A DNA stretch of 64,000 bases, from the IMG/VR virus record IMGVR_UViG_3300045988_051379, positions 18,279-82,278 of that record. The stretch is one strand, 5' to 3'. How positions within the stretch are numbered: position 1 is the first letter of the stretch; each line of letters starts with the position of its first letter. This document shows positions 1 through 64,000 of this stretch, piece by piece. The notes below the pieces were generated by a model that was not told the DNA's origin, searched no databases, and worked only from the letters and a program-made list of their open reading frames with translations. This DNA comes from a virus. A program made the position numbers and the translations under genes.

Positions 1-34
1 TCGTCCTGCCCACCTTGTTGAAACTTAGTTGCCA

Positions 35-259
35 TTATAGTTTAATTAAGTCTTTAGTATTAAAGATAGCTTCTTGTAGCTCTCCTCTTGTAGAGAACCA
101 TCTACATCTAATACCCTTGAAATATTCATCTTTCTTCTCATCCTTAGATGGTCTAAACGTCATCGTCTCTTTCTTAACTACAATCATCTGAGGTTTATAT
201 GGGATGTCTTGTCTTAATGTTACTACATCTCCTGGTTGATAAAACACTTTCTCTTCCAT
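35..259 (-). CDS. small DUF2158/YodC-like protein
   Basis: 74-aa ORF with PGDVV-L...P-MIV...RCRWF-GEL-EAIF pattern typical of DUF2158 small proteins. Confidence 0.3.
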   Translation of the reverse strand: MEEKVFYQPGDVVTLRQDIPYKPQMIVVKKETMTFRPSKDEKKDEYFKGIRCRWFSTRGELQEAIFNTKDLIKL

Positions 260-810
260 TATTCTATACTTTTAAATCGTTCTTTTAAACCTTCATTAAT
301 AACCACCTGCACTTGCTGTTCAGCTACAACTTCAAATCCTTGTCTGAAGAACGGAACAGGTACTCCAGAAGAACGCCTATAATATATATCGTCTCCCGGT
401 TTAATAAACTTACACAAAGGACTTACTTCTATAACATTAGCTACAACTGAAAGTTGATACTCTGTATCTTTCTCTCCGGTGTCTGGATTCTTAAATGCTC
501 CGTCATATTCTGGTATAATAAGTCCGCCTTTAGTCACTTCTATCTTTTGATACGGATTCTTAGCATAAGGTCTAACCAATACGTATGAATTAATAGGCAT
601 AATTTCCATACTATTCATCTTCTCTGTTACTTCCTCCGCTTTCTCCAATTCATCTTTAATGTTCTTATTAAGTGCTTTAGTGTAAGTATCTACTGCTTTA
701 TTATGTGCTTCCACAGCAGCTTCTTTCTTTAAATCTTTAAATCCATCTGCACCGGCAAAGCTTAATCCTTTACCCCCAAACATTACATCCATTGTTCCGT
801 TATTACTCAT
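259..810 (-). CDS. GroES-like co-chaperonin (T4 gp31-like) with N-terminal coiled-coil extension; internal Met at 618 may be the real start
   Basis: C-terminal ~115 aa match the GroES pattern: IMPINSYVLVRP...EVTKGGLIIPE (mobile loop) then KPGDDIYY...G-PV. Confidence 0.5.
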   Translation of the reverse strand: MSNNGTMDVMFGGKGLSFAGADGFKDLKKEAAVEAHNKAVDTYTKALNKNIKDELEKAEEVTEKMNSMEIMPINSYVLVRPYAKNPYQKIEVTKGGLIIPEYDGAFKNPDTGEKDTEYQLSVVANVIEVSPLCKFIKPGDDIYYRRSSGVPVPFFRQGFEVVAEQQVQVVINEGLKERFKSIE

Positions 811-822
811 AATTTAAATCAT

Positions 823-1092
823 TTACCATTTACATGCTGGACATGAAGACTTAATATCTCTAACTTTAGCATTAAGTCTACACCCGCATCCGCGTTTATA
901 ACCATCTTTACGTTCTGTTGATATATCTCCTGTTTTAGGGTTTAGCCACAGTTTACTGCTACATACATACCCCATAAACGAATCCTTCATAATAGGACAT
1001 TTCTTACATATTCTAATACGAGCTTTAGCTATTTCTTCGTTATTACCCAGTAACTCGTTCAAGTGCCCATTTACAATATTAGTAATTCCCAT
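823..1092 (-). CDS. Cys-rich zinc-finger-like small protein
   Basis: 89-aa ORF with CKKCP...C..K and CGC...CPAC Cys pairs. Confidence 0.35.
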   Translation of the reverse strand: MGITNIVNGHLNELLGNNEEIAKARIRICKKCPIMKDSFMGYVCSSKLWLNPKTGDISTERKDGYKRGCGCRLNAKVRDIKSSCPACKW

Positions 1093-1178
1093 AGATTTCT
1101 AATGAGCTTTAATTATACTTTACTTTTAATATCTCAAATCCCAGTTTGAAAGATACTCTATGATTATGAACTAGCTCA

Positions 1179-2102
1179 TTAGAACTCTATAGGCTTTCTC
1201 TTCTCCTTGATTTCCTCAAGTATACACTGTTTTTTCCAATGCTTACACATACGTTCCACATCATCTTTAAGATAATCTAACTCATGTTCTGTAACGTTAC
1301 TATTATGGTCATAATGTATAAGCAATAGCTTCTTAATAACAAAATCAGGATTTAATTTCTGAAGCATCCATGCATAGGTAGATAGTTGTAAAGTATAATG
1401 TACTTTATTACAGTCCATTAAGTTATTCATAGGATACTTCATCATTTGACTCTTCTTAGTCCTGGTATCAAAGTAAGATTTCTCGTCAATACTTTTATTA
1501 GTCTTGTAGTCAACAATGTAAATGTCATTTCCGTCCTTAATAAGTAAGTCAATTTGACCTGCCAACCTAAACTTATTGTCGTCAGACCTTCTGTATATCA
1601 TATATTCAGGGAAGACTCCTCTTTCTATGCTTAGTAGGTCTAAGTTATTCTTCTCTAAAGATTCATTAGTATTAACTTCAAAAGTTCCGCCTAAACCGTA
1701 ACTTCTCATTTGGCATGAACTCTTACCTAAGTATTGATGCTCCAAATCACTATGAATCTTTGTACCTCTTTCCTTGGAATCGGCATTAGTTTTAGACCAC
1801 TCATCCAGTATATCCTGTTGTGCAGAATTAAACTCCGTCTCATTTAAATCGTACATGTCTAAGAAGTACTTCTTATCAAAACGTTTAGTTTCTAATAGTC
1901 TCTTCTTCTCCATGGCAAACTGTTCAGCACTTAATAGCTTCTGTAATGCTTTGTATTGCGACCAGAAATCACTGTCGAACTTTTGACAGAACTCATGTAT
2001 CATTGTTGTTACTGAAGTGTATATAGTATTGTCGATTTCACTCCAATACATATGGGAAGAATCGTTGTAACATATTTCCTTGTTCCTCTTGTCTACTTTC
2101 AT
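1179..2102 (-). CDS. PD-(D/E)XK nuclease superfamily protein (RecB/Cas4-like fold)
   Basis: GQIDLL...IVDYKTNK gives a D...D-x-K catalytic arrangement. The track start overlaps the neighbour; a Met at 2051 is plausible. Confidence 0.45.
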   Translation of the reverse strand: MKVDKRNKEICYNDSSHMYWSEIDNTIYTSVTTMIHEFCQKFDSDFWSQYKALQKLLSAEQFAMEKKRLLETKRFDKKYFLDMYDLNETEFNSAQQDILDEWSKTNADSKERGTKIHSDLEHQYLGKSSCQMRSYGLGGTFEVNTNESLEKNNLDLLSIERGVFPEYMIYRRSDDNKFRLAGQIDLLIKDGNDIYIVDYKTNKSIDEKSYFDTRTKKSQMMKYPMNNLMDCNKVHYTLQLSTYAWMLQKLNPDFVIKKLLLIHYDHNSNVTEHELDYLKDDVERMCKHWKKQCILEEIKEKRKPIEF

Positions 2103-2796
2103 AATTCATTTTAAATTTCTTCCTAATTGAGTTATAATCTAATAAGGTAGATAGAGGTTGGATACACGGAGCAATAACGGAGTTATAGTACCCCAAATAG
2201 TACTCTTTAGTAACTGGATAAATAACAACAATCATTCCTATAGGTCCATCAATTCCAGCAATCGGATACATCGCAGCAGACTTTGCTCCAGATTCTTCTA
2301 ATAAAGCTACTAAATTAGGGAATGTTCTGTAGTAGTTCTCAATAGTGTCCATTCTAATGAATTGGTTGTCATTAATCCTTCCAAACTCATCACTGTAGTT
2401 AATATACTCCAACTCTTTCCATATCTTAATAGTTGCCTTAGTTTCATACCCTCTTCTCTTCTCTGTAAGAGCTGTTAAATAACGATATGATAAACCATGT
2501 GTACTTTGTAAGGTATTATGGTAATTCAATAACAAGACATTCGACGCATCCTTATCTTCCATAAGAATATGCTCTATATGCCCGTTAACTTGTGGAGTAA
2601 TCATCTCTGTATATTTCTCAGCTAATACCTTCTCCGTAACAGCTGCCTGTCTATAATCTTCTAAAATAGCTTTAGTGTGTGAAGAGAAATGAAGCTCTAC
2701 CATCAAGAATGCAAGCATTATAATGACTATCGTCTTAACACCAGAACTCCAACTGTCAATCCACCTGTACACCTCTTTTAGTTTGCCCAATAACAT
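2038..2796 (-). CDS. membrane-anchored hypothetical protein
   Basis: 252-aa ORF with a single N-terminal hydrophobic helix (TIVIIMLAFLMV). Confidence 0.35.
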   Translation of the reverse strand: MLLGKLKEVYRWIDSWSSGVKTIVIIMLAFLMVELHFSSHTKAILEDYRQAAVTEKVLAEKYTEMITPQVNGHIEHILMEDKDASNVLLLNYHNTLQSTHGLSYRYLTALTEKRRGYETKATIKIWKELEYINYSDEFGRINDNQFIRMDTIENYYRTFPNLVALLEESGAKSAAMYPIAGIDGPIGMIVVIYPVTKEYYLGYYNSVIAPCIQPLSTLLDYNSIRKKFKMNYESRQEEQGNMLQRFFPYVLE

Positions 2797-2957
2797 TAAT
2801 CTACTGATTTAAAGGTTAGAGATTAATAATAGTTTAGTTTCTTTATTACTTATTTACATTGACACCTTAAATCATTAATTCATCTGATTTGTTTGATAAT
2901 GTGCAAATTTAGCAATACCTTTGTGAATAAAAAAGTGATTTAACATGTAATTTAATT

Positions 2958-3257
2958 ATGGAATTTAACGCAGAGGAATTATCAAGAATTAATGAGGCTC
3001 TGAAAGAGTTACTCGATGATGCGGACCTAGAAGAGGTTCCCATGTTTAGATGTGGTAGTAAGTTAGTAAGGAAAGATAAAAATGGAAGCAAGATTCATAT
3101 TAAGAAGAAGAATCGCGGCAAATTTACGGCATCAGCTAAGAAAGCTGGACAGAGTGTTCAAGAACATGCTAGGTCTGTACTTAACAATCCTAATGCGACT
3201 CCGTTACAGAAGAAGAGAGCTAATTTCGCTAGAAATGCCGCCAAATGGAAGCATTAA
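2958..3257 (+). CDS. hypothetical basic protein
   Basis: 99-aa ORF, Lys/Arg-rich C-terminus; no family recognised. Confidence 0.35.
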   Translation: MEFNAEELSRINEALKELLDDADLEEVPMFRCGSKLVRKDKNGSKIHIKKKNRGKFTASAKKAGQSVQEHARSVLNNPNATPLQKKRANFARNAAKWKH

Positions 3258-3625
3258 CTATGAAATTTAAGTACGACAAATCTAAAGGATTGCTATTCTT
3301 TATCAATCCGTTACTTCCGGTAAAAGGATATTCATTTATGAATATTTGTGCTATTATGTTTACTAGAAGTGAGGATTATATAAAGAGAATGACTCAAGCT
3401 ACAGTTACACATGAGAAGACTCACACAAAACAGATATTAGAAATGGGAATAGTATTCTTCTATTTATGGTATGTAATAGAGTGGTTTATTAAATTACTAG
3501 CTAGTGGCAATGCTCACACTGCCTATAGAAACATATCATTTGAAAGGGAAGCTAGGTATGTAGCTGAACATCCTGAATACGAGAGGAAGACTTTCAGCTA
3601 TGGCTGGTTTAAATGGATATTATGA
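3245..3625 (+). CDS. membrane protein with HExxH motif (possible metallopeptidase-like)
   Basis: HEKTH motif followed by hydrophobic helices; weak. Confidence 0.25.
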   Translation: MEALTMKFKYDKSKGLLFFINPLLPVKGYSFMNICAIMFTRSEDYIKRMTQATVTHEKTHTKQILEMGIVFFYLWYVIEWFIKLLASGNAHTAYRNISFEREARYVAEHPEYERKTFSYGWFKWIL

Positions 3626-4452
3626 GAATCTCAACTAAAGGAAGAGGGATTATTAGGGCACAACAGGGAGCTGTAGCAAGACCTAATCCTAAAGAGAATT
3701 ATAAATTGCCAGAGGACCAGAGATATCAAGCCCAAACTAGAGGGATGAAAGACTTTGCTATAGAATGGTATAAAGAACGTGCTAAACAGCCTAAGTATCA
3801 ATCTCAAGTTAATGAATCTAACCTTGCTAACATTACTGACCAAATTAACAGGGCAGAATATGTAGAACCTTCTAAGTTCTATTCTAATCCAAATGTATAT
3901 AAAGGGAAGGTTGGTAATGTGACTCAAGCTGCCCAAGTAGCTATGAGACAAAATAAGGGAGCAGCATATCCAGCAGGATTGCAATACACATACAATGCTC
4001 CTTCATTCCCATTCTCTGGAAGATTTAGCCATGTGTCTTGGCATGAAGGTATTGGACACATGGTTGGAGATAATAATCCGCAGATATTAAAGGCCAATCC
4101 TGGTATTAATAACAGAGTGGATTATGAATCCTCTACACCATTAGAGTCTCAAGTGTACAGCTCCCAACCTAATGAAAGACATGCGGACACGTGGGGATTT
4201 AGAGGAGCCAATGTAAATATGAAAGATGCGAATGGTAATTATTATATTGACCCTAATAGGCAATTAAAAGGTACAGATATTCAGGAGATGAGAACTAAGG
4301 GAGCTAAAATACCTTCAGGGTTTAATACCCTTAGTGATGACGAGATAGCTAAACTGCATAATACCTTCGCTAGTAATGCTAACAACAAAAGAAGTAATAC
4401 TATGCTAATAGCTAAGAGAGGTGTGCAAATTAAACGTAGAATTATTAAATAA
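3613..4452 (+). CDS. hypothetical protein (G/N/Q/Y-rich, possibly virion-associated)
   Basis: 279-aa ORF upstream of the large tail/virion protein; no motif. Confidence 0.35.
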   Translation: MDIMRISTKGRGIIRAQQGAVARPNPKENYKLPEDQRYQAQTRGMKDFAIEWYKERAKQPKYQSQVNESNLANITDQINRAEYVEPSKFYSNPNVYKGKVGNVTQAAQVAMRQNKGAAYPAGLQYTYNAPSFPFSGRFSHVSWHEGIGHMVGDNNPQILKANPGINNRVDYESSTPLESQVYSSQPNERHADTWGFRGANVNMKDANGNYYIDPNRQLKGTDIQEMRTKGAKIPSGFNTLSDDEIAKLHNTFASNANNKRSNTMLIAKRGVQIKRRIIK

Positions 4453-4460
4453 TAACAATC

Positions 4461-4852
4461 ATGGCTTTAATTCAAAATGAAGACAACAAATGCCCTACCA
4501 CTAAACAAGTGAATGACGCACTCAAGTCTATGGGGGGGGGGTTCAGACCCTAGTTTTAACAACACAAGATTTGATTTATCCAGGTAGAAGTAGTAATATA
4601 GAGGTTAACAGTGCTGATAGTGCTGTAATGGAGATTGTGAAGTCTAATATGACAGACATGGTCCCATTTCAGTTACTGTATTATGGAGTATCTAATGGTA
4701 CGCCAACATGTATTAGTGTGACAATAGTCGGAATTCCAATAGCTAATATGTTCACATTATACGTAAATGTAAATCAAGGTGGTTTACAGCACTTTAGCCT
4801 TAACAAAGGCCCCAATCAAAAGTGGATTGCTTCTACACTTAGTAATTCTTAA
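4461..4852 (+). CDS. small protein split by a frameshift at a G10 tract (4461..4553 continues in another frame as 4517..4852)
   Basis: ATG at 4461 reads MALIQNEDNKCPTTKQVNDALKSMGGG, then a stop. A +1 G in the 4532..4541 tract joins it in frame to the 93-aa ORF with no intervening stop. Confidence 0.35.
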
Positions 4853-4973
4853 CATTTAAGAATTAAAGTACATTAATCGCAGTATGCCAATCTGGGGTAA
4901 CTACTGAAATACCAATAAATCAGGCATATATAGGAGGTGACACAGCTAATATTTCTATAAATGTAATTATATA

Positions 4974-5216
4974 ATGAAGTTTGTAACATTCTTAAAGCAA
5001 GTATTCACATCCCACTCTGGCATATCATCTAAGAGACTCTGCGGAGTAGTAGGGTGGTTTGTCTGCTTGGGAGTGTTAATATACTGTGCAATAAACGTAA
5101 TTCAAGCCCCATTAATGATAGACACAGTCCTGTTGTGTTGTATGGGATTGCTTGGCATAGATTCAGTAACAGGAATATGGAAGAGATTCACCAATAACGA
5201 TAAATCGAATAAATAA
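4974..5216 (+). CDS. small two-TM membrane protein
   Basis: 80 aa with two hydrophobic helices, immediately upstream of the large glucosaminidase-domain protein. Confidence 0.35.
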   Translation: MKFVTFLKQVFTSHSGISSKRLCGVVGWFVCLGVLIYCAINVIQAPLMIDTVLLCCMGLLGIDSVTGIWKRFTNNDKSNK

Positions 5217-8059
5217 TGAAAGTAATACCTAAACTACAACAAGGAAACACCATAGAGTCCGATAATACTAAAGTAGTTAGGCCAGAAATTCATGAACCTA
5301 TTAAAGCTAAACCTAGACAGTATTCCATTGTAGATTTAGGTGGAGAACCTTCTAATGATACCAGGTCAGCTGCTGAAAGAAATAGAGACTATTGGCATCC
5401 TATTAAAGGAGCTAAAGCCAGATTCAGGGCTTCTATGTCCAATGAGACTAATCTTTTAGTTGGAATAGAAAGAACTATACTTCCTTCAGCAGCTGGTGCT
5501 GCATTAGTAACAACTCCAGCCGCTGTTGTAGTAGGAGCTTTAGGTAATATGACTGTGGATAAGCTTACCGGGGGCTGGGGTAACTGGTTGGAAGATAAAA
5601 CTGGCATTCCGTCCGAAATTGGAGTTTATACTAATCCAGGAGCTTGGTATGGTGGTGCTAAAGGATATAAGATTGGAAAGGACAAGTTAATAACTAAATC
5701 AATTAAAGGTGACGCTGACTTAGCTTGGAATCCTATTAACAAGAACCATTGGATATTTAATAAGGAAGCAAGGACTCCTTCTAATATAGCAATGGCAACA
5801 GCTAACAGAATTACTCCATTTCTATCTAAGGTAGAGAAATTACCATTAAAAGTGGCTGCTTATAAAGCTGCCAAGAGAACTAACGGTAATGCATCAGTAA
5901 GTTTGCAAGATATAAAAACAATGCCAGCCGACTACACAGGTTCTTCAATACTAGGTGGAGGAAATTTAGAAGGTAGGAATCTATTAGCTAAATATATATT
6001 TGATGAGAATCCAGTAGTTAAAAGAATGTTCTTTAATAAAGCTACTAGTAATATCAAACCTATTAGCCGTAATGAAGCAAGGAGAGGATTTAGTCATGGC
6101 GATAGATATGAGCAGCTTTATCCTGGGGTTCATAACAGAAGATACGAAATGAGTGCAGTAGTACCCTCTGGTAGGCCATTGAAATTTCAAGAAGCTTCTG
6201 AATTTACAGAATACGCAGGAAAGAATCCGATTGGTAAAATTATTGGTAAGGAAGCTGAACCAGTAATGCGTATGGGAGATAAAGAGTTCATGACCTTTAG
6301 GCAGCCAGGAACCGATTATATAGGTCCTATTGATGACGTTGCTGGACACTTGGTTAAGTTTCAAATGAATAAGGGTAAGCTTAGACAGACTTCTCAAGAT
6401 ATGTGGAAATTTAATCCTGCTGACTATGCTAAGAGGTGGAATGATTCTCCTAACCAAGTTAGGCTTACTAAACAAGCTGCATTAATGGATAAAGTAGGTC
6501 GTCCGTTTATACTACAGCAATCTAATCCTATATGGATTGAAGGTAAGTCTGTTAGAAATCCAGAATTAGTAACTATGGCACATGGTGGAAGATTTGATTT
6601 TAAGAAGTCCCCTCTGTTAAAGAAACAAGAAGAGATTAACGGTAAACGAGACATGCGCAAGAAGTTCATCAAATCAAGTCGCCCAACCTATAAGAAGCGA
6701 ATCAAGAAAGCTCAACAAGGAATGAAGTTCGTAAGTTATAATCCAGTAAGTAATCCTACAATAGATTACACTGATATTACTAATCCTATTAATCCATTTA
6801 GTGAGTATAATTATAATACAACTTACGATAAACCAGAGGCTTTAGTAGTACCAGTAAGAGATACTGATGAAACTGATGTAGTAGCTAATAATCCTACAGT
6901 AGAGCCAGTAATTAATAAGCCAGTAGCTAGTAAATCTGTTACTGATAAACCTGTTACTAAAACTGCCAACTCAACTTGGAAGAGTCCATATACTAACAGA
7001 AAGCAATGGTCTACAGAACTTATTAATGCCTATAAGAAGGCAGGTATTACTAATGATAATGCAATTAGAATGTTATTAGCACAAGACGCATTAGAATCTA
7101 GTTGGGGTAAGTCTGCACAAGGTAAGTACAACTTTGGCAATTTAACTACTGGTAGTTCATGGAAAGGTAATTATGTAACTGGTAATGATAAAAATGCTAA
7201 AGGTGAAGCTATTAAGCAGAAGTTTAGGTCTTATAATTCTATGGATGAGTATGCAGCAGATAAGATACAATTCTTAAAGAGACTATATGACTTTGATGAG
7301 AATGATGATATTAATAAGTTTGTAGCTAAGCTTACTGGTTCTAATAAAGGTAAGAGAAGATATGCAGAAGCTACTAATTATGCTAAAGTACTTACTGGGG
7401 TATATAATGGTATTCCTAAAGGTGAGAATGGTATGATTATTAAGTATCAAGAACCTGCACAACCTATTAAGTATATGGGAGGTTATGATAAGAGAGGTAA
7501 TATAGTATTGCCAGTTAATAATGAGAATGGTATGAATAATGTAACTTTACCAGAAGTAACAGTTACTCCTAGAAATATTAATCTGGCTGGTGCTGTAGAT
7601 AGAGGAAGGAGAGAAGCCGCACCTTATGTTAGTACATTATTAACAGGTGCAATATTTGGGCCATTATCAGTAGCAGGTGGATATGCAGGTAATGAAGCAG
7701 TTAATAAGATAACTAATGTAGCTAGTAATGACAAATATAAAGACTGGGCTGATATGCTTTCTAAGACTACAGGAATGAATCCGGTAGTTGCAGATTTCTT
7801 TAACATAGGTAATTTGGCAGGTGGATTTGGAATGCGTAACTTTGGACCTAAGTTAAAGCCAGTAAAAGATATGGCTGTTGGTGGTAATAAATGGGCTAGA
7901 GCTAGAGTAATTAGTAAGGCTATAGATAAAGGGACTCCTTCAGTTGAGCCATTGCCCAATAATGTAGGTTGGGGACCTAGACAATCCATACATGTAGTAC
8001 ATGATAAGAATAGTGCTAGACTCCCGAAATTATACTTTCCAGAAAGGTGGGACTATTAA
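5216..8059 (+). CDS. large virion/tail protein with internal glucosaminidase (FlgJ-like, GH73) peptidoglycan-hydrolase domain; possible tape-measure or tail lysin
   Basis: 947 aa; AQDALESSWGKS...NFGNL...FRSYNSMDEY matches the AQAALESGWG / NNLFGIK / FRAY glucosaminidase motifs; hydrophobic Gly-rich segments near both ends. Confidence 0.55.
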   Translation: MKVIPKLQQGNTIESDNTKVVRPEIHEPIKAKPRQYSIVDLGGEPSNDTRSAAERNRDYWHPIKGAKARFRASMSNETNLLVGIERTILPSAAGAALVTTPAAVVVGALGNMTVDKLTGGWGNWLEDKTGIPSEIGVYTNPGAWYGGAKGYKIGKDKLITKSIKGDADLAWNPINKNHWIFNKEARTPSNIAMATANRITPFLSKVEKLPLKVAAYKAAKRTNGNASVSLQDIKTMPADYTGSSILGGGNLEGRNLLAKYIFDENPVVKRMFFNKATSNIKPISRNEARRGFSHGDRYEQLYPGVHNRRYEMSAVVPSGRPLKFQEASEFTEYAGKNPIGKIIGKEAEPVMRMGDKEFMTFRQPGTDYIGPIDDVAGHLVKFQMNKGKLRQTSQDMWKFNPADYAKRWNDSPNQVRLTKQAALMDKVGRPFILQQSNPIWIEGKSVRNPELVTMAHGGRFDFKKSPLLKKQEEINGKRDMRKKFIKSSRPTYKKRIKKAQQGMKFVSYNPVSNPTIDYTDITNPINPFSEYNYNTTYDKPEALVVPVRDTDETDVVANNPTVEPVINKPVASKSVTDKPVTKTANSTWKSPYTNRKQWSTELINAYKKAGITNDNAIRMLLAQDALESSWGKSAQGKYNFGNLTTGSSWKGNYVTGNDKNAKGEAIKQKFRSYNSMDEYAADKIQFLKRLYDFDENDDINKFVAKLTGSNKGKRRYAEATNYAKVLTGVYNGIPKGENGMIIKYQEPAQPIKYMGGYDKRGNIVLPVNNENGMNNVTLPEVTVTPRNINLAGAVDRGRREAAPYVSTLLTGAIFGPLSVAGGYAGNEAVNKITNVASNDKYKDWADMLSKTTGMNPVVADFFNIGNLAGGFGMRNFGPKLKPVKDMAVGGNKWARARVISKAIDKGTPSVEPLPNNVGWGPRQSIHVVHDKNSARLPKLYFPERWDY

Positions 8060-8122
8060 CTAATATCACTTGGATAGTATATTTAGATGTAGTAAATTTG
8101 CAATGTAAAAGAATTAACAACA

Positions 8123-8760
8123 TGAGTAAAATAGCAACAGAATTAGAAGCTAAGACTATGGGGGGAGGGACTCTCTCGGTAATTGATAATAAGTGCTGTA
8201 CTAAAGCTAGAGCACTTGAATTAGGATGTCAGATTAAAAGTGGATTTAGTTATACTGATAATCAGTTAGTGGAGTTAGAAGGTATAAAGGCTGCTCCAAA
8301 TGTAATCCTTCATTATGGTTGGAAGGATATGCCAATTAATAATATACAGAAATTTAGAGTACGTTTCTCATTTGTTAATGAGAGTTCAGTGAATGGAGAG
8401 CCATTTAAGTATTCTGACAATACTATGTACTTTACAATTACTCCAAGATTAGAGCAAGGAGAACAAACGTACACTAAGACTTTAGCAAATCCTCTTAAAT
8501 ATTACTTAGAGAAATTAGCACCTTCTAACCAAGACCCATATAATACACCTGTTTGGATACGTTTTGAGGGATACATGATACTTAGGCAAGTGCCTAAAAT
8601 TACATTAGCAGTAGATTCTCAATCTGAGAATTGGGCAGAAGGAGTAACATTCCCTTCATCTGGAAGGTGGGTCGAAATGAATAATTCTGGTAGAGTATTT
8701 AGATTTACTGGTGGGGAAATAGACCTAAACATAGAACTGTATACAGCGTCAGCGCAATGA
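8123..8760 (+). CDS. hypothetical protein (track start 8047 overlaps the upstream gene; Met at 8123 more likely)
   Basis: ORF in track; no motif. Confidence 0.35.
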
Positions 8761-8954
8761 TTAAAGTAACTGATAATAAAGAAATAAAAGAGACAGTCTT
8801 AGCAGGACTTAAAAGGAATAAAGAGAAGTATGGTAAGAAGTACTGCCCATGCTCCTTAGTAAGAGATGAAAATACAGTATGTATGTGTAAAGAGTTTAGG
8901 GAAATGGAAGAAGGGACTTGCCATTGCCAACTTTATGTTAAAACTAAAGACTAA
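8757..8954 (+). CDS. ferredoxin-thioredoxin reductase catalytic-subunit-like small Cys protein
   Basis: CPC-x11-CMC-x13-CHC spacing resembles the FTR beta-chain CPC...CPC...CHC arrangement. Confidence 0.4.
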   Translation: MIKVTDNKEIKETVLAGLKRNKEKYGKKYCPCSLVRDENTVCMCKEFREMEEGTCHCQLYVKTKD

Positions 8955-9120
8955 TAATTATGGATGAATTAAAGAACCAATTAGCACAGTATTTATGTAG
9001 CCAAATTCATAATGGCACTAAAGATTTGATTGAATTAATTGAATCGGAAGACCTTATTAATGAACAGTGGTATAAGAACTGGAAGGAAGAGATGAGAATC
9101 TTACTACAGGAGAAGTAATT

Positions 9121-9360
9121 ATGATAATACTTAGTGGAAATTGTCCTAGGCATCATAATGCCATTATGTTGGAACTTACAGACTTTGATGACAGTAGGAT
9201 TTCCTATCTAGCTAGAATATCTAGAGGACATCATGTTGACACTCTGTTAGTTCCTAGAGAATATAAAGATACATTTGAATCTACAGAACTATATGAAGTA
9301 TTACTGCCTAATATTAGTATAGGTGGTGTACAATTTGCTAAAATATACTATTATGATTGA
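9121..9360 (+). CDS. hypothetical protein
   Basis: ORF in track; no motif. Confidence 0.3.
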   Translation: MIILSGNCPRHHNAIMLELTDFDDSRISYLARISRGHHVDTLLVPREYKDTFESTELYEVLLPNISIGGVQFAKIYYYD

Positions 9361-9586
9361 TGTTAGAAGGACATTAGAGAATTTACATCAGATACTTCCA
9401 AACTTATCAATAGAGGACTTATTTAGAGTTCTTGATAATATAGTAGAGATTCCACAATTTAATGTAGGACAGACAACAACTACTATACGTAGAGATGATA
9501 GTGGCTGGAGACCATATGACACAGGTACATTTATATCTTATGCTAGTAATGGAATAACACTTAACGATGAAGGAACTTGTAAATAA
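9323..9586 (+). CDS. hypothetical protein
   Basis: ORF in track; no motif. Confidence 0.3.
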   Translation: MVYNLLKYTIMIDVRRTLENLHQILPNLSIEDLFRVLDNIVEIPQFNVGQTTTTIRRDDSGWRPYDTGTFISYASNGITLNDEGTCK

Positions 9587-9773
9587 CTGGAATGAGAAAC
9601 ATCCCGAATACGTATTGGTACACGGGATGTATTCTTATGTAGACAATGGACAATCTAAGGATATGCACATGCTTACTATCTTTAATAAGGATAATGAATG
9701 TATATGTGAATATAAAGGAGGAGATTTTATTAAATTATATAACACATTAGAAGAAGAATGGGAAAGCGATTAA
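9567..9773 (+). CDS. hypothetical protein
   Basis: ORF in track; no motif. Confidence 0.3.
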   Translation: MKELVNNWNEKHPEYVLVHGMYSYVDNGQSKDMHMLTIFNKDNECICEYKGGDFIKLYNTLEEEWESD

Positions 9774-10098
9774 TTAATGTTGATGAAGTGGAGGAGATGT
9801 ATTAATTCACACTTGTATGTAATTAATGAGTTATGGAGAATGATAGGCTAAATGAAATTAGGGAATTAAATCCAGATTATGATATTAGTATGCATGAGCT
9901 AGATGTTTGTGTAGGAGACAATCAATATAGGCTAATGTATTATGTGTATGTTCAGCATAAAGAATCTGGAATAGGTGGAGTCCTTATAACGAGGAGGAGC
10001 GTAAACAAGTAATTAAACTGTTTAACTCTGGCACTTGGTATGATACATTTGGAGCTTTAAAGAATTTATATTATGAAAGAACTCCCAAAGGCTTAAGA

Positions 10099-10425
10099 AT
10101 GTGTAACCTTACTGGTAAATCTTTACAAGATAATGTTCTAGGATATATAGAAGATATTATTTTGAATATAAAAGACCATTATGAAACATTTGCTGTTATT
10201 CCTAGAGGTAAATCTAAATTACAAGTTTATATGACAATAAGCAATGGAACAAATGGAGCTGAAGGATGTATTATTAATTCTATGGAAGATGTTCTAAATG
10301 TGCTTAAAAACTTAAGGAAATATAAAGGAGTAAATTGGTCACAGCTACTGGAAGTTGGGATAGATAATGCAGATGATTTATATTGGTGGTACGTGACATT
10401 CTCTATAGACACTACAGCTATATAA
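10099..10425 (+). CDS. hypothetical protein
   Basis: ORF in track; no motif. Confidence 0.3.
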   Translation: MCNLTGKSLQDNVLGYIEDIILNIKDHYETFAVIPRGKSKLQVYMTISNGTNGAEGCIINSMEDVLNVLKNLRKYKGVNWSQLLEVGIDNADDLYWWYVTFSIDTTAI

Positions 10426-10556
10426 TAAAATTGATACCAGCCAGTAGATGCTAGGCACAAAGCCTAAGATAGTTTTTACATCTTCGTCTTGGTGGTCTAC
10501 GCCAGTGTGCTCTGACGTATTCCCACTTACCGAGACGGAATCTTATTATAAACAAC

Positions 10557-10594
10557 AAAGCCCGAACTTAGTTTAATTACTAGGCTCGGGCTTT
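10557..10594. terminator. bidirectional hairpin between convergent genes
   Basis: AAAGCCCGA ... TCGGGCTTT inverted repeat flanked by A/T runs between the + gene ending at 10425 and the - gene ending at 10609. Confidence 0.45.
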
Positions 10595-10608
10595 ATTATA
10601 TCAACCTG

Positions 10609-11692
10609 TTATGTATTAATTTTAATTACTTGTCTAGAATAGTCAGGCAAGTCAAGTATTTTATTACTTTGGTCAAATGTAGAAGCTGTATTCTGCAATA
10701 GGAGTCTTTTAGTTCCATTCGAACCAATTGCATACCAATTTGAATCTACATATATTAAATCAGTAAGAGTATATTCACCTAGTGTAGATGTAGTCCAATT
10801 ATTACCCCTATCTGTAGACACACTCTTCATATTATTTCCTATAAGCATAAATGTATTAGTCCCAGCTTCATTTGCATACAAACCTTTAGTCAAAGCAGTT
10901 AGTTGTGGTCTAGTGGTTGCAGCAGTCCATTGAGTTCCAGTTGAGTTAGTACTAACGTATGTATAATTACTTGTAGTGCTATATACTACACTTCTTGGCG
11001 AAGAATGAAACCCTTGTATTACTGCATTTGGTGTAAACATTCCAGGAGTATAATAAGTAAGAGAATCTGGTACAGATGTAGCCAAGAAGGTATATATTCT
11101 AGCTCCTCCCTGATATGATGCCCCAACACAGCAGTAATCATAAGGCCCAGTTGATATGCTACTGACTGGACCTACAACACTACGCTCCTTTACTGTACCG
11201 TCATCATACACTATAATAACATAGTTCTTACCGTCTCTTCCTGCTCCCTTATAAAATACCCAGCCAGTAGAGAACCTAGCCAAGTGAGCATAATCATAAG
11301 CTCTTACAGTATCTTTGTATTTTAATTCCCACTGTTTGGTAGACTGATTAACTACATACAATCCTCCAAGCATAGACAATGCTCCAATTGCTTCACCTCC
11401 TCCAGCTATGTATACAAAATCCTCATGGCCGTCTATAGCTGGAATTTGAGCATAGGTACCACCGCCAGCAAAGTATAAACTACCTGTCTCCGCATTAATA
11501 AGGAATAGGTCTTTGTCTACAACTATATCTTCTTCTTTAACTAATTGATTTGGCTGGTAGTTACTAGACGCAACTACGCTACCCCAGAGACTAATTATGG
11601 TTTGGTAGTGAGGACAATACCCCCCCCTTCCCGTAATCTATATTCTTACCTGTTAATTCGTTTAATTTACTTTGTGTTACTATTCTACTCAT
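10609..11692 (-). CDS. tail fiber / receptor-binding-like protein, interrupted by a -1 frameshift at a G8 tract (plus-strand C8 at 11620..11627)
   Basis: Track ORF 10609..11379 is S/T/N-rich. Its reading frame stays stop-free for ~80 codons upstream to the homopolymer, where a 33-aa ORF starting at 11692 (MSRIVTQSKLNELTGKNIDYGKGG) joins. Confidence 0.45.
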
Positions 11693-11954
11693 GATTCTTG
11701 TATCGTTCTGTAATATTAACTAAATCTTTGTTGTCATGTAATAACTCTAGGAAAGCCTTGTCTACTGCTATATCAAATGCAGCATTAGTAATGATTGGTT
11801 CTTTATGCACTCTCTCAATCTCTTCTCTAATCATTTGTTCAGACAATTGAGTGTATAATCGTCTGGTATAATCATTATACCAAGGCTCTTTAAATGTTAC
11901 TATAATTTCTTCTCCTGTCATAAATATATTGTCTTTAGTAATCCAGGTAGGCAA
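11685..11954 (-). CDS. hypothetical protein
   Basis: ORF in track. Confidence 0.35.
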   Translation of the reverse strand: MPTWITKDNIFMTGEEIIVTFKEPWYNDYTRRLYTQLSEQMIREEIERVHKEPIITNAAFDIAVDKAFLELLHDNKDLVNITERYKNHE

Positions 11955-12167
11955 TACTTCCAGCCTGGATATATGTATGCATTCCTATACAATGCTTCTT
12001 CTACTAATTCTACTTCTTGTGTTATCATTGATTAGCCTTTGCTCTTGCTAAATAGTCTCTAGTTTGCCATCTGCCATCATATTCCATATCCCATGGAGCT
12101 ACCTTATTTAATAATTCTAGAGCTCTCTGGTCTACGTTATCATAATCACCTGGTATTTGTTCTAGTT

Positions 12168-12542
12168 TCATTGAAGTTTCTCTAAGTTCTTTACTATTGT
12201 GAATAGCTCATCTGGTTCGAATGATGTGATATCATTAATAACATCAACCATATACTCTTTAACTTCATCTAGAGTCATTATTTTAAATTCGTCCTTAGAT
12301 AGGCCTTTAGTTTTAATGAATTTACTAAATATGTCTACAATCTGGGCTAAGTTGTGCTTATCTTGTAAATAGAACTCACCCCTCTCGGGATGAGATGCTA
12401 ATTTAAATATATCTGCATTATCTGTAATTACTTGTTCATATTCCTCATCACTAAGAAGATTCATTAACGCTACAGCTTTATCATATAGCAATTTAACTTC
12501 CTTCTCTTCATACTGCTTATTAATTCTATTAATATGTCTCAT
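12168..12542 (-). CDS. hypothetical acidic protein
   Basis: ORF in track. Confidence 0.35.
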   Translation of the reverse strand: MRHINRINKQYEEKEVKLLYDKAVALMNLLSDEEYEQVITDNADIFKLASHPERGEFYLQDKHNLAQIVDIFSKFIKTKGLSKDEFKIMTLDEVKEYMVDVINDITSFEPDELFTIVKNLEKLQ

Positions 12543-12544
12543 TA

Positions 12545-12799
12545 TTAGCGAATGTTATTATAAATGCAAGATAGTTGCATTAAATATTCAATACCAGCTC
12601 CATTAGCTAGTCCGTCTTGCAATTTATTTAATAATTCTAATTTTACATCTGTTGTTTTATTGTCTAACTTCACCCAGTTAGTTGCCTTTGATTCATTACA
12701 TCCTAAATCAGTATTTACTGGACATTCTGACAAACTAGTCTTTAATATTTTTACTTCATCTACTTCTTTACTTGTTAAGTCTTTAACTTCTTTAGCCAT
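12545..12799 (-). CDS. hypothetical protein
   Basis: ORF in track; last leftward gene before the divergent control region. Confidence 0.35.
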   Translation of the reverse strand: MAKEVKDLTSKEVDEVKILKTSLSECPVNTDLGCNESKATNWVKLDNKTTDVKLELLNKLQDGLANGAGIEYLMQLSCIYNNIR

Positions 12800-12931
12800 T
12801 GGTATAAATTTTAGTTATTGTTAATAATTCTGATTTAAGTTCGCAAATATATTATTATTTAATTTGACAATACAAAATTAGTTATATATTTTAATATTAC
12901 CAAATGGTAATATAATTATTAATATATATTA

Positions 12932-13182
12932 TATATTGCCAATTCAAATTCACAGTTAATATTAAGTATATTGCCAACTCGGAACTCTATGACGCGCTGT
13001 GGCAATCTGCGCCCCTTCGGGGCTTGCTTGCAATTAGTAAGATGAATAGAAATTAATATATATTGCCAACTCACAAGTACGGGTGCTCAAAATCACACCC
13101 CTCCCACTCCCGGGGTGGGTTGTCATATTATATATTGCCAACTCGGATGCTGGGTGAATATTGCAAGATTTGTGTATATTGC
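12932..13182. promoter_or_regulatory. array of direct repeats (TATATTGCCAA(C/T)TC and shorter TATATTGC copies) interleaved with GC hairpins in a divergent intergenic region
   Basis: Full repeat at 12932, 12967, 13059, 13131; shorter copies at 13157 and 13175. GCCCC-TTC-GGGGC hairpin at 13011..13023 and CACCCC...GGGGTG at 13096..13117; direct C-rich repeat ACCCCTCAC x2 at 13200..13220. Confidence 0.45.
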
Positions 13183-13455
13183 GGATACGACAGGCGTGTT
13201 ACCCCTCACACCCCTCACCCATGTTTGGAGAAAATCAAAAGATTTATATCATTTGGTTTTGCTTTATAATATTCATTTTAAAATTATTAGAGTTATGTTT
13301 ACTTATCTTTCAAACGGTTATGTTTTAGTTAATGCTACGCGTTGTATAATCACACGTGAAGAATGTGAAGAAATTAAAGCAAATCTAATTTAAAAGCTAA
13401 TCAGAACGGGCAAATAAGCTCGTTCTATATTGTTTCACTAATAAATTATTAAACT

Positions 13456-13938
13456 ATGAATTTAACAGAATTACAAGAAGTTAACAAGAAGTTACCGAAA
13501 GCAAGCAAAAACGAAATTGCGGCGGCTTTAAACCGTTTGGGTGTTAATCCTGATTCTATCAAGGTAGGCGACAAATTGAAATTTCCCGCTGAAATTAACG
13601 AATTTAACGGAACAATCACAAAAGGAGTTGTGAACGGTAATACATTCTTTCAAGTTGCCGTAGAGGTTAACGGAACGGCAAGAAACGTGTCTATCAATTC
13701 TTTGTTCCGGTCTTTCAACGACCGTGAAAACAACAAGCGTATTACACCGGTTGACATTCTCCCAGAGGCGGACAAAGACAAATGTATTTTCAATATGTTT
13801 GAAAATAAGACAATAGCGGAATGTCTTGCAGATTTACAAGGTACGGAAGTAACCGCAAAGGCGATAGAAACGTTTGAGAGCGTCGCAAGAGACGGCTCGC
13901 AAATGAACGTCAATGTTATTGCATATTGCAAGGAATAA
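13456..13938 (+). CDS. hypothetical protein, first rightward gene
   Basis: 160-aa ORF with a somewhat GC-shifted codon choice, directly downstream of the repeat array. Confidence 0.4.
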   Translation: MNLTELQEVNKKLPKASKNEIAAALNRLGVNPDSIKVGDKLKFPAEINEFNGTITKGVVNGNTFFQVAVEVNGTARNVSINSLFRSFNDRENNKRITPVDILPEADKDKCIFNMFENKTIAECLADLQGTEVTAKAIETFESVARDGSQMNVNVIAYCKE

Positions 13939-14723
13939 CAAAGTACTTCTTATTGAAAGGCACATTTAGAAAGTCTATTTGTGTCTTTCTTTTTATCATG
14001 CTTATTCAGATATATTTGTTAGTATGTAGTTAGCCGAATAGTGAAATGAAAGCGAAGAAATCAAAATTAAGAACTGTATTTGGACGTAATCGGAACGATG
14101 CAATTCATGCAAATAATGGTATAATGTATAAACTGACAAATCCCCTGTTTGAGGAAGCAGTAGGCTATTATTTGCTTGAACAAATCTCCACTTGGAGTGG
14201 GACGAGATATAAAGTACTAAAGTACGTAGTTCAGACCGTTTGAATGTGTAAAATGAATATTATTAAGAGTATGTAGGTCTGTGATAGATATGCATACTCA
14301 CCTTTTGTTTGAGTTGACAATAATACTATATATTTATGGACTACATCGAAGACGATTTCACAGATGCTCTGATTGACGCAATTTGTGGAGAAGATTCAAG
14401 TAATAACGATTAAAAACTTTACAACAATGGCAGTAACAAAATACGTTATAACTAACAATCTTTCTGTATTATACAATACTAGAGAAGTAGCAAAGTTGGA
14501 AACAGCATTTGCAAGAGGTGCTTTTAAGCGTCTGTACACAGTAGCACCTTTCATAGTAAAATAACCATTAAAACCTCGCAATGCAGGTCAATTGCATAAT
14601 ACTATGGTAACAGTAGCAATAGCAAAGACCAACATAATAGCCATTAAAGAGTATAAGTAACTACACAGAAAGCCAGCGCTGTAAAGACTGGCACAAAGTC
14701 TAATCATCAAAACATACGTACTT

Positions 14724-15026
14724 ATGGTATTCGAATACATTCATCCAAGCGGAATTAAAATACGTCCGGCTAGACCTTTGACTAACAGCATATTATACAT
14801 TTACAATCCAATTGGCAACGAATGGATGCATTTGTGTAAAGAGGATATACATGGACATCTAGAGCTATTGACATGCTTTAGTAATGGTGCTACTATGTAT
14901 CAAGTAATTGAAGGTCTTAAGAAGGTAGTAGAGTATTGGGGAGATGACTATCTCGTAGGTCGCAGAGACTTTTACAAAGAGATTATAGACATTTATTCCT
15001 CACACCGACAACATCACAGGGTTTAG
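14724..15026 (+). CDS. hypothetical protein
   Basis: ORF in track. Confidence 0.3.
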   Translation: MVFEYIHPSGIKIRPARPLTNSILYIYNPIGNEWMHLCKEDIHGHLELLTCFSNGATMYQVIEGLKKVVEYWGDDYLVGRRDFYKEIIDIYSSHRQHHRV

Positions 15027-15279
15027 CTCTTCTAAGTAGTTGCAAATGCTTAGAATCCTTTACATGCAAAATGGACATAATGCATGTATTGCCCAAATTA
15101 AGACGTTCCTGCTTCACGCGTTAAAGCAGGAGTCCACTATGATTGTTTTAGTTTTAATTTAAGTTAATCTTTAAGTTTTAAACAGCGTCCTGCATTGTTT
15201 GTGGGTTTTGGTATGGCTCCTCTGCCAAGTAATGCGTACAAAGAGCCACTAATCAAAAACCTCACACTGAATAGGTAAA

Positions 15280-15561
15280 GTGTACATAGTTATGGGCAAA
15301 TACGATGATTATCGCAGAGTTGACAATAGATATACCACAGCTATAGGAATGAGCTCGTGGAGATTCTTTAATGTTGGTAAATATAAGAATCAGAAAGTGA
15401 AAGACGTCTGTTACTTCAATCCATTCTATGTAGCATGGTGTCTAGAGAACTGGCAAGGATTCAGTCTTACTAGCTACGAACGTATCAAAGGATTAGAACG
15501 TCAGTTAGAGAAAGACCCTGAACTCATCTTAAAGGTGAGTAAATGTAAAACTATTGCGTGA
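15280..15561 (+). CDS. hypothetical protein
   Basis: ORF in track. Confidence 0.3.
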   Translation: MYIVMGKYDDYRRVDNRYTTAIGMSSWRFFNVGKYKNQKVKDVCYFNPFYVAWCLENWQGFSLTSYERIKGLERQLEKDPELILKVSKCKTIA

Positions 15562-15900
15562 TTACTTTCGTAGGAATAATATAATCTACCACCATAATGG
15601 GTACGCCCGGAGACTAATGCAGAGCATCTCTTATACCAAACAGTATCTTCCTTTAATACTGGAGAGATGTCTTATCGTGAGATAAGGCAAAGGAGTGTGG
15701 CACAGGAAGGTGGATTCCTTTACTTGTAATAATATTTTTGTTCGTTTTATTACAGCATATCCTCCCGTGACGGGAGTGGCATCATGACTAAGCCTTTACG
15801 TGGCGATGCTATAAGTAAGTCAATAGACTGAAACTAATTAGTTCTTTATTAACGTTTCACTAAAACCTCGTGAGTGTATAGGTAACTCATTAGATTAATT

Positions 15901-16707
15901 ATGAAGACATTAAAATCATCTCTCAAGTTCAGTGTAGTAGAAATCACACCGAAAGATGCAGAAGTACTATTGTCAAAGTATTTGCACAATCGGCCTATTT
16001 CTAGAGACAATATCAACAAGTATGCTATTCAAATGTCTGAAGGTAAATGGCATTTGAACGGTGAGGCAATCATTATAAATGATAAAGGTCTTACTGATAA
16101 CGGCTATCATCGTCTAGCAGCGTGCATACAGGCAGGTGTTCCATTTCAAACTGTGCTCATAGAAGGTGTTAAACACGAAACTTGGACTACCATAGATACT
16201 GGTAAAACAAGAAGTGCAGGTGATGTGTTTGGAATCATGGGCATTACTAATCCTACCCAGAAAGCTTCCATTGTGGCTAAATATTACGCTTTGACCAAGG
16301 GCTTGAAAGGTTTGGCTGATGCTGGCGCTCTTCACAGACTTAGAGGGACTGGTCTGACTCGTCAAGATTTGTTGAACATGTACAGAAAGTATGAAACTAC
16401 CTTTGATGAGGTTACAGGACTTGCACTCAAGTACAAGAAGTACACTAAAGGATTACTCCATGCATCTATGATTGGTGGTGTAACAGCTTATCTTGTTCTT
16501 GATAAGAAGCATAAATTAGATACTCTTGACGACTTCTGGAACAAAGTATCTACAAGCACACTTCCGTTGTATACGAGTGGTCGTAATCGTTTGCTGTCTG
16601 TGCGTGGTCAGGACAAACAAAAGGTTGTGACTGACCTGTGGAATAAATATATCTCTTCTAAAGAGAACATCCGCGTTAATATCACGTCTGCAATAATCTT
16701 TAAGTAA
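15901..16707 (+). CDS. ParB-like nuclease domain protein
   Basis: INDKGLTDNGYHRLAACIQAG matches the ParB/Srx DG-HR motif region. Confidence 0.45.
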   Translation: MKTLKSSLKFSVVEITPKDAEVLLSKYLHNRPISRDNINKYAIQMSEGKWHLNGEAIIINDKGLTDNGYHRLAACIQAGVPFQTVLIEGVKHETWTTIDTGKTRSAGDVFGIMGITNPTQKASIVAKYYALTKGLKGLADAGALHRLRGTGLTRQDLLNMYRKYETTFDEVTGLALKYKKYTKGLLHASMIGGVTAYLVLDKKHKLDTLDDFWNKVSTSTLPLYTSGRNRLLSVRGQDKQKVVTDLWNKYISSKENIRVNITSAIIFK

Positions 16708-16746
16708 CCAAAGGAGTGTGAGATTTCCATATTTTAAAACCTGGCA

Positions 16747-17286
16747 GTGAGTAGGTTAACTGCCAACTTATCTATGACTAATGAATTAGCAGAGGAATAC
16801 AGAGAGCTTAAACGTAACTTAATACCCATATTGTTACAGACATGTGGTAAAGAGCGTTTATGTGATGCTGTAGACAAATGGTTATTAGTAAAATCCGGTA
16901 TCAAAGTAATATCTAAATCATGGTATGAAGGTGGATTGCCTGGTAAAGAGTATGTGGTAATTAAGGATACTTCAGTACTTGCTAGCTATCCCTCTAAAGG
17001 TGCTAATTATGAACATCGTCTTGCGAGGTATAGAGCCTACACTAAGGCATTTAACCATGTAAGAGAAGAAGGAATACCTTTGGCTCCTATACAGGTTGAT
17101 AAATTTACCAAAGTACTTGTCAATGGAGTAACACTATGCCTTATCGGAACTTTTGAAGGTAAATCAGAGAATGACTTTATCAAAGAGATATCTGGTAAGG
17201 TTTACGTAAAGGCAGGTACTGATTCGGTAGATGTTATTAATCTACAAACTAGAAGAACTAAAAGATATAAAGTTCAGTACACATGA
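16747..17286 (+). CDS. hypothetical protein
   Basis: ORF in track. Confidence 0.35.
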   Translation: MSRLTANLSMTNELAEEYRELKRNLIPILLQTCGKERLCDAVDKWLLVKSGIKVISKSWYEGGLPGKEYVVIKDTSVLASYPSKGANYEHRLARYRAYTKAFNHVREEGIPLAPIQVDKFTKVLVNGVTLCLIGTFEGKSENDFIKEISGKVYVKAGTDSVDVINLQTRRTKRYKVQYT

Positions 17287-17627
17287 AACTATACTTTAAC
17301 TATACACAGAACTTCATCCTTGCAGATTGTGAGGGTGAGGTTATTGATATGAGAACTGGTCAGCCCTCTGATGCCAAACTACAATCTCGCCTTAATAGCT
17401 ACAAAGATGAAACTACATCTAAGTGGATTCCTATTAAGGACTTGGGAGATTTGTATGATATGTCAGATAGTGATGTAACAGTTTCTGGTAGCTTAATTAC
17501 AATGTCCATTGACGGACATAAGGTTACAGCTAGACATAAGGTGTCAGCAGGAGTCAATTATGTACAACTGACTGGACACTTCCCTCGCTACTTCTGGAAA
17601 GGATTTGCTAACTTATTAACTAAGTAA
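17283..17627 (+). CDS. hypothetical protein
   Basis: ORF in track; ATGA start-stop overlap with upstream gene. Confidence 0.35.
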   Translation: MKLYFNYTQNFILADCEGEVIDMRTGQPSDAKLQSRLNSYKDETTSKWIPIKDLGDLYDMSDSDVTVSGSLITMSIDGHKVTARHKVSAGVNYVQLTGHFPRYFWKGFANLLTK

Positions 17628-17629
17628 CA

Positions 17630-17863
17630 ATGTTATCGCAGATACAGTTTAGGAAACAGAGAATACCATGTACTCTCAATCATCAATCTATTACTTCTCG
17701 TGAAGGTAAATTGCTTCTTGGGTTTGGAACTAACCAGCCCATGATGCAGCAAGCCGAAAGACAAATCGCCAAATATCAAGTTCCCTATGAGACATCTGAT
17801 TTAAATGGCATGCTTTCAGTTATTATTGATTATTCTATTATTAGCAGTGTAACAACAATCTAA
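17630..17863 (+). CDS. hypothetical protein
   Basis: ORF in track. Confidence 0.3.
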   Translation: MLSQIQFRKQRIPCTLNHQSITSREGKLLLGFGTNQPMMQQAERQIAKYQVPYETSDLNGMLSVIIDYSIISSVTTI

Positions 17864-17873
17864 CCTTTAAACA

Positions 17874-18116
17874 ATGGATATAAAGAACAGCCCTATAGTT
17901 AAACATGCAATTAACAATGACAAATCTCTTCTTCCCGGAATCATCGCTTACAGCTGCAAAGAAGCTATGGTAATGGCTAAGAGAGAATGCGGTGATTTTA
18001 TAGACTTCGCCAAGGAGTGGATACAGTCCTCCAAACAGCTTTGCGAAGAAGAGAACATTCCATGGGAACAGATTAGGGCAGCAACTGGAGATTCTATTGA
18101 TAATTATATGTCATAA
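17874..18116 (+). CDS. hypothetical protein
   Basis: ORF in track. Confidence 0.35.
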   Translation: MDIKNSPIVKHAINNDKSLLPGIIAYSCKEAMVMAKRECGDFIDFAKEWIQSSKQLCEEENIPWEQIRAATGDSIDNYMS

Positions 18117-18130
18117 TCTCCTTTCCGTCT

Positions 18131-18210
18131 AAAAGAGAGTCTGATGAGTCGTTGAAAATTACGACGAAACTTCACTATGATTTGGCACGTCACGGTGGAG
18201 TCACTCTTAA
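18131..18210 (+). ncRNA. type I hammerhead ribozyme
   Basis: CUGAUGA core (18141..18147). Helix II GTCG/CGAC with a 10-nt loop. GAAAC follows at 18166..18170. Helix III is 7 bp (ACTTCAC / GTGGAGT). GUC cleavage triplet sits at 18200..18202. Helix I pairs AGAGAGT (18134..18140) with ACTCTT (18203..18208). Confidence 0.55.
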
Positions 18211-18225
18211 CCAATATTAGTAATT

Positions 18226-18387
18226 ATGAAACTCACTAAGAATAAAAAAGACAATATAATAATTAGTTCTGCTATTGGAGCATTAGTAATTATTAATATC
18301 ATGTTACCCACAGCTGGCGATTTTACATATGTAGTCGGAGCTATAGGTATTGTTGCGGCCATAGGAGTCTGGTTCTTACCAGATTAA
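18226..18387 (+). CDS. small two-TM membrane peptide
   Basis: 53-aa ORF below the track threshold, two hydrophobic helices. Confidence 0.3.
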   Translation: MKLTKNKKDNIIISSAIGALVIINIMLPTAGDFTYVVGAIGIVAAIGVWFLPD

Positions 18388-18428
18388 TCAAATAATTAAT
18401 AAATCAAACTCTTTAAATTTAGAAGGAA

Positions 18429-19040
18429 ATGAAGAAATTACAAGAACGCCTGAAAGCTGGTATTGATTTCAATCCAAAGAAAGACCCATGCTATGATTCT
18501 ATCGTAGAAGAAGCTGAAACTATTCTTGGGCATGTGCTCGATGCCGCTGAAGGCAAAGAAGTTCCTTACAAGAACTTCACTGTTGGTGGCGGTTATGACG
18601 AAAGGAAAGACCGTGAAATCGTCATTGTTCGTGGTGACGGTGAAGACTTGCTCGTTATGGAAGTTAAAGACGAATCTATTCGTGTTCAACCTCATGAACG
18701 TCATGCTGTCACTCTGAATGAGGATGACGAAGCTTCTGCCCGTGAAATCTTTGACATTCTTATGAAAATGAGAGACCAAAGACAAGGCTCTACATTTAAA
18801 GTCGAAGAAGGCAAAAAAGCTTTGTTTGAGTTTCTGAAGGATATATCTAAGGCTATCGGTGCTGATGTTGAAGGTGTTGAAACGCCAGAAGAGCTATTAA
18901 AAGTTCTCAAGGCTAGAGAAGAAGGCATAGAAGATTTGATGCGTGAACAACGCATTCATCTTACTATGCACATGCTTGACTGTTCCCGTGAGAAGGCAGA
19001 GAAGATTGTAAAGAACTTTGAAGAAGCTGTGAAGCGTTAA
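18429..19040 (+). CDS. acidic hypothetical protein with GC-shifted codon usage
   Basis: 203 aa, E/D-rich; visibly more G/C at third positions than neighbours. Confidence 0.45.
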   Translation: MKKLQERLKAGIDFNPKKDPCYDSIVEEAETILGHVLDAAEGKEVPYKNFTVGGGYDERKDREIVIVRGDGEDLLVMEVKDESIRVQPHERHAVTLNEDDEASAREIFDILMKMRDQRQGSTFKVEEGKKALFEFLKDISKAIGADVEGVETPEELLKVLKAREEGIEDLMREQRIHLTMHMLDCSREKAEKIVKNFEEAVKR

Positions 19041-19049
19041 TAATGCCAA

Positions 19050-19121
19050 GAGAGGATTAGTTTAATGGTAGAAGGCTAGTTGCGAACTGGCGGAGGGAGT
19101 TCGAATCTCCCATCCTCTCCA
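19050..19121 (+). tRNA. tRNA (anticodon probably GCG, Arg; D-arm atypical)
   Basis: Acceptor GAGAGGA/TCCTCTC, T-arm GGGAG-TTCGAAT-CTCCC, anticodon stem GCTAG/CTGGC with loop TTGCGAA; the D-stem does not pair canonically. Confidence 0.45.
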
Positions 19122-19202
19122 ATCATCTTAAAGTTTTGTTTTATATTTTGAATTTGCCCAGTCATGTTGTGAAACACACTTGGGCTTTTAATTAATAAGT
19201 GT

Positions 19203-19556
19203 ATGAATCAGAATGCAGTTAATTCTTTAAGGAATGCCAAGAGGCATATTCTTATTAGCGATGTTGATAAGTTCAATAGCCATTTATTGTATTACATATT
19301 AAATGTTATATATGGAACACATGACCATATTAAATTAAATACGATACGTGAAAGACTTGAACGTGAGCTTAAATGGTCATTGGACGAGCATATTCCTGAT
19401 AAGGATGTAATTAGAGAATGGCTTGACAATGATTACCCTCTTATATGCATAACAGAGTTATCGTTTGACAGTTGTATTAAACTTGCCAACGATTTCCCAG
19501 ATTATGAAATTGTAGTTTATAGTTGGATGAAACATGAAGGGAACTTACCATTTTAA
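19203..19556 (+). CDS. hypothetical protein
   Basis: ORF in track. Confidence 0.35.
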   Translation: MNQNAVNSLRNAKRHILISDVDKFNSHLLYYILNVIYGTHDHIKLNTIRERLERELKWSLDEHIPDKDVIREWLDNDYPLICITELSFDSCIKLANDFPDYEIVVYSWMKHEGNLPF

Positions 19557-19692
19557 ATGGAATAAAAATAACTCCTAGGCTATTAAGTCTGTAATGGGTA
19601 CGCTACTCAATGTAGCACAGGAAGATACTGATAGCTTTTTTGTTCAGGTTTGAGAGACCTCCTGGCATGAGAGGATAATCATGCCGTTCTAT

Positions 19693-20248
19693 GGGCCTAG
19701 ATTTGGTTTTGACAGGCGATTACAAGTTAGTAAGACGTGTAGAGTTCGTACCAACTCTTTAATAATGATACAGCAATTTAAGTGGAAACACTGAAGTAAG
19801 AATGGCAGCCTAAGCTGCTGGCTTATCTATTAATTTAGCTCTAAGTCGGGTTAATTGGAGAGACCTAGAAACAGAAGAGGTGTGGGAAGAAGCGTATAGA
19901 GCAGCCCACTTAACTTGAAAGCCAAAGGTTAGTAAAGCTGAAATCTCCACTACCTATCTATGGGTTACAAATAGAAACGTTCTCCAACGTAAATGGAGTG
20001 GTGGAGGAGCGACTTCGGTCAGCCCAGGTTTGGAAGCGTCAGCTTCTGAACCTTTAAGTTTGGTAGTTTGTAAATTAGCTTTTGGTGTACTGGTTTGGCT
20101 ATTGCAGCCTAATTACCTGGTTCCAAGATAAGACTAGTAAAACTACCTACATGCTGAACTCAACAGCTGATGTAATAAAATAGAGACACACGTAATCTTA
20201 TTAATGAGGGTTGTTTGGACGGCGGTTCGACTCCGCCTAGGTCCACTA
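19693..20248 (+). ncRNA. ssrA: tmRNA (ssrA-like), about 550 nt
   Basis: 5' end GGGCCTAGATTTGGTTTTGACAGGCG matches the tmRNA 5' consensus GGGGcuGAUUcuGGaUUCGACgGG. 3' end GGACGGCGGTTCGACTCCGCC-TAGGTCC-A matches the E. coli ssrA 3' tRNA-like half. The acceptor pairs GGGCCTA/TAGGTCC. The region has no ORF of 60 aa or more with a Met start. A candidate tag ORF ends ...EVRMAA-stop at 19811..19813. Confidence 0.6.
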
Positions 20249-20559
20249 TTATTAACGTTTAAATATCAATTTTATGGGATTATTTATTATTGCAGTGATT
20301 GTTTTACTTATTTGTGTATGTCTTTCGCGAGTAGGGTCTAAAGACCTAAGAGAAGTTGCAGTGGCAGTTGAGATTGTATTCTCAATAGCAACAGTTGGGG
20401 TGGTCAAGAATTATTATTTGACGAAGATGTAATTGCATGGTTACATCAATGCAGACGTAATTGGATTCTGTCCGAGGTTAAACGAATGCGTGTACATCTG
20501 CGTAAATCTCGAATTAGAATATATAAAGAGTAATTGTTTCACTAAAAGTTATTGAAATT

Positions 20560-21057
20560 ATGGGAAAGAGGTCAATATCCGACGATGACATCGTTCGGAT
20601 TTTTAACACGGTAAAGGCAATGAATCCTGGGCCTTTTAAGATTACAGATGTAGTCAGGGATTTAAAGAAGAATGGCTTCCCAAGGCCAGAGAACTTCATG
20701 GCTGTTTTGCGTAAGCAGGGAGTGATTGAACCTGACGGTGCTATCTATACTAAAGGATTTATGTGGAAAGAACATGGCCCTTTGTATAAGACTAGAGTCA
20801 TTGAATTGATAACTATCAGCAGGAAAGAAATGGCTAAGATACAGAGAGATGCATATGCTAAGAGAATGGCTATTAAAGCTGGCACTTACGTAGCACCTCC
20901 TAAACCTAAGCCACAAGCTGAAATGGAAGCTGTTACAGAAGCGGAAGAAGACAAACATCTGATTCCTATTACACAGGCTGAAATGGAAGCAATCAAATTC
21001 CTGAAATCGAGAGGTTATAGAATCACTAAATTAATAACAGTTGAACAGATAGTATGA
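20560..21057 (+). CDS. hypothetical protein
   Basis: ORF in track. Confidence 0.4.
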   Translation: MGKRSISDDDIVRIFNTVKAMNPGPFKITDVVRDLKKNGFPRPENFMAVLRKQGVIEPDGAIYTKGFMWKEHGPLYKTRVIELITISRKEMAKIQRDAYAKRMAIKAGTYVAPPKPKPQAEMEAVTEAEEDKHLIPITQAEMEAIKFLKSRGYRITKLITVEQIV

Positions 21058-21749
21058 AGTTTACAGTACAAGGGAACACGCCATTCAGTGCACACATTTG
21101 CCAATATCTATATGATTTGGAAAGCAACTTTGCTAAGGAGAAATTATCATTGCCACTTAGTCAGATTATAGCTCATATCTTATATGGGACTAAGAGAATC
21201 AGACTTGGTAATGAAGCTATTCCGTCTGAAGCAATCACTATTTTGGAAGAATGTATTGAAGCCAATCAGCCAATACCAATTAATTGTATCTTCGGTAGTT
21301 CTGAATCGGAGAAAGACTATGTTGATGTTGCTGAATTTCAATCTCTTCAAACGTTGAAGGATATAAGCAGGAGAGTTGCTAAATTCTACTATCCAGGCTT
21401 GAACATAAGACTAGATGTAGTAGGCGATTCAAAATACGTTAGTAAGGTGATGAGACTGGCAACAGTCCTGGGTGGTTTTACCATAGGCACACACCAATCA
21501 GCTATTAACGTATCATTCGCTCACTACCGGCCAGCACACTATTATTATAAGTCTATTCCGTCTCGAAACATTCTACGAGGTGGATATGTTCCAGCTTGGG
21601 ACGGTAGAGGTTATCTATACTTAGAATCCCCACATGATATTGTGAGTATGATAACCACAGCTGACAATCCTGACATTCTTTCGACGACTGTGGTGTTAGA
21701 AGCAAACGAAGAGACGGTAGACCTTCGTGTGGACTATCTAATACCGTAA
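21054..21749 (+). CDS. hypothetical protein
   Basis: ORF in track. Confidence 0.4.
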   Translation: MKFTVQGNTPFSAHICQYLYDLESNFAKEKLSLPLSQIIAHILYGTKRIRLGNEAIPSEAITILEECIEANQPIPINCIFGSSESEKDYVDVAEFQSLQTLKDISRRVAKFYYPGLNIRLDVVGDSKYVSKVMRLATVLGGFTIGTHQSAINVSFAHYRPAHYYYKSIPSRNILRGGYVPAWDGRGYLYLESPHDIVSMITTADNPDILSTTVVLEANEETVDLRVDYLIP

Positions 21750-22129
21750 ATCCACTATTGACGAATGGTGGTAGCAAAACTTGGTCTGAAGAACCAATAG
21801 ACATATTCCGGAGTATGTCTATGACTTAAAGGCTATATCAAAGAGTTGAAACCTGTATCTATTCGAACAGTAGGAGTTCACCTGATTAAGCATCAGGAAA
21901 CAGTAGTGCAAATCTACTATAGATATTGTGTATAAGAGAGAATCTACACGGTCTGTATTATATAATCAGCATACAGATAGGTCACCAAGCAAACCTCTTT
22001 CCTGCCTGGTCAAGTGTGCATTACGGTCTGTAAGTGGCGAGCGGGTTAACGTATGTCCGATTGCCGTAATGCCGCTTGTTTATTGTTTAGAATAAAGAAA
22101 GACTCTCATAACAATAAATTTAACAAGAG

Positions 22130-23824
22130 ATGGAAATGAAAGGAGCACAAAGGCCAAGGAGGCCTTACCCTAATGCCGCACGTCAAAGGCGGGATGAGAA
22201 TAAACCTAAGTTTGTGGATAATAATCAGTTATTCATAGACCAGTTTGTTAATCTTAAGAAATGTCTTCAGCCACGTACCTACGTGCAAGTGGCTAAAGAT
22301 ATGTATCCTTTATGGAAAGCTAATCCATTACTATGTACCAAGTTTACTGCATATACGAGAATGATAACTCGTAAATGTAGAATAACTACCCCGGAAGGAG
22401 TTATACAGCTTGATACACAGCAAGGAGAAGGTTTGAAGAATGAAGGTATAATGAGAATGCTGTGGTTGGCAATCTATCACAAACCCACATTCCATGCCAA
22501 CATTGCTTATTTTGCAGCAGCTGGATGCTGGAAAGATTTCATTACTATGATGGCTTTAGATGTTCAACTCCATGGCTTTAAGCACAGATTGGATTGGGAC
22601 TTCTTCAAGAAAGTCATATTCGCAGGTCTTGCCAACGGTCAGACGTGTGATTTAGTAAAGAAGTATCTTCCTCGTGTTCGTTCCAGTGTTGCATGTAAGA
22701 CAGATGAGGCAAAAGCACGTAACACAGTAGCCAAATTCTTGGCGGAAGGCCTTTATGGTAAACCTAAGGATGAAGGAGACTATTCAACCTATCGTAAATA
22801 TAGGAAGATGAAGAATAGCGGGAAAGCAGCCCAATGGCAGCAGTTAATCAGTCAAAAGAAATTCTTGGAAATTGATTTTGACACTGTTACTGGAAAGGCG
22901 CTGGCACAGCTAGTAGGCTCTAAATTCCTCAAACATCAAGATCTTAAAGAGAAGTATCAGAACTGGTTGAAGAACCGTAAGAAGCCCTCTAATAGCGGAT
23001 TTCTACATACTCTATTCAAACCATATGGATTGGATAAAATTGCCGAAGAGATTCCAGAATTTATGGAAACTTCTATTAATGCAAGTTTCAACGTATTCGT
23101 TGATAATGCTAAACGCAATAGAGTAGCTCCGTTGTTGGTAGTAAGAGATATAAGCCATTCTGCTAATGGTGAGATAGAGAATAGCGAAACATCTGCTTAC
23201 AGTTTGGGTAAAGTATATGCTTTATATCACTCTGAACTACTTCCTACAATATTCAAAAACTCCTATGCCGTGTTAGAAGATAACATGGTTCTACGTAAGT
23301 TCAAAGGTCAGAATGTCATTGAGAAATGGAAATCTGACAAAGAAGAAGCATTATGCCAGAATCCTTCTATTGTTAATATAGCAGAAATGCTGTGTAAGAT
23401 GAAAGAAGATTATGGTGTAGATGAAGGAGAGTTCCCTAGAGGTTGTGTGGTAATTACTAACCATACATATTTTACCAAGTTGAACAACCAAGCATTCGTG
23501 GAATTTAAGCAGAGATTGCTTAAAGCAAATTTCAGTAAGGAATTTGTAAGGGCGTTCAAAGTTATTATTTGGAGAGTTCCTTTAGCATATAAAGGAAGAC
23601 CTAATGTAGCTTTGGTTCCAGGAGTGTCAAATTGCTTCTTAGTAAATGGACTTAATAATTCAACATCCTCATTTATTACTGGAGAGAAGAGGTTCCAGGT
23701 GCCTAAAACCACTAGAGACATCTTTAAGCATGCTATGAATCAAGAGTTGCTTAATATGATGATTCTAGAGAAGGATGTTGTCAAGAAGAATGCAAGCGTG
23801 CAGAAGAAGCCTGTGAAGGCCTAA
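22130..23824 (+). CDS. vWA-domain protein with N-terminal helical domain (TROVE/Ro60-like or DUF2828-like architecture)
   Basis: 564 aa; C-terminal half carries a MIDAS-type DISHS (DxSxS) motif in LLVVRDISHSANG; the long N-terminal domain is predicted helical. Confidence 0.45.
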   Translation: MEMKGAQRPRRPYPNAARQRRDENKPKFVDNNQLFIDQFVNLKKCLQPRTYVQVAKDMYPLWKANPLLCTKFTAYTRMITRKCRITTPEGVIQLDTQQGEGLKNEGIMRMLWLAIYHKPTFHANIAYFAAAGCWKDFITMMALDVQLHGFKHRLDWDFFKKVIFAGLANGQTCDLVKKYLPRVRSSVACKTDEAKARNTVAKFLAEGLYGKPKDEGDYSTYRKYRKMKNSGKAAQWQQLISQKKFLEIDFDTVTGKALAQLVGSKFLKHQDLKEKYQNWLKNRKKPSNSGFLHTLFKPYGLDKIAEEIPEFMETSINASFNVFVDNAKRNRVAPLLVVRDISHSANGEIENSETSAYSLGKVYALYHSELLPTIFKNSYAVLEDNMVLRKFKGQNVIEKWKSDKEEALCQNPSIVNIAEMLCKMKEDYGVDEGEFPRGCVVITNHTYFTKLNNQAFVEFKQRLLKANFSKEFVRAFKVIIWRVPLAYKGRPNVALVPGVSNCFLVNGLNNSTSSFITGEKRFQVPKTTRDIFKHAMNQELLNMMILEKDVVKKNASVQKKPVKA

Positions 23825-23987
23825 GTATTTCGCGCACCGTTTATTTAATAGTTGAATTAATGTTCTGATTGGATAGAAGATAGATTTCATTATGCATGGA
23901 GAAGAGCGCATATTTGGTATAGTAATCTTTGTGCATATCTAGTGATACTAGGTGGGAATTTATTGGATGATTCCATAGGGACTGGAT

Positions 23988-24061
23988 AGAGATATAGTTC
24001 AGTGGTAGAACAGCTAAAGTCAATCTTTAGAAGAACATCAGTTCGAATCTGGTTATCTCTA
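23988..24061 (+). tRNA. tRNA-like (anticodon CAA as read; non-canonical junction)
   Basis: Acceptor AGAGATA/TATCTCT, D-arm GTTC-AGTGGTA-GAAC, anticodon stem CTAAA/TTTAG with loop GTCAATC, T-arm ATCAG-TTCGAAT-CTGGT. Two nt lie between the D and anticodon stems, and the variable loop is short for Leu. Confidence 0.45.
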
Positions 24062-24163
24062 CACCATTTTATTAATATGATTCTTTCAACATATGCAGTG
24101 TCATTTCTATCTCGACTCATAGTCATTATTACGAGTTAAAGTATCTGCAATTGTTGAATAACT

Positions 24164-24201
24164 ACTAAGCTCATCGGTTCGAGAGAATATGTGAGCTTAG
24201 T
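24164..24201 (+). repeat. hairpin with conserved loop GGTTCGAGAGAATA (copy A)
   Basis: 10-bp stem ACTAAGCTCA/TGAGCTTAGT around an 18-nt loop; followed by a T-rich stretch. Confidence 0.5.
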
Positions 24202-24311
24202 TTAATACCGAGCAAACTTCTATCGTATTTAATACATATTAACTTTTATATGTGAGAAAGATTCATTACCTTTGCACTCACAATTCACAGTTAATATGGA
24301 TTGTGTGATTC

Positions 24312-24395
24312 GGGCACGTAACCGGTAATTGGTAGCCGCGTAGACTGTAAATCTACTCCTTAATTGGACTGGAGGTTCGAATCCTCCCGGGCCCA
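24312..24395 (+). tRNA. tRNA-Tyr (GTA), long variable arm
   Basis: Anticodon stem GTAGA/TCTAC with loop CTGTAAA, T-arm GGAGG-TTCGAAT-CCTCC, acceptor GGGCACG/CGGGCCC (one A-G mismatch). A TACCTTTG (TAnnTTTG-like) element lies ~35 nt upstream. Confidence 0.65.
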
Positions 24396-24448
24396 CTCAC
24401 ACTGCGATAATTAAATACAATATCTGTTGAGGTCAAACTCGACAAACC

Positions 24449-24476
24449 CTTCTATGGTTCGAGAGAATAGTAGAAG
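24449..24476 (+). repeat. hairpin with conserved loop GGTTCGAGAGAATA (copy B)
   Basis: 6-bp stem CTTCTA/TAGAAG around a 16-nt loop carrying the same 14-nt motif as copy A; the stem sequence differs. Confidence 0.5.
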
Positions 24477-24496
24477 TAAACTGCGGGATTCGTATA

Positions 24497-24826
24497 ATGG
24501 TTATTATAACAGCCTTCCAAGCTGAAGATGACAGTTCAATTCTGTTATCCCGCTCATTATTAATAATAGATGAGATTATGAAAGAGACATCATTTAAGGC
24601 AGGTGTTATTGGTGGAGTATTTACCTTCTTGGCATTATTTGCAACCACAAGTAAAGCATCAATTAATGAGTCTGCTGCTACTAATGGAGATTATAAAATC
24701 AACAGAGTGCAGTATGAATTTATTAACGAACTAACCATTTATAAGGTATCAGGTCCTGGTATTCCAGGTATTAAGTATGTGCTTAGAGATTCCGAGAAAG
24801 GTGGTTTATGTGTATTAAATCCATGA
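24497..24826 (+). CDS. hypothetical membrane protein
   Basis: ORF in track with one hydrophobic helix. Confidence 0.3.
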   Translation: MVIITAFQAEDDSSILLSRSLLIIDEIMKETSFKAGVIGGVFTFLALFATTSKASINESAATNGDYKINRVQYEFINELTIYKVSGPGIPGIKYVLRDSEKGGLCVLNP

Positions 24827-25104
24827 GTGAACACTGTCTTATTAAGAAGAATACTCCAGAACTTCGTAAGAAACTAGAGGATGCTGGGTTAAGTGTGTGT
24901 ATATGTACTACATTTGAGGATGCTGATTGGCTTAGTTGCTGGAGTTCTCATATGTCATATGATGTACATGGTGTGTATCCGGATGACGTGGACGATTTGT
25001 CTAAAGAAGCCTATCTGGAGATGTATCTCAAGGAAACGAATCCGATTATATGTGAATCGGATGATGAGTTTATTAACATGTGTAAACAAATTAAAGGGAA
25101 ATGA
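24808..25104 (+). CDS. hypothetical protein
   Basis: ORF in track. Confidence 0.3.
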   Translation: MCIKSMSEHCLIKKNTPELRKKLEDAGLSVCICTTFEDADWLSCWSSHMSYDVHGVYPDDVDDLSKEAYLEMYLKETNPIICESDDEFINMCKQIKGK

Positions 25105-25471
25105 TTATGCGGTAGATTACTTACAAGCCACCATAAGATAGTTGATTATTAATTAAGGCAATTTATTTATTAACTTATTAACAATTAACTATCATGGCAA
25201 CAATTTAAACAAGAAATCGCGAATTTAGTAAAAGCACAGAAAGCAGCTAAGAATATTAATGACTGCTCATCAGTTTATTACAACAGAGGAAGATTACATG
25301 CAATGTATGTAGCTTATTACATATTAAAGCATAAACTAATCGGAGAAGCTATGAATGAGTATCTAGCTAAAGTTATCAAAGAATGGAAATCACTTGAAAC
25401 TCAAGGTTGGTGTGGTTATTCTAAGATGTATAGTGGAGAGAAGTATTTCCGAGAAAGAGTTGATTCACTGA

Positions 25472-25774
25472 TTGATACATATTCTGATGAAGAGATTGTA
25501 TGTGCTAATAGACCAGAAGCTTGATGCAGTTTATGGTTGTGTACAAGGAGGTCATGCAGTAGCACAGTGGTTATTAGAACATCCTAATCAAGAGTGGAAT
25601 AATAGCTATTTAATCTACTTATATGCAGACTTAGACAAATGGAAAGTAAGATTAGACTTAGTAAATAAGGACTATTCTTCATTCTATGAACCAGACCTTG
25701 GTAATCAATTAACAGCAATCGCATTACAAGATGACGGTCGCATGTTCAAGAAACTTAAATTAGTAAGAGAATGA
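25472..25774 (+). CDS. hypothetical protein, weak PTH2-like (peptidyl-tRNA hydrolase 2) motif
   Basis: LYVLIDQKLDAVYGCVQGGHAVA loosely resembles the Pth2 vvRtDLkMgkGKiaAQcsHA segment; low confidence. Confidence 0.25.
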   Translation: MIHILMKRLYVLIDQKLDAVYGCVQGGHAVAQWLLEHPNQEWNNSYLIYLYADLDKWKVRLDLVNKDYSSFYEPDLGNQLTAIALQDDGRMFKKLKLVRE

Positions 25775-26088
25775 TATACAAACGAGATTATTATGTTAGT
25801 GTAGGAGATGACCATGTAGTTATCACTAAGAACCCTAATCCTCATTTAACTACATTAGAGGACTTAAATGACCTCAACAAGAGGTATCTTTACAGAGAAG
25901 GGCAGAAGATTCTAACTCCTTTTGGCATTGAAACCATTAAGGAGATTATTAGAACTCATAGCAAACAACGTGGCTACGAATGGTTAATCCTTGTAGAAGA
26001 GAATGGAAACCAATATACTCCATTTGAACTAAATGGCATAGTAGTCAAGGAACTTACACTTGAACAGTGGAATCAAATTATCGAATAG
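25771..26088 (+). CDS. hypothetical protein
   Basis: ORF in track. Confidence 0.3.
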   Translation: MIYKRDYYVSVGDDHVVITKNPNPHLTTLEDLNDLNKRYLYREGQKILTPFGIETIKEIIRTHSKQRGYEWLILVEENGNQYTPFELNGIVVKELTLEQWNQIIE

Positions 26089-26125
26089 TTGATGAGTTGT
26101 GGGTAATCTCGTAAAACCCTCTGTC

Positions 26126-26197
26126 GCCCCATTACTTCAGTGGTAGAAGAGCAAATTCTAAACTTGTATGGCGTTGGTTCGAGTCCAACATGGGGCA
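26126..26197 (+). tRNA. suppressor tRNA-Sup (CTA, amber)
   Basis: Canonical 72-nt cloverleaf: acceptor GCCCCAT/ATGGGGC, D-arm CTTC-AGTGGTA-GAAG, anticodon loop TTCTAAA (anticodon CTA at 26158..26160), T-arm GTTGG-TTCGAGT-CCAAC. Confidence 0.6.
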
Positions 26198-26200
26198 CTT

Positions 26201-26289
26201 GCGGGCGAGTGGAACGGATATACAAACCATCCTGGTCTCATAAGCCACGGGATAGCGGGTTCGACTCCCGCGCTCCGCAACTACAATCA
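26201..26289 (+). tRNA. tRNA-like element (possible CAT anticodon), non-canonical, maybe pseudogene
   Basis: Good T-arm GCGGG-TTCGACT-CCCGC; acceptor only 5/7 paired; candidate anticodon arm TGGT-CTCATAA-GCCA; D region too long. Confidence 0.3.
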
Positions 26290-26381
26290 TTGTACATACT
26301 ACATTTTCAGAATGTTAAGAAGACAAACAGCAATTTCCTGTATGTTGGCATAAGTAAATGAATCTATTGTCTTCTGATGAT

Positions 26382-26455
26382 GGGTGTATAACTCAGGTGG
26401 TAGAGTAACACGCTGATAACGTGTAAGTCCTTGGTTCACCCACAATACAACAATT
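26382..26455 (+). tRNA. tRNA-Ile (GAT), aberrant T-arm
   Basis: D-arm ACTC-AGGTGGTA-GAGT and anticodon arm ACACG-CTGATAA-CGTGT are canonical; T-stem and acceptor 3' strand pair poorly. Confidence 0.45.
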
Positions 26456-26543
26456 TTCAATAGCTTTGAATAAGAAGTCTTACGGCACGAAAGAAAGTGT
26501 TTCATATTTTATGATTTTAATTAAACTAAGAGACTTCTGTAGT

Positions 26544-26615
26544 CCGGGATGTAGTTCAGTAGATAGAATGCGTGGTTTGGGACCACGAGGTCGCTGGTTT
26601 GAATCCAGTCATCCC
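26544..26615 (+). tRNA. tRNA-Pro (TGG)
   Basis: Acceptor CGGGATG/CATCCCG, anticodon arm CGTGG-TTTGGGA-CCACG, T-arm GCTGG-TTTGAAT-CCAGT. Confidence 0.7.
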
Positions 26616-26673
26616 GACCCCCTGTAGCATCCAAGAGAGGATGCTGATAATCCCATAATAATAAATGTGGACA

Positions 26674-26706
26674 ACTACTCCGTTCGTGAGAATAGAGTAG
26701 TTTTAA
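26674..26706 (+). terminator. hairpin terminator after tRNA-Pro (loop CGTTCGTGAGAATA)
   Basis: Stem ACTACTC/GAGTAGT followed by TTTTAAT. Confidence 0.5.
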
Positions 26707-26842
26707 TAAGAACCATAATTAACACAATAATGTATAGTTTCACTAAACAATTATCAAATCAACTCAACAACCAACTCAACAACTTTTAATTTATGATTTG
26801 ATTAACCTGTTTCATAGTTAAGCCCATAAGTCGTATTGATAC

Positions 26843-26914
26843 GTGGGCTTGCCCGAGAGGTTTAGGGGCTGGTCCGCAAAACCAGTTAGGACGGTTCGAT
26901 TCCGTCAGCCCACT
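26843..26914 (+). tRNA. tRNA-Cys (GCA)
   Basis: Acceptor GTGGGCT/AGCCCAC, anticodon arm CTGGT-CCGCAAA-ACCAG, T-arm GACGG-TTCGATT-CCGTC; position 33 is C, which is unusual. Confidence 0.55.
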
Positions 26915-26997
26915 CTCGATTTAGTGAAACATAAGAAGGCGTACAGCACTAATCATTGTACAGTTTACATGTTTTTGATAACGCGCCTTCTGCGGAT

Positions 26998-27071
26998 GAT
27001 TCCGTAGCTCAGCTGGTTAGAGCACGATACTTTTAATATCGGGGTCCTGCGTTCGAATCGCAGCGGAGTCA
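26998..27071 (+). tRNA. tRNA-Lys (TTT)
   Basis: D-arm GCTC-AGCTGGTTA-GAGC, anticodon arm CGATA-CTTTTAA-TATCG, T-arm CTGCG-TTCGAAT-CGCAG, acceptor GATTCCG/CGGAGTC. Confidence 0.8.
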
Positions 27072-27113
27072 CATATGTACTAAGATTGTACATGATGTCA
27101 AAGAACGAGTTTG

Positions 27114-27148
27114 ACCACTCAGTCTGTGAAGATAGAGTGGTTTATTTA
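27114..27148 (+). terminator. hairpin terminator after tRNA-Lys
   Basis: Stem ACCACTC/GAGTGGT with loop AGTCTGTGAAGATA, then TTATTTAG. Confidence 0.5.
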
Positions 27149-27324
27149 GATTACTTATTTATTGACTAAAACTGATGTATTATGAGACTATTTAAGTTAA
27201 TTAAGAAAGCAGTTCGTTGGTATTTCAAAGTGTCAGCTGATAGCTACACGTGGTATCCAACAGGAGTAGTTCCTTACCATAGGGATTAACTCCGATGCAA
27301 TCGGGATAGGTCAATTAAACATTT

Positions 27325-27399
27325 GGGAAGGAAGCTTAAGTGGTATACAGCTGCGGCCTGTTAAGCCGAAGATAGCGAGTTCGAGTCTCGCCCTTCCCG
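27325..27399 (+). tRNA. tRNA-Asn (GTT)
   Basis: Acceptor GGGAAGG/CCTTCCC, anticodon loop CTGTTAA on a GCGGC/GCCGA stem, T-arm GCGAG-TTCGAGT-CTCGC. Confidence 0.6.
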
Positions 27400-27513
27400 C
27401 ATTATTAACATTAAATTATAAGATTATGCATAGTTTTGGTGCTTACATTGTGGGAGCTATAGTGCTAGTAGTACTGTATTATATCTTTAAAGATTCCACA
27501 ATCTAGAATTGAT

Positions 27514-27588
27514 GCGTCCTTAGCTCAATCGGTAGAGCCCCTGTCTCCAAAACTGGGTGTGTTGCATGTTCGAGTCGTGCAGGGCGTG
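27514..27588 (+). tRNA. tRNA-Trp (CCA)
   Basis: D-arm GCTC-AATCGGTA-GAGC, anticodon loop CTCCAAA, T-arm GCATG-TTCGAGT-CGTGC; acceptor uses two G-U pairs. Confidence 0.55.
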
Positions 27589-27598
27589 CTTATTAATT

Positions 27599-27677
27599 GG
27601 AAGTATGGCAGAGTTGGTCGATTGCACTGGTCTTGAAAACCAGAGGTCCTTCGGGGGTTCGAATCCCTCTGCTTCCT
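27599..27677 (+). tRNA. tRNA-Ser (TGA), medium-length variable arm
   Basis: Anticodon arm CTGGT-CTTGAAA-ACCAG, T-arm GGGGG-TTCGAAT-CCCTC, acceptor GGAAGTA/TGCTTCC. Confidence 0.55.
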
Positions 27678-27696
27678 CAACTAATTTGAATGTACT

Positions 27697-28020
27697 ATGA
27701 AGTTTAAAGTGAAATTAAGGAGAGTGTCTACGTTAAGTAGAAACCAAATTTGTAGAGTGTACGAATCTGGAATGCGAGAAATGGTGAAACGTCCCACATT
27801 AGTTAGAGTCCTTCTTAAGGATTACAAAACTAACGAAGATGTTAATGCTTTACTTGAGCAATTAAGTGAAGCAAGCAGAGCCGCTGAACAGGATTTATAT
27901 GCAGAGTATCCTAAGTTGCCCAGAAAGGCTAAGAAGGAACTTAAGAAGAGGCTGAATGCAGTTAATAATGCCTATTGTGTTGGTATTACTTTATTGCTAG
28001 CTGAATCAGATGGCTTATAA
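27697..28020 (+). CDS. hypothetical protein
   Basis: ORF in track. Confidence 0.35.
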   Translation: MKFKVKLRRVSTLSRNQICRVYESGMREMVKRPTLVRVLLKDYKTNEDVNALLEQLSEASRAAEQDLYAEYPKLPRKAKKELKKRLNAVNNAYCVGITLLLAESDGL

Positions 28021-28303
28021 ATTCATACCTACTCGATATGTGGACAATAACTCCAAGTTGTTGGCAAGAATTTACTTAAATAGACAAAATTCTCGCCGAG
28101 TGGTATTACGAGGATACTATGATTTTGATAAAGAGAAGTTTTACATTTCATCTATATCAAAGAAGGCTAATACAAGGTCTGTGATGAAGTTCTTACTAAA
28201 GACTATAGAATGTAGTAGATTTCATTGGGAGTATTCAGGGAACTATGATGATAAGCTCTATCAAGAGTGGTTAAAGGAACATGCAGTATTTAATAGATTG
28301 TAA
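28010..28303 (+). CDS. hypothetical protein
   Basis: ORF in track. Confidence 0.35.
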   Translation: MAYKFIPTRYVDNNSKLLARIYLNRQNSRRVVLRGYYDFDKEKFYISSISKKANTRSVMKFLLKTIECSRFHWEYSGNYDDKLYQEWLKEHAVFNRL

Positions 28304-28352
28304 AATTATCGTATGAAAGGAATTAATTTAACAGGATTGGACATGAAGAAGT

Positions 28353-28703
28353 TTGTTGGAACCGGCTACAACCCGTCTCAAGACATTATTAACACTAATG
28401 GTAGAGACGATGGAAGAACTAAGAACGGAGAAACTGAAGGATTCACTAATCCAAAGAAACAAAAGGTGGAGGAACCTAAAGAAAGACCAGAAGTATATTA
28501 CTAGGATTAAACTCCACGCTGCCTACTGGTATAATCCAGATAAAACGGCAAGAGGTAGACATTGGACAGAATTATATAATTCTAAATATACGTTTGCCTA
28601 TAAAACAACCAGTACTCCTTGTAGTTGTCCTATATGTAAAGGAGAACGCTATAATAGGAGACAGTTTAAGAAAGAGACAAGAGAATTACTTAATCTAGAA
28701 TAA
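28353..28703 (+). CDS. hypothetical basic protein with CxC...CxxC
   Basis: ORF in track; CSCPICKGE motif. Confidence 0.3.
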   Translation: MLEPATTRLKTLLTLMVETMEELRTEKLKDSLIQRNKRWRNLKKDQKYITRIKLHAAYWYNPDKTARGRHWTELYNSKYTFAYKTTSTPCSCPICKGERYNRRQFKKETRELLNLE

Positions 28704-28773
28704 CTGAATGGGTAATATAAGAAGGCATCAGCACTTTTACTGTGTCATGTAGTTCAATTTGCCTTCTGATGAT

Positions 28774-28846
<73 letters not shown>

Positions 28847-28852
28847 CTAATA

Positions 28853-29155
28853 GTGGTTAACATGATTGGGTTCATAGAGTATTTAATTAGTAAAGGGTAT
28901 CGCAAGGTAATGTCTAAGAAGGGTTCTACATATGTAGAGGATTCTAATATAGGATTTTATTCTTCTATGTCAGAGCATATTGACCTTCGTCTTATTAAAG
29001 GTAAGAAGGAAGTAGTGTATGGATTACATGAGAGAGGACATTCTCCTACTCTTATATATCCTAGACCTAAATGGGTTAAATCTGATGCAGATATGGATAG
29101 ACTATTTCTGAATTATTCATTTGAAGAAATTGCTGAAATGATAGGTTTAAAATAG
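28853..29155 (+). CDS. hypothetical protein
   Basis: ORF in track. Confidence 0.35.
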   Translation: MVNMIGFIEYLISKGYRKVMSKKGSTYVEDSNIGFYSSMSEHIDLRLIKGKKEVVYGLHERGHSPTLIYPRPKWVKSDADMDRLFLNYSFEEIAEMIGLK

Positions 29156-29342
29156 TGCACAATGAGGAGGGTATGCATGTAGAGTTCTATAACATGCTAT
29201 GGGTTGGAGTCGGAGACTGACAAGAACAGTTGGGGCATGACTAAGTAATTGTGCATTTTATAGGTTATCAGACCGGTAGGTAACCTTCCGTAATCAGTCG
29301 GACGTTGGGAGCTGATAGCCCTACGATAGTGTGGCTAAATAT

Positions 29343-29415
29343 GGGCTGTGTAGTGTAAATGGCTAACACATCACTCTTGCACAGTGAAGTTGGAGTTCGA
29401 GTCTCACACGGTCCA
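29343..29415 (+). tRNA. tRNA-Ala (TGC), weak T-stem
   Basis: D-arm GTGT-AAATGGCTA-ACAC and anticodon arm TCACT-CTTGCAC-AGTGA are canonical; the T-stem has only 3 good pairs. Confidence 0.5.
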
Positions 29416-29443
29416 CAGATTGTTGAACTTAAATTGAAAGGTA

Positions 29444-30013
29444 ATGAATCGAGAAGAATTAGAAGATTTGAAAATAACCAAGATTAGTGAAGAGGAATAT
29501 GAACGCCTTAAAGATTCAGACGAAGGAGAAGCTATGGAAGTGTCAATTGACTCATTAAAAGCTGAACAAGAAAAGCTAAAGGAGTCAGCATCATTACTTG
29601 ATGAAGCAAAGAAATCATTTTCAGCTTATTGGTTCTTACTGTCTCTCTTTATAGGACAGAATCTATGTTTGGGTGCTGTATTGTGTCAAATCTATTCAGC
29701 ATGGTCTAAAGGAGAACCCTTCGGATTTATGGTACTATGTGCCATATCAATAATAGTAGCTGCTTCATATTCATGGAATGCAATAAGACCATATCGAGAA
29801 AGATATAAGAATTATAAACAAGTTCGCATTGCTTATAGTCGCCTGGTCGAAGCTAATAGAGCTGTGTTGGAATTACTAGAATATGTAGAATCTAAGCCCA
29901 AAGAAGAAAGAGCTGAAGAAGCCGAAGAGCCAGTAGTTATGGCTGTGGCTGAACTATTCTTTGCTAGAATGGCATATACTAGGGCACTAAAAGAAGGATT
30001 AGAGTTGCAATAA
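29444..30013 (+). CDS. hypothetical protein with a central hydrophobic segment
   Basis: ORF in track. Confidence 0.35.
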   Translation: MNREELEDLKITKISEEEYERLKDSDEGEAMEVSIDSLKAEQEKLKESASLLDEAKKSFSAYWFLLSLFIGQNLCLGAVLCQIYSAWSKGEPFGFMVLCAISIIVAASYSWNAIRPYRERYKNYKQVRIAYSRLVEANRAVLELLEYVESKPKEERAEEAEEPVVMAVAELFFARMAYTRALKEGLELQ

Positions 30014-30021
30014 CTCAATAT

Positions 30022-30095
30022 GGTGGCATTAGCTCAATTGGCAGAGCATTAGGTTGTGGTTCTAAGGGTTACGAGTTCAAGTCTCGTATGTCACC
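30022..30095 (+). tRNA. tRNA-His (GTG) with G-1
   Basis: Extra 5' G pairs with discriminator C; anticodon arm TTAGG-TTGTGGT-TCTAA; T-arm ACGAG-TTCAAGT-CTCGT. Confidence 0.8.
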
Positions 30096-30394
30096 CAATT
30101 CTGCTGTTTAGGTATAAACGTATCATAAATCTTCCTGTTTGGTTTGACTTATTCAGCAGAGTTATATTTTATCTTGAAACGGAATGCCGAGGATGTGGTT
30201 AGGTGAAAATCCTAAAGTGGAATGTAGGGTACGTTGCGTGACGAAGTAATGGGAGTAGGTGCGATGGCAGCTTAATTAAAGTGGAGGCCTCACTAATATA
30301 TGTATGGCTGTACAGCACCGAAGGATTTAGACTGTCCAAAGCAACTGGCGTAATAAAGCATAAAATCCAGTGAAGACGTATGTGTAGGCAGTAT

Positions 30395-30466
30395 GGGGCG
30401 GTAGCTCAATGGTAGAGCGCAGGTCTGAAGAGCCTGGCGTTGGAGGTTCGATTCCTCCTCGCCCCA
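30395..30466 (+). tRNA. tRNA-Phe (GAA)
   Basis: Acceptor GGGGCGG/TCGCCCC, D-arm GCTC-AATGGTA-GAGC, anticodon loop CTGAAGA, T-arm GGAGG-TTCGATT-CCTCC. Confidence 0.8.
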
Positions 30467-30495
30467 CTTTAATAGATTAAATAATTATTAGTAAG

Positions 30496-31017
30496 ATGGA
30501 CAACAATTTGTATTATATCCTAGGAGGCATCGCCTATGGTATATTTATCCTACAATTCATAATATCATGGGTTGCTGGGGAGTTCGATGTCGACGTAGAC
30601 TTTGATGGTGATGCTGACTTTGATGTCAGTGATGTTGTATCCTTTAAAGGATTTATCCATTTCCTCATGGGATTCGGAGGGTGGACATCTATTAAGCAAT
30701 TACTAGGTTATAAAGTAACCTGGATTGATTGGTTAATAGGATTCTTTATAGGTCTTGTATTTGTATTTATGCTGTATCATTTATATAAGTTCTGTATGAA
30801 ATTGCAGAACCTTCCTAAAGACGAACCGAAGACTAACTTAGTTGGCAGAACTGCTACTATCTATGTACATTTAGGTGAAGGGCGCCATTTGGCATCCGTG
30901 AACATAAGTGGAGCATTGAGAGAAGTAGAAGTTGTATCTCTTAATAAGAAGATATATCCTGTCAATGAGCCAGTAACGATTCGTAAATACGAAGACAATA
31001 AATTATACATAGATTAA
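30496..31017 (+). CDS. NfeD-like membrane protein (YuaF/YqiJ-like) with C-terminal OB-fold
   Basis: Multiple TM helices followed by LVGRTATIYVHLGEGRHLASVNISGALREVEVVSL, an NfeD-type beta-barrel segment; directly upstream of a flotillin gene. Confidence 0.5.
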   Translation: MDNNLYYILGGIAYGIFILQFIISWVAGEFDVDVDFDGDADFDVSDVVSFKGFIHFLMGFGGWTSIKQLLGYKVTWIDWLIGFFIGLVFVFMLYHLYKFCMKLQNLPKDEPKTNLVGRTATIYVHLGEGRHLASVNISGALREVEVVSLNKKIYPVNEPVTIRKYEDNKLYID

Positions 31018-31030
31018 TACTAATTTCAAG

Positions 31031-32992
31031 ATGGAAATGACATCATTAATTATCGTTGGTGTAGTTGTACTAGTTGCAATCATCACTATCATTGGGATTC
31101 TATCCCGCTACCGTAAATGTAAATCTGACGAATTGTTGGTAGTTTATGGTAAAACAGGTTCTCATAAAGAGAAAGTTAGCGAACGCGATGCTAAAGGTAA
31201 TCTGGTTGACAGAGAAGTTGAAATTAAAACTGCCAAGGTTTATCATGGTGGTGCAGCTTTTGTATGGCCGATTATACAGGGTTACGAAGTAATGTCAATG
31301 CAGCCGATTCAATTGAATCTTGTATTGAAGAATGCTTTGTCAGCTCAAAATATTCGTGTAACTATTCCTACTACTGTAACTGTTGCTATTAGCCAGGAAC
31401 CGCTGATTATGCAGAATGCTGCTAATCGCTTACTAGGTGCTGATGATGACGTTAAAGAAAGTTTGATTTCAGATATTGTTTATGGTCAGATGAGGCTTGT
31501 TATTGCTTCGATGACTATTGAAGAGCTTAACTCTGACAGAGACAAGTTCCTAGCTCAAGCTAGAGACAATATCAATACGGAATTGAACAAACTTGGTCTT
31601 TATCTGATGAATATCAATATCAGTGACATTCAAGATGCTGCTCAATATATTGATAATCTTGGTAAGAAAGAAGAGACTAAAGCAAGAGCGCAATCACAAG
31701 CTGATATCGCAGAAGAAGAGAAGAAAGGAGCAATCCAGATAGCTCAAACTACGAGAGAGAAGGAGATTGCAATTGCAGCAGCTACTAAGGAGCAAGAAAC
31801 TATAGTGGCTGAAACTAACAGGGAGAAAGAAGTTGCTATTGCTAAGACCACTAAAGAGAAAGAAACTCAATTGGCCGAGCAGCATAAGGAACAACAAATT
31901 GCTGTTGCAGAGCAAAGAAAGGAACGTGAAATTGGTGTGGCTACAGCCCAAACTGAAGAAGCTTCCAAAGTTGCCGAGCAAGAAGCATTGAGAGCTGCCA
32001 AGATTGCAGAGCAGCAAGCTTATGCAACTGCTAAAGAAGCAGAATTTACTGCCAAAGCTGAAGCCGCTAGGGCAGAAGCAGAAGCAGAGAAGGAAGTTCG
32101 TATGGCAGTAGCAGCACAAAACCAAGAAGCTGAAACTGTTAAAGCACAGCAGGAGAAAGAAGCTAAAACTGCACAGTATGAATCAGAAGCCCGTCAAAAG
32201 GCAGCTGAAGCAGAGAAAGCAGCAGGAGTAGCTGAACAGAAAGCTACTATTGAAGTTTCCAAAGCTAAGGGAGAAGCAGAGAAAGCTAAAGCTGAAGCTG
32301 AAAGAGTAGCTGGTACTTCCAAAGTTGAAGCTCAAATGGCAGTTGCTAAAACAGAGCAGGAACGTCAGGTAGAAGTTAATGAAGCTAAAGCTAAAGCTGA
32401 AGAAGCTAAGCTTAAAGCTGAAGTAATTATACCTGCCGAGAAGGCCAAAGAGAAAGCTAAGATTGAAGCAGAAGCTGTTAAGAGTGTAGCCATTCTTGAA
32501 GCAGAAGCGGAAGCAGCTAAAATCTTGAAAGCAGCAGAAGCTAAAGCAAATGCTACTAAGATGCAGCTGGAAGCAGAAGCTGAAGGTACCAAGAAGAAAC
32601 TTCTTGCTGAAGCTGAAGGTAAGAAAGCGTCTTTAATGGCAGAAGCTGAACAGAAACAGGCAATGGAAATGGCTCCGGCTCTTGCAGTTGAACATATGAT
32701 TAAATCAGGTATGCATCCTGAAGCAATCGTTCAATATGCAATGACCGACAGGTGGAAGGAAGTTGCTGAAGCCAACGCTAAGGTATTTGAACATATCCAG
32801 CTTGGTAATGTTACTGTGTATGGTGATTCCAACACTGCTGGACAGTTCATGGCTAATATGGCTAAGAATCTTGCTCCGAGTTTGGAAATTGCCCGTAATT
32901 TGCCTATTGCAGATTCGCTTAAGCAAATAATCACTGGCAAGAAGCCAGAAGAATCACCAGCTAAAGGTGATAATTTTCCTCCTGTAAAGTAA
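31031..32992 (+). CDS. flotillin-like SPFH/band-7 protein (FloT/YuaG/YqiK-like) with a long EA-rich coiled coil
   Basis: N-terminal TM then RYRKCKSDELLVVYGKTGS...VYHGGAAFVWPIIQ, matching the FloT KYRTAGPDEALIVTG...IVRGGGTFVLPVFQ region; ~300 aa of AEAEAK-type repeats. Confidence 0.6.
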   Translation: MEMTSLIIVGVVVLVAIITIIGILSRYRKCKSDELLVVYGKTGSHKEKVSERDAKGNLVDREVEIKTAKVYHGGAAFVWPIIQGYEVMSMQPIQLNLVLKNALSAQNIRVTIPTTVTVAISQEPLIMQNAANRLLGADDDVKESLISDIVYGQMRLVIASMTIEELNSDRDKFLAQARDNINTELNKLGLYLMNINISDIQDAAQYIDNLGKKEETKARAQSQADIAEEEKKGAIQIAQTTREKEIAIAAATKEQETIVAETNREKEVAIAKTTKEKETQLAEQHKEQQIAVAEQRKEREIGVATAQTEEASKVAEQEALRAAKIAEQQAYATAKEAEFTAKAEAARAEAEAEKEVRMAVAAQNQEAETVKAQQEKEAKTAQYESEARQKAAEAEKAAGVAEQKATIEVSKAKGEAEKAKAEAERVAGTSKVEAQMAVAKTEQERQVEVNEAKAKAEEAKLKAEVIIPAEKAKEKAKIEAEAVKSVAILEAEAEAAKILKAAEAKANATKMQLEAEAEGTKKKLLAEAEGKKASLMAEAEQKQAMEMAPALAVEHMIKSGMHPEAIVQYAMTDRWKEVAEANAKVFEHIQLGNVTVYGDSNTAGQFMANMAKNLAPSLEIARNLPIADSLKQIITGKKPEESPAKGDNFPPVK

Positions 32993-33079
32993 TCCTTTTA
33001 CAGTGAATTTCTAAGAAGACTTACAGCATTGAGGTAATCATAAGCGATTGATATAGCATAAATAAGTCTTCTGTGGATT

Positions 33080-33167
33080 GGAGAGTTGGGTGAGTGGCTT
33101 AAACCAGTCCCCTGCTAAGGGACCGAACCTCAAAAGGGTTCCGCTGGTTCGAATCCAGCACTCTCCG
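33080..33167 (+). tRNA. tRNA-Ser (GCT), type II
   Basis: Anticodon arm GTCCC-CTGCTAA-GGGAC, long variable arm with GAACC/GGTTC stem, T-arm GCTGG-TTCGAAT-CCAGC. Confidence 0.8.
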
Positions 33168-33219
33168 CGCTGGCTAATAAGAGTTTGCGAAAATCATTAA
33201 TAACCTAATTATTAGAATT

Positions 33220-33507
33220 ATGGTGAAGGTATTAAATTCAAGAGAATTGAGGAGTATAGATTTAAAATCTATTCCTGATGCAGTTATCTTAGCTTTTAAT
33301 ACTTTAATAGTTAAGAACTGGAGTGGTAAAGCTTCTGAATTTAAGCAATCAGATGTAATAGCCTATGTAGCATCTGAAGGTCTAACTGAAGAAGAAGTAA
33401 TTAAGAACCATTGGTTAGATGTAGAACCTCTATATCGAGAGAATGGTTTTGATGTGAAGTATGTAAGATGTCCAGAAGGCAATAAGTTTGTATTCTGGAA
33501 GGCTTAA
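33220..33507 (+). CDS. hypothetical protein
   Basis: ORF in track. Confidence 0.35.
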   Translation: MVKVLNSRELRSIDLKSIPDAVILAFNTLIVKNWSGKASEFKQSDVIAYVASEGLTEEEVIKNHWLDVEPLYRENGFDVKYVRCPEGNKFVFWKA

Positions 33508-33515
33508 TAAGGTAT

Positions 33516-33588
33516 ACTGGATTCGACTAGTGGTTTAGGTCGACGCACTTTCTATGCGTAAACAGGGGTTCGAATCCCCTATCCAGTG
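33516..33588 (+). tRNA. tRNA-Glu (TTC)
   Basis: Acceptor ACTGGAT/ATCCAGT, anticodon arm ACGCA-CTTTCTA-TGCGT, T-arm AGGGG-TTCGAAT-CCCCT. Confidence 0.7.
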
Positions 33589-33617
33589 CATTAGTAATGA
33601 ATTAATAATTACAGCTT

Positions 33618-34511
33618 ATGAAAGAATATAACAAAGTATTCTTTGGCGAGAAGGGACTAACCCAAACTTCTGCCAATCACCTGGCTAATATAGCTAAGGA
33701 AACAGTAGAATCTAATAGACAAGCTTTAGATTCTGTAGGGTTTGTGAATGTCAATATTAGCTTGCTAAGTGGAGGTAACTCTAGGACTGTGAAGACAGGT
33801 AGAAATGAGGCATATCTTGATAATGTGCCCACATTACTTCAAGAAGTTGCTAATATGAATGCCTTCTGTGCATGGATTCGTGAAGCTATTAAGGCTAGAG
33901 AAGAAGAACTTGAAATTATTAACAGGTACACATGGGATTTATATGCTACAGACGTAGCTGGATTCAAGTTGGACACCCCGATTAAGGGTCATATCCTTAC
34001 CGAAGAGGAAGCAATTGCTTCATTGAGCATTGCAGAACGTATGGAATATTACAGACTAGAAGCAGAAGCATCTGCTATTGGTAAGTATATTCATCCAATG
34101 CGTCCGTTTGCAAACGCCCGTAGAGCTTTAATGGATGCCTATACTAATCCTACTAAGGTTGAAGGTTCTGGCACTGACACAATCGTGTACTCGTATGACC
34201 CGTCTGTTAGTAGCGATAAGGTAGAAGAAACATTCTTTGCATTACAGCAGAAACACAGAGACATATCAGCTAGACTTAATAAGATTAAGTTCAAGATTGA
34301 TAAAATGGTAAAGGATTCTGAATATGAAGTCAATCAGGCTTATAAACAAGCTGTTGATAGATTCAATTTGGATGCCAAAACCCTGTCTCAACAATGTGAA
34401 ACTTGGAAAGTTGAAGAACGTAAGAAACTATTGGAACTTAAGATAGTAATTCCTAATGAGTTACAAGCAACTTACGAGTTACTAACTAAGATTTCCAATC
34501 CAGATAAATAG
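33618..34511 (+). CDS. hypothetical protein
   Basis: 297-aa ORF; no motif. Confidence 0.4.
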   Translation: MKEYNKVFFGEKGLTQTSANHLANIAKETVESNRQALDSVGFVNVNISLLSGGNSRTVKTGRNEAYLDNVPTLLQEVANMNAFCAWIREAIKAREEELEIINRYTWDLYATDVAGFKLDTPIKGHILTEEEAIASLSIAERMEYYRLEAEASAIGKYIHPMRPFANARRALMDAYTNPTKVEGSGTDTIVYSYDPSVSSDKVEETFFALQQKHRDISARLNKIKFKIDKMVKDSEYEVNQAYKQAVDRFNLDAKTLSQQCETWKVEERKKLLELKIVIPNELQATYELLTKISNPDK

Positions 34512-34783
34512 GTGCTATAGTCTTGAATCTCATTGGATTCTAACATAGCTTTGCGTGAGTAGTATGAATTGCATCAAAGACTCTAGTCGACAAATTAATC
34601 GTGTTCTGTATTTCATACAGGGACGATTTCCAGCATAATTAAGTATTATTAATTCAAACCCTGTCAGTCTATTGCGAAGTTACAAAATTCCTTTGACTTT
34701 GCCCTAGATAGCAATAGGCTGGTCTTTGACTTTAATCTTAATTTTGTCATAGTTGCAATTAACTACTCACGACTATTTAACAC

Positions 34784-34855
34784 ACTGCCATCTACTAAGG
34801 GTTAGGTAATCAGTCTCTCACACTGAAAATACGGGTTCGAATCCCGTTGGCAGTA
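34784..34855 (+). tRNA. tRNA-Glu (CTC)
   Basis: Acceptor ACTGCCA/TGGCAGT, D-stem TACT/GGTA, anticodon arm TCAGT-CTCTCAC-ACTGA, T-arm ACGGG-TTCGAAT-CCCGT. Confidence 0.6.
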
Positions 34856-35153
34856 CCTCGTACATAATCCTTCCAATCAGGTAACTGGTTAGGCAATAAT
34901 AATCATGTACACTCTAAGGCGACGTAAGGGATAGGAGCTTAGACGGTAGCTAGCACTGTAGTACGCAATGGTGGGATAGAAACGGCTAGCACCCACTTTC
35001 TATGAATTGCCATGTCTCATTTGGCACATCTGAATAGTGATTGGACACACGATTACAGTAAGAGAATGACTCAGCTAGCGGGAAGGGACAATATCTGAAC
35101 AACTGATTGCAAGTCCAAGCATAGGTTTCGAGGGTAGGTTAAGCAAGCTTCAT

Positions 35154-35226
35154 GGTGCATTCGTTCAGTGATTAGGATGCCTCACTGTCTATGAGGAGAC
35201 CACGGGTTTGAATCCCGTATGCACCG
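35154..35226 (+). tRNA. tRNA-Asp (GTC)
   Basis: Acceptor GGTGCAT/ATGCACC, anticodon arm CCTCA-CTGTCTA-TGAGG, T-arm ACGGG-TTTGAAT-CCCGT. Confidence 0.7.
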
Positions 35227-35284
35227 CTTTCTTTGATTTACAAAGGAGATGTCAGCACACTTGGTAACATCGTCTCCTGTTTAT

Positions 35285-35357
35285 GCCACCTTAACTCAAT
35301 TGGTAGAGTACCGCACTTGTAATGCGGCTGTTTAGGGTTCGAGTCCCTAAGGTGGCT
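35285..35357 (+). tRNA. tRNA-Thr (TGT)
   Basis: Acceptor GCCACCT/AGGTGGC, D-arm ACTC-AATTGGTA-GAGT, anticodon arm CCGCA-CTTGTAA-TGCGG, T-arm TAGGG-TTCGAGT-CCCTA. Confidence 0.8.
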
Positions 35358-35444
35358 CGATTGTAATCTTAGATGATTACAGTTAGATTATAAATTACCA
35401 CACAGAGATGCTTATTGAATTTAACATGTTAAATGTAAGTGTAA

Positions 35445-35825
35445 ATGAGCAGTTTTAAAGAGAAATTAAGTAAGAGTGGACAAAGTGTACTTGATGCAAG
35501 AGCACAGAATCTGTACGAATTGGCTAAAATCGAGGAAGACAGATTTGTCCAGGATTGTAAGTTGAAAGTACTCCGCATTCAGGGAGAAATCAACAAACAC
35601 AATGACCTGGCTGTTAAATCAAGAGACTCTTTGAATCCGGGAGAAGGACTGAATCCGGCTGAATGGGTAAGAACGAGACATGAATTGGCACGTAAACTGC
35701 GTGTTGCAAAGATTGAACTTGCTCTAGCTATGCAAGTCGATGCAGAAGAATTTCCCGCTGATGCATCAGAATCCATTAATTTGGATGACGTGAAAGATGA
35801 CGCTGCTGCAATTGTAAATGAGTAA
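35445..35825 (+). CDS. hypothetical protein
   Basis: ORF in track. Confidence 0.35.
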   Translation: MSSFKEKLSKSGQSVLDARAQNLYELAKIEEDRFVQDCKLKVLRIQGEINKHNDLAVKSRDSLNPGEGLNPAEWVRTRHELARKLRVAKIELALAMQVDAEEFPADASESINLDDVKDDAAAIVNE

Positions 35826-35828
35826 TTT

Positions 35829-36761
35829 ATGGGAGCAGGTAGTTATTCTAGAATTGCTTATGATGTAGAGGCCAGCAGTAGAGGTTTGTACACCTCTACT
35901 AGGGATGAACTCTTTAGTAGCCATGCCATTAATGCATGTAATACTGCTGCATCGCTTAACAACAATGTTAGGCAGTATAACACGCAGATAAGGCAAGAAA
36001 TGGTTAACGTGGGTGTTCGTGAATCTCGTGATTCTAAAGAACATCCTTTCTCTACTCCGATAATCATTGCGCTAGACGTTACTGGTTCAATGATGGACAC
36101 ACCTTATGAAATGATTAGAGAACAATTCCCTAAGATTATGGACTCTCTCATTCAACTAGGTGTACGTGACCCACAAATCATGTTTATGGCAGTTGGGGAC
36201 CACGTTTATGACCGATATCCAATTCAAATTGGGCAGTTTGAGTCTGATACAGCTAAAATTCTTGACACTTTACAATCGTTCGTGATTGAAGGTGGAGGAG
36301 GAGGTAATAGAGGCGAAAGCTATCTACTAGCTCATATTGTGGCAGGTTATCATACTGAAACTGATTCCTGGTTTGAAAGACACACTAAGGGATTCCTATT
36401 TACTATTGGAGATGAACCAAATCTCGATAAGGTAGAGGGGTGTTACTTAGAACATGTTCTAGGGTATCAAAAAGGTGCTAAAACCATTACTTGTCAAGAA
36501 GCTCTTGACAAAGCAAAGGAACAGTACCATGTATTCCACATTCACATTACTAATGCCAGTCATGGCTCAAGGGTTGCTGAATCTTGGAAGACTTTACTTG
36601 GACAGAATGTATTAACATGTGCATCTGGAGAAGTAGACAAGGTGATTGTCACCGCAATTAAAGAGAACTATGAGGAGCCTGTTGAAGGCTTAGCTCCTAG
36701 TGCTTCTGTTAGTCAGGAATGGCAGGATGTGCCGTCTGATAGTAATGACAAATTTTATTAA
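35829..36761 (+). CDS. von Willebrand factor A (vWA) domain protein
   Basis: MIDAS motif in IIIALDVTGSMMD plus a Gly-rich GGGGGNRGESY segment. Confidence 0.55.
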   Translation: MGAGSYSRIAYDVEASSRGLYTSTRDELFSSHAINACNTAASLNNNVRQYNTQIRQEMVNVGVRESRDSKEHPFSTPIIIALDVTGSMMDTPYEMIREQFPKIMDSLIQLGVRDPQIMFMAVGDHVYDRYPIQIGQFESDTAKILDTLQSFVIEGGGGGNRGESYLLAHIVAGYHTETDSWFERHTKGFLFTIGDEPNLDKVEGCYLEHVLGYQKGAKTITCQEALDKAKEQYHVFHIHITNASHGSRVAESWKTLLGQNVLTCASGEVDKVIVTAIKENYEEPVEGLAPSASVSQEWQDVPSDSNDKFY

Positions 36762-36767
36762 ACTGAA

Positions 36768-37835
36768 ATGATTAGTATTGTATTAGGAACATTCTTTGGA
36801 GACGAAGGTAAGGGACAGACAGTTCACAACTTATGTAACAAGTACATAGGTAAGCGAGAGTCTGTATTAGTAGTCAGGTTTAGTGGTGGACATCAAGTAG
36901 GACATACTGTAAAGCATGGAGACATGATGCACACCTTTAGTAACTTTGGCAGCGGAACCTTACTTGGAGTGCCGACGTATTGGTCCGAATACTGTACTGT
37001 AGACCCAATTACCTCTATGTTAGAGGGTGCAGACTTAGCTAAAATGGGAGTTCATCCCATTGTTCAGTATCACCCTCACTGCCAAGTTGTAATTCCCTTC
37101 GATGTCTATTCCCAAGTTAATAATGAAGAGAACTTACGACATGGTACTGTAGGTACAGGGTTTAAAGCTTGTTTGGACCGAGTTAAGGCAGGATACAGCT
37201 TAACAGTTGTAGATTGTATGAATCCTTACATACTACGTGAGAAATTAAATGCCATAGTGGATAACTATTACAACATGTCTAGTAAATATCCCTCGATAGA
37301 CCTAGACAACTGGTGTAGGTTAGCACATGCTTATTTCTTACATACAGGTACGGTTAATGAAGATTGCTTGTTAAACTATGACAACCTAGTGTTTGAAGGT
37401 TCACAGGGAATATTGCTTGACCAAAGATTCGGCATAATGCCTTATTGCACTCCGTCTAATACAACTTCACAAAACGCTTACGAGCTGTTGCGGAAAGCAG
37501 GCATACGTAAAGAAATCCAAACTTGTTATGTAACTCGTCCTTATATAACAAGGCATGGTAACGGCCCATTTCCTTCTGGAATGTCTGTTAGGGATGTCGA
37601 TGACCCTAATAATAAGTTCAACGATTTCCAGAAGACGCTTAGGGCTATTGATTTCGACAAAGACCTATTCGCACACAGTGTACGCATTAACCGTTCATTT
37701 AAAGTTCCTTATAGGAATGAACGAACGGAGAAATTGTACGTATCACATTGGGATGAAGCATCTGACGCAGAGCAAGAAATGCTAGCGAATTTATGGATGT
37801 CAATACAACCCATGATATTCGATAAGTTAGTTTAG
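36768..37835 (+). CDS. adenylosuccinate synthetase (PurA)-like enzyme, C-terminally short; candidate PurZ (2-aminoadenine pathway)
   Basis: GDEGKGQ P-loop, RFSGGHQVGHT, FEGSQGILLDQRFGIMPYCTPSNTT and HGNGPFP match the PurA motifs GDEGKGK / GGHNAGHT / FEGAQGTLLD-TYPYVTSSNTT / GAGPFP. Only 355 aa versus ~430 for cellular PurA. Confidence 0.55.
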   Translation: MISIVLGTFFGDEGKGQTVHNLCNKYIGKRESVLVVRFSGGHQVGHTVKHGDMMHTFSNFGSGTLLGVPTYWSEYCTVDPITSMLEGADLAKMGVHPIVQYHPHCQVVIPFDVYSQVNNEENLRHGTVGTGFKACLDRVKAGYSLTVVDCMNPYILREKLNAIVDNYYNMSSKYPSIDLDNWCRLAHAYFLHTGTVNEDCLLNYDNLVFEGSQGILLDQRFGIMPYCTPSNTTSQNAYELLRKAGIRKEIQTCYVTRPYITRHGNGPFPSGMSVRDVDDPNNKFNDFQKTLRAIDFDKDLFAHSVRINRSFKVPYRNERTEKLYVSHWDEASDAEQEMLANLWMSIQPMIFDKLV

Positions 37836-37855
37836 GAGTCTTCGGACTCCTTTTA
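37835..37855 (+). terminator. rho-independent terminator
   Basis: GGAGTC-TTCG-GACTCC followed by TTTTA immediately after the PurA-like stop. Confidence 0.6.
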
Positions 37856-37856
37856 C

Positions 37857-37928
37857 TGGGCTATGGTGTAGTGGTAGTCACACAAGGTTTTGGCTCTTGT
37901 AGCCCAGGTTCGAATCCTGGTAGCCCAA
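37857..37928 (+). tRNA. tRNA-Gln (TTG)
   Basis: Acceptor TGGGCTA/TAGCCCA (U1-A72 as in Gln tRNAs), anticodon arm CAAGG-TTTTGGC-TCTTG, T-arm CCAGG-TTCGAAT-CCTGG. Confidence 0.65.
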
Positions 37929-38024
37929 CTACTAATTATTTCAGTTTAAAATAGAATTTATCATGAAGTTACTAACAACACTACTCTTTGAGAACTGTTA
38001 ATTGTGAGTAAACATGGGCGTTCG

Positions 38025-38098
38025 GGGCCCGTATCTCAATCGGTTAGAGAAACTGACTCATAATCAGGAGGTTGTCGGTTCAAGTCCGGCCGGGCCCA
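38025..38098 (+). tRNA. tRNA-Met/Ile2 (CAT), elongator type
   Basis: Acceptor GGGCCCG/CGGGCCC, D-arm TCTC-AATCGGTTA-GAGA, anticodon loop CTCATAA, T-arm GTCGG-TTCAAGT-CCGGC. Confidence 0.7.
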
Positions 38099-38110
38099 CA
38101 CAGTTAATAG

Positions 38111-38383
38111 TTGAATCGAATGAGTAAGGTAGTAGGTAGCATTGACGGCTACGATGTCATTTATGTGGAGGGCAAGAATATGATATTCTGTAAGAATACT
38201 ATATTACCCTTTCCACTCATTAAAAGAATTATCAGAGGAGGTCTATGTAGGGAAACAATCGAAGAGAAGAACCTGACTATCACTCAAGACGGTTCTATTA
38301 TTCAACTTGGTTGTTTAACTACAACAAGAGAGAATTGTGAGGCAATCATTAAAGAAGTAAATAAGATTAATAAACCTAATTAA
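38111..38383 (+). CDS. hypothetical protein
   Basis: ORF in track. Confidence 0.35.
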   Translation: MNRMSKVVGSIDGYDVIYVEGKNMIFCKNTILPFPLIKRIIRGGLCRETIEEKNLTITQDGSIIQLGCLTTTRENCEAIIKEVNKINKPN

Positions 38384-38386
38384 GTA

Positions 38387-39844
38387 ATGGCAAAGAACAT
38401 TATTCCGCAAGGAACTACAGCTGCTATTAAGCAGAGAGTTAACAAGTACGAGGAAACTCAGAAACAGAGAATGATTGAAGTGCTCCAAAGCAACGTGAAG
38501 TATGCTGATGCTCTGGGATTCATCGAAGGTGAAATCAAACAGTCCAAGAAAATGGCAAGTTTCAAATACTCGCTGCTTTGTTGGAAACCGGACGGTGTAT
38601 ATCAGTTGAACAGAGCAATCAATGAAATCTTCGGTTCTGCCGTTAGTAAGGAGGATAACAGTCCTTCTGGAAACAGCAATATTGATACCGTAGACGTTGT
38701 TCTGGCAGACGGTTCTCGTACCAAGGTTCCGTTTGGTAAAATCAGTCTTGAAGAATTGGGAGAAGATTCTGAAATCAACATCAACTATGACAATGACCGT
38801 CATTTGCTCCTTATTAAAGGACAATGCCAGTTCAAATACCAGTCATTAATTGATGACATTGTTGACAGAACTAAAGAGCTATTGGCATCAGAATCTATCT
38901 ACAAAAACCAGGCTTTGGAAATCAGCAATCTGTCTGAACCTACTATCATGACACTTGCCGGCATTGAGAAACAATTCATGGTTCTTTCTAAGAAGACTGA
39001 ATTTGAATTGCAACCACTACGTTCAAGAATCTTGTATCCAGAGAAATGTCTGGCTAAAGGTATTCCATTGAAGTATGGTTGTTTGCTGGAAGGTAAATAT
39101 GGTACAGGTAAGACCTTGCTGGCATTTAAGCTGGCTAAAGATGCTGTAACAAACGGTTGGTCATTCGTATATTTGAAGAATCCTTCTCTTCTTGCAGAAA
39201 CTCTGCGCATGTGTAAAGTTGTTGACCGTTCGGGCCATGGTGTTGTCGTATTTGTTGAAGATATTGACCAAGTAACTAGAGGTAACAGAGATGCTGCTAT
39301 GCAAGACATCCTGAATACTCTGGACGGTGGTGATACCAAAGACATGAACGTAATCACCTTGTTCACTACTAATCACATTGAATTGATTGAACCTACCTTC
39401 TTAAGAGGTAAGAGAATTGGTTCTGTGATTACCATGGACTGTCTGGACGCTGAAACTGCGGAGAAATTCATCCGTTCTACCTTCACCGCTGAAGAAGGAT
39501 ATACAATCGACGATGATTTGAGTGAAGTATGTAACTACATTCAAGAAGCTGAAATTGCTCCGGCATTTATGGCTGAAATCGTTGAATCAACCAAATCCAA
39601 ACTTATCTTTACGGAAGAAACTCATGTAACATCGTTCCACATCAAAGCTAGCGTTGAATCTTATCAACGTCAACTTGGACTCGCATCCAAGAAAACTGTT
39701 GTGGAAACTCCGGCTGAAAGATTGGTAAATGCTCTCAAACTCGTTCTGGGTACAGAGAAGCTTGAAGCAATCACTCAGATGTGTGAGTATCAGTGGGACC
39801 TCGACCGTAAGGACTATTCTACGGAGAAGAAGGACAACAAATAA
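38387..39844 (+). CDS. classic AAA+ ATPase with unknown 230-aa N-terminal domain
   Basis: Walker A GKYGTGKT, Walker B VVVFVEDID, sensor-1 TTNHIE and arginine finger region FLRGKR; GC-shifted codon usage. Confidence 0.6.
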   Translation: MAKNIIPQGTTAAIKQRVNKYEETQKQRMIEVLQSNVKYADALGFIEGEIKQSKKMASFKYSLLCWKPDGVYQLNRAINEIFGSAVSKEDNSPSGNSNIDTVDVVLADGSRTKVPFGKISLEELGEDSEININYDNDRHLLLIKGQCQFKYQSLIDDIVDRTKELLASESIYKNQALEISNLSEPTIMTLAGIEKQFMVLSKKTEFELQPLRSRILYPEKCLAKGIPLKYGCLLEGKYGTGKTLLAFKLAKDAVTNGWSFVYLKNPSLLAETLRMCKVVDRSGHGVVVFVEDIDQVTRGNRDAAMQDILNTLDGGDTKDMNVITLFTTNHIELIEPTFLRGKRIGSVITMDCLDAETAEKFIRSTFTAEEGYTIDDDLSEVCNYIQEAEIAPAFMAEIVESTKSKLIFTEETHVTSFHIKASVESYQRQLGLASKKTVVETPAERLVNALKLVLGTEKLEAITQMCEYQWDLDRKDYSTEKKDNK

Positions 39845-39848
39845 ACCT

Positions 39849-39880
39849 TGGAGGGCGGGAGTAATCTCGCTCTCCTTTTA
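39849..39880 (+). terminator. imperfect hairpin plus T-run
   Basis: GGAGGGCGGGAG-TAAT-CTCGCTCTCC followed by TTTTATT. Confidence 0.45.
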
Positions 39881-39891
39881 TTAACAACTAA

Positions 39892-40110
39892 ATGAAACAT
39901 TTATTGATATTCCTATTAGTCTTATTAATGTCTGCAACTAAGGTGGATAACACACCTAGAGACTTTCATGTAAGTATAGTAGGAGAAGAGAAAGTAGAAC
40001 AATTTGAATCCAAATTCCCTCAAATAGTTAAGGACGAAGCCGTGTATATTGCATATCTTCAGCGATACTATAGAGGACATGAAGATGAATTTATCAATTT
40101 GATGAAGTAA
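39892..40110 (+). CDS. small secreted protein (signal-peptide-like N-terminus)
   Basis: 72 aa with MKHLLIFLLVLLMSA N-terminus. Confidence 0.35.
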   Translation: MKHLLIFLLVLLMSATKVDNTPRDFHVSIVGEEKVEQFESKFPQIVKDEAVYIAYLQRYYRGHEDEFINLMK

Positions 40111-40114
40111 CAAT

Positions 40115-40196
40115 GGGGTAGTGGCGTAACGGTAGCCGCGTTGGTCTTAGGAACCAATGAGCTAAGCTCGTGTGAGTTCGAGTCTCACCTACCCTA
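40115..40196 (+). tRNA. tRNA-Leu (TAG), type II
   Basis: Anticodon arm TTGGT-CTTAGGA-ACCAA, variable arm GAGC-TAA-GCTC, T-arm GTGAG-TTCGAGT-CTCAC. Confidence 0.75.
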
Positions 40197-40375
40197 CTAG
40201 ATTATTAACTATTAAATGTATTTAATTATGGTAGAAACTTTAAGTGAGCTGCTTGAAAATGCAGCTAACGTAGCAGAGGACAACGGTGGTAAGCTTTCAA
40301 TAGCAAGCGCAGCAGTATTAATTGCTGAAGCTTACGAGTTAGGAATGGATAAAGCAACTAAATTACTGACAGAGG

Positions 40376-40834
40376 ATGCCAACAATTGTTGATATGAGAC
40401 CGTCAACTAACACTTTCAGACATGCAACTTTGATAGTAATATGGCTGGTGGTGTGCTTAGTAGGACTAGGAGGATGTAAATCTAACTTAGTTAAAGAAAC
40501 CTGTACTGATAGACCCGTGTGGACTACAGTAGTTGCTAAGGACTGTTATACAGAAACAATTAATCAGCAGACGCATACTGTATATAAGCTTACACTAATA
40601 GCCGACGGTAGGGACAATCAGTTCAAACTACGTGTAGACAAACCAACCTATGATAGAGCTTTTATTAATAACAAGCCTAATAGGCTTAGCTTTAATCTTA
40701 ATAGAAGTGATTATGGGACTGGTTGGGAGCCATTAATTGTTGCATTGTATTTCCTTATGCTTGTTGGTGGGCTAGCATGTGTGATAATTGAAGGTATAAA
40801 ATACATGATTGATATTAAAGAACATTTATCATAG
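40376..40834 (+). CDS. membrane protein (N- and C-terminal TM helices)
   Basis: ORF in track. Confidence 0.35.
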   Translation: MPTIVDMRPSTNTFRHATLIVIWLVVCLVGLGGCKSNLVKETCTDRPVWTTVVAKDCYTETINQQTHTVYKLTLIADGRDNQFKLRVDKPTYDRAFINNKPNRLSFNLNRSDYGTGWEPLIVALYFLMLVGGLACVIIEGIKYMIDIKEHLS

Positions 40835-41660
40835 TATGGAGAAATTGAGTGCAGATGCGTTACGTTTAGCCTTAGTAACAGCATCTATGGAGTACTATAA
40901 GAAGTACGTAGAAGGCAATCAAGACTTTGACAATTCCGAGCAAATCAAAGAAGAGCTTGGTAAGTTAGAAGCAGCAGGTCTGGGCGGAACTAAGAATGCA
41001 GATACCCTTAGGACTATTCTCGAGTCTAAGAAGTATAAGTCAGCTTTAGGTCCAGAGAAATTAGACCTGAAGAAGGTTAACGAAATAACATCCTGGATTA
41101 AAGAATCGTATCCTGATGCACTGGTTGTAACTTACGAGGATTTCTTTGCAATCCTGAAGAAGTACAATTTGTATTGTGGTCCAATATCGACCTTCAGCGG
41201 ATTCATTCCAAGTGAGAATGTGTCACAAATAGCAAAGGCTTCTAACGCTTTGAACTCTTTAAATCTTAACTACGTCAGTTGGGTTGAAGCTGCGAGAATA
41301 GATTCAAGAATGTCTAAGGACATGACCAAACGGCTTGTTGAGTATTTCTCTAGATTCCCATTTGTATTCAAAGGTATTGACCGTGGTTATCAGTACATGA
41401 GGTCTATAGGTGGAAGTTATAAGGAGGAAGATTACCTACATCTTGGCACCTCATATTTAGACCATAACACTTGGCTAATTGCAGCGCCTTATGATACTAT
41501 GGAGAATAATATTCGCATAGAAATCTTCTCTAAAGCTGAAGAAGACCGTAAAAGAAGGTTAGAAGACCCAATAGTATTTAGGGCTACCAAAGTAGGTATT
41601 GTTATCGTGTCTATGTGGGGAGAAGAAGCATCAGACAGCATGTTCGATAAATACCGATAA
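40809..41660 (+). CDS. paralogous-family protein, member 1 (unknown function)
   Basis: Shares EDFxxxxKKYxLxxGxxSxxxGxIPxENxxxI and the C-terminal IVSMWGEEASD...F motif with the genes at 46729 and 49612. Confidence 0.45.
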   Translation: MILKNIYHSMEKLSADALRLALVTASMEYYKKYVEGNQDFDNSEQIKEELGKLEAAGLGGTKNADTLRTILESKKYKSALGPEKLDLKKVNEITSWIKESYPDALVVTYEDFFAILKKYNLYCGPISTFSGFIPSENVSQIAKASNALNSLNLNYVSWVEAARIDSRMSKDMTKRLVEYFSRFPFVFKGIDRGYQYMRSIGGSYKEEDYLHLGTSYLDHNTWLIAAPYDTMENNIRIEIFSKAEEDRKRRLEDPIVFRATKVGIVIVSMWGEEASDSMFDKYR

Positions 41661-41841
41661 ACATGTAATCCACCACTTAAATGTGAGCAGGTGTAGAAAT
41701 GACTATAGGGCTATTTCGGTTTAGCAGACGTGCTATTCCATAGATTAGCTGACGTCAATAATTGGTAAGGCAGCTCACAGCCCTGCCAGGCGGATTATTC
41801 ATATATAAGAACATAAGGAGACAAAGCCAGACTAGCCGGCA

Positions 41842-42309
41842 GTGAAGCAAACGGGCATCAGCATAGTTAAACGAAGAAGTATAAATGCTAACGAAACCTT
41901 TAACAAGGGTAAGAAGTTAGTAACTAGAACCTGTTTGAATTGCGGTAAAGAATTAAGCAATCATAACAGTACTACTAAGTACTGTAACAACGTATGTCAA
42001 GCCGAGTACGAACATAAAGAGTACATTAGAAGATGGAAGGAAGGTAAAGAAACTGGTATGTGTGGAACTCGTTCCATTTCTAAACACATTAGGGATTATC
42101 TCATGGATAAACATGAGCGTAAGTGCCAAGTTTGTGGGTGGGATAAGATTCACCCGATTACAGGAGAACCTCCACTTCATGTTCACCACATAGATGGTGA
42201 TGCTACCAACAACTCAGAAGACAATCTACAGTTACTGTGTCCAAATTGTCACAGCTTAACTGAGAATTACGGACGATTAAATGCTAAAAGCACACGTCCA
42301 AAGAAATAA
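41842..42309 (+). CDS. HNH endonuclease (free-standing, homing-endonuclease-like)
   Basis: CLNCGK...HVHHIDGD...NLQLLCPNCH HNH/Zn-finger motifs. Confidence 0.6.
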   Translation: MKQTGISIVKRRSINANETFNKGKKLVTRTCLNCGKELSNHNSTTKYCNNVCQAEYEHKEYIRRWKEGKETGMCGTRSISKHIRDYLMDKHERKCQVCGWDKIHPITGEPPLHVHHIDGDATNNSEDNLQLLCPNCHSLTENYGRLNAKSTRPKK

Positions 42310-42369
42310 TCGCAAGGTTGGGTGTTCGAGTCACCTTCTCGCTACGTTATTAATTAATACTTAAAGATT

Positions 42370-42765
42370 ATGTTTGTAAAATTTGTAAAAGATGATAAGA
42401 CAATAGAGGAAGTATCAATCTCATCAGAGATGATTCCATTTCCTACTGATATAGTAGTGTTAAAAGCTGGTAAATTCACCGTAGAATCTAGAGAATATGA
42501 TATACTTGATGGAACTTGTACAGTTATATTAGACCAACAAATTACCTGGACAGAACATCCTCAAGAGTATAGTGATGCAATGCTTGCATACAGGAAGCGT
42601 TGGAATAATACAATTGATTTGTCATGTGAAGACTTCTTTAAGATGAAACAGTTTGTACAGACTGGTTCCAAACTGCAAGCAGTTAAGCATGTAAAAGAAT
42701 CTGCTAAATGTGGTTTAAAAGAAGCTAAGGATTTTGTTGACACTTATTGCGATTACGTATTATGA
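42370..42765 (+). CDS. protein with ribosomal L7/L12 C-terminal-domain-like segment
   Basis: KLQAVKHVKESAKCGLKEAKDFVD resembles the L7/L12 CTD kI-aIKaVRe-TGLGLKEAKDlVd. Confidence 0.35.
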   Translation: MFVKFVKDDKTIEEVSISSEMIPFPTDIVVLKAGKFTVESREYDILDGTCTVILDQQITWTEHPQEYSDAMLAYRKRWNNTIDLSCEDFFKMKQFVQTGSKLQAVKHVKESAKCGLKEAKDFVDTYCDYVL

Positions 42766-42999
42766 GGTGGTTGTATCATATCCTAATTAATTGGATAGAC
42801 TTAGTAAGAGATTGATATGGAAACAGCATTAATGATTACTGTAGTCATTGCATTTGTGGCTGCATTAATAGCTATGTTACTAACTATATGGGATTGTGAC
42901 TTTAAATGGGTTAAGATATTCTTAAGTATAGCTGCTATAAGTACTATAGGAATGATAATTGTAGTTACAATCAAGGTCATGATGTCAGTATAAGGGTAT

Positions 43000-43085
43000 G
43001 GCTTGATGGCGAAATTGGTAGACGCCCCAGATTTAAGCTCTGGTGTCCAGAAATGGACGTGTGGGTTCGAATCCCACTCAAGCTA
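43000..43085 (+). tRNA. tRNA-Leu (TAA), type II
   Basis: Anticodon arm CCAGA-TTTAAGC-TCTGG, variable arm GTCC-AGAAAT-GGAC, T-arm GTGGG-TTCGAAT-CCCAC. Confidence 0.75.
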
Positions 43086-43288
43086 CTAATAATTAAAGGA
43101 AGGAGGATTTATGAAAGAACTATTAGAACAGCTAAAAGAACAGTTTGCAGGAAATGAAATTATGACTGCTGTTACTGATACAGTAGAGAAGGCATATAAA
43201 ATTGGATATTCTGAAGGTTTTGCTGCTGGTGAAGAAGCAATGAAGAATCTAATTGACAAGTTAACATCACCTACAATATCTAATTAAT

Positions 43289-43780
43289 ATGACTATAGAA
43301 GAGTTCCTGCGCAAAATAGTTGAGATTGATTTAACTCAAGCTCAACATGTATTCCATGATTGGGATGCTGCTCTGGAGAGTTATGCTATTAGGTACAAGA
43401 AACACGGTTCACCCAATGTAGTTAGGTTATTAAAGATTGCCAACTCATTGGGTGAACTTGTTGATTTATATAGGGGAGTAGTGCTAAGAAGATATCCAAT
43501 GACTATAGCTTCGTTGAATGGTAAAACTGCCAGATATAATGAGTTGATATCTTACTATAACTACAAAAATGGGCAAGAACTAACCTTGTTTGAAAGAATA
43601 AGTAATGGTTCTACCATGGAAGAGAGATTAAACTTTGTATATCTAATGTCTAAAGCCGATGCATTACAAGGAGAAACTACTGACCGAAGGAAAATCCTTC
43701 AGAACCTCAGAGAAGGGAAACTCTATGACTCCTCTAATCAAATCTGGCCAAGAGCATGTCTTGAGTCCTATAAATCTTAG
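43289..43780 (+). CDS. hypothetical protein
   Basis: ORF in track; overlaps the next ORF in another frame. Confidence 0.35.
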   Translation: MTIEEFLRKIVEIDLTQAQHVFHDWDAALESYAIRYKKHGSPNVVRLLKIANSLGELVDLYRGVVLRRYPMTIASLNGKTARYNELISYYNYKNGQELTLFERISNGSTMEERLNFVYLMSKADALQGETTDRRKILQNLREGKLYDSSNQIWPRACLESYKS

Positions 43781-43925
43781 CGATGTAGGTGATATAGTAT
43801 TCTGCAAAGTTAAAGGTAGATACTATACTCACTTAGTCAAAGCTAAGGGAGACAGAGGAGTTCTTATAGGTAACAATCATGGGTGGACCAAATCCGTATT
43901 TGGTAAAGTAACTAAAATACTATAA
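43659..43925 (+). CDS. S24 (LexA/UmuD-like) peptidase-fold small protein
   Basis: GNSMTPLIKSGQ...VGDIVFCKVKGRYYTHLVKAKG...VLIGNN resembles the S24 G-SM-P-I-GD...G-IvvA segment. Confidence 0.35.
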   Translation: MHYKEKLLTEGKSFRTSEKGNSMTPLIKSGQEHVLSPINLSDVGDIVFCKVKGRYYTHLVKAKGDRGVLIGNNHGWTKSVFGKVTKIL

Positions 43926-43926
43926 C

Positions 43927-45111
43927 ATGAGTGAACGAAGACTTAAACTTGGTCATAGGAAAGAGTATAAACGTAAAAGCAAGCATACTCGTAATCCAAG
44001 TTACTATCCTAGACACCTTACTAAAGTGACGCTAGCTGATTTTGATGCTGATTTCAATTTGAGAGTGTCTAAAGAAGTAGCAGCGCAGAGAGGATATGGT
44101 AGAAAGGTATTAGACAAAAGTTGTCATATAGCTTGGGACCACGGTTATGGATACGTTAAAGAGTCTAGGATTGTGAAATTCATAGCCAAGTATGTAGGTA
44201 AGCCTTATAAAGAGCTAGCCAAAGCCTGGAATGAGTGGATTAAGCCAATTAAGAATACTGACAAAACTGAATACCTAGACGACTACTTCACCGATTATAG
44301 ATGGAGACAAGCTTTCTTTAGAGTTGATGATAATGGATTAGTACAATCTGTTGAACAGACTCCTAAGGGTCGTCGATATAACATTAGCACCAAGCAATGG
44401 AAGGAGAACAGGAATCATGCTTTGCCCAAGTTTGGTAAGATTGCTAAACCTCATAAAGCAGCAGACTATTATGATTACTGTTATGGATTTGCCAATTCTA
44501 ATCCTGACTCCAATGGAACAGACTCTAACTTTTATAGACCGAGGTTGCTAGGTCATTATTGGTGTATGGTTAATGGTACTCCAGTTGAGTTGCCAGTATA
44601 TCATGTACGTGATGCTCGTGACTATATAAGGTGGTGGTTAGACGGCAAGCAGGGTAGAATTCCTGGGACTAGAGAAGTAGTTAAAGTCGATACGTACCAG
44701 CAACTCTTTAGACCTGGAACTCATGCTTATGAACAAGCTGTTAAGTTTGATAACAACTGGGTTTATCTTCCGATTCCATGTAGCAAAGGAGGTTATATAG
44801 GTGAAACATCTAAGCATTTTATGCATTTAGAGACGGAGCAGATTCCTAATCCTAGATATGCAGAAATTCAAAGTAGCTTAGATGCTCTTACTAAGAGTGT
44901 AGAAGCAGGCATAACTGTTACATTCAGTGACGGAGTAACTCCTGTACCTATGGAGTATCTTACTAACGAAATTAACAATGCTCACTACCGTCTCTCCATG
45001 ACTTCTAGGTATATAACAGTTAATCACGGCTACGGACAGTTATATCCATTAGTAAAACGAATTGATTATGAAAGAACTATTCAAGAAATGGCTAGAGAAG
45101 CGAGCATGTAG
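43927..45111 (+). CDS. hypothetical protein with basic N-terminus
   Basis: 394-aa ORF; no motif. Confidence 0.4.
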   Translation: MSERRLKLGHRKEYKRKSKHTRNPSYYPRHLTKVTLADFDADFNLRVSKEVAAQRGYGRKVLDKSCHIAWDHGYGYVKESRIVKFIAKYVGKPYKELAKAWNEWIKPIKNTDKTEYLDDYFTDYRWRQAFFRVDDNGLVQSVEQTPKGRRYNISTKQWKENRNHALPKFGKIAKPHKAADYYDYCYGFANSNPDSNGTDSNFYRPRLLGHYWCMVNGTPVELPVYHVRDARDYIRWWLDGKQGRIPGTREVVKVDTYQQLFRPGTHAYEQAVKFDNNWVYLPIPCSKGGYIGETSKHFMHLETEQIPNPRYAEIQSSLDALTKSVEAGITVTFSDGVTPVPMEYLTNEINNAHYRLSMTSRYITVNHGYGQLYPLVKRIDYERTIQEMAREASM

Positions 45112-45334
45112 GCATGAATGGAGTATAATAGCTAAGACTAGCTATACTGACTGTAACAGATATCTGTTAGTATGCCTTAAGTGTGGTAAGCTTAAAAGGA
45201 AACGAGTATAGACCAGGCTGGAATCTGGGTTAAATAAAGTCCAGCGATGACAACTAAAGCAGAGTTGAGCGTATGTAATAAGACGTGCAGTTTAGCGCTG
45301 ACTGTGGGGTGGTTGCAGAACACCTCTTTAGGAA

Positions 45335-45362
45335 TGACTATTAGTGTTTGACTATTAGTATT
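45335..45362 (+). repeat. tandem direct repeat TGACTATTAGT(G/A)TT x2
   Basis: Two adjacent 14-nt copies directly upstream of a tRNA-like gene. Confidence 0.5.
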
Positions 45363-45378
45363 CTAACCACTGCTCCAT

Positions 45379-45461
45379 GCGGTTGTAGTGTAAAGGAGGG
45401 CACATCACTAATTTTAGTATGCGCACAAGTGATAGATTGGGTTCGATTCCCGACAGCCGCT
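45379..45461 (+). tRNA. tRNA-like element, 83 nt, anticodon unresolved
   Basis: Acceptor GCGGTTG/CAGCCGC and T-arm TTGGG-TTCGATT-CCCGA are clear; no canonical 5-7-5 anticodon arm found. Confidence 0.35.
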
Positions 45462-45493
45462 CACCCTGAACCCTGTAATTCTAATCCTATAAG

Positions 45494-45745
45494 ATGTTTG
45501 GAAAGAAACAATCAGCCGAACCGGCTAAAGTAACAAGTACCTCACTAGCCGAAGAATCAGCTAAGATTATTGATGTATTTGAGAAAGCTGTTACCAATCT
45601 TAAAGAGGTAGCATCTAAAGCTCAAGCAGAGAAAGAGGTTAGAGAACAAGAGATTATCGAATTACAAACTGAAGCTGCAAACCTTGAAGCAGTTTCTAAC
45701 AAAGCAACAGCCATGGCCGAGAAGATTGGTGGGTTGCTATCATAA
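45494..45745 (+). CDS. hypothetical coiled-coil protein
   Basis: ORF in track. Confidence 0.3.
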   Translation: MFGKKQSAEPAKVTSTSLAEESAKIIDVFEKAVTNLKEVASKAQAEKEVREQEIIELQTEAANLEAVSNKATAMAEKIGGLLS

Positions 45746-46214
45746 CATTATGGACAAAATCAGAGACGTATCAGAAATTGATTTCAAAGTAGAAGAAGTA
45801 ATGAAAGCTAAATCTTTCAATGACTTCGTGAACGGAAATGTAGAGAAAGCTTTCTATTTGGGCTTCTTTAGAAATGAATTGCAACAACCTCTATTTGTTG
45901 CTATGCAAATTAGAGGTGATGAAGGCATAGCCTTAGTAAAGAGTTTTGACGAAGCAATGCAGAAGGCTAGACCTTATGTAGAAGAAATGTCTGCTATAGC
46001 TGATGATGCTATGGCTAAAGAGGAGTTCACAATGTTAGATGTAGTTAATGAAGTCTCTGACAAGGTTAACTACAAACAGGAGAAAGACAAATTCTATGTC
46101 ATCTTTATCTTAGGTATGTGGGTTAAGCATCTTATTGATGAGGATGTCATATCCGAAACTGAAGAAGATGAGGATGATGAGGATTTTGTTGAGAATCCTA
46201 ATGCCGACGCATAA
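45684..46214 (+). CDS. hypothetical acidic protein
   Basis: ORF in track. Confidence 0.35.
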   Translation: MKQFLTKQQPWPRRLVGCYHNIMDKIRDVSEIDFKVEEVMKAKSFNDFVNGNVEKAFYLGFFRNELQQPLFVAMQIRGDEGIALVKSFDEAMQKARPYVEEMSAIADDAMAKEEFTMLDVVNEVSDKVNYKQEKDKFYVIFILGMWVKHLIDEDVISETEEDEDDEDFVENPNADA

Positions 46215-46608
46215 GTACAGAATATACTGTGATGGTGCCTATTCTCCTGCGAGAAATCAAGGGGGAATAGGCTTTGTCATTTTAGAGGATGACAAGAAGA
46301 TATTCCAATACAGTAAGATGTATAAGAACAGCACCAATCAGCGAATGGAGCAAATGGCTGCCATAGTTGCCCTGGAATCCATAAAGGAACCTTCTGAAAT
46401 TACAATAGTAACAGATTCTATGTATATTGTAGGAACTCTTACTAAAGGGTGGAAGAGGAAAGCCAACACTGATTTGTGGGAACGTCTTGATAAGGCTGTG
46501 AACAGGCATAAAGTAGTGTCTGTTGAGTGGTGTAAAGGTCATGCAAATGACGAATATAATAAGGAAGCTGATAAGCTTGCTTATAATGCTAGTAACGAAA
46601 TAGGATAA
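46201..46608 (+). CDS. rnh: ribonuclease H (RNase HI-like)
   Basis: YCDGA...GGIGFV...TDSMY...WKRKANTDLWERL...VEWCKGHANDEYNKEADKLA matches the RNase HI DEDD-family motifs; Met at 46201 (track ORF starts 46135). Confidence 0.65.
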   Translation: MPTHKYRIYCDGAYSPARNQGGIGFVILEDDKKIFQYSKMYKNSTNQRMEQMAAIVALESIKEPSEITIVTDSMYIVGTLTKGWKRKANTDLWERLDKAVNRHKVVSVEWCKGHANDEYNKEADKLAYNASNEIG

Positions 46609-46728
46609 ACCTATGAAATACAAGAAGAAAGTACAACGTCTTAAAGACCGACAGGCTTGGTGGGATAAGCAATCTGATTCATTTAAGAGAGCTACTACCA
46701 GACCAGGTTCAGTTAAACAAAAGTAATT

Positions 46729-47595
46729 ATGAACAATTTTAGTCCTTCTACAGATACGTCTGTAGGCACAAAGAGATTCACAGCCCAAGAAGTGCAATTA
46801 GCTTATACTCTAATGGCTGTAGAGTACATGAAGACTATTAAGGGTCTGAATCCGAATCATCAACTAGTTGATAAGGCTGTCAAACTGAAAGCTTTAGGAT
46901 TTACTAATTCTAAAGAAGTAGGTGATGCTATCACTTCGGAAGAGGACCTTAAAGTCTTAAAATGTTATAGCTTTTTGCAAAGACATTTCCCTGGCTCATT
47001 GATACTTAAGGAGGAGGATTTCATTAATCTGAATGTTAAGTATGGATTAGTTGTTGGAAGACTATCAGCTTATAAAGGTTCTGTGCCTGACGAGAACATT
47101 GATGAAATCTCTAAGGTAATGGCCACTGCTCAAGCACTTGAAGCAAATGAGTATGTTAACTATAGCGGAAACGGTTCACCTTTACGGTATGTTACTGGTA
47201 TGCAAGTTGCTACTCACCCTATGCCTATTGATAGAATGTCCTATCCGGTTGGAAGGTACTTCATTAGGCAGGAACCTTCCCATATTGGACTTATGTATTT
47301 GAGTAGAAATAAGGCTAGAATGAATGCATATCCATTCTTTCATATCCTTAATAAAGCCAAGGCACATGATGTGAACATTGCTGATTCAAAAGAATGTAGC
47401 AGTGCTGACTTATTCATTGCCGCTCCTATTGAAGAAATGAATGAAACGATGCAGTTTACAGTTCCGGAAAGGAAGATTATTCCTATCAATAATGACCCAT
47501 TTGTATTTCAAGTAACTCCAATAGGGGTAATGATTCACTCTAAATGGGGAGTAGAAGCCGAAGACAATATATTCGACAATATTAAACCTTTATAA
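46729..47595 (+). CDS. paralogous-family protein, member 2
   Basis: See 40809; C-terminal VMIHSKWGVEAEDNIFDN. Confidence 0.45.
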   Translation: MNNFSPSTDTSVGTKRFTAQEVQLAYTLMAVEYMKTIKGLNPNHQLVDKAVKLKALGFTNSKEVGDAITSEEDLKVLKCYSFLQRHFPGSLILKEEDFINLNVKYGLVVGRLSAYKGSVPDENIDEISKVMATAQALEANEYVNYSGNGSPLRYVTGMQVATHPMPIDRMSYPVGRYFIRQEPSHIGLMYLSRNKARMNAYPFFHILNKAKAHDVNIADSKECSSADLFIAAPIEEMNETMQFTVPERKIIPINNDPFVFQVTPIGVMIHSKWGVEAEDNIFDNIKPL

Positions 47596-47599
47596 GATT

Positions 47600-49612
47600 A
47601 TGGAATTTGTCAAGTTTAAAAGAGCAGTCCATGCGCAGTTTAATCAACTAGCTGCTGGTGCAGACATGCTCTTTCTGACTAATGTAGACAAGGACGCATT
47701 ATGGGATTGTTACCTTAATTCCTTTCCGGAGGAAGAGAGACAGTCTCATAATTGCAACAATTGTAAACATTATATCAGACATTATGGTAGAGTTGTCGCC
47801 ATTAAAGACAATAAAGTAGTAACCATGTGGGAGAACCTACAGTTGGATGAACCTTTTGCTACTGTAGCTAGAAATCTCGATGCATTAGTGAAATCAAAAC
47901 CAGTTGTAGATGTTTTTATCACTCGTGATTATGAACTAGGAATTGATAGAAACAATGCCTATATTGACAGTTTGCAAGGTCCTAAAGTAATTACCTGGAA
48001 TCATCTCTATTATCATATGCCAAGTCAGTTGGTATATGCAGGAACTAAATCCATATCTGCTGTAATGGGAACTTTACGCACAACTAAGGAAGTGTTCAAA
48101 CGTGCACTGGAGGAATTAACTGTCGATTCTATAGAAACAGTTCTGGACTTAATAGGTCAGAATGCTTTATATAGAGGAGAACAGTTTAAAAATGACTTAA
48201 GTGTATTCCTGGGTCGTAAAAGACACTATGATTCATTACCTGATGAAGAGAAAGACAACTGGTGTTGGGCAAACTTCAATCGTGTAGGATGTGCACGCAT
48301 TCGTAATACGGCAATTGGTACATTGTTGGTAAATATATCATCAGGACTTGAACTGGACGATTGTGTGACTGCATACAAACGTATCATGGCTCCAGAGAAC
48401 TATCAAAGACCTAAGTCAATTGTTACTAAAAGAATGATTGAGGAAGCACAGAAGAAAGTGCAGGAACTAGGTCTTATGGATTCTCTACCTCGTAGACATG
48501 CTGCCTTAGAGGATATAACAGTCAACAATGTTATATTTGCTAATCGTGATGCCAAGAAGGTAATGGCTGGAAATATATTCGAAGAACTAGCCGCAGACAC
48601 TAAAGTCAATCCTAAGAAGTTTGACAAGTTAACTGAAATTAGCATTGATAATTTCGTTGCTAATGTGGTACCTACTGCCACTAACATAGAAGTGTTAATG
48701 GAAAGTAGACTGTCCAATAACTTAGTAACTCTTACAGCTCCTGTTAACAAGGATGCTAAGAATCTGTTTAAATGGCCGAATAATTTTGCTTGGACATATA
48801 ATGGAGGAGTAGCTGATTCTATTAAAGAGAAAGTAAGAGCTGCTGGTGGTCAGACTGAAGGGTTCTTAAGATGTTCGTTGGCATGGTCTAACTATGATGA
48901 CTTGGATTTGCATGTCGTTGAACCTTCATACAACGAAATCTACTATTCTAACAGAATCGGCAGAAGTGGTGGTAAGCTAGACGTGGATGAAAATGCCGAA
49001 TATGGCAAAACTCGCAAACCCGTTGAGAACATTATATGGGTTAACGAACGCAAGATGCTTAAAGGTAAGTATGTTGTGTATGTTAATAACTTTCATTGTA
49101 GAGAATCTGTTGATACAGGATTTACATTGGAAATAGAACACAATGGAGAAGTCCGACAATTTGTCTATGACAAACCCGTTAAACATAAAGAGAATGTCAT
49201 GGTTGCCGAGATTACTTACAGTAAATCTAAAGGCATCCAAATAAGAGAGCTAATACCCAGTACTAGCCATTCGTCAGTAAGCCTATGGAATATTGATACT
49301 AACAAGTTCCATAAGGTGAACGTGATGATGCTGTCTCCCAATTATTGGGATGAGCAGGGTATTGGTAATAAACATTACTTCTTTATGTTGGACGATTGCA
49401 AGAATCCGGAGCCTGTTCGTGGATTCTTTAACGAATATCTTAACAGTGAGCTAACTCCTCACCGTAAGGTATTTGAGGTTCTAGCTGATAAGATGAAGAC
49501 TCCTTACCAAGAACATCAATTGAGTGGATTAGGATTCTCATCTACTATGCGTAATTCCGTTATTGTTAAAGTGGACGGAACATTTAGTAGAACTTTAAAA
49601 GTCAATTTCTGA
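47600..49612 (+). CDS. large hypothetical protein (670 aa)
   Basis: ORF in track, flanked by two members of the paralogous family; no confident motif. Confidence 0.45.
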   Translation: MEFVKFKRAVHAQFNQLAAGADMLFLTNVDKDALWDCYLNSFPEEERQSHNCNNCKHYIRHYGRVVAIKDNKVVTMWENLQLDEPFATVARNLDALVKSKPVVDVFITRDYELGIDRNNAYIDSLQGPKVITWNHLYYHMPSQLVYAGTKSISAVMGTLRTTKEVFKRALEELTVDSIETVLDLIGQNALYRGEQFKNDLSVFLGRKRHYDSLPDEEKDNWCWANFNRVGCARIRNTAIGTLLVNISSGLELDDCVTAYKRIMAPENYQRPKSIVTKRMIEEAQKKVQELGLMDSLPRRHAALEDITVNNVIFANRDAKKVMAGNIFEELAADTKVNPKKFDKLTEISIDNFVANVVPTATNIEVLMESRLSNNLVTLTAPVNKDAKNLFKWPNNFAWTYNGGVADSIKEKVRAAGGQTEGFLRCSLAWSNYDDLDLHVVEPSYNEIYYSNRIGRSGGKLDVDENAEYGKTRKPVENIIWVNERKMLKGKYVVYVNNFHCRESVDTGFTLEIEHNGEVRQFVYDKPVKHKENVMVAEITYSKSKGIQIRELIPSTSHSSVSLWNIDTNKFHKVNVMMLSPNYWDEQGIGNKHYFFMLDDCKNPEPVRGFFNEYLNSELTPHRKVFEVLADKMKTPYQEHQLSGLGFSSTMRNSVIVKVDGTFSRTLKVNF

Positions 49613-50550
49613 TGTTTAGATTTCTAAAACGCAATGATTCTGAAGTTATAACTCCAGAAGTGGTTGACGTGCCGGTGATGACTATTCAGTCCAACATAGC
49701 TATGGCTCTTGCTTTATGTATGGAGGAATATCTACGTTCTGTTTCCAAGACATCAGTTGATATTCCTGATAAAGATACATTAGTAAGAGAATACAACACG
49801 TTGGTTGATGCTGGGCTAGATAGCTCAAAGAATGCTAGGTTATTGCAAGCTAAAATATCGGAATATAATCAGATAGCTCTGGATGCCATGCGTGCTAAAA
49901 ACTTATTTAGTTTCGTAAAGCGTGCAAGAGAGGTATTCGGAGAGAGTACTCTTCTGGTTGGCTCTAAACAATTTGATGATGTTTGTAAGAAGTATAAACT
50001 TGTCAAAGGGCTGCTAAAACAATACACTGGAGTGATTCCTGACCGTAATATTAGAGAAATCATAAAAGTTAAGCGCAAGTTTAATGGTGAAGGACCAATG
50101 TTCTCTGATTTAGGGTTGGAGTATGCTAATGGGGCGTATTATTATGTTACAGGTATTAACTACGGATACAGTGACAGTGAAACTATGTTGAACAATCTGA
50201 AGAAATACATAGAATCACACAATCACATAGTTATTGGCCCTGATATAGAAGGCACACTCAGGCTGTCTAGTATAATTAACAAGAATCCCGGCCTTCCTGC
50301 TGATGTAAAGGCTTTTGGCTACCCTAACATAGTTTCCTTTGATGCTGTTAAGATAGGTAGAAATGAGCTATTTGTAGCTTGCCCTCCTAGTCAATTAAAC
50401 AATCCAGAGGTTACAATCACTAAGAAGACAGTAGACCCTATTGTGTACCAGCCTTGTGCTTATGGTATTCTCATTCACAGTATGTGGGGAGAAGAGTCAG
50501 AGGACAAAGTGTTTGAAGAATATAAACGTATTAACAATTTAATGCTATAA
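49612..50550 (+). CDS. paralogous-family protein, member 3
   Basis: See 40809; C-terminal ILIHSMWGEESEDKVFEE. Confidence 0.45.
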   Translation: MFRFLKRNDSEVITPEVVDVPVMTIQSNIAMALALCMEEYLRSVSKTSVDIPDKDTLVREYNTLVDAGLDSSKNARLLQAKISEYNQIALDAMRAKNLFSFVKRAREVFGESTLLVGSKQFDDVCKKYKLVKGLLKQYTGVIPDRNIREIIKVKRKFNGEGPMFSDLGLEYANGAYYYVTGINYGYSDSETMLNNLKKYIESHNHIVIGPDIEGTLRLSSIINKNPGLPADVKAFGYPNIVSFDAVKIGRNELFVACPPSQLNNPEVTITKKTVDPIVYQPCAYGILIHSMWGEESEDKVFEEYKRINNLML

Positions 50551-50552
50551 TT

Positions 50553-50927
50553 ATGTTTGAGAAAGCATCTAGAATGAAATTGCGTTTTAACACGCAACGT
50601 GGAGTTCTTTCTGTTGAAGACTTGTGGGATTTACCCTTAATTCAACTTGACAATATTGCAATTGCTCTTAACAAGAAATTGCAAGAGTCTAAAACTGAAA
50701 GCTTCATCAAAACCCGGACTAAAGACACTACCGAACTTGAACTGAAATTCAATATTGCAAAACACATTATTGATGTTAAGTTGCAAGAACAGGAAGACCG
50801 TCTACTTGAAAGTGAGAAGAAAGCTAAGCGTCAGAAGATTCTTGACCTTATGGCTAAGAAACAAGACGCTGAACTCGAAGGCAAATCTCTGGAAGAATTA
50901 GCTAAAGAACTTGAAGCACTTAATTGA
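50553..50927 (+). CDS. hypothetical coiled-coil protein
   Basis: ORF in track. Confidence 0.35.
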   Translation: MFEKASRMKLRFNTQRGVLSVEDLWDLPLIQLDNIAIALNKKLQESKTESFIKTRTKDTTELELKFNIAKHIIDVKLQEQEDRLLESEKKAKRQKILDLMAKKQDAELEGKSLEELAKELEALN

Positions 50928-51190
50928 TTATGAACTTTGAGAAAGAAATAAAGAAATGGCAGAAGGTGAACAGCTCTGAAACTAAAGCCCAGCTCTTTGA
51001 AGCAGTAGATTACATCTGCGCTGATGAGCCTAATGGATTAGTAGGAGTGACTGGTTTGCTATTTGATGCCGATAAACTCAAGAGGAGTATCAATGCTGCG
51101 CTTTCCATGAGAGCGGAAGCTAACGTGGTTACACGTAGATATGGTTTGCGTCAGCAGGTGCTATACTTGATGTACTATGGCGAAGAGTGA
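50924..51190 (+). CDS. hypothetical protein
   Basis: ORF in track. Confidence 0.35.
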   Translation: MIMNFEKEIKKWQKVNSSETKAQLFEAVDYICADEPNGLVGVTGLLFDADKLKRSINAALSMRAEANVVTRRYGLRQQVLYLMYYGEE

Positions 51191-51336
51191 CTATAAGTGC
51201 TCTTGCGCTGGAAGAGGCTAAAATTAAAGGAAGCATGTAAGTAATACTGTGAGTTATGCTGACAGACCGTCCACGTGAAAAGCCCAGTACGTGATACTGG
51301 CAAGGGCGGCCGTTAAATCGGAATTGCTTCCTGTAT

Positions 51337-51408
51337 GGTCCTATAGTTCAATGGATAGAACGCTGGTCTACGGAACCTGAAATGGCAGTTCGACTCTGCC
51401 TGGGACTA
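51337..51408 (+). tRNA. tRNA-Arg (ACG)
   Basis: D-arm GTTC-AATGGATA-GAAC, anticodon loop CTACGGA (one T-T mismatch in stem), T-arm GGCAG-TTCGACT-CTGCC. Confidence 0.6.
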
Positions 51409-51428
51409 CTAACTTAATAAGGAAAGAG

Positions 51429-52031
51429 ATGACTAACTTAGAAATTATTAAAAGATTAAAGACTGCTAAAGACTTGTATGATAAAGATACAAAGCCAGGT
51501 AGTGATAAGAATGGTGGTATGTGCCACTATATGAAGCAAGCATTCAACGGAGTGTTTAAAGAAGGAATACCTCCCTCTTATAATGAATTAGTAACACTAA
51601 TTCCGGAGTTTAATCCAGAGTTTCTAGGAGGTAATGTCAAACAAGAAGAAGTGGCTAGACTTGTCTTCTGGTGGCCAGTAGATGAGAAGAAACATAGGCT
51701 TGTAGCTTTTGATAAGCTCATCCATTGGTACACAGAAAGAATCAATAAGCATGCTATCTTACTAAAAGCTAAGAAGCTGTTTGAAGACCATTCAGAATAC
51801 TGGGGAATGTGCTTTTGTATCGAACATGCTATGGCTGGAACCGAACGAGGAATCAACATCTACGATGAATGTGATATAGTTGCCATGTTCCCCGAGTTCA
51901 ATAGAGAGTTTTTAGGTGCGCCTAAAGACAGGTATGGTAAGGCATTTTGGTGGACTCCCGATGACGAGAAGGGTCACAATGCTAGGATTGAAGCATTTGA
52001 TAAACTGATTAAGTATTACGAAGGAAGATGA
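51429..52031 (+). CDS. hypothetical protein with internal tandem duplication
   Basis: Two copies of PEFN-EFLG...FWW-PDDEK-H-R--AFDKLI-YY within 200 aa. Confidence 0.4.
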   Translation: MTNLEIIKRLKTAKDLYDKDTKPGSDKNGGMCHYMKQAFNGVFKEGIPPSYNELVTLIPEFNPEFLGGNVKQEEVARLVFWWPVDEKKHRLVAFDKLIHWYTERINKHAILLKAKKLFEDHSEYWGMCFCIEHAMAGTERGINIYDECDIVAMFPEFNREFLGAPKDRYGKAFWWTPDDEKGHNARIEAFDKLIKYYEGR

Positions 52032-52064
52032 ACTGGATAAAAAGAATCATGAATAAGTTATTTA

Positions 52065-52376
52065 TTGATAATGAGTCCTATGACATTGAAGAGGACAATA
52101 TCACTATCTCACAAATCAAGCGTAAATGGTAAATTAATATCTGAAACGAATAAGGATAGTGTACATATCAGTTTTACTGGTAATGTAAAAGAACTTAACT
52201 GCAACACATGTGATATTGACGGAGACGCATTTACTGTACATGGTAATAGTGTTAAAGGCAATGTGGGAGGTTCTATAGAAGCTAACAGTATTGAGGTTGG
52301 TGGTAATGTACAAGGAGACATCGATGCTAATTCTGTTAAAATAAAAGGCAGACATACTGGGAGTATTAACGTATAA
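52065..52376 (+). CDS. bactofilin-like / beta-helical repeat protein
   Basis: Repeats of GNVKG-NVGGSIEANSIEVGGNVQGDIDANSVKIKG typical of bactofilin-type beta-helix repeats. Confidence 0.35.
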   Translation: MIMSPMTLKRTISLSHKSSVNGKLISETNKDSVHISFTGNVKELNCNTCDIDGDAFTVHGNSVKGNVGGSIEANSIEVGGNVQGDIDANSVKIKGRHTGSINV

Positions 52377-52383
52377 CGTAAAG

Positions 52384-52457
52384 GGGTCTAGTAGCTCAGT
52401 AGAATAGAGCGTCCCTCTCCTAAAGGGAAGGTCACGAGTTTGAATCTCGTCTGGACC
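52384..52457 (+). tRNA. tRNA-Arg (CCT)
   Basis: D-arm GCTC-AGTAGAATA-GAGC, anticodon arm TCCCT-CTCCTAA-AGGGA, T-arm ACGAG-TTTGAAT-CTCGT. Confidence 0.75.
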
Positions 52458-52802
52458 ACAAACCAATTATTAGTTATTATGAAGAATATCTTTAATTTTG
52501 GTAAATTGTTGGAAGGTGAATCTATGAATGCGGACGAGGCATATTCAGTTGCCACTTACAATGAAGTGGTGACACAAGAAACTCTAATTAAGAGGTTTCT
52601 AGATACTACTGACCAACTTATTAAGGCTAAGAGTGAGAACAATTACTTTAGTCTTGTTATGGATTTGAATGATGATGTAGCTAAAGCCAAGGATGAAATC
52701 CTTAAATATTACGAAGATAAACGATTCTTCGTTAAGGTTATTGATAAAGAAGGATATCCTGGCTTAGTTGGAGAATATCTATTCATATCCTGGAAGAAGT
52801 GA
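52440..52802 (+). CDS. hypothetical protein
   Basis: ORF in track. Confidence 0.35.
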   Translation: MNLVWTTNQLLVIMKNIFNFGKLLEGESMNADEAYSVATYNEVVTQETLIKRFLDTTDQLIKAKSENNYFSLVMDLNDDVAKAKDEILKYYEDKRFFVKVIDKEGYPGLVGEYLFISWKK

Positions 52803-52955
52803 ATTTCTTTATTCTAACATAACCACAGGCATAATTGAGAGTGAAATGCCTGTTTAAGCAGTCCCCACTGCTGTAATGGTGATTTGATTACCATACATTA
52901 TCTTAAGCCCTTGAGGGTTGGTGTGAATAGACTATTCACATGTTCTTAACATTAA

Positions 52956-53324
52956 TTGTTAACAACAATGACATTCGATGAACAAGACTCTCTTATAGAG
53001 TCATTGAACGCGGCTTATGATAAAGCCGGAACTATTACAGATGAAGACATCAAAGAACTGTTTGCTAAGAAGAATGTAATCGCTGATGAAGATGAGCAGA
53101 CTTCTTACGAGTTCGATGAGTTCTTTGCAGAAGTAGTAAGCAAATGGGCACAAGACGGGCTGACTGATGAGAAAGCTCAATTATTGCTCAATCTTATTGA
53201 TAGCGCTGACGGTAGTGTAGACGATTCTGAAGACGCAATGTTGGAAGAATTATCTATGGCTGAACTGACTGGCGTGGACATATCTGAAATATTAAAAGAT
53301 AAGTTCCCAGACTACTTTGAATAG
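52956..53324 (+). CDS. hypothetical acidic protein
   Basis: ORF in track. Confidence 0.35.
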   Translation: MLTTMTFDEQDSLIESLNAAYDKAGTITDEDIKELFAKKNVIADEDEQTSYEFDEFFAEVVSKWAQDGLTDEKAQLLLNLIDSADGSVDDSEDAMLEELSMAELTGVDISEILKDKFPDYFE

Positions 53325-53333
53325 TTCTTATGT

Positions 53334-53477
53334 ATGGTGATAGGTTATGGAATAGACATTCCAGCCAGAATATCACTAGGGGGGGGTGTAGGCTCTTCTT
53401 CGTTGCTCCTAGCAACACACCTAATGCCAATCCTTGGTATTATTGTTATCATCTATGATAACGGACTTTAGGCTACG
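53334..53477 (+). CDS. small hydrophobic peptide containing a G8 tract (codes GGG)
   Basis: 47-aa ORF MVIGYGIDIPARISLGGGVGSSSLLLATHLMPILGIIVIIYDNGL; below the track threshold. Confidence 0.25.
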
Positions 53478-53595
53478 TTATATTTAATGTAGTGCTAATC
53501 GCGCAGAACGATATTCGTACTGCCGTTTAGGGTCAAATTCAGATTAGTTATTAGATTATTCTTTACTTCTAATGAGGTAAGGTCTACTCTAGTGA

Positions 53596-53901
53596 TTGTC
53601 TGGGTTTGGCCCTTCTTTTTTAACTTTAGATATGCAGAAATTTAAGTACGAAGACAATGAATTAATACCCATTTTACAGGTAGGAGACCTTATCACTGTA
53701 AACGGCAGTCCGGTAGAAATCGTTGACAGTGGTTGCGCGTGCTTTGGCTGTTACTTTAAAGCCAGTGACTGTACTATGGAGTGTAGATGTCCACTTGACG
53801 AAGACTTGATATTTCGAAAGGTGGAAAAGAAGATTAAACAAGATGAGAGGGTTGAGCAAACTAAAAGCATGGCTGAAGAGGAAGGGATTTACTTCTACTA
53901 A
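53596..53901 (+). CDS. hypothetical Cys-containing protein
   Basis: ORF in track. Confidence 0.35.
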   Translation: MSGFGPSFLTLDMQKFKYEDNELIPILQVGDLITVNGSPVEIVDSGCACFGCYFKASDCTMECRCPLDEDLIFRKVEKKIKQDERVEQTKSMAEEEGIYFY

Positions 53902-54319
53902 TTATAAGGGAGATTCGGAGTACTACACATTGAACGGATTCTCTGCTACTGTGAGGTTAGCAGACCATGTAGGAAGAGAAGGAACTGAAACTGATAAATA
54001 TATAAATATCATTCCAGACGGAGTTGATAGATATGTATTTATTTATGACAGAATATCTACTTCTATGAGCCATAAGGAACTTATTAAGGCATTAGATGCT
54101 TTAATATATCTGCATGGTAAAATTCCCAAGTATTTCGAGAATAGAGACCTTATTAAGAAGAGATACGAAGATGCTGTTTCCAGCGTCCAATCCCATTTAG
54201 CTAGAAGGACGGTAGACCAACGAGCAGTGTTGGTTAAGGGTGTTAGTACCTTAGAACCCGTCATACTCGAGTTGCAGAAACTATGTTGTCAATTTAGAGT
54301 AGAGAAAGAGAAATTGTGA
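53843..54319 (+). CDS. hypothetical protein
   Basis: ORF in track. Confidence 0.35.
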   Translation: MRGLSKLKAWLKRKGFTSTNYKGDSEYYTLNGFSATVRLADHVGREGTETDKYINIIPDGVDRYVFIYDRISTSMSHKELIKALDALIYLHGKIPKYFENRDLIKKRYEDAVSSVQSHLARRTVDQRAVLVKGVSTLEPVILELQKLCCQFRVEKEKL

Positions 54320-54528
54320 TTGTAATATTAATAGTGCTCGCACTGTATGGTGTGTCTTACTTACTAAACATTGTACTGAACTACATGCTTGCATACTACG
54401 ACTTGGATGAAGAATACTTCTGGGAAGTCGTAGAGGAGGATGTAGGTTGGTGGATGACATGTCCAGTCATATCACCATTCTTATACTTATGGCTAATAGG
54501 TAAGGTATTAGAAGAACAATCAGATTAA
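54316..54528 (+). CDS. small membrane protein
   Basis: 70 aa, hydrophobic. Confidence 0.3.
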   Translation: MIVILIVLALYGVSYLLNIVLNYMLAYYDLDEEYFWEVVEEDVGWWMTCPVISPFLYLWLIGKVLEEQSD

Positions 54529-54557
54529 ACTAATACTAACTTTACGGATAATCAAGT

Positions 54558-54830
54558 ATGATTATTGAAGAAGCTGACTTTAGAATGGAATCTGTAGGTG
54601 ACAATTTACACTTCTGGGACCTATCTATACTAAAGACTATTAAATCTAAGGACGGAGAACGTCAGGAGTTTAAAGTAATTGGTTATGGACTTCCCATATC
54701 TGCATGTCTTCAAAGAATAGCGGATTATAGAATAGAGTGTAAGCACCCAGATGCCATGTCTCTGAAAGAATATATTCAAGATTACAAACAAGAAGTAACT
54801 AGATTAGAAGAGTTAACTAAAGGAATTTAA
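54558..54830 (+). CDS. hypothetical protein
   Basis: ORF in track. Confidence 0.35.
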   Translation: MIIEEADFRMESVGDNLHFWDLSILKTIKSKDGERQEFKVIGYGLPISACLQRIADYRIECKHPDAMSLKEYIQDYKQEVTRLEELTKGI

Positions 54831-54833
54831 GCT

Positions 54834-55010
54834 ATGGCTTCACGTAAGAAAGGTACGGCACCTCATAAGCCGAAGAAGGTGTATGAATCTGTTAAGTTAA
54901 TGAATTGTGCAAGGTGTGGTAGAGATACTACTCACACGCTGTTCGATTATGACAACAGGCTTTATAAATGTAATGTCTGTGGGGCAGTTTATACCAAACG
55001 TGGTAAATAA
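54834..55010 (+). CDS. zinc-ribbon small protein
   Basis: 58-aa ORF with CARCG...CNVCG Cys pairs; below the track threshold. Confidence 0.35.
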   Translation: MASRKKGTAPHKPKKVYESVKLMNCARCGRDTTHTLFDYDNRLYKCNVCGAVYTKRGK

Positions 55011-55040
55011 CTAATATTTAACTCATTAAACTTATCAGTA

Positions 55041-55499
55041 ATGAAGAAGGAAACTATCAAAGAGACTCCAGAGGAGAGATTCAAAAGACTAAGAATCAAG
55101 GATTTGACCGATGATGCTTTCATGGTGGCAGAGCATTTAAGACAGCCGTCTGTAACACCACGTGACCCAAGTGTGTGGAGTAAAACTCCTAAAGAACGTA
55201 AGTTGTGGAAACGCTATAGACGATTCCCCGCTCCAAGTTATCAATGGCCGGCTCCTGCCAAATCTATTCCTATTCCTGGAACTCTGGTCGTGTATGTAAA
55301 GGGTGGTAACTTTACTACTGGTAAAATGAATCCAAAGACCAACAAACCTATACCAAAGAACACATTTAGCCATAAATGTATTCAATCTGACATCCCTTTC
55401 TTATTAAGTAAATATAAGACAGAGAAGTCCCAGGTTACTAAATATTCTTGGAATGGCAAAACCTACGCCCCCGACTGTCTACCATTCTGGGGACGTTAA
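55041..55499 (+). CDS. hypothetical basic protein
   Basis: ORF in track. Confidence 0.35.
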   Translation: MKKETIKETPEERFKRLRIKDLTDDAFMVAEHLRQPSVTPRDPSVWSKTPKERKLWKRYRRFPAPSYQWPAPAKSIPIPGTLVVYVKGGNFTTGKMNPKTNKPIPKNTFSHKCIQSDIPFLLSKYKTEKSQVTKYSWNGKTYAPDCLPFWGR

Positions 55500-55804
55500 A
55501 CTAACAGTATATCCTTCCTTTCTATATGAAGTACAACTATACCTCATTAGGAAGGATAGGGTAGAATGTGTAGGTTCTAAGTTCTATACTACTGATAAGC
55601 CTATTAAGGTAAGGGAATCGCAGTTTATTAAAGTCGACGATGAGATTACATGTGCTAAGTATATTACTTGGCTAGCAGCTCCCCTAGATTATTTAATGAA
55701 CAACAATTTTAAAGTGTTAGAACGTGAGAATGCTAGACAAAGACGGAAATCCAATACAGGAGAAGACAAGCGAAGGAGTTCAAACCGTAGGCGCTGAACC
55801 TACT

Positions 55805-56365
55805 ATGAAGTATACAGAGCAGGTGATTGATAAGTCTAGACGTGTTTGCCCACTATCAACTGTAATGGTTGAGATGTTGGTAAAACAGATGTCAGCCGAA
55901 CTTGCCAACCATGCTCTGTATATGACCTTTGCCAATTACTTTGAAGTAGAAGGGTTACCAAAGCTAGGTATTTACTGGAGAGGTCGTGCTAGGGAAGAAT
56001 ATTTGCATCATTCTTGGATATTTGAATATCTAACCACTAACGATGCTCTGTTCCAATATCCGCCTGTTCCAGCCATTAATGTTGAAATCACTGATAGAGT
56101 CATGCCCTTTGCTGCCACAGTAGATAGGGAGATTGAGACTACTCGTGGTATTAATAAGATTGTAGACCAAGCTCAAAAAGAGAGTGATTGGGCTACATTC
56201 CAATGGTTGAATGGAGAGGATGAGGATGAAGGTATGTTAGTTAAAGAGCAAGTAGAAGAAGAATCTATTAGTCGTACTATTCTTGATATGGCTAAAGAAC
56301 AGGCTACTTGGCTTCGTAAAGAGAATGCAATACTTGATTTCTATAATGGTCTAGGTCGCAAGTAA
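55805..56365 (+). CDS. ferritin-like diiron-domain protein
   Basis: ELANHALYMTFANYF...GRAREEYLHHSWIFEYL matches the ferritin E...Y / EE..H pattern; Met at 55805 within the track ORF 55724. Confidence 0.45.
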   Translation: MKYTEQVIDKSRRVCPLSTVMVEMLVKQMSAELANHALYMTFANYFEVEGLPKLGIYWRGRAREEYLHHSWIFEYLTTNDALFQYPPVPAINVEITDRVMPFAATVDREIETTRGINKIVDQAQKESDWATFQWLNGEDEDEGMLVKEQVEEESISRTILDMAKEQATWLRKENAILDFYNGLGRK

Positions 56366-56429
56366 TTGCCTATAATCAGATTAACTTATCTAGAGAGATT
56401 ACATTTAGAAACATTTAATCTACAAGTTT

Positions 56430-56957
56430 ATGAAAGAAAGAGTTGAGTATAGAGTTGACAGTTTTGTTGATTTTACTGGCATGGAACGTAAGTTCGTAAT
56501 GGTTGCATTGTCACAAGAAGTATGTGCTGAAATTGACCCAGATACAGAGAACTGGGATGAAGATGCACTCTTAAGTGATAAATGTCTGTCTATTGGCGTA
56601 TCTGTATGTCAACCAGAAGATGAGTTTGATGAGAATATGGGAGTTCAAATAGCTCTTGGTAAGGCTCGTAAACTACATAATCATGCTCTGTACAGTACTG
56701 ACCCCGGATTGATTAACCGTGGTGTAGTTAATGCTCTTCTTGACCAGGAAGTAGCATTCTTCAAACAATGCCCTGGCAAGTATCTGAAAGGATATGATAC
56801 AGCTAAGGCTATCTATGAAGAAGGACGTAAAATGGTCGAACTAGAAGCATCACTATCTGATGAAGAACGTACATGCTTGGATACCTTATTAACTTCTAAG
56901 AATGATAGAGTGGATGTTATCTATGATATCTATAACTACTATCAGTCTCAGAAATGA
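56430..56957 (+). CDS. hypothetical protein
   Basis: ORF in track. Confidence 0.35.
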   Translation: MKERVEYRVDSFVDFTGMERKFVMVALSQEVCAEIDPDTENWDEDALLSDKCLSIGVSVCQPEDEFDENMGVQIALGKARKLHNHALYSTDPGLINRGVVNALLDQEVAFFKQCPGKYLKGYDTAKAIYEEGRKMVELEASLSDEERTCLDTLLTSKNDRVDVIYDIYNYYQSQK

Positions 56958-57271
56958 AATTTAAGGATGCTTTCGTTGGAGGTGTGATTGCTGCTGCTAT
57001 ATGCCTTGGTATAGCATGGGCTTGCAAGGATAGAAACACAGTAGTTATTCCTGACAACACTAAATATGAGCAAGCTATAGACTCGCTCAATAAGGAAGTA
57101 AGGAAGTTAGAAATTACTAACGACAGTCTAATTAGTGTCATTACCAATTCTAAAGGTAAGATAGACACTATTAATAATTGGTATGAAAAGGAGCTTATTG
57201 ATATTACTAATCAGTCTATTGCCGCCGATGCATCTTTCTTCGCAGAATATGTATCCCAAGCTGGTAGATGA
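56954..57271 (+). CDS. N-terminally membrane-anchored coiled-coil protein (i-spanin-like topology)
   Basis: TM helix at the N-terminus, then a predicted coiled coil; overlaps the next ORF. Confidence 0.3.
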   Translation: MKFKDAFVGGVIAAAICLGIAWACKDRNTVVIPDNTKYEQAIDSLNKEVRKLEITNDSLISVITNSKGKIDTINNWYEKELIDITNQSIAADASFFAEYVSQAGR

Positions 57272-57596
57272 CTCATTAGTTGTGATTACTCCACAGCAAT
57301 TAAAGGCTAGTAACCTTATATTTCTGGAGCATAAGAAGCTTAAGCTAGAGAGGTTTGAACTCAATAAACAGCTTACATCTTATGAATTACTAACTGCTAA
57401 CTATGCTAAAACTGATAGTATAAGACTTCAACAACTAGCACGAGCAGAATTGCAAATGCAGATGTATGATGAAGCTATTAGTAAGCAACGGGAGCAGATA
57501 GCTAAGATGAACAAAAAGAACAAGAGATTAACTACATTGTCAATAGGAGGATTTGCTATCAGTGTAGGCTTATTATTAGCCTTACTGATTAAATAG
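57183..57596 (+). CDS. protein with N-terminal signal-like and C-terminal TM segments, overlapping the previous gene
   Basis: MKRSLLILLISLLPP N-terminus, C-terminal LSIGGFAISVGLLLALLIK; no Cys lipobox. Confidence 0.3.
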   Translation: MKRSLLILLISLLPPMHLSSQNMYPKLVDDSLVVITPQQLKASNLIFLEHKKLKLERFELNKQLTSYELLTANYAKTDSIRLQQLARAELQMQMYDEAISKQREQIAKMNKKNKRLTTLSIGGFAISVGLLLALLIK

Positions 57597-57625
57597 CAAA
57601 TTCTTGGCAAACTACTATTCGGAAC

Positions 57626-57832
57626 ATGGCGAACAAACTATCTGACAGTTTTGATAAGGACAGAGATGGAGTAAAGTACAAATACCCCGAGAGAACTTGC
57701 AAAGACTGTTCTAGATATCCCTGTTTCAGCGGTATTGAGCGCAGTGTTTGTGATTTCGCCAAGTATGGTTGTGTGCATTATAAAGACGGTGGGGTTAATA
57801 AACGACAAAATGAGCTGGTGGGCTCGGAATGA
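57626..57832 (+). CDS. Cys-rich small protein
   Basis: ORF in track. Confidence 0.3.
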   Translation: MANKLSDSFDKDRDGVKYKYPERTCKDCSRYPCFSGIERSVCDFAKYGCVHYKDGGVNKRQNELVGSE

Positions 57833-58134
57833 TGATTCAATATACCATACGCGTTGAATTACTAGCTAGTAAGGAAGATGCTGGTGGTTATATAGTCTAT
57901 GCATTCAAAGATTTGTCAAACGGCACATATAAAATGTGTACCCGATGTCCTAACTGGGAAGGTCCATTCTTAAGAGTTGGTGACATCGGGTATTTGAAAT
58001 GTAAGGAAGTATATGCAGGGGAAGACACATGGTATAATCCCATCACTGACTCCTTTGAGAAGTATAAATATACCGATATATATTTCGAAGACTTTGTTTA
58101 TGAGAAACCACCAGAAGGTGAGATTATACTGTAA
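57829..58134 (+). CDS. hypothetical protein
   Basis: ORF in track. Confidence 0.35.
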   Translation: MMIQYTIRVELLASKEDAGGYIVYAFKDLSNGTYKMCTRCPNWEGPFLRVGDIGYLKCKEVYAGEDTWYNPITDSFEKYKYTDIYFEDFVYEKPPEGEIIL

Positions 58135-58190
58135 AAGATTATCTAAATTAACGAGATTAGACCATTATCTAAAATTAATATGATATATCT

Positions 58191-59033
58191 ATGTTCAGAG
58201 AGAAATTGGCATCAGCTATCGATAGAAAGAATAATGACATCAACTCTTTCATTTGGAAGGGTCGTAAGCAAGAAGTAAATGGAGTTCTAGTACAAGAGGA
58301 GAAACGCTTGGTTGATTGTACTGAAGAAGAACTTCGTGGTTTCTATGCTCATTGTGATTCTATGCTCTATAATACTAACAAGGACTATCCTGGTCGTTAT
58401 GTTCTATTGGACATTATTAAAGACCAGCGTCAGCGTTGTAACGCAGAATTGTTCTTGCGCTGGTTAGAACAGGAGCAGCATATGCCAAGGTTTAAGTTCC
58501 TAGAGGCGTTAGTCTCTTTCTTGGATATTAATAAGGACGGTATAGACCCGAAAGAGTATCCAATCGAAGGAACTATGTGCGGCTGTCCTAAAGAGTTTGG
58601 AGACATTCCAACAGAGACAGTACGCGAAGGTTGTTTGGACAGACTGGGAAAGTTCAACAAACAACACATTACTCTTACATTTATTCTCAAGCAAGGTCTA
58701 TGGTTCACTGCTCAAGAGAGCAAGGACTTAGTGGAGAAAGACCCTAAGACAGGTCAGATAAGAGATAAGATTGAAGTGGTGAAGGAAAGACTAGGTCTGA
58801 AGCCCACAATGCCTCTTTGTGTTACTCCTAAAGGACTTAGCTATTCACAGCTTCGTTCTATGGTTAATTTGAAGAGTAAGAAGTATACAGAACTAACTAC
58901 TGACCAATTAAAGGTTCTTAGAAATAGAATCTTGTATTCTTTGGAAGATGAAGTGAAGTTCCATATATCTCAATGGGAAACTCGCAAGAACCAAATTAAA
59001 TTAGTATGTGATGCTAAAGGCTATACTTTATAA
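58191..59033 (+). CDS. hypothetical protein
   Basis: 280-aa ORF; no motif. Confidence 0.4.
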   Translation: MFREKLASAIDRKNNDINSFIWKGRKQEVNGVLVQEEKRLVDCTEEELRGFYAHCDSMLYNTNKDYPGRYVLLDIIKDQRQRCNAELFLRWLEQEQHMPRFKFLEALVSFLDINKDGIDPKEYPIEGTMCGCPKEFGDIPTETVREGCLDRLGKFNKQHITLTFILKQGLWFTAQESKDLVEKDPKTGQIRDKIEVVKERLGLKPTMPLCVTPKGLSYSQLRSMVNLKSKKYTELTTDQLKVLRNRILYSLEDEVKFHISQWETRKNQIKLVCDAKGYTL

Positions 59034-59186
59034 TGTACTCTGGATGCTGACCACAGTTAATCCAGATTACTATGTAGTAGGTATAAGCTGCTTAACGTAA
59101 CTTGTGAGAATTTACTAATATTAAATAACAGGGTTCAAGGTAATAGATTCAAATGAGTTATTAATTAAGGGCTTAGCCTATAACAA

Positions 59187-60461
59187 GTGGCAGACTTATT
59201 CGGAAACGTAAGCAGAGATGAACGCCAAGCAATTGGTGTTCAACGTTGGGTAGATAATAAGTTGCGTGGTTCTTTAGTCTATTGTACCGGTTTCGGTAAG
59301 ACTAGAACTGCCATTATGTGTATGAAAAGATTCTTGGCTAAGAATCCTGGTAGAAGAATTATAATAGTAGTACCTACTGATGCACTACAGAGACAATGGC
59401 TTAGTGATTTAACAGAGCAGCAAGTCCCAATGGTGTACGAGGTACTAATAATAAACTCTGTTGTGAAACATGAGTGGACATGTGATTTGCTAGTACTTGA
59501 TGAATGTCATAAATATGCTTCCGACCTGTTTGGAAAGGTATTTGAAGTAGTCAAGTATAAAATAATTCTAGGTTTAACTGCAACTATGGAACGACTAGAC
59601 GGTAAGGATAGTTATATCAAGAAGTATTGTCCAGTAGTTGATAGAGTAGATGTTAGTGAAGCTACTGCTAGAGGCTGGCTATCTCCTTACAGAGAATACA
59701 AAGTCATGGTAGAAGTAGACAATCTAGACAAATACTATGAGTTAAATAGAGAGTTTTATGAGCATTTTGCTTTCTTCGGTCATGATTTTACACTTGCTAT
59801 GGCTTGTGCTACTAAATGGCAGAAGAGAATTGAGCTAGCTAAAACTATGCTTCCCGACTTTGACAAGAAACCAGATGAATGGAAAGCTCTTAATAAGACC
59901 ATTCTAATTCATGCTATGGGTTTCAATAGGACTTTACAGGCAAGGAAGAAGTTCATTTATGAACATCCTAAAAAGATAGAACTTACAAATATGATACTTG
60001 AGCATAGGCAAGACAAGAAATGTATTACTTTTAGTAAGACAATCAAGATTGCCGAACAAATCAAGTATGGTAAGGTACTATCTAGTAAGGAAACTAAGAA
60101 GAAGGGAAGGATGACTTTAGAGGAGTTTAAATCAGCATCTGTGGGAGTACTTAATACTTCTAAGATGTTAGATGAAGGAGCTGACATACCAGGACTGTCA
60201 GTAGCCGTTATTCTTGGATATGATTCCAGTCCTACGTCTAAGACGCAGAGAATAGGTAGAGTTATTAGAAAGGCAGAGAATAAAGTAGCGGAAGTCTTTA
60301 CTTTAGTAATCAAGGGAACTGTTGAAGAAGAATGGTTTCGCAAGAGTACTGGTAGTAAGGATTATATCACTATAGCCGATTCTGATTTATTAAATCTACT
60401 AGAAGGGCGAGAATTTACTCCTAAGAAGAACAAAGAAACTAAAATGATATTTAGGTTCTAA
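59187..60461 (+). CDS. superfamily-2 DEAD/DEAH-box helicase (UvsW/type-III-res-like)
   Basis: Motif I CTGFGKT, II LDECH, III TAT, VI QRIGRVIR. Confidence 0.65.
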   Translation: MADLFGNVSRDERQAIGVQRWVDNKLRGSLVYCTGFGKTRTAIMCMKRFLAKNPGRRIIIVVPTDALQRQWLSDLTEQQVPMVYEVLIINSVVKHEWTCDLLVLDECHKYASDLFGKVFEVVKYKIILGLTATMERLDGKDSYIKKYCPVVDRVDVSEATARGWLSPYREYKVMVEVDNLDKYYELNREFYEHFAFFGHDFTLAMACATKWQKRIELAKTMLPDFDKKPDEWKALNKTILIHAMGFNRTLQARKKFIYEHPKKIELTNMILEHRQDKKCITFSKTIKIAEQIKYGKVLSSKETKKKGRMTLEEFKSASVGVLNTSKMLDEGADIPGLSVAVILGYDSSPTSKTQRIGRVIRKAENKVAEVFTLVIKGTVEEEWFRKSTGSKDYITIADSDLLNLLEGREFTPKKNKETKMIFRF

Positions 60462-60661
60462 TGTTTAGAGTGTTATATTGCAACATAGGTGCTGAAGGGC
60501 AGCCTGATAGAACTTCGACAGTATCTACTGATGTTGATGCTGTCAAGCTATTAGAGCTGTTAGAGAAGCATTCAGAGCGTCGTATTTGCATAATGTCTGT
60601 GCATTTGGAGCGTAGCCCTCTAGATGTGCAGAGTCTTATCACGAGCCTGAAATTTAAGTAG
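60461..60661 (+). CDS. hypothetical protein
   Basis: ORF in track. Confidence 0.3.
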   Translation: MFRVLYCNIGAEGQPDRTSTVSTDVDAVKLLELLEKHSERRICIMSVHLERSPLDVQSLITSLKFK

Positions 60662-60721
60662 ATTCGTTTTGAAATGTAACAAGATTATCGTATCTTTGTA
60701 ATCCTTAACGGTCAAAATTAC

Positions 60722-60946
60722 ATGACAACTGAAAGATTGCTTGAACTTGTGATGCTTACTAACACGTTTGATAGTATCATTCATGCTAGTGGTGTCAACG
60801 AAAACGGTGAAATTGAATTTGAAGGTGGAATCTATGACGTCAAAGCTATGGTAGCAAGGCAGACAGAACTCTTTAAAGAGTTTATAGCTCCTTACGAAGT
60901 AGCAGGCGAAGCTTATGTGATTGAGGACACTGAGAAATCAGAATAA
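60722..60946 (+). CDS. hypothetical protein
   Basis: ORF in track. Confidence 0.3.
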   Translation: MTTERLLELVMLTNTFDSIIHASGVNENGEIEFEGGIYDVKAMVARQTELFKEFIAPYEVAGEAYVIEDTEKSE

Positions 60947-60999
60947 CAAAGTATCACAGCTGATAGATTAGTAAGTTATTTACTTATTAATCAGTACGC

Positions 61000-61623
61000 T
61001 TGGAGAAATTAAGTTTAACAATAGAGAATCAGTTGTTAATAATGGAGCAGTATAGGCTTACTGCTGAGGAGTTGTTAATGATTGAGTTGCTATTCTTGGC
61101 ACAACCAGAAGAGGGACATAAAGACTCCCTCATCCGATATCTGGGAATGCCAATAACTAAAACCCGCCTTAGAGACGTATTATTAAGTCTACAGGTGAAG
61201 GGAGTCATTACTAAGAAGTATAAAATTCCCGCAGAGGGTCAGACGTTTGACCCTGAATCTGTAATCTTTAATGAAAACTTCATTAAGAATTATAGAAAGT
61301 ATTCCGGAGACCTGGGAGGAGAGTTCTGGGAAGCATACCCAGATATTGTCATTATTAATGGTAGGGAGTATAGTTTAAAGAACTGGTCTAAGAAGTTTAA
61401 CACTTTGGAAGATATGTTCTTTAGATATGGCAAGAATATAGGGTGGAAACTTGAGAATCATAAAAGAGTGATAGAGTTAGTCAATTGGGCTAAGCAGAAC
61501 AAATGTAATCTGATAAATGTCAACATTGCTGACTTTATAATGTCTAAGGCTTGGGAAGGCATCGAGAAGTTTAAAGATGGAACATATGAAGAATTAGTGT
61601 TTGATACTATGACGGAACTATGA
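61000..61623 (+). CDS. hypothetical protein upstream of the replicative helicase (possible loader or initiator)
   Basis: ORF in track; function guessed from position only. Confidence 0.35.
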   Translation: MEKLSLTIENQLLIMEQYRLTAEELLMIELLFLAQPEEGHKDSLIRYLGMPITKTRLRDVLLSLQVKGVITKKYKIPAEGQTFDPESVIFNENFIKNYRKYSGDLGGEFWEAYPDIVIINGREYSLKNWSKKFNTLEDMFFRYGKNIGWKLENHKRVIELVNWAKQNKCNLINVNIADFIMSKAWEGIEKFKDGTYEELVFDTMTEL

Positions 61624-62711
61624 CATATACTAGCAGACTAATCGAACTTATCAAAAGAGGTAGAGAAGGTGACAATCAAGGGTTATCACTTGGAATGCCT
61701 AAGCTGGAGCATATAATTGACGGATTAACTCAAGAGACCTATTACCTGATTGCCGCAGGAACTGGTAACGGTAAGACTAGTTTCGTGCTTCACTCCTTTA
61801 TATATAAGGCTCTACTGGACTCTGATTCTGATAAGGATGTTCAGTTTATTATATTCTCTTTGGAGATGAGTGCTGAGCAGTTACTTGCTAAATTGCTCTC
61901 TCTTCATATATATGAGACATATGGTAAACAAATATCTTTTAAAGAGTTATTGTCTAGAGGCAAGGACTCTACACTCTCTAATGAGGATTATGAGTTAGTA
62001 CAGGAATGTATTCCATGGCTAGAATCTATAGAGGACAGACTAATAATACATGACGGCACTCTCAATTCAGAGAAGTATAAGTCTCTAATCATAGAGGATT
62101 TAAAGAAATTTGGAACCTTTGTTGATGAAGATACTTATGAACTTAATAATCCAAAACAAATTATCGCAGTAATTACTGACCACTTAGGCTTAGTAAGACC
62201 ACAGTTAGGTCGGAGCAAGAAAGAGGAGATTGATACTATATCAGCATATGGTGTCTCATTTAGAAATAAATGTAAGATATCTCCGATTAATATTATGCAG
62301 TTCAATAGAAACTCTAATAATGCAGAGCGACTAAAACAAGGCTTACAAGAACCTGATTTGTCAGATTTAAAAGAGAGTGGTTCTCCGAGTGAGGATGCCA
62401 ATGTAGTATTGGTATTATTTAATCCATTTAGAAGCAAATTGTCTACATATAGAGGATATTGCATTAAAGAGCTAAAGGATGGTTTCAGATCATTATTGGT
62501 TCTTAAGAATAGATTTGGTGCGTCTGACGTAGCCATTGGTGTAGGATTTTATGGTAGATGTGGTATCTTTAAGGAACTCCCATCTGCATCCGAAATCAAT
62601 GATTATGATAAGTATAAGAATCCAGATTGGACTATTATTGATTTCCCAGACAGGGAGGTCGAGATAGAGCGAACTAAGAAAGATGATTTACGCGTAACCA
62701 TAACATTATGA
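61620..62711 (+). CDS. DnaB-like replicative helicase (RecA-fold C-terminal domain only)
   Basis: Walker A AGTGNGKTSF, FSLEMSAEQL (DnaB H1a), ITDHLGL, ESGSPSEDANVV, LKNRFG, matching DnaB/gp41-family motifs. Confidence 0.6.
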   Translation: MTYTSRLIELIKRGREGDNQGLSLGMPKLEHIIDGLTQETYYLIAAGTGNGKTSFVLHSFIYKALLDSDSDKDVQFIIFSLEMSAEQLLAKLLSLHIYETYGKQISFKELLSRGKDSTLSNEDYELVQECIPWLESIEDRLIIHDGTLNSEKYKSLIIEDLKKFGTFVDEDTYELNNPKQIIAVITDHLGLVRPQLGRSKKEEIDTISAYGVSFRNKCKISPINIMQFNRNSNNAERLKQGLQEPDLSDLKESGSPSEDANVVLVLFNPFRSKLSTYRGYCIKELKDGFRSLLVLKNRFGASDVAIGVGFYGRCGIFKELPSASEINDYDKYKNPDWTIIDFPDREVEIERTKKDDLRVTITL

Positions 62712-62715
62712 TTTA

Positions 62716-63408
62716 ATGAGCCAAATTATAGGACTTGGAGGATTTTCGGGAAGTGGTAAGTCTAGTTCCCTACAGTATTTAAACCCAAAGGAGACATTTA
62801 TCATTAGCTGTACTCCTAAACAATTATCAATTCCAGGATTTAGGAAGAATTACAAGAAGCTAACTCAGGACAAAGACAAGAACTATGTCGGAAATTGGTA
62901 TTTCAGCAATGAATTTGCCAAAGTGATGAATATCATGAATGTAGTTAATGTTAAAATGCCGGAGATTAAGGTCTTAGTAATTGACGATAGTAATTATCTT
63001 CTTTCACAAGAGGTAATGTGTAGAAGTGCGGAGAAAGGGTTTGATAAGCATATTGACTTTGCAAAGCACTATTATGATTTAATAATGAAGGCTATGACTC
63101 TTAGAGAGGATTTAATTGTAGTGTTCATATCTCATATTGTGAATGATGGTAACGACTATGACCCTAAATATAAGTTATTTACTACTGGAAAGATGTTGGA
63201 TAGGTCTGTTAATATAGATGGGCTGTTTAATTATTTGCTGTATGCAGAGAAGATTGTAAATGATGAAGAGGTTGACTATAAATTCAGAACAAGGTCACTT
63301 GGTCCAGATACTTGTAGAAGTACCGCAGGATGTTTCCCTGATTTATATGTTGAACCTAATATGAAGATGGTGATTGACACAATCAATAAATTTGAATACG
63401 GAGAATGA
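62716..63408 (+). CDS. P-loop ATPase (Sak4/RecA-core-like?)
   Basis: Walker A GGFSGSGKSS near the N-terminus and Walker B VLVIDD; sits in the replication gene block. Confidence 0.4.
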   Translation: MSQIIGLGGFSGSGKSSSLQYLNPKETFIISCTPKQLSIPGFRKNYKKLTQDKDKNYVGNWYFSNEFAKVMNIMNVVNVKMPEIKVLVIDDSNYLLSQEVMCRSAEKGFDKHIDFAKHYYDLIMKAMTLREDLIVVFISHIVNDGNDYDPKYKLFTTGKMLDRSVNIDGLFNYLLYAEKIVNDEEVDYKFRTRSLGPDTCRSTAGCFPDLYVEPNMKMVIDTINKFEYGE

Positions 63409-63965
63409 TAGTTAAAATGCTGTTAACTTTGGACTTTGACCCAGCTACTGGAGAGTATAAATCTCTAAAGCAGGAAATTGTCAAAGAAGAAGTAAAGACT
63501 AGAACAGTCAAGGAAGAGGTTCCAGAGACATCTGAACCGCAAATTACCCTAGACCCTAACAAGTACATACTTAATAAAGCAGCTGCCCAATTAATGGGAG
63601 TTGCTTGGGAAGATAGACTTAGTATTAAATATCAGAAAATTGACGGAATCACTTTCCCCGTTATAGGAACTGATGAAGCCTTTGGAACCAAAGGTGGAAA
63701 CAAACTTACTAAGAGTCTGTCTGTCAGCTGTAGAGGTAAAGCTAATGACATGCTACGTCAGTATGGAGATATATTTACAGTAACTACGATGAAAGGTCAA
63801 GACGACCTCTTCGTATTAGTTGGTAATGCTGAAAGGCCGGAAGAGCCTGAAGTAGATAACATAGAGGTATTGGAAGATGAAAGCGACAACATTGATTTGC
63901 CGTTAGACACAGAGATTGGAGATGAGTCAGCTAAAGAGATTGACCCATTAACTTTTGAACTTTAA
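63405..63965 (+). CDS. hypothetical acidic protein
   Basis: ORF in track. Confidence 0.35.
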   Translation: MIVKMLLTLDFDPATGEYKSLKQEIVKEEVKTRTVKEEVPETSEPQITLDPNKYILNKAAAQLMGVAWEDRLSIKYQKIDGITFPVIGTDEAFGTKGGNKLTKSLSVSCRGKANDMLRQYGDIFTVTTMKGQDDLFVLVGNAERPEEPEVDNIEVLEDESDNIDLPLDTEIGDESAKEIDPLTFEL

Positions 63966-64000
63966 TACTTATAAACTATGTCAATGAATTTCAACTTAAC

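Follow-up and report, generated by a model that had tools for sequence, protein, structure and literature searches.

A conserved type I hammerhead ribozyme that may separate two gene blocks in a tRNA-rich gut jumbo phage

Genomic Context of the Locus

The DNA analyzed here is a 64,000-nt stretch (hereafter, the window) of an uncultured human-gut jumbo phage, whose contigs reach up to 337 kb and which carries about 28 tRNAs, a tmRNA, and a suppressor tRNA. All genes between 15901 and a point past 23800 are on the + strand, with gaps of 2 to 41 nt between them and larger ones around the tmRNA and RAGATH-34 genes. The first sizeable gap in this + strand string is 109 nt long, lies between two co-directional small genes, and is occupied by a ribozyme motif. 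The upstream gene (17874–18116, +) is the last of a tightly packed co-directional string; it encodes 80 aa without a family match, and its stop lies 18 nt before helix I of the motif. An 82-aa homologue takes the same position in L052, a divergent relative described below. The downstream gene (18226–18387, +) encodes 53 aa with two hydrophobic segments, would be the first cistron of the predicted 3′ product, and shares 38% identity with a 55-aa ORF of L052 (E = 4e-5). It is followed by ORF203, and a tRNA-Arg (19051) begins 10 nt past the ORF203 stop.

The proteins neighboring the ribozyme had no Pfam matches, and PHROGs returned only families of unknown function. A terminator scan of 15500–19233 found no terminator-like site on the + strand, and a promoter search near the ribozyme yielded nothing convincing. 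Since the genes are tightly packed and no terminator was matched, co-transcription of the flanking ORFs is the simplest reading.

Architecture of the Hammerhead

A complete type I hammerhead is found at 18135–18208 (+), with all invariant core nucleotides, three helices, and a GUC cleavage site. From 18130 to 18209 (+), its 5′ half reads UAAAA-GAGAGU-CUGAUGA-GUCGU(UGAAAAUU)ACGAC-GAA-ACUUCACU-A-UGAU(UUGGCAC)GUCA, and the 3′ half continues after GUCA as C-GGUGGAGU-C-ACUCUU-A. The A-rich tail UAAAA (18130–18134, +) adjoins helix I and ends in an AA dinucleotide, 18133–18134, that is conserved in the wider family. Helix I pairs GAGAGU (18135–18140, +; positions 2.6–2.1) with ACUCUU (18203–18208, +; positions 1.1–1.6), the latter being the predicted 5′-OH end of the downstream RNA. 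It comprises 6 bp including a terminal G.U, leaves A18134 unpaired, and is seen in the motif, in the predicted fold, and in the orthologues.

The catalytic core C3-U4-G5-A6-U7-G8-A9 (CUGAUGA; 18141–18147, +) and the second core segment G12-A13-A14 (GAA; 18166–18168, +) are both invariant in all orthologues. Between them lies the helix II hairpin (18148–18165, +), in which GUCGU (18148–18152) and ACGAC (18161–18165) form 5 bp with the closing pair G10.1-C11.1, capped by the 8-nt loop II UGAAAAUU (18153–18160, +). The helix III hairpin (18169–18201, +), supported by the fold and by orthologue substitutions, opens with the pairs A15.1-U16.1 and C15.2-G16.2. It is built of 8 bp (ACUUCACU/GGUGGAGU), a 1x1 A/C mismatch, 4 bp (UGAU/GUCA), and a 7-nt loop. 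A15.1 is 18169, and the cleavage triplet G16.2-U16.1-C17 is the GUC at 18200–18202, so that C17 is C18202 (+) in hammerhead numbering and the predicted scissile bond is C18202/A18203.

The standard pairs that flank the core are present: G18148-C18165 (10.1-11.1), U18140-A18203 (1.1-2.1), and A18169-U18201 (15.1-16.1). The topology is that of type I, with an open helix I, loop-capped helices II and III, and the body 5′ of the cleavage site. The site also has every nucleotide by which bacterial and phage hammerheads were previously accepted (C3 U4 G5 A6 N7 G8 A9, G12 A13 A14, A15.1-U16.1, and H17; PMC3088659). An earlier sequence-only reading of this DNA had named the same elements (CUGAUGA, helices I to III, GAA, and GUC), and all of them are where it placed them, with some helix boundaries to be redrawn. 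Helix II, which it gave as 4 bp with a 10-nt loop, has 5 bp and the 8-nt loop. Its helix III is present and longer than the 7 bp proposed, with 8 bp, the mismatch, and 4 bp more; its helix I, AGAGAGU/ACUCUU, is likewise present, with a paired stretch of 6 bp that excludes A18134.

The predicted cleavage site lies 23 nt before the ATG of the 53-aa ORF. The remainder of this leader (18209–18225, +) is AU-rich and predicted to be unstructured after cleavage, and the leader fold of the 3′ product has a minimum free energy (MFE) of only −2.2 kcal/mol (z = +0.85). We also considered a 5′-terminal hairpin on the 3′ product; several members of the wider family have one (e.g. L028), and we rejected it for this locus, as the leaders of the window and of L052 are unstructured.

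Folding and Descriptor Searches

When 18125–18215 was folded without constraints, both the MFE structure and the centroid were exactly the hammerhead three-way junction, at −21.9 kcal/mol. The folding z-score of this region as a whole was unremarkable (−1.19), which is no surprise in a small junction dependent on tertiary contacts. In a 231-nt context, helices II and III were kept and helix I was absent from both the MFE structure and the centroid.

A permissive type I descriptor (4 bp or more in helix I and 3 or more in each of helices II and III), run over both strands of the 64-kb window, returned a single match, the 18135–18208 site. In 300 dinucleotide shuffles, the same descriptor gave a mean of 0.19 matches per window, and none was of equal quality (helix I of at least 6 bp, II of at least 5, and III of at least 8, with G10.1-C11.1 and A15.1-U16.1). 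No further credible hammerhead emerged in the window with descriptors for types II and III. One type II match, at 26310–26380, was dropped: its position 15.1 is not A, and its helix I has just 3 bp.

Conservation among Relatives

Using the flanking proteins, we retrieved related loci from 17 IMG/VR and 46 metagenome contigs. Where a source is named, the latter come from the human gut; the largest measures 337 kb. A search of GenBank phages (50,697 records; megablast and blastn) returned neither a homologous region nor the hammerhead module, and a search for deeper relatives with two protein alignments returned only the same two clades, that of the window and that of L052.

All related contigs that span the position (approximately 53 loci, representing 16 sequence variants) retain the hammerhead in the same intergenic gap. 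Among these orthologues, helix I, the core, helix II, and GAA are free of changes; all changes lie in the distal part of helix III and its loop. The helix III stems carry five substitutions, each of which preserves or creates a pair: A18177G turns the A/C mismatch into G-C, while G18194A gives U-A, A18199G gives U.G, U18181C gives C-G, and C18191U gives G.U. Three further changes lie in the helix III loop. RNAalifold, applied to the orthologue variants, predicted the hammerhead structure unaided.

The divergent clade consists of L052 and four metagenome contigs and is syntenic with the window. Its gene order is ORF134, ORF81, ORF82, hammerhead, 55-aa membrane ORF, 213-aa ORF, and tRNA-Arg. Between L052 and the window, neighboring genes share 53–73% DNA identity, the leader shares approximately 48%, and the downstream proteins of 213 and 203 aa are 33% identical. 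Across the same distance, 18135–18176 is identical at 42 of 42 nt, and so is all of GUGGAGUCACUCUU in the 3′ strands of helices III and I. The distal stem of helix III is compensated, with UGAU/GUCA in the window and UACU/AGUG in L052. Since the functional parts are 100% identical although the flanks are only 53–73% so, and since the distal stem covaries, the sequence comparison points to purifying selection on precisely the parts that a hammerhead requires.

Covariance Models

Rfam scans of the whole window, run both at gathering thresholds and in E-value mode, found no hammerhead family at threshold and no other ribozyme class. In E-value mode, RF00008 aligned to the site at 22.5 bits (gathering threshold 48.5) with a wrongly permuted alignment. 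The RAGATH-1 hammerhead model, RF03152, scored 20.7 bits (gathering threshold 56.3) and gave a full-length, correct type I alignment. The sequence-only reading had held that a covariance-model score below threshold would count against the ribozyme. Such a score was indeed obtained, but the same thresholds fail to recognize other type I hammerheads of the family. We scanned eleven loci from the wider family with Rfam 15, nine of type I and two of type III (L021 and L027). None of the nine type I loci (L028, L034, L046, L136, L018, L042, L053, L025, and L052) produced a hammerhead match at gathering score, nor did the type III locus L027; L021, a type III hammerhead that shares the core and helix II, exceeded the RF00008 threshold with 52.6 bits. 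Because Rfam misses all nine type I siblings and yet detects L021, its score does not discriminate here and is not a valid ground for refutation. The subthreshold result reflects model coverage rather than the window sequence.

A covariance model of our own, R1, built from four unrelated siblings, found the window site as its only match (E = 1e-11). Helix III is approximately twice the model length here, and R1 misaligns the 3′ half of the site; therefore, this match supports the sequence module and not the full structure.

The Wider Family of Siblings

The module CUGAUGA-GUCGU-N4-12-ACGAC-GAAAC occurs at 37 IMG/VR loci. Each of the 29 distinct module sequences can be parsed into a complete hammerhead that has a GUC site, some being of type I and others of type III, while shuffled flanks permit such a parse in 1.1% of cases. 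Helices I and III of these siblings are unrelated in sequence. A full-length MAFFT alignment was dropped, as the variable 3′ halves were misaligned, and we used a core-anchored pseudo-sequence alignment of 13 distinct members, with helix registers fitted by our own parser. With these fitted registers, 96% of cells were paired, and there were 53 double-sided changes compared with 16 expected, a count reached in none of 500 shuffles (again with parser-fitted registers). As a control, sliding the partners by one to three columns reduced pairing to 21–59%.

With a relaxed helix II stem, the loop UGAAAAUU is found in more than 119 IMG/VR contigs. Among the matches listed, 120 of 124 distinct copies parse as hammerheads: 11 belong to type III and 109 to type I, and in 106 of the latter, helices I and III each have 4 bp or more. 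C17 is present in 106 of the 120, and the seven helix II stem variants are all fully paired. The distinct type I copies among those listed (n = 71) share further features: helix I has 5–6 bp in 68, AA lies 5′ of helix I in 67–69, and A lies 3′ of helix I in 52. The window copy matches its siblings in helix I length, 5′ AA, and 3′ A, and its helix III span of 33 nt falls at the long end of the family, for which the mode is 14–22 nt. The AA at 18133–18134 is the presumed docking partner of loop II, judging from this conservation; hammerheads require a tertiary contact of helix I with loop II to cleave fast at physiological Mg2+. By inspection, no pseudoknot between loop II and the flanks is conserved in the UGAAAAUU class; such pairings are present in L029 and L041, which have different loops. 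The UGAAAAUU/AA-tail subclass is abundant in viromes and has no blastn match in GenBank phages (50,697 records).

The ORFs flanking sibling hammerheads are small (median about 80 aa) and mutually unrelated, with 44 clusters among 58 downstream ORFs. Helix I begins a median of 2 nt after the upstream stop, and the following ATG lies a median of 36 nt past the cleavage site; the window locus is typical of this intercistronic layout. About half of the type I siblings have their upstream stop within 0–2 nt of helix I, and in L136 (2566–2569) the upstream gene ends with the very UGA that belongs to CUGAUGA. The UAA/AA kept 5′ of helix I may thus double as a stop signal and as part of a tertiary contact.

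Several siblings have other self-cleaving or structured RNAs close by. In L028, an unrelated viral contig, the hammerhead (core 2732–2761) lies between two twister-P5 ribozymes (2300–2362 and 3306–3384), making three self-cleaving ribozymes among small ORFs, with twister-P5 spacings of about 400–550 nt. Tandem sibling hammerheads approximately 390 nt apart occur in L018 (12991 and 13380), L154 (423 and 810), L166, L188, and L153; these pairs bracket single small ORFs (67–97 aa), as in the clustered arrangement in prophages. Other RNAs near sibling hammerheads include twister-P5, RAGATH-4, RAGATH-14, and RAGATH-36, and the surroundings of the window hammerhead are likewise typical of RAGATH RNAs.

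Other RNA and Protein Features of the Window

A RAGATH-34 RNA lies 3.5 kb downstream of the hammerhead (21752–21859, +; 118 bits against a gathering threshold of 60.7), and L052 has one in the syntenic place (10331–10435; 70 bits). The tmRNA of the window (19693–20248, +) is unusually long at about 556 nt; Rfam scores it at 84 bits, and ARAGORN did not call it in the window. L052 has its tmRNA at 8282–8798.

A suppressor tRNA with anticodon CUA (26126–26198, +; labeled “Pyl” by ARAGORN) heads the tRNA array and suggests TAG recoding in part of the phage genes. CUA suppressors are also found in the sibling-hammerhead jumbo-phage loci L136, L139, L142, L145, L167, L171, L174, and L182, and the sibling locus L177 has a UUA suppressor tRNA. 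Located 2 nt past the suppressor, a tRNA-like sequence (26199–26284, +) folds into a cloverleaf with a CAU anticodon loop and a canonical T arm (GCGGG-UUCGACU-CCCGC) and was called by neither ARAGORN nor Rfam. A second tRNA-like sequence of 61 nt (26382–26442, +) scores 40 bits with Rfam and was missed by ARAGORN. ARAGORN also called two overlapping tRNAs on opposite strands, Ser-GCU (33080–33168, +) and Arg-UCG (33107–33183, −), the former scoring 53.8 bits in Rfam, in E-value mode only. Between tRNA genes, a 355-aa protein (36768–37835, +) is an adenylosuccinate synthetase homologue (Pfam PF00709, E = 8.5e-35); its size and phage context make it a candidate for a PurZ-type enzyme, as in genomes with 2-aminoadenine (Z-base).

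Proposed Mechanism and Alternatives

Taken on sequence evidence, the element at 18135–18208 is probably a functional self-cleaving hammerhead. The identity given by the sequence-only reading, a type I hammerhead upstream of a membrane ORF, is borne out by conservation, covariation, and family membership. We consider it probable that this is a selectively maintained type I hammerhead whose co-transcriptional, intercistronic cleavage uncouples two gene blocks, though we hold the downstream consequences of cleavage with lower confidence than the identity of the hammerhead.

As a rightward polycistronic transcript emerges, hairpins II and III would form, and helix I would close once 18203–18208 had been transcribed. 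Loop II UGAAAAUU would then dock at the A-rich terminus of helix I, which has 6 bp, a contact that we infer from the family, and the 2′-OH of C18202 would attack its own 3′ phosphate, as predicted for a hammerhead. The upstream mRNA, carrying the ORF string to 18116, would end in the folded ribozyme body with a 2′,3′-cyclic phosphate, while the downstream RNA (ORF53, ORF203, tRNA-Arg, and beyond) would begin with a 5′-OH and the 23-nt unstructured leader. It follows from type I topology that the ribozyme body would stay on the upstream fragment and that the downstream RNA would keep six ribozyme nucleotides. The outcome would be physical uncoupling of the two gene blocks, and uncoupling of their stability and translation is probable.

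A broader version of this reading joins the hammerhead to the tRNA genes of the phage. Hammerheads with the UGAAAAUU loop and AA tail could be a distinct tertiary-contact subclass specific to gut phages that, jointly with tRNA processing sites, divides very long early transcripts into defined units in stop-codon-recoding, tRNA-rich jumbo phages, an idea that we regard as doubtful. In the window, the hammerhead cut and RNase P action at tRNA-Arg would delimit one such unit, ORF53-ORF203; we think this rather unlikely as well.

It is improbable that the hammerhead is dedicated to the stable RNAs downstream (tRNA-Arg at 19051 and the tmRNA at 19693), giving their precursor its 5′ end ahead of maturation by RNase P and RNase Z. 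The sequence-only reading had proposed such a role near stable-RNA genes, and the order of hammerhead, small ORF, approximately 200-aa ORF, and tRNA-Arg is indeed kept in both clades. Also in keeping with it, tRNAs occur in 29 of the 81 sibling loci scanned, and in one lineage of jumbo phages that have a tRNA array and suppressor tRNAs, the sibling hammerhead lies about 2 kb from the array. However, the other 52 loci have no tRNA, the tRNA-rich cases represent few lineages, and the immediate neighbors across the family are the small, unrelated, non-conserved ORFs noted above. The nearest tRNA in the window is about 850 nt and two ORFs downstream, there is one hammerhead for about 28 tRNAs, and RNase P and RNase Z make tRNA ends unaided. 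These observations do not favor the earlier proposal.

A conditional ribozyme, gated by ribosomes on the upstream ORF or by alternative pairing of helix I so as to tune the ratio of uncut to cut transcript, is in our judgment quite unlikely. Such gating would fit a helix I of just 6 bp that is lost from the MFE structure and centroid in wider context, and it would fit the siblings, in which stop codons abut or overlap helix I or the core (median gap 2 nt; the UGA of L136) and a ribosome terminating there would unfold the ribozyme. In the window, by contrast, 18 nt separate the stop from helix I, a distance at or beyond the limit of a ribosome footprint, and the element has no aptamer-like extra domain. 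The conserved loop II and AA tail instead suggest a fast, constitutive fold.

Catalysis is predicted, and the site could instead be a conserved RNA or DNA element that resembles a hammerhead without cleaving, such as a 3′-end stabilizer, a protein-binding site, or a promoter. Sigma-70-like hexamers (TTGAAA, 18 nt, TATGAT) do lie inside the ribozyme at 18152–18181. We rejected this promoter: its −10-like hexamer is TGTGAT in most close relatives and different again in L052, and promoter-like matches in the window are no commoner than in shuffles (13 compared with 15.6). Conservation tracks RNA pairing and the exact catalytic nucleotides, for whose invariance there would otherwise be no reason, and we consider a non-cleaving element very unlikely.

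A chance occurrence of a low-information motif, to which the 0.19 loose matches per shuffled window and the subthreshold Rfam scores might point, is excluded, since the site is the sole descriptor match in the window, none of the 300 shuffles is of equal quality, and the orthologous position is conserved, with covarying helices and functional parts 100% conserved against flanks about 55% identical.

Comparison with Known Hammerheads

Compared with the type I hammerheads of bacteria and phages (Perreault et al. 2011, PMC3088659; PMC6155905), the window element has an identical core, the same junction, and an open helix I. Like those in PMC3088659, it is intergenic in a phage and co-oriented with small non-conserved ORFs, and it has a RAGATH-type RNA nearby (RAGATH-34, 3.5 kb downstream here). 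It differs from them in being a single copy rather than clustered, in residing in a tRNA-rich jumbo phage, in its unusually long helix III (33 nt), and in belonging to a subclass with loop II UGAAAAUU, a helix I of 5–6 bp, and a 5′ AA tail. We did not find an explicit description of this subclass in the phage hammerhead literature (PMC3088659, PMC6155905).

The core consensus is shared with RF00163 and RF00008 (Hammerhead_1 and Hammerhead_3), although the window site reaches only 22.5 bits, with RF00008. RF03152 (RAGATH-1) resembles the site in having an A-rich stretch 5′ of a short helix I (UAUAAAAU in the model and UCUAAAAG in the window), whereas the minimal helix II and the extra upstream hairpin of the model are absent from the window site.

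A further parallel concerns HHphage of halovirus HF1/HF2, which lies upstream of a helicase gene (PMC3088659). Both ribozymes are located just upstream of a start codon, at 13 nt for HHphage and 23 nt for the window, and cleavage would create an mRNA 5′ end in either system. In halovirus HF2, a mapped 5′ end coincides with the hammerhead cleavage site (PMC3088659). HHphage has a variant core, suited to high salt, and a mapped transcript 5′ end, whereas the window element has a canonical core and a predicted cleavage site.

Implications for Phage Hammerheads

Hammerheads are persistently associated with phages (PMC3088659, PMC6155905), those in prophages, which are arranged as in the window, have been shown both in vitro and in vivo to cut polycistronic RNAs (PMC3088659), and the biological role of phage hammerheads is still open (PMC6155905). 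The view taken in the sequence-only reading, that they are rare in phages, does not hold: more than 119 IMG/VR contigs carry the UGAAAAUU variant alone. The present find is therefore a correct but fairly ordinary one; phage hammerheads are common, and current understanding is unchanged by it. The locus itself is a clean single-copy case, with a conserved set of orthologues, an 18-nt gap from stop codon to ribozyme, and a 23-nt leader. For the family, the Rfam type I model systematically misses an abundant phage hammerhead subclass, that with the UGAAAAUU loop and AA tail, and ribozyme censuses of viromes are therefore likely to be undercounts.

Follow-up and report, generated by a model that had tools for sequence, protein, structure and literature searches.

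A likely functional one-piece tmRNA gene in a family of large, tRNA-rich human-gut phages, missed by ARAGORN

Identity and extent of the tmRNA gene

A one-piece tmRNA (ssrA) gene, which is likely functional, was identified in a large, tRNA-rich gut phage, where it occupies positions 19693..20245 on the + strand of the window, that is, the whole 64,000-nt stretch of viral DNA analysed here (positions 18,279 to 82,278 of IMG/VR record IMGVR_UViG_3300045988_051379). The gene measures 553 nt to the discriminator A, beginning with GGGCCTAGATTTGGTTTTGACAGGCG at 19693 and stopping with GGACGGCGGTTCGACTCCGCCTAGGTCCA at 20245, and was assigned through Rfam RF00023, its homologues and covariation. As far as sequence can tell, the agreement of the covariance model, the anatomy and 63 distinct homologues confirms that this region is a genuine tmRNA gene.

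RF00023 matched 19693-20248 over the full model (1-374) with 84 bits (gathering score 47, E 4e-31), and the 11 family copies scanned gained 66-86 bits. Bacteroidales tmRNAs scored well above the phage copies, at 126-143 bits, the phage score being about 60% of theirs. A preliminary description of this DNA had recognised the two halves of a tRNA-like domain at the ends of a ~550-nt region without any ORF of 60 aa or more. The match of the ends is borne out by the RF00023 score, the anatomy and the covariation, and the longest ORFs overlapping the gene comprise 46 and 45 aa, with none of 60 aa or more inside it. The extent first proposed, 19693-20248, holds for the start and has to be corrected at the end, where the gene stops at the discriminator A. 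The next bases are CUA, not CCA, and positions 20246-20248 are therefore merely the CCA positions of the Rfam model. Among the 63 family copies one encodes CCA, and none of the 26 + strand tRNAs of the window does. In addition, the MFE fold closes both gene ends into the acceptor stem (z = -3.3 against shuffles).

Infernal with RF00023 and ARAGORN had both been named as checks, and a failure of the covariance model together with the lack of a tag ORF had been named as what would speak against a tmRNA. The former check gave 84 bits against a threshold of 47, and a resume codon (GGA) and a tag (GNTEVRMAA) were found, while ARAGORN detected no tmRNA in the window. The same program misses 60 of the 63 family copies and detects only the three 515-nt copies, with the tag wrong. 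At 553 nt the window tmRNA is longer than any in a sample of 111 complete bacterial tmRNAs, which measure 306-496 nt. Length alone was considered as the reason for the ARAGORN miss and rejected, since the window copy was still undetected after stepwise shortening to 460 nt. No other RNA family beyond the tmRNA models was found within the extra length at E up to 5, and the window copy is without an intron.

Phage family and genomic context

Homologues were found in at least 92 related phage contigs from the human gut, most of about 95-190 kb, a count that comprises nhmmer matches in all 89 fetched phage loci and at least three more. These include 63 distinct full-length copies of 507-601 nt, and identity among the loci falls as low as 53%. 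Every homologue comes from an IMG/VR viral contig or a human-faeces phage record, and the largest related genomes measure about 185-190 kb. A degenerate pattern of the tRNA-like ends, searched in IMG/VR, gave three more family members among the matches listed, the others covering the 3' end only. As for near-identical DNA, only two unannotated faecal fragments were present among 50,697 deposited phage genomes, and our literature search found no paper describing the tmRNA of this phage group or RAGATH-34.

Phage gene families flank the tmRNA on both sides, and the PHROG families matching window ORFs include a Sak4-like annealing protein, DnaB-like helicases, HNH endonucleases and a PurZ-like enzyme, with no integrase noted among the Pfam or PHROG matches listed. 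A 670-aa ORF shares 45-47% identity with proteins from large phages (135-165 kb) of Bacillus, Serratia and Klebsiella. An affiliation with crAss-like phages was unsupported, the conserved 670-aa ORF matching large Bacillus, Serratia, Klebsiella and Salmonella phages. The window contains 26 tRNA genes besides the tmRNA; one is found at 19051-19120, while ARAGORN places a further 24 non-overlapping + strand tRNAs between 23988 and 52459. The tmRNA had been placed inside a tRNA block, but it forms the upstream border of the tRNA-rich region. Judged from this gene content, from the viral contigs bearing the homologues and from the lack of the phage-type tag-end pattern in 185,579 bacterial species genomes, the tmRNA belongs to a phage genome and not to a bacterial chromosome or a prophage attachment site.

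Six nt upstream of the mature 5' end lies a hairpin, UGGCAUGA-GAGGAUAA-UCAUGCCG (19663..19686, + strand), the stem of which covaries in relatives (GUGCAG/CUGCAC, GGCACGA/UCGUGCC) around a constant loop. It is the sole hairpin of the window with at least four stem pairs around a GAG[G/U]AUAA loop, one weaker 4-bp hairpin having the loop AAGTATAA, and it overlaps a sigma-70-like match, TTGAGA-18-GATAAT (19650-19679), from the promoter scan.

The tRNA-like domain, helix H2 and a PK1-like element

The acceptor stem is formed by GGGCCUA (19693..19699, + strand), which carries G3 of the G3:U70 pair, and by 20238-20244. The helix GGGCCUA/UAGGUCC of the preliminary description was thus correctly drawn, with all 7 bp present when the G3:U70 wobble is included. 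In the family this stem covaries to GGGCCUG/CAGGUCC, GGGCUUG/CAAGUCC and GGGCCAU/AUGGUCC, while the alanine identity elements, G3:U70 and the discriminator A, are kept in the window and in all 63 unique full-length copies. The T arm GGCGG-UUCGACU-CCGCC, followed by the acceptor 3' strand UAGGUCC and the discriminator A, spans 20221..20245 (+ strand), and its stem covaries as well, with four of five pairs changed on both sides and 100% of cells in the family alignment paired. Every sequence element of a tRNA-Ala mimic, namely the 7-bp acceptor, G3:U70, the discriminator A and the T arm, is therefore shown to be present in the putative product of the window gene. One relative carries a group I intron (94 bits) in the T loop of its tmRNA copy, and an intron at the same T-loop site is known from a bacterial ssrA gene.

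The long helix H2 connects nt 21-48 (19713..19740) with nt 496-525 (20188..20217), both on the + strand and sharing the same covariation. Its segments 21-26/520-525, 35-43/504-512 and 44-48/496-500 are paired in 96.5-100% of cells, with 12 pairs changed on both sides. H2 is followed by a PK1-like element (19741..19771, + strand), which consists of the hairpin AGAGUU/AACUCU (nt 49-54/61-66) and a possible 3-bp loop pairing GUA/UAC (56-58/77-79). The hairpin (nt 49-66) is invariant across the family; the putative second stem, of just 3 bp, has little support, with a U:A to C:G exchange in GGCACC...UGC variants and only 48% of cells paired in the automatic alignment.

The tag reading frame

The tag frame (19784..19813, + strand) is conserved and opens at the resume codon GGA (nt 92), from which nine codons, GGA AAC ACU GAA GUA AGA AUG GCA GCC, specify GNTEVRMAA, also written (A)GNTEVRMAA, before the stop codon UAA. 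The frame ending in TEVRMAA-stop that had been proposed earlier is indeed there, with UAA at 19811-19813 (nt 119-121). The stop codon sits in the loop of hairpin H5, GCAGC-CUAA-GCUGC (19805..19818, + strand), which is paired in 100% of cells and covaries to GUAGC/GCUAC in two copies.

In the alignment, every one of the 63 copies shows a G-first codon (GGN or GCN) that shares the reading frame of the stop, and the family tags comprise 9, 10 or 11 codons, varying in length by whole codons only. They include GNTEVRMAA, GNTTYRMAA, AEIDYNRMAA, AEIAPVRMAA and AERSD[VY]RMAA, and further ATYSEVRMAA, GETEGFRMAA, GETEGYLRMAA and GNTRVKMAA. Synonymous third-position changes (GGA/GGC, GCC/GCU/GCG) are seen, and Arg is replaced by Lys via a two-base change, AGA to AAG. 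Taken together, the whole-codon indels, the synonymous changes and the frame conserved in 63 copies argue for the phage tag being read as protein.

This bears on the proposal that the RNA chiefly titrates host SmpB, AlaRS or EF-Tu and thereby inhibits host trans-translation instead of tagging. Such a decoy would suit the host-type tRNA-like domain, an RNA body very divergent from host tmRNA and the failure to find a phage SmpB in the window ORFs or family loci. However, a decoy needs no reading frame, yet the frame, the resume position, the whole-codon indels, the synonymous changes and the stop in the H5 loop are kept in 63 copies, and conservation extends to the H2 helix and the PK1 hairpin, by which the resume codon is positioned. 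We therefore regard a decoy as improbable.

The C-terminus of the tag is [R/K]-M-[A/V]-A in 63 of 63 copies, the remainder being variable. Among 105 bacterial tag calls, 81 end in ALAA, three in AMAA and none in RMAA, and proteolytic targeting is therefore not to be assumed. Given this constant yet non-canonical end, the fate of proteins tagged by the phage RNA may differ from that of host-tagged ones. It is conceivable, though on balance unlikely, that the phage tmRNA rescues ribosomes as the host one does and that its [R/K]-M-A-A end alters the fate of the tagged proteins. ClpXP-type degradation might then be spared or slowed, or another protease or adaptor might be engaged, and the RNA might compete with host tmRNA via a host-identical tRNA-like domain. 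The constant end in an otherwise variable tag, the charge kept by the Arg to Lys exchange, the lack of RMAA among the bacterial calls, and tRNA-like ends identical or near-identical to those of Bacteroides tmRNA are in line with this re-targeting. Against it, the tag still closes with Ala-Ala, the central part of the ClpX signal known from E. coli, and no candidate phage adaptor or protease is linked to the tag. Moreover, AGAAUGGCAGC adjoins or sits within hairpin H5, and part of the tag-end conservation may therefore be structural.

The domain after the tag

Between the tag and H2, an expanded structured domain (nt 128-482, 19820..20174, + strand), built of helices from the family alignment, stands in place of canonical PK2-PK4. 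The latter were not recognisable, and the Rfam alignment leaves the post-tag stretch unaligned. The number of PK2-PK4 elements varies among bacteria, and they are typical of tmRNA without strictly defining it. The domain comprises at least ten supported helices and one compact pseudoknot. A hairpin at 128-133/150-155 is followed by a closing helix (156-159/330-333) and a long-range helix (164-169/252-257), by the hairpins 171-174/186-189, 190-194/213-217 and 218-224/234-240, by a helix at 370-377/448-455 and by a terminal hairpin at 457-464/472-481. The MFE fold pairs nt 252-261 with 306-315, a helix that was rejected, as it is paired in 66% of cells, equal to slid controls; the alternative long-range helix 164-169/252-257 is paired in 86%, with five of six pairs changed on both sides.

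In the compact pseudoknot (19977..19998, + strand), ACGU/ACGU (nt 285-288/295-298) is interleaved with CUCCA/UGGAG (290-294/302-306), and compensatory changes give AGUU/AACU in one copy and CUUCA/UGAAG in nine copies. An optional 11-bp hairpin insert, GGUUUGGAAGC-GUCA-GCUUCUGAACC (nt 335-360, 20027..20052, + strand), is present in 13 of 63 copies including the window, and twice in one of them, with 98.6% of cells paired and one compensatory change. The terminator scan flags this insert, though it lies within the tmRNA. Extra pseudoknots or an insertion had been suspected as the source of the unusual length, a guess that was right in outline, given the expanded modular domain and its optional hairpin. 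The enlarged domain probably does the scaffolding job of PK2-PK4, and its invariant loops suggest added binding sites.

The helices come from the family alignment, and their pairs were scored on the 63-sequence alignment, in which 91.2% of cells of the 110 proposed pairs are paired, against 40-44% with partners slid. Both-side changes affect 39 pairs, against 5-14 in slid controls, and none of 500 shuffles reaches 39. Across the 63 distinct copies, compensatory change is thus shown to maintain the tmRNA elements together with about 20 helices.

Such maintenance weighs against a decaying passenger, a tmRNA that the phage would have taken from a host, perhaps via a prophage at ssrA, and that would since have lost its function. 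In one family copy (L041) the 3' strand of the acceptor stem is gone, and the gene can therefore decay; canonical PK2-PK4 are not recognisable, the RF00023 score reaches about 60% of the Bacteroidales level, and many IMG/VR prophage contigs, among the matches listed, stop at smpB, which adjoins the ssrA integration site. The gene, however, is full length and no attachment-site fragment, and at least 92 loci retain it although identity falls to 53%, about 39 of its pairs showing compensatory changes. As well, the phage-type tag-end pattern was absent from 185,579 bacterial species genomes, which argues against a recent capture. Passenger status is accordingly disfavoured as extremely improbable.

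Link to Bacteroides and proposed mode of action

The likeness of the 3' end to E. coli ssrA pointed out in the preliminary description is present but generic, and it is Bacteroides that has the tRNA-like domain nearest to that of the phage. The acceptor start GGGC occurs in only four of 105 bacterial tmRNA calls, three of them Bacteroides, and one phage copy is identical to Bacteroides tmRNAs over its first 19 and last 29 nt. These ends of Bacteroides type (GGGC...GGUCCA) indicate a Bacteroides host or donor, and the large human-gut phage probably infects Bacteroides. The Bacteroidales tags GETNYALAA and GNNNFALAA also resemble the phage GETEG.../GNTE... in length and start. A weak hint at the host comes from the Bacteroidota bipartite motif TTTG-N17-21-TAnnTTTG, which occurs seven times in the window against 1.7 expected; the -7 box alone is not enriched, and no Bacteroidota-type promoter motif was found upstream of the tmRNA.

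In comparison with the chromosomal one-piece tmRNA of Bacteroides sp. GD17 (395 nt by ARAGORN, 397 by Rfam; tag GETNYALAA), the phage tmRNA shares GGGC...GGUCCA and G3:U70, and the T arm of Bacteroides is identical to that of some phage copies. The entry to H2 and PK1 is similar (GUAAGCAUGCAGUGC against GUAAGACGUGUAGAGU), and both resume at a GGN codon and encode a tag of nine codons that begins with G-E/N-T. Unlike its counterpart, the phage tmRNA is about 40% longer (553 against ~395 nt), has no recognisable PK2-PK4 and ends its tag in RMAA instead of ALAA. Under Rfam it gains 84 bits against 126-130 bits, and only the last 35-80 nt align by nhmmer.

No SmpB was found among the 96 window ORFs, nor in 898 kb of window and family loci, and a SmpB scan of IMG/VR gave matches that, among those listed, were dominated by unrelated prophage ends. 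The RNA would therefore need a putative partner protein from the host, or one encoded in another part of the genome. We propose that the tmRNA would be transcribed with, or beside, the phage tRNA genes, and that host enzymes would trim it and add CCA, as would be needed for all + strand tRNAs of the window. After charging by host alanyl-tRNA synthetase, host SmpB and EF-Tu would bring it to ribosomes that have stalled because their mRNA is broken or lacks a stop codon, and the ribosome would move to the tag frame, add Ala-GNTEVRMAA and terminate normally. The phage would likely gain additional capacity to rescue ribosomes while it infects, at a time when these may be trapped through mRNA decay and nuclease-based defences.

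More speculatively, Bacteroides phages may have rebuilt a host tmRNA, keeping a host-identical tRNA-like domain, exchanging ALAA for basic-Met-Ala-Ala and PK2-PK4 for a larger factor-binding domain, with rescue uncoupled or rerouted from host proteolysis, a reading to which we give only a minor chance. Host AlaRS and SmpB would be usable because the tRNA-like domain is host-identical, and the invariant loops AGAAACAGAAGAGG and GAACUCA would bind phage or host factors.

Comparison with known phage tmRNAs

A widespread group of large human-gut phages with its own ribosome-rescue RNA represents an annotation blind spot. ARAGORN, which stands behind the tmRNA calls of Pharokka and of the huge-phage surveys, misses 60 of 63 copies and misreads three, and phage tmRNA counts are therefore underestimated. 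The match of the tRNA-like ends to Bacteroides provides a host lead for an uncultured phage group. As for the purpose of phage tmRNAs, rescue or proteolysis, the constant non-bacterial tag end permits comparing the fate of phage-tagged and host-tagged proteins.

Phage tmRNAs are already known, and the gut-phage one is unusual in its length, its tag end and its invisibility to ARAGORN. That they are uncommon, as the preliminary description held, agrees with an ARAGORN survey, which found tmRNAs in 402 of 18,146 phage genomes (PMC9004378). The tmRNA Website lists those of mycobacteriophages (Bxz1, Catera, Rizal and others) and of Bacillus phage G (PMC4131195), which, like that of the window, are complete ssrA genes in large, tRNA-rich phages. 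The tmRNA-bearing phages ErnieJ and Trinitium also carry a PurA-like gene, as the window does (PMC5122674; PMC10281172). However, the mycobacteriophage and phage G tmRNAs belong to another host phylum, are unrelated in sequence and were found by standard tools, whereas the gut-phage family was missed by ARAGORN.

Huge phages of >200 kb were reported to encode tmRNAs and SmpB (PMC7162821), and there, as in the window, the rescue RNA is part of an expanded translation gene set. Those tmRNAs were called with ARAGORN, some with SmpB, whereas the gut family is missed by ARAGORN, no SmpB was found in the window or family loci, and the contigs are mostly <200 kb. For mycobacteriophage DS6A, a decoy role was proposed for a molecule made of the tRNA-like domain only (PMC4131195). 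This ssrA fragment resembles the window gene as a phage copy of a host-type tRNA-like domain and possible SmpB competitor, but in the window gene the mRNA-like part is complete and the tag frame conserved. Finally, the tmRNA of the marine phage Melnitz and pelagimyophages is two-piece (permuted) and linked to a glutamine riboswitch, whereas the window tmRNA is one-piece and without a riboswitch match; in both cases the tmRNA type matches a bacterial lineage and offers a clue to host history (PMC9004378).

Identification and boundaries of the tmRNA gene

The window carries a tmRNA (ssrA) gene at 19693-20245 (5' end, GGGCCUAGAUUUGGUUUUGACAGGCG; 3' end, GGACGGCGGUUCGACUCCGCCUAGGUCCA), and the preliminary description, which proposed it from the sequence, was correct. 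Both ends and the acceptor helix are present, with the first seven bases pairing with UAGGUCC, and no ORF within 19693-20245 reaches 60 aa. The Rfam tmRNA model RF00023, suggested as a check, spans 19693-20248 end to end with 84 bits (gathering score 47, E 4e-31). ARAGORN, the first check suggested, reported 27 tRNAs and no tmRNA in the window. The proposed 5' start at 19693 stands, while the 3' end lies at 20245 and not 20248: discriminator A at 20245 is the last base of the gene proper, and 20246-20248 fall outside it. Because CUA directly follows the discriminator, the CCA of the tmRNA is not encoded. Nor is CCA encoded by any of the 26 plus-strand tRNA genes in window 19051-52459, which share the pattern of the tmRNA: each discriminator precedes a C, and the bases after that C are not CA.

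Anatomy of the RNA

Thermodynamic folding of the 553 nt closed the ends as an acceptor stem and recovered the long helix H2 (z = -3.3 against dinucleotide shuffles). Numbering 19693 as nt 1, the acceptor stem pairs nt 1-7 with 546-552, including a G3:U70 wobble, and the T arm occupies nt 529-545. Helix H2 comprises nt 21-26/520-525, 35-43/504-512, and 44-48/496-500, followed by a PK1-like element: nt 49-66 form a hairpin, and a 3-bp pairing of its loop with nt 77-79 is possible. The resume codon GGA lies at nt 92 (19784) and opens the frame GGA AAC ACU GAA GUA AGA AUG GCA GCC, which reads GNTEVRMAA and ends with UAA at nt 119-121; this is the candidate frame noted earlier as ending in TEVRMAA. 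The stop is held in the loop of hairpin H5 (GCAGC-CUAA-GCUGC).

The post-tag stretch, nt 128-482, is left out of the Rfam alignment. It contains a variable hairpin (nt 128-155) and two domains, of which the large first one is closed by 156-159/330-333 and the second by 370-377/448-455; an optional 11-bp hairpin (nt 335-360), a UUCG hairpin, and a terminal hairpin (nt 457-481) with the constant loop GAACUCA are also present. Within the large domain, a long-range helix (nt 164-169/252-257) encloses three hairpins; a compact pseudoknot interleaves 285-288/295-298 with 290-294/302-306.

Phage homologues and covariation

Among 50,697 deposited phage genomes, just two matches to the window's tmRNA were found, both in unannotated fragments from human faeces. 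Exact internal 25-27-mers retrieved dozens of IMG/VR viral contigs, mostly of about 95-190 kb and from several gut metagenomes, and a profile search located the RNA in all 89 fetched loci plus three more. The analysed set comprised 63 distinct full-length copies, which measure 507-601 nt (median 549) and have 53-90% identity to the window copy.

The sequence and structure elements of the RNA are evolutionarily maintained in this family. G3:U70 and discriminator A are kept in 63/63 copies, and the acceptor stem covaries (GGGCCUA/UAGGUCC, GGGCCUG/CAGGUCC, GGGCUUG/CAAGUCC, and GGGCCAU/AUGGUCC), as does the T stem. Twenty helices (110 pairs) were evaluated on the 63-sequence alignment, with 3' partners slid by 1-3 columns as the control. 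Standard pairs filled 91.2% of cells versus 40-44% in the controls, a percentage somewhat favoured because the structure was derived from the same family; the count of two-sided changes, 39 pairs versus 5-14, is less affected. None of 500 column shuffles reached the observed values. A minimum-free-energy pairing of nt 252-261/306-315 was rejected, since its 66% of paired cells equalled the controls.

Three stretches that played no part in fetching relatives are near-invariant: AGAAACAGAAGAGG at nt 175-188 (window 19867-19880) and AGUCGGGUU at nt 152-160 (window 19844-19852), each in 61/63 copies, and GAACUC of the loop GAACUCA at nt 465-471 (window 20157-20163), in 62/63. This conservation suggests that they are putative partner-binding sites.

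The family is also mosaic, with hairpin and domain cassettes swapped, inserted, or duplicated among copies (e.g., loci L065, L043, L028, and L040). L065 has a 33-nt hairpin module twice, a joint loss has removed three mutually complementary segments from L040, and an identical middle region is joined to differing tRNA-like ends in different copies. In locus L054 (7740-8633; IMGVR_UViG_3300045988_023864), the tmRNA is split in the T loop after GACCGCGGUU by an insert of about 870 nt, which opens with a group I intron (RF00028, 94.4 bits, E 1e-24) and carries, on the opposite strand, a Cys-rich ORF of 194 aa; from 8621 the 3' exon CCGCGAUGGUCCA follows. Locus L041 (7926-8010) has lost the 3' acceptor strand, its T arm being followed by UGGCGUUACU... 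and then a terminator-like hairpin, and is probably a dead copy.

Tag peptide

A G-first codon (GGN or GCN) is aligned and in frame with the stop in 63/63 copies, and the tags have 9, 10, or 11 codons, differing by whole codons only. They include GNTEVRMAA, GNTTYRMAA, AEIDYNRMAA, AEIAPVRMAA, AERSD[VY]RMAA, ATYSEVRMAA, GETEGFRMAA, GETEGYLRMAA, ATTSVRMAA, ANTSVRMAA, GNTRVKMAA, and GNTVYRMVA. The front varies freely and the end is invariably [R/K]-M-[A/V]-A; the stop is UAA or UGA, never UAG. Synonymous changes occur (GGA/GGC, GCC/GCU/GCG), and the change from Arg to Lys needs two bases (AGA to AAG), so that the peptide and not the RNA alone appears constrained. These patterns argue for translation of the tag as protein. 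It is doubtful that the non-canonical end alters the fate of tagged proteins.

Proposed mechanism and partner

By analogy with established tmRNA biology, the 5' end would be processed as in tRNAs, and the 3' end trimmed and provided with CCA. AlaRS would then charge the RNA, SmpB and EF-Tu would bring it to stalled ribosomes, and translation would restart on GGA and stop at UAA. No SmpB gene was found among the 96 window ORFs (the window is part of a genome of about 185 kb) or, with a profile of 25 SmpBs, across 898 kb of window and family loci. The RNA therefore probably relies on host SmpB, in keeping with its tRNA-like domain of host type. Added ribosome-rescue capacity during phage takeover of translation would be a plausible benefit; the window also holds 26 tRNAs together with two ORFs, one having an L7/L12-like domain and the other resembling GroES.

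Genomic neighbourhood

A hairpin at 19663-19686, 6 nt upstream of the tmRNA, is the only one of its kind in the window and shares bases with a sigma-70-like -10 match. In about half of the family, the stem covaries around an unchanging loop, GAG(U/G)AUAA. The hairpin may serve as a promoter, leader, or processing signal. A RAGATH-34 RNA (21752-21859; 118 bits, gathering score 60.7) follows the tmRNA at a distance of about 1.5 kb, a position kept in relatives L004, L006, L007, and L016. The adjacent 564-aa ORF (22130-23824) matches PHROG 850 'RNA-binding protein' (E 4e-11) and no Pfam family, and the two may form an RNA-protein pair.

A suppressor tRNA with anticodon CUA (26126-26198; labelled 'Pyl' by ARAGORN) may be a sign that TAG is recoded in other parts of the genome; within the window, ORFs gain hardly any length from TAG readthrough. 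Rfam gave a short tRNA-like match at 26382-26442 (40 bits) unreported by ARAGORN, and the minus-strand tRNA-Arg(UCG) called by ARAGORN at 33107-33183 overlaps plus-strand tRNA-Ser (33080-33168) and is probably spurious. At 36768-37835 lies an adenylosuccinate synthetase-like ORF (PurA or PurZ; Pfam E 8.5e-35) that matches PHROG 1211 '2-aminooxy adenylosuccinate synthetase'. Vibrio phages have homologues of it, as do mycobacteriophages that carry a tmRNA, such as ErnieJ and Trinitium; modified (2-aminoadenine) DNA is a possible implication of this ORF. Pfam hits among the 96 ORFs include cell-like accessory proteins (259-807 on the minus strand, 31031-32992, and others): GroES-like, SPFH/Band 7, ribosomal L7/L12 C-terminal domain, ferritin-like, and bactofilin.

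Comparison with known tmRNAs and origin

Phage tmRNAs are established: mycobacteriophages and Bacillus phage G have listed examples (PMC4131195), huge phages are reported to carry them along with SmpB (PMC7162821), and ARAGORN detected them in 402 of 18,146 phage genomes (2.3%), with two-piece forms from marine phages among them (PMC9004378). A literature search found no published account of a tmRNA from this gut-phage group. ARAGORN, the tool behind all of these surveys (PMC4131195, PMC7162821, PMC9004378), detects 3/63 phage copies and assigns the tag wrongly in those three. Length is not the whole reason, because the window copy shortened to 460 nt is still undetected.

For comparison, at least 120 bacterial loci were fetched by a T-arm pattern, as a sample and not a census. 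ARAGORN tmRNAs in 104 loci among the matches listed measure 306-422 nt (median 389); a second, 625-nt call at bacterial locus L210 was set aside as spurious. Rfam recovered the remaining listed loci, the longest complete tmRNA being 496 nt, from a Gracilibacteria genome. The unusual length noted in the preliminary description is borne out, as 63/63 phage copies exceed every bacterial tmRNA among the matches listed. Among the 105 bacterial tag calls listed, 81 end in ALAA, three in AMAA, and none in RMAA, and a pattern search of 185,579 bacterial species genomes did not find the phage-type tag-end sequence. The phage RNA is a variant with an expanded non-canonical post-tag domain and a conserved RMAA tag end, invisible to the standard detection program.

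The start GGGC, instead of GGGG, is shared by four of 105 bacterial tmRNA calls among the matches listed, three of them from Bacteroides (L243, L286, and L321; 5' start GGGCUUGACUGGAUUUGAC, 3' end GGACGAGGGUUCGAUUCCCUCCAGGUCCA). The window tRNA-Ala (29343-29416) has the same acceptor as the tmRNA, GGGC...GGUCCA. The window shows a modest enrichment of a bipartite promoter motif of Bacteroidota type (7 versus 1.7 expected), which is a weak hint to the host. Bacteroidales tmRNAs score 126-143 bits with the Rfam model versus 66-86 bits for the phage family, and similarity between Bacteroides and phage tmRNAs is undetectable past the tRNA-like ends. Phage copy L075 is identical to these three Bacteroides tmRNAs across the first 19 and last 29 nt, the H2/PK1 entry visibly resembles that of the phage RNA, and the Bacteroidales tags GETNYALAA and GNNNFALAA share length and first residues with phage GETEG... 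and GNTE.... It therefore seems probable that Bacteroides or close relatives are the hosts of these phages and that a host tmRNA gave rise to the gene, later heavily remodelled; the tmRNA is helpful as a pointer to the host.

Follow-up and report, generated by a model that had tools for sequence, protein, structure and literature searches.

Phages and prophages of the Bacteroidales, crAss-like phages among them, carry a large family of hairpins that fold on the sense strand, most simply as RNA, and that join stems of unrelated sequence to a single conserved cap. At least 218 distinct members were found (360 public viral loci listed). Each resembles an intergenic terminator hairpin to which a dedicated, conserved cap has been fitted, and the family is apparently undescribed. 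Its structure, size, strand, restriction to Bacteroidales phages and place just before the next functional RNA are solid. Its role is probably that of marking transcript ends or processing points.

Four strong copies and one weak one, all on the coding (+) strand, occur in the window, the 64,000-nucleotide stretch of viral DNA analyzed here. With a G+C content of 37% and long ORFs exclusively on the + strand, the window looks like part of a very large phage. Its tRNA calls number 27, one of them a suppressor with anticodon CUA, and a tmRNA and a RAGATH-34 RNA are also present. No close relative of the window was found among GenBank phages. Sixteen IMG/VR contigs (≤270 kb) are 99% identical to it over a neighboring 564-aa protein and are thus too close for covariation analysis. 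The tRNA regions of close relatives are mosaic, as in L001, which has a 415-bp insertion between the first hairpin and tRNA-Tyr.

The first-pass annotation of the window had placed two hairpins with an identical core at 24164..24201 and 24449..24476, and both are found there; the common sequence, GGTTCGAGAGAATA, is exact in each and has only these two exact matches in the 64 kb. In copy 1 (24164..24201, + strand), an outer stem of 11 pairs leads through a 2x2 internal loop (C/U and G/A) to a G.U pair, a UUC/GAA helix and a GAGA tetraloop (37.1 bits with a covariance model of the family; minimum free energy (MFE) -17.7 kcal/mol, z -4.3). Copy 2 (24449..24476, + strand) has a 7-pair stem closed by U.G, a G.A mismatch, the same G.U plus UUC/GAA helix and a GAGA tetraloop (39.0 bits; MFE -10.7 kcal/mol, z -3.4). 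At 11 and 7 pairs, each including a U.G, the stems are longer than the 10 and 6 bp first counted. Nor is the apical segment the open 14-nt loop that it had been taken for, since the MFE folds structure it into a mismatch, the G.U and 3 bp, and a tetraloop.

Two hairpins that had been credited only with related loops, at 26674 and 27114, are in fact full members of the family. Copy 3 (26673..26702, + strand; CGTTCGTGAGAATA) combines an 8-pair stem, a C.A mismatch, G.U plus UUC/GAA and a GUGA tetraloop (40.9 bits; MFE -13.5 kcal/mol, z -3.8). Copy 4 (27113..27142, + strand; AGTCTGTGAAGATA) also has an 8-pair stem, with an A.A mismatch, G.U plus UCU/AGA and a GUGA tetraloop (39.3 bits; MFE -15.2 kcal/mol, z -4.2); where copies 1-3 have TTC/GAA, its inner helix has TCT/AGA, a compensatory substitution. 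All four strong copies thus share one predicted architecture of outer stem, mismatch (1x1, or 2x2 in copy 1), G.U plus 3 bp and tetraloop, and form stable, G+C-containing stem-loops on the transcribed strand (MFE -10.7 to -17.7 kcal/mol, z -3.4 to -4.3). The covariance model, which was built from unrelated copies, scores them at 37-41 bits (E ~1e-9). A possible fifth, divergent member occupies an intergenic position at 14267..14299 (+ strand; 16.3 bits, E 0.04; MFE -15.3 kcal/mol, z -3.4), where a 9-pair stem carries a GG-UCU...AGA-UA cap with a GUGAU pentaloop. A look-alike near 40471 was dropped; it lies within an ORF and is treated as chance, since it receives no model score and folds no better than shuffled sequences (z -1.7).

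The strong copies are set among tRNA genes in two ways. Copies 1, 3 and 4 lie 101 nt 3′ of tRNA-Leu(CAA), 53 nt 3′ of tRNA-Pro and 40 nt 3′ of tRNA-Lys, respectively, and their U-rich tails (TTTAATA after copy 1, a U-rich stretch after copy 3 and TATTT after copy 4) are followed by 110-190 nt before the next tRNA. The T run proper is present at copies 3 and 4, weak at copy 1 and absent at copy 2. Copy 2 instead ends 6 nt 5′ of tRNA-Gly(UCC) (24483..24555, + strand; called by ARAGORN, Rfam tRNA score 58 bits), whose 5′ end it adjoins, and this order of hairpin followed by tRNA matches that in the cultured Bacteroides phage crAss001 and in dozens of other phages. The position of the first two hairpins on either side of tRNA-Tyr, emphasized in the first-pass annotation, is incidental, the recurrent association being that of a hairpin with the tRNA a few nucleotides downstream, here tRNA-Gly.

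Matches to the Bacteroides-type -7 promoter box, TAnnTTTG, are found between copy 1 and tRNA-Tyr (TACCTTTG, 24267..24274, + strand) and at 26461, 5′ of tRNA-Pro. Judged from sequence, copies 1, 3 and 4 would have the layout of promoter, tRNA and terminator, and the box at 24267 would be expected if copy 1 closes one transcription unit and a new one begins there; because TAnnTTTG occurs at chance frequency across the window, this box is weak evidence. A further element flagged at the outset, CAAAC(C)CTTCTAT beside both of the first two copies, is real: CAAAC..TTCTAT matches the window three times where 0.25 matches would be expected, and two of the three adjoin hairpins, at 24213 and 24443. The first of these (CAAACTTCTAT, 24213..24223, + strand) begins 11 nt 3′ of copy 1 and repeats the left flank and 5′ arm of copy 2 (CAAACCCTTCTAT, 24443-24455). 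This repeat is probably the scar of a duplication or recombination event.

Comparison across the family resolves the cap into a fixed series of elements. A Y-G pair closes the stem; next toward the tip comes an N.A mismatch, in most cases G.A, then a G.U that never varies, three covarying base pairs and, at the end, a GNGA tetraloop. Together these elements give the 16-nt consensus YGG-yyy-GNGA-rrr-UAG on a basal stem of 6-11 pairs and arbitrary sequence. Among the 218 distinct hairpins listed, outer stems are mostly of 7-9 pairs, closed by C-G in 53% and by U.G in 44%. GUGA is the most frequent loop, followed by GAGA, GCGA and GGGA, the third loop position being G in nearly all, and the commonest cores among the matches listed are GGTTCGTGAGAATA (71 of 218 distinct hairpins) and GGTCTGTGAAGATA (59 of 218).

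The proposal of selection on an element whose apical part is conserved while its stems covary formerly rested on four copies and is now borne out by hundreds of independent ones. In an alignment of 32 sequences, picked for having stems, 98% of cells are paired and 10 of the 11 pairs vary on both sides, values that none of 500 shuffles reached. Tests free of that choice point the same way. Outside the seed, the three inner pairs all form in 65 of 72 cores, as opposed to 74 of 1083 controls (7%), and the inner helices of these cores are of at least 12 kinds, the 5′ strand being made up of pyrimidines; TTC/GAA alternates with TCT/AGA, CTT/AAG, TCC/GGA, CCC/GGG and others. Non-Watson-Crick pairs in the outer stems are G.U in 181 cases and A.C in 12, which indicates that the sense strand is the one that folds, most simply as RNA.

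Searches beyond the window dispose of the concern that the motif occurs only here, with at least 218 distinct stem-bearing hairpins found in viral contigs. The exact 14-mer GGTTCGAGAGAATA has 84 distinct viral-contig occurrences among the matches listed, 32% of them with a flanking stem of at least 5 pairs; random positions are flanked by stems in 2.7% of cases. Neighboring hairpins in these 14-mer loci revealed GUGA loops and the TCT/AGA helix as common. The 15-mers GGTTCGTGAGAATAG and GGTCTGTGAAGATAG are each present at 120 or more IMG/VR loci, as against 53 for a reversed control 15-mer in the whole collection, and stems of at least 5 perfect pairs flank 85% and 76%, respectively, of their distinct occurrences among the matches listed.

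In bacterial genomes, which contribute at least 120 loci, 33 of the matches listed have stems, and nearly all of these are from Bacteroidales where a record title is shown. The stem-bearing genera and groups among the matches listed are Prevotella, Bacteroides, Parabacteroides, Alistipes, Leyella and Muribaculaceae, while the stemless matches listed, as expected of chance, are scattered over all phyla. Copies in bacterial genomes adjoin phage genes (NinG, RusA, integrase, an O-like replication initiator, DNA polymerase and helicase), and prophage copies sit where NinG/RusA and replication genes are found. The crAss-like Bohxovirus shares 82% identity with one viral locus, and crAss001 has exactly one strong copy, at 1879-1908, located 5-6 nt 5′ of tRNA-Glu. 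Genomes carry only 1-6 copies, far below their number of transcription units.

No Rfam 15 family reached its gathering score at the hairpins in a scan of the whole window, nor did any in six related loci, and a scan of 23900-27500 at E values up to 10 returned nothing but BTnc201. A full-text literature search by exact sequence and by topic retrieved no description; subscription journals lie outside its coverage, and a prior description there is possible. Keyword searches of papers on theta ribozymes, structured RNAs of the human microbiome, Bacteroides transcriptomes and metagenomic terminators likewise gave none. BTnc201 is MasB (Rfam RF04177), an sRNA of Bacteroides thetaiotaomicron that, according to two reports (PMC7366714, PMC10994844), has a hairpin at its mapped 5′ end. 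This hairpin shares with the phage family its tip (G-UCU-GUGA-AGA-U), C-G...A-G flanks, a variable stem and the host order, but in place of the 1x1 mismatch it has a 4x4 internal loop (GUAA/GAUA). Against copy 4, RF04177 scores 22 bits, with a gathering threshold of 105 over a 99-nt model of which only the 5′ hairpin aligns, and the similarity is therefore one of resemblance rather than membership.

Members of the family are intergenic and oriented like the neighboring genes (131 co-directional, 5 antisense), and their downstream spacing is tight. A tRNA-like gene begins within 16 nt downstream of 70 of 214 hairpins but of only 13 of 642 controls (2%), as scored by a permissive detector that looks for an acceptor stem and T-arm and includes ~20 unusually long tRNA-like genes. 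Where a same-strand tRNA follows, 41 of 70 hairpins end 2-13 nt 5′ of it, and a preceding tRNA, where present, ends 24-80 nt upstream of the hairpin. No fixed ruler distance separates the tetraloop from the tRNA 5′ end, which are ~9-20 nt apart. In ~80% of the hairpin-tRNA gaps, the base at -1 of the tRNA is T, and the gap is often AAAT, features that make a good RNase P leader. The tRNAs preceded in this way are mostly Glu(UUC), Gln(UUG), Arg(CCU, UCU), Gly(UCC) and Leu(UAA), and never Met (0 of 34), Phe (0 of 18), Ala or Pro, a bias that may partly reflect common descent, as related phages share tRNA arrays. Many copies are far from any tRNA. Among the hairpins outside the tRNA class, 50 of 136 have an ORF start 15-45 nt downstream, compared with 23 of 136 random positions, and about a quarter of the whole family lies at this distance from a start codon. 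Between two ORFs, 35 of 59 end 18-38 nt before the next start codon, and the distance to the upstream ORF varies from 13 to 261 nt.

Factor-dependent terminators and RNase processing sites, both suggested in the first-pass annotation, are plausible functions for such an element. The explanation that we tentatively favor, while rating it at somewhat below an even chance, combines the two: the hairpin would mark the boundary between RNA units, either as an intrinsic terminator or as an end-protecting hairpin left after RNase P cleavage, and a conserved host factor would read its cap. At copies 1, 3 and 4 and in about half of the family, a short U run follows the hairpin, which could there be an intrinsic terminator or attenuator, probably a leaky one. 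Where the hairpin adjoins a tRNA, as at copy 2 and in about a third of the family, RNase P would cut at the tRNA 5′ end and leave an upstream RNA ending in the hairpin plus a tail of 2-13 nt, the same product as termination would give. By both routes, the hairpin would set and protect a 3′ end immediately ahead of the next functional RNA. The cap, which is more strongly conserved than the stems, far beyond what folding needs, and is common to unrelated phages of one host order, is a putative site at which a conserved part of the host machinery, for example a ribonuclease or RNA polymerase with NusA, would dock; were it read in this way, the event would be factor-dependent.

Comparison with ordinary intrinsic terminators supports part of this scheme. 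Like them, the phage hairpins are stable, intergenic and on the sense strand, about half have a T run, and copies 1, 3 and 4 come after tRNA genes. At positions +1 to +5 past the stem, 55-70% of bases are T, and a run of at least 4 T follows 53% of copies, versus 9% of controls (31% in the tRNA class, 51% elsewhere); runs of at least 3 T follow 74%. The differences are that the apical 16 nt are conserved over hundreds of unrelated stems, about a quarter of the family (26%) lacks even the shorter T run, a third ends a few nucleotides before a tRNA, and there are only 1-6 copies per genome. A simple terminator scan called none of the four window copies, because they do not satisfy its loop-size rule. 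At copies a few nucleotides from a tRNA, termination would silence that tRNA, and the conserved cap, which is unnecessary for intrinsic termination, counts against the terminator part of the favored explanation. It appears that a boundary hairpin accounts for most copies, and that neither a terminator nor a 5′ leader would by itself explain them all.

The main rival, which we consider fairly unlikely but a serious contender, is that the hairpin forms the 5′-terminal structure of the primary transcript of the downstream tRNA or gene. Transcription would begin a few nucleotides upstream of the hairpin, which might protect the RNA from 5′-end-dependent decay or insulate its folding, and RNase P would remove it from tRNAs. 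The tight downstream spacing, 2-13 nt to tRNAs and 15-45 nt to start codons, is as this leader model would have it. Upstream sequences are T/G-rich, and TTTG and TAnnTTT are enriched on the sense strand within ~25 nt of the hairpin. This enrichment is diffuse, no sharp canonical Bacteroides promoter was found at a fixed distance, and TAnnTTTG stands at chance level in the window; the canonical box occurs within 80 nt upstream of only 17% of copies, and directly upstream of none of the four in the window (0/4). Bacteroides-promoter-like flanks are nonetheless seen in some loci (L078, L177 and L425). L177 contains three repeated units, each with a T/G-rich box, a hairpin and a tRNA, and in the L425 prophage TTTG-N17-TATGTTTA lies 14 nt 5′ of a hairpin that precedes a tRNA-like gene.

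Other observations bear on the leader model from both sides. Within the intergenic class, 24 copies are in apparently divergent and 9 in convergent contexts by crude gene calls, the bias toward Glu, Gln, Arg, Gly and Leu tRNAs and never Met or Phe would suit separately driven, high-demand tRNAs, and MasB/BTnc201 begins, at its mapped transcription start, with a hairpin that has a GUCU-GUGA-AGAU tip. Set against this, ~20 hairpins between ORFs lie only 13-35 nt from the upstream stop codon, which leaves no room for a promoter, several tRNA-to-hairpin spacers are merely 24-33 nt, and a T run right after the stem is a terminator signature that would abort transcripts just started. Overall, start-codon spacing, the divergent excess and promoter-like upstream sequence fit a 5′ leader at least as well as they fit a terminator.

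A different possibility, which we regard as improbable, is a control RNA similar to nut or put, whose cap would bind a phage antiterminator or the host RNA polymerase and render downstream transcription resistant to termination. The nut boxB of lambda and the put RNA of HK022 are small phage hairpins that act in cis on elongation near the start of a transcription unit, boxB as a small structured site recognized by arginine-rich antiterminators and put RNA through direct recognition by host polymerase. The phage family resembles them in its GNRA-type loop fold, and a cap with such a loop and purine mismatches is reminiscent of boxB-type recognition sites. The element is specific to phages and is found in early and nin-like prophage regions, and its conservation across unrelated phages of one host order would suit direct recognition by the host polymerase. 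The differences are considerable, as the phage cap is a true tetraloop with G.U and N.A, many copies adjoin tRNAs, and the search 3′ of the hairpin found no boxA-like partner motif, the downstream consensus being only T(3-6) followed by A. An association with one specific neighboring gene was also rejected: the genes beside the hairpins are mostly small and of many kinds, 58 downstream ORFs falling into 48 clusters and 55 upstream ORFs into 44, and no shared neighboring protein was found. Finally, one copy for each of several tRNAs exceeds what processive antitermination needs.

Two further proposals appear very improbable. The hairpins could be tiny decoy RNAs, mini-genes of promoter, hairpin and terminator whose abundant products of 40-50 nt would titrate a host RNA-binding or defense protein. 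L078, which packs six copies into ~620 nt, is suggestive of such an arrangement, since each copy has an AT-rich promoter-like stretch before it, including one perfect TAAATTTG box and one TATAAT, and a T run after it; most genomes, however, carry isolated copies between genes or adjoining tRNAs. Slightly harder still to credit is a DNA-level element, in which a cruciform or single-stranded DNA hairpin would direct recombination, signal replication or serve as a promoter of the type that the phage N4 virion polymerase uses. Inverted repeats that are conserved at their center could in principle act in DNA, and the tRNA regions of relatives are mosaic, as noted for L001. Yet, with G.U exceeding A.C by 181 to 12 and a cap G.U that is invariant, good folding is confined to the sense strand, which rules out a cruciform or a template-strand hairpin; orientation tracks transcription, and a GNGA loop with a covarying closing helix is typical of RNA. 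The earlier idea of tRNA T-arm remnants, prompted by the GGTTCGA shared by the GAGA/TTC variant and the T-loop consensus and by the presence of copies in a tRNA array, is refuted. A T-arm has a 5-bp stem closed by G53-C61 and a 7-nt loop, T54-Psi55-C56-R57-A58, whereas TTCGA is missing from GGTCTGTGAAGATA, which is among the two commonest cores, the inner helix covaries as no T-loop does, positions 53 and 61 would be G and G and so could not form the G53-C61 pair, no tRNA-model match overlaps the hairpins, and many copies are far from tRNAs.

Returning to the boundary hairpin, the closest precedents come from other phages. Phage T4 reportedly has intercistronic C(UUCG)G hairpins, said to have been described by Tuerk et al. 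in 1988, in which one tetraloop and closing pair recur on differing stems. Such hairpins are linked to mRNA stability and termination. Both cases involve one tetraloop module re-used on different intergenic stems, but the Bacteroidales motif has GNGA together with a fixed G.U, an N.A mismatch and a Y-G closing pair, and it spans many unrelated phage lineages, whereas that of T4 belongs to one phage. The RNase III sites of T7 are several similar intergenic hairpins that the host enzyme cuts, leaving the upstream RNA with a protective 3′ hairpin. These sites are longer, at about two helical turns (≥20 bp) with an internal loop, and the phage-family helices, at 11-16 pairs including the cap, are short for RNase III.

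A small structured RNA that recurs beside gut-phage tRNAs also has a counterpart in theta (minimal HDV-like) ribozymes, which are located directly 3′ of gut-phage tRNAs, including those of Bacteroidota phages, form a nested double pseudoknot and are thought to define the tRNA end (PMC10879173). The present element differs in being a simple hairpin 5′ of tRNAs, and a keyword search of that paper found no mention of tRNA-5′ hairpins. A part of a theta or HDV-like ribozyme, whose nested double pseudoknot (P1, P1.1, P2, P3, P4) begins at the cleavage site directly 3′ of a tRNA, was rejected as an identity, since the hairpin is on the wrong side of the tRNA, has AT-rich, unconserved flanks and gives no Rfam HDV-type match. 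Several other structural look-alikes were set aside by comparison of geometries. A mimic of the sarcin-ricin loop, with its bulged-G motif AGUA/GAA, or of SRP domain IV, with its symmetric and asymmetric loops, is contradicted by symmetric strands (5 nt on each side), a loop that is mostly GUGA rather than GAGA and the lack of an rRNA or SRP match, and group II intron domain 5, K-turns and T-loops were rejected on the symmetric strands, the GUGA loop and the covarying inner helix.

Conceivably, the cap is a dedicated recognition module for a conserved Bacteroidales component, be it RNA polymerase with NusA, RNase P or another ribonuclease, which phages of every lifestyle (crAss-like, jumbo and temperate) have kept or acquired as a means of governing how their own tRNAs and early genes are expressed or matured. 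We hold this broader proposal to be doubtful but possible; if true, it would represent a host-order-specific, phage-only RNA signal of an undescribed kind. Bacteroidales phages, crAss-like phages above all, are among the most abundant viruses of the human gut, and almost nothing is known of how they punctuate their transcripts and express their large tRNA sets. The motif described here is short and easily searched, flags the boundaries of tRNAs and genes in phage lineages that are unrelated but infect one host order, and could be used both as a landmark in annotation and to mark host range computationally. The single copy 5′ of tRNA-Glu in crAss001 offers a concrete experimental handle in a cultured system. 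If a host factor does read the cap, the hairpin would be a new control point in phage tRNA supply, and such control would bear on codon-usage adaptation and stop-codon recoding in Bacteroidales phages.

The tRNA array of the window phage lies in a region that also carries other structured RNAs on the plus strand. A phage-encoded tmRNA is recognized by its Rfam model at window positions 19693-20248 (84 bits) and receives no call from ARAGORN; tmRNA genes are also present on three other viral contigs that bear the conserved-cap hairpin (L024, L086 and L124). A full-length RAGATH-34 RNA, a motif of unknown function, resides within this tRNA/tmRNA region at 21752-21859, and its score of 118 bits exceeds the gathering threshold of 61.

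Within the array, an amber-suppressor tRNA whose anticodon is CUA (plus strand, labelled "Pyl" by ARAGORN) occupies positions 26126-26198. Its presence suggests that TAG is recoded in part of the phage genome, and ORF calls that terminate at TAG may therefore be truncated. Immediately 3′ to this gene, on the same strand, is a tRNA-like stretch with an acceptor stem and a T-arm (26199-26271), which weakly matches the 3′ end of tmRNA, and further downstream is a partial tRNA of 61 nt (plus strand, 26382-26442; Rfam, 40 bits). ARAGORN makes no call at either position. Because close relatives (L003) carry tRNA-Met and tRNA-Ile in the roughly corresponding region of the array, these two stretches may be decayed or unusual tRNAs. 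Elsewhere in the window (33080-33183), ARAGORN reports a plus-strand tRNA-Ser(GCU) overlapping a minus-strand tRNA-Arg(UCG), the latter call being probably an artefact.

In several Bacteroidales phage contigs, the hairpins precede tRNA genes of 90-175 nt, in which long internal insertions accompany a normal acceptor stem and T-arm. Such genes, found at 2036-2162 and 2253-2350 of contig L177 and also among 22 cases from the permissive tRNA detector, score approximately 39-40 bits with the Rfam tRNA model and are negative with ARAGORN. The insertions may represent introns or extended arms of tRNAs.

Smaller elements also lie near the window tRNAs. The sequence ATTGTACA occurs on the plus strand at 26289, 26955 and 27085, three copies within 800 bp, each following a tRNA or a tRNA-like stretch at a distance of 13-40 nt from the 3′ end; only this clustering is notable, as across the whole window the sequence is no more frequent than chance predicts (4 versus 4.0 expected). 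A small separate hairpin, AGCATCC-AAGAGA-GGATGCT (plus strand, 26625-26646), sits directly 3′ of tRNA-Pro and upstream of the third family copy, and a similar small palindrome, ATGTAC..GTACAT, lies 3′ of tRNA-Lys and upstream of the fourth.

In three loci unrelated to one another (L049, ~6297-6310; L120, ~531-544; L427, ~4442-4455), the hairpin is directly preceded by a different palindrome of 14 nt, GCTACAAA(G/T)GTAGC. In L049, a 72-aa helix-turn-helix gene and then an ORF of 740 aa lie downstream of the palindrome; their sizes and order lead us to suspect that they belong to a Mu-like phage and encode a Ner/Cro-like regulator and a transposase, respectively. If so, the palindrome would be a putative operator.

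Relatives of the window phage vary in tRNA content. The 99%-identical L001 carries a 415-bp insertion (12190-12595, corresponding to window position ~24300) between the first hairpin copy and tRNA-Tyr, which encodes an ORF of roughly 130 aa, and alongside it tRNA-Tyr has diverged. The tRNA array of these phages is a mosaic, possibly one shaped by mobile genes.

Follow-up and report, generated by a model that had tools for sequence, protein, structure and literature searches.

Introduction

The closest described systems belong to the Zeta group of crAss-like phages, defined by Yutin 2021 (PMC7886860) as having genomes of 145-192 kb, many introns and inteins, and branches with code 11, 15 or 4. 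Suppressor tRNAs without apparent reassignment were noted in that study and incipient code change was suggested, and its supplement lists OCHL01000028 (176,654 bp) as 'c11, zeta_9, Sup CTA'. In a 2025 paper on the Zeta group (Int J Mol Sci, PMC12386605), clade 8 of the proposed 'Echekviridae' comprised twelve genomes of 164-188 kb with a GC content of 35.4-36.9%; a CTA suppressor was found in 11 of the 12 and suppression in none, and Bacteroides was given as the putative host from iPHoP predictions. Its authors considered that long-term retention makes 'incipient recoding' unlikely and proposed a weakening of the host or of its defences. Silent CTA suppressors in standard-code Zeta phages are already a published class.

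The classical amber suppressors of Escherichia coli, supE, supF and similar ones, come about when a single anticodon base of a host sense tRNA is changed. The costs of such laboratory suppressors are buffered by tmRNA, which rescues ribosomes that read through to the ends of mRNAs, a link known for E. coli suppressor strains. Among phages, Borges et al. (2021/2022) reported a standard-code relative of recoded phages with an acquired suppressor (Agate clade, TGA suppressor), a single genome that was read as a recent acquisition before code change.

The present analysis concerns a 64,000-nucleotide stretch of the IMG/VR record IMGVR_UViG_3300045988_051379 (positions 18,279 to 82,278), called the window below, in which an amber-suppressor tRNA had been predicted from the sequence alone. 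Like the Agate case, this phage carries a suppressor without recoding in a TAA-preferring clade that mixes codes 11, 15 and 4; unlike it, the suppressor is old enough to differ by a third of its bases and is spread over three lineages. Like supE and supF, the CUA tRNA stands alongside a genome with a minority of TAG stops, and as in E. coli suppressor strains with tmRNA, a tmRNA-like gene is present, but unlike supE and supF the CUA tRNA had no sense-anticodon homologue among the viral, metagenome and GTDB contigs searched.

Results

Reconstruction and placement of the genome

Three sources were joined to rebuild the whole genome as a composite of 179,201 bp: the window, a contig from ENA that is identical to it, and the GenBank scaffold MT835470 (97% identical). 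MT835470, an unannotated 117-kb scaffold from human faeces, has 97% identity to window positions 1-7470 and reaches 107 kb upstream, while the ENA contig (178,205 bp) has 100% identity over window positions 52716-64000 and then runs 7.9 kb into MT835470 position 1. Since the ENA contig joins the end of the window to MT835470 position 1, the genome is circular or terminally redundant, with a length of about 179 kb. The GC content is 37% in the window and 36-37% for the genome.

The terminase large subunit (TerL) is about 30% identical to Crassvirales TerL, and OCHL01000028 (locus L192 in our set), which bears an orthologue of the CUA tRNA (variant 2), is the genome classed zeta_9; both agree with the original prediction in its mention of crAss-like phages. 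By these sequence comparisons the phage can be classed as a Zeta crAss-like phage of the human gut. It fits clade 8, subclade 10 (PMC12386605), matched by features and not by alignment: a genome of about 179 kb, a GC content of 36-37%, origin in the human gut, a block of 27-28 tRNAs, a CTA suppressor and no in-frame TAG. No essential difference from the silent suppressors of clade 8 and OCHL01000028 was seen, and Bacteroides is the putative host through this feature-based match.

The CUA tRNA gene and the tRNA array

The features of the tRNA locus are as follows (window coordinates).

26126..26197, + strand: CUA-anticodon tRNA (amber suppressor type), 72 nt, discriminator A; found by ARAGORN and Rfam, with orthologues carrying compensatory changes
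26158..26160, + strand: anticodon CTA inside the loop TTCTAAA; CTAAAC is the same in four of four variants, and positions 31-33 differ
26200..26279, + strand: tRNA-like gene whose D region is enlarged and whose anticodon loop (CTCATAA) contains CAT; weak match to the tRNA-Sec model of Rfam (only 20 bits, E=0.17)
26382..26442, + strand: tRNA-Ile(GAT) copy with a 12-nt T-arm deletion in the window strain; Rfam 40.4 bits, T arm missing
19051..52459, + strand: tRNA array with 26 ARAGORN calls, the CUA tRNA being one member
33107-33183, - strand: overlapping tRNA-Arg tcg call in the array; ARAGORN, absent from the Rfam results
19693..20248, + strand: tmRNA-like gene with a G3.U70 acceptor; Rfam RF00023, 84 bits, no ARAGORN call

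ARAGORN placed a tRNA at 26126-26198 (+) and its anticodon, cta, at tRNA position 33 (window 26158-26160), and the full Rfam model RF00005 matched 26126-26197 at 62.7 bits (Infernal; E=3e-11; gathering score 29), which bears out the predicted CUA anticodon and the loop UUCUAAA. The sequence, divided by structural element, is GCCCCAU-UA-CUUC-AGUGGUA-GAAG-A-GCAAA-UUCUAAA-CUUGU-AUGGC-GUUGG-UUCGAGU-CCAAC-AUGGGGC-A, and the match to RF00005 shows a 7-bp acceptor, a D arm with G18G19, a TTCGA T loop and a 7-nt anticodon loop. The cloverleaf had been described as fully canonical; its shape and the length of 72 nt hold, but positions 31-39 form an A.C mismatch and CCA is not encoded. CCA is likewise unencoded in the neighbouring tRNAs, while the 31-39 mismatch is the only one among the 27 ARAGORN-called tRNAs of the window. 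In all variants of the CUA tRNA, 31-39 is A.C or C.C and never paired, and U33 of the window tRNA is C33 in two variants (bases 5' of the anticodon: UU, CC, UC); other tRNAs of these phages show sporadic 31-39 mismatches or C33. The unpaired 31-39 suggests only moderate suppressor efficiency, and together with the C33 variants it would weaken a classical suppressor.

The 'Pyl' label given by ARAGORN follows from the anticodon only, and tRNA-Pyl was rejected because its defining architecture is missing. The anticodon stem has five positions with one mismatch (Pyl: 6 bp), the variable loop 5 nt (Pyl: 3) and the D loop 7 nt with GG (Pyl: 5 nt without GG), and U8 and A9 are both there, where tRNA-Pyl has one base between the acceptor and D stems; nothing related to pylS or pylBCD was found among the 39 window ORFs scanned with Pfam. 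A minus-strand 'Plastid-ycf2' Rfam match on the gene was sub-threshold and spurious, and promoter and terminator scans around the gene gave no signal above background.

All tRNAs found in the composite genome (27 by ARAGORN) lie in its window part. The tRNA-like gene at 26200..26279 starts two bases past the end of the 72-nt CUA tRNA, and the two are probably carried on one transcript. A related long form of it is kept in sister lineages according to the alignment, and in about half of the close relatives its place is taken by a canonical 72-nt tRNA-Met (ARAGORN). The tRNA-Ile(GAT) copy is intact in relatives (ARAGORN, alignment). An RAGATH-34 RNA also lies within the array (Rfam). Nearly all ORFs neighbouring the CUA tRNA, as well as the TAG-ending ORFs, were without a Pfam match, and a megablast search of the array against GenBank phages matched nothing besides MT835470.

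Genetic code of the phage

Coding density was computed with a simple codon-usage gene caller on the composite genome, and the coding fraction was 88.1% with code 11, while codes 15 and 4 gave 87.1% and 86.7%, so that code 15 brings no gain. Under code 11 the caller gave 188 genes, ending in TAA (125), TGA (46) and TAG (17), and the in-frame TAGs of the code-15 ORFs all fall within a few codons of the ORF end. The late block on MT835470 covers 74 kb on the minus strand with ORFs of up to 2,967 aa; its terminase large subunit, portal, major head protein and tail fibres, identified with PHROGs, are all uninterrupted, and its 41 genes end in TAA (37) or TGA (4) and never in TAG. The exact CUA tRNA and a full-length TerL occur on one contig in 11 IMG/VR contigs, which places the tRNA and the intact late genes in the same genome.

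The search was extended to close relatives, where no recoding by in-frame TAG was seen around TerL in about 50 loci. ORF pairs joined by a single TAG were scanned in about 2.4 Mb of these loci, and two candidates were rejected: a recurrent pair of 171 and 185 codons upstream of a lysin-like gene represents two genes, with an ATG four codons past the TAG, and a single joined-ORF case in strain L037 goes back to a codon that is polymorphic between TGG and TAG and lies in a mosaic C-terminus. A release-factor signature (GGQ context) was absent from the genome.

The large genes of the window are intact in the standard code, as had been stated at the outset. The accompanying proposal that recoding, if any, affects other genes did not hold, since no ORF in the reconstructed genome of about 179 kb is restored by reading TAG as sense, a result that the original prediction itself had named as speaking against recoding; capsid, terminase, portal and tail genes are intact and 17 genes stop at TAG. 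In translating its own genes the phage keeps to the standard code throughout, and the CUA tRNA does not serve TAG recoding in this genome.

TAG as a stop codon

The 17 TAG-terminated genes are all early or middle genes, 16 on the plus strand and one on the minus strand (11685-11954 of the window). The following ones are referred to below.

25771..26088, + strand: TAG-terminated gene directly upstream of the CUA tRNA; next in-frame stop 5 codons on, TAG kept in the L128 lineage
28313..28504, + strand: TAG-terminated gene; TAG kept in all sister-lineage loci
33618..34511, + strand: TAG-terminated gene, 297 aa; TAG kept in sister lineages
36768..37835, + strand: adenylosuccinate-synthetase-like gene, TAG-terminated; TAG kept in sister lineages
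43927..45111, + strand: TAG-terminated gene, 394 aa; next in-frame stop 1 codon on
52956..53324, + strand: TAG-terminated gene; its hydrophobic in-frame extension of 57 codons, ending at TAA, is the longest

From TAG to the next in-frame TAA or TGA the extension has a median of 6 codons, and most extensions have 1-8 codons; behind the TAG of 28313..28504, TGA follows after one codon in the window and TAA after two codons in the sister loci. Back-up stops are no closer behind TAG than behind TAA or TGA (median 6 vs 7 codons, p=0.56). Four of the TAG stops sit in TAGGAG, overlapping a motif that resembles a ribosome-binding site, and A follows the TAG in only 1 of the 17 cases. Stop codons of all three kinds are mostly kept in the sister lineages, with TAG gained in four genes and lost in three. 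Since TGA is likewise depleted in the late genes, a mere preference for TAA may account for the zero count of TAG there. TAG is an ordinary, minor stop in this genome.

Conservation and covariation of the CUA tRNA

Sister loci were retrieved through the neighbouring SPFH-domain gene, independently of the tRNA sequence. Two sister lineages (SPFH 69-75% and TerL 90-93% identical) carry a CTA tRNA at the same site, between tRNA-Gly and tRNA-Ile, and the gene is present in every contig that covers the locus in the three lineages. Between the window and the variant-2 lineage 24 of the 73 tRNA bases differ (about 33%) and the anticodon is the same. Identity of the CUA tRNA across lineages is 0.68 and 0.77, compared with 0.55-1.0 for the neighbouring sense tRNAs.

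Across the three CUA tRNA sequence types, 95.5% of the pair cells are paired, and eight pairs have changed on both sides: one in the acceptor, one in the D stem, two in the anticodon stem, three in the T stem and the tertiary pair 19-56, which goes from G19-C56 to A19-U56 in the diverged tRNA. Covariation is thus seen in all four stems plus 19-56. When the 3' partners were slid by 1-3 columns as a control, only 24-49% were paired with at most one double change, and 0 of 500 shuffles matched the observed percentage paired, the number of pairs changed on both sides or the covariation score.

A relaxed pattern with the anticodon left free was run on IMG/VR, metagenomes and GTDB. It matched 27 IMG/VR contigs and 54 human-gut metagenome stretches, which fall into four variants, all with CTA followed by AAC; no other anticodon occurred among them, and GTDB genomes gave no match.

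The compensatory changes, and the anticodon that stays unchanged in three diverged standard-code lineages, indicate that the CUA tRNA is kept by purifying selection; the invariance of the anticodon over only three deep lineages is in itself modest statistical evidence. Judged from these comparisons, the tRNA is real and almost certainly functional. The option of a relic, which had been left open by the original prediction, is disfavoured by the same two observations, and covariation has largely refuted it.

Recoded relatives and their suppressors

All relatives with TerL at least 90% identical use the standard code, while recoding is clear in those with TerL 42-61% identical (GC 29-34%). Under code 11, ORFs of at least 150 aa cover a fraction of 0.17-0.60 in these relatives; the coverage goes up to 0.77-0.97 in one set when TAG is read as sense, and to 0.77-0.93 in another when TGA is. 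TerL of the TAG-recoded relatives contains 3-13 in-frame TAG codons, aligned mostly with Q; in the other relatives, recoded from TGA to Trp, TerL has 5-6 in-frame TGA codons, which stand opposite W, Y or F in the alignment. The TAG-to-Gln recoding that had been invoked for crAss-like gut phages is therefore found in relatives at the family level, which use TAG as sense, whereas the window genome is without TAG sense codons.

Several recoded relatives have suppressor tRNAs a few kb from TerL, and their CTA suppressors are Gln-like, with U1-A72, a GGUGUAAUGG D arm and paired 31-39. The window tRNA shares with the Gln-type suppressors (code-15 crAss-like beta/zeta phages, Lak, phAss-1) the CUA anticodon, A37 and A38, and the fact of being encoded by gut phages. 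It differs from them in G1-C72, C2-G71, A73 and the lack of a 31-39 pair. Its place is in the early tRNA array and not near TerL, where the Gln-type suppressors stand in the loci seen. It has 43-50 of 73 bases in common with the Gln-like suppressors of the relatives, compared with 38-52 of 73 for unrelated sense tRNAs of the window and 44 of 73 for the phage's own tRNA-Gln. On this evidence the CUA tRNA is unrelated to the Gln-type suppressors of the recoded relatives, and its body, with G1-C72, C2-G71 and A73, is neither Gln-like nor Pyl-like.

Among the first 120 bacterial tRNAs listed with the same acceptor stem GCCCCAU and A73, 77 were Thr, 30 Arg and 11 Lys, and as a guide to amino-acid identity this comparison must be considered ambiguous. 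The anticodon of Lys(CUU) is one mutation from CUA, and by the established identity rules LysRS of E. coli recognises A73 and U35, so that a Lys identity would fit A73 and U35 of the CUA tRNA. It is also conceivable that the tRNA derives from Arg(UCU) through a shift of the register by one base.

Discussion

Proposed role of the CUA tRNA

The explanation favoured here, with moderate confidence, is that a standard-code Zeta phage carries a selected CUA tRNA and that the likely benefit is interference with the protein synthesis of the host or its defences, or with competitors. The most likely role, as we infer it, is that of an amber suppressor which the phage makes and which affects translation in the host or in competitors. 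The idea of a host-directed benefit derives from published hypotheses.

The CUA tRNA would be transcribed as part of the whole array and would mature along with the tRNA-like gene at 26200..26279, RNase P and RNase Z trimming it before the CCA end is added. A host synthetase would then charge it, and the charged tRNA would compete with RF1 and insert an amino acid at UAG, which may lead to readthrough of host or co-infecting-phage mRNAs that end in UAG. The benefit would lie in disturbed protein synthesis of the host and its defences or in disturbed competitors, the buffering of nonsense mutations would be a secondary effect, and the tmRNA-like gene could handle ribosomes that run to the ends of mRNAs. 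The cost to the phage would be small, since its late genes have no TAG stops and the extensions elsewhere have a median of 6 codons. The conserved and newly gained TAG stops in early and middle genes are awkward for efficient suppression during their translation.

A more specific form of this role, which we regard as unlikely, is an attenuated non-Gln amber suppressor, with 31-39 unpaired, kept as a selected tool that corrupts UAG-ending proteins of the host or of rivals. In this form it might work along with the phage's own tmRNA, or might instead set off the recoded late genes of co-infecting code-15 relatives too early. A stranger version of the selected tool would have a 9-nt loop decoding in a shifted or quadruplet register.

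Alternative explanations

A step towards code 15, in which the suppressor comes first and TAG has already been cleared from the late genes (the models of Borges and Yutin), is tentative at best. It is in line with the code 15 or code 4 of family relatives, with the absence of TAG stops from all 41 late genes, with strain L037 of a sister lineage, whose lysin-like gene has in its C-terminal part a TAG at a codon that is TGG (Trp) in another strain, and with the standard-code relatives with an acquired suppressor reported by Borges et al. and the incipient code change suggested by Yutin 2021 (PMC7886860). However, the tRNA has been kept in three lineages that have diverged to 69-75% identity in SPFH and by about 33% in the tRNA itself, with zero recoded conserved genes, and the 2025 paper uses the same retention argument (PMC12386605); moreover, the window suppressor is not of the Gln-like type found near TerL in recoded relatives, and TAG stops are still being gained in these lineages. 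In this view the tRNA would do no more than render occasional TAG nonsense mutations harmless until in-frame TAGs build up.

Programmed readthrough of one TAG-ending phage gene, giving a C-terminally extended isoform, is improbable. Four window genes whose TAG stops are kept as TAG in sister lineages could be taken in its favour, as could the 57-codon hydrophobic in-frame extension of 52956-53324, but the extensions mostly have 1-8 codons, all three kinds of stop codon are similarly conserved, several TAGs lie within the ribosome-binding-site-like TAGGAG, and the tested products have no Pfam domain.

It is very improbable that the tRNA is not a UAG reader and has an effective 9-nt loop N-Y-Y-C-U-A-A-A-C, used in another register or for a non-translational role. 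Such a loop may be read in a UCU/CCU register (Arg AGR), as a quadruplet reader of UAGR, as a processing scaffold or as a decoy. The 31-39 mismatch is indeed kept in four of four variants; only the loop bases 5' of CUA vary, which in the -1 register would include the wobble position (U/C) of an Arg anticodon; three of four variants keep U33 in that register. The string TTCTAA is shared with the loop of the phage's own tRNA-Arg(UCU), and the acceptor GCCCCAU with A73 is found in bacterial Arg, Thr and Lys tRNAs. Against this, ARAGORN and Infernal both give a standard 7-nt loop with CUA as the anticodon, the tRNA lacks A20, the Arg identity base, the phage already encodes tRNA-Arg UCU and CCU, and other tRNAs of these phages show 31-39 mismatches and C33 too. 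The idea that TAG is decoded as part of a quadruplet or in +1 was rejected as unsupported, with A after TAG in only 1 of 17 cases and fusion of genes by +1 reading in only two, both ordinary overlaps.

That the suppressor is on its way to loss in the descendant of a formerly recoded ancestor which reverted to the standard code is highly improbable: the nearest TerL relatives found, at 57-61% identity, are TAG-recoded, and the 31-39 mismatch and the C33 variants could be read as decay, but other tRNAs of these phages share these traits, eight pairs including a tertiary one show compensatory changes around an unchanged anticodon, the CUA tRNA has diverged as much as its functional neighbours, it is present in all locus-covering contigs of three lineages, and it has no homology to the Gln-like suppressors of the relatives.

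Implications

Suppressor tRNAs of phages are usually taken as evidence of a code change, and here one has long been kept without recoding. Its long maintenance in non-recoding phages means that annotation pipelines should not choose code 15 from the tRNA alone. What the present analysis adds to the literature is the evidence of purifying selection from compensatory changes, the evidence that the tRNA has no kinship to the Gln-type suppressors of recoded relatives, the continued use of TAG as an ordinary stop in this genome, and late genes that are naturally immune to suppression. The finding implies a second use of stop-codon suppression during infection by abundant gut Bacteroides phages.

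tRNA and tmRNA-like genes of the array

Directly 3' of the 72-nt suppressor tRNA (anticodon CUA), a tRNA-like gene starts two bases past its 3' end. This gene and further RNA genes and calls of the array are as follows.

19693-20248, +, tmRNA-like gene
21752-21859, +, RAGATH-34 RNA
23988-24062, +, tRNA called Leu(CAA)
26200-26279, +, tRNA-like gene (anticodon loop with CAT; D loop of 14 nt)
26382-26442, +, tRNA-Ile(GAT)
33080-33183, tRNA-Ser(GCT) (+) and overlapping tRNA-Arg(TCG) (minus), both called by ARAGORN

The tRNA-like gene with the CAT loop was not called by ARAGORN in the window and may represent a Met or Ile2 tRNA with an atypical shape. A related long form was kept in all three lineages (the window lineage and its two sister lineages), from which the window copy departs, with acceptor pairs 6-67 and 7-66 mismatched, and around half of the close relatives have a canonical tRNA-Met of 72 nt there instead of the long gene. 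The T arm of tRNA-Ile(GAT) is 12 nt shorter than in relatives, and this gene is probably a pseudogene in the window strain. The tRNA called Leu(CAA) differs from bacterial tRNA-Leu in its short, type I variable arm and in the T at position 37; in its counterpart in lineage L128, the anticodon could not be determined. The Ser(GCT)/Arg(TCG) call pair recurred in relatives, neither member was reported by Rfam at the gathering threshold, and the minus-strand tRNA-Arg(TCG) looks like a mirror artefact.

The tmRNA-like gene, matched by Rfam at 84 bits and missed by ARAGORN in the window, has an acceptor with G3.U70 and a possible tag ending in ...VRMAA followed by TAA. It is 556 nt long compared with the 374-position model and may contain an insertion. 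The RAGATH-34 RNA, a strong match (118 bits), has the tmRNA-like gene on one side and, on the other, a 564-aa ORF to which no function was assigned.

Candidate stop-codon reading in relatives

In the distant relative L129 (SPFH 48% identical), a Gln-like tRNA was found at 4523-4595 with the loop TTTTAAAA, for which the ARAGORN anticodon reading was 'taaa'. This tRNA may have an 8-nt loop or act as an ochre suppressor. In L037, one strain of a sister lineage, the lysin-like gene homologous to window 5216-8059 (forward-strand 2092-4326; reverse-complement 17931-20168) carries a TAG at forward 2596-2598, where another strain has TGG (Trp), and the 169 in-frame codons after it belong to a different gene family, making the gene a mosaic. 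This TAG could be a suppressed nonsense mutation, or could mark a pseudogene or an assembly chimera.

Protein genes, insertions and contig size

Protein genes sited among the tRNAs include the following, the last three being auxiliary genes.

41842-42309, +, HNH endonuclease ORF
31031-32992, SPFH/Band-7 protein, 653 aa
36768-37835, adenylosuccinate-synthetase-like protein, 355 aa
5216-8059, glucosaminidase-domain protein, 947 aa, with a C-terminus that varies by strain

Some IMG/VR and ENA contigs with the suppressor tRNA were 202-338 kb, far above the ~179 kb genome (for example, IMGVR_UViG_3300045988_069849 and ERZ857922.2 NODE-2), and are probably concatemers or chimeric assemblies.

Since the HNH endonuclease ORF lies amid tRNA genes whose spacing varies in relatives, mobile-element activity within the array is suggested. 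In many strains (L040-L048, L058, L061, L064 and L086, with TerL at 10001-13271 or equivalent), the TerL match spanned 3,271 nt rather than 2,274 nt, an insertion of ~1 kb in keeping with the many introns and inteins described in Zeta crAss-like phages.
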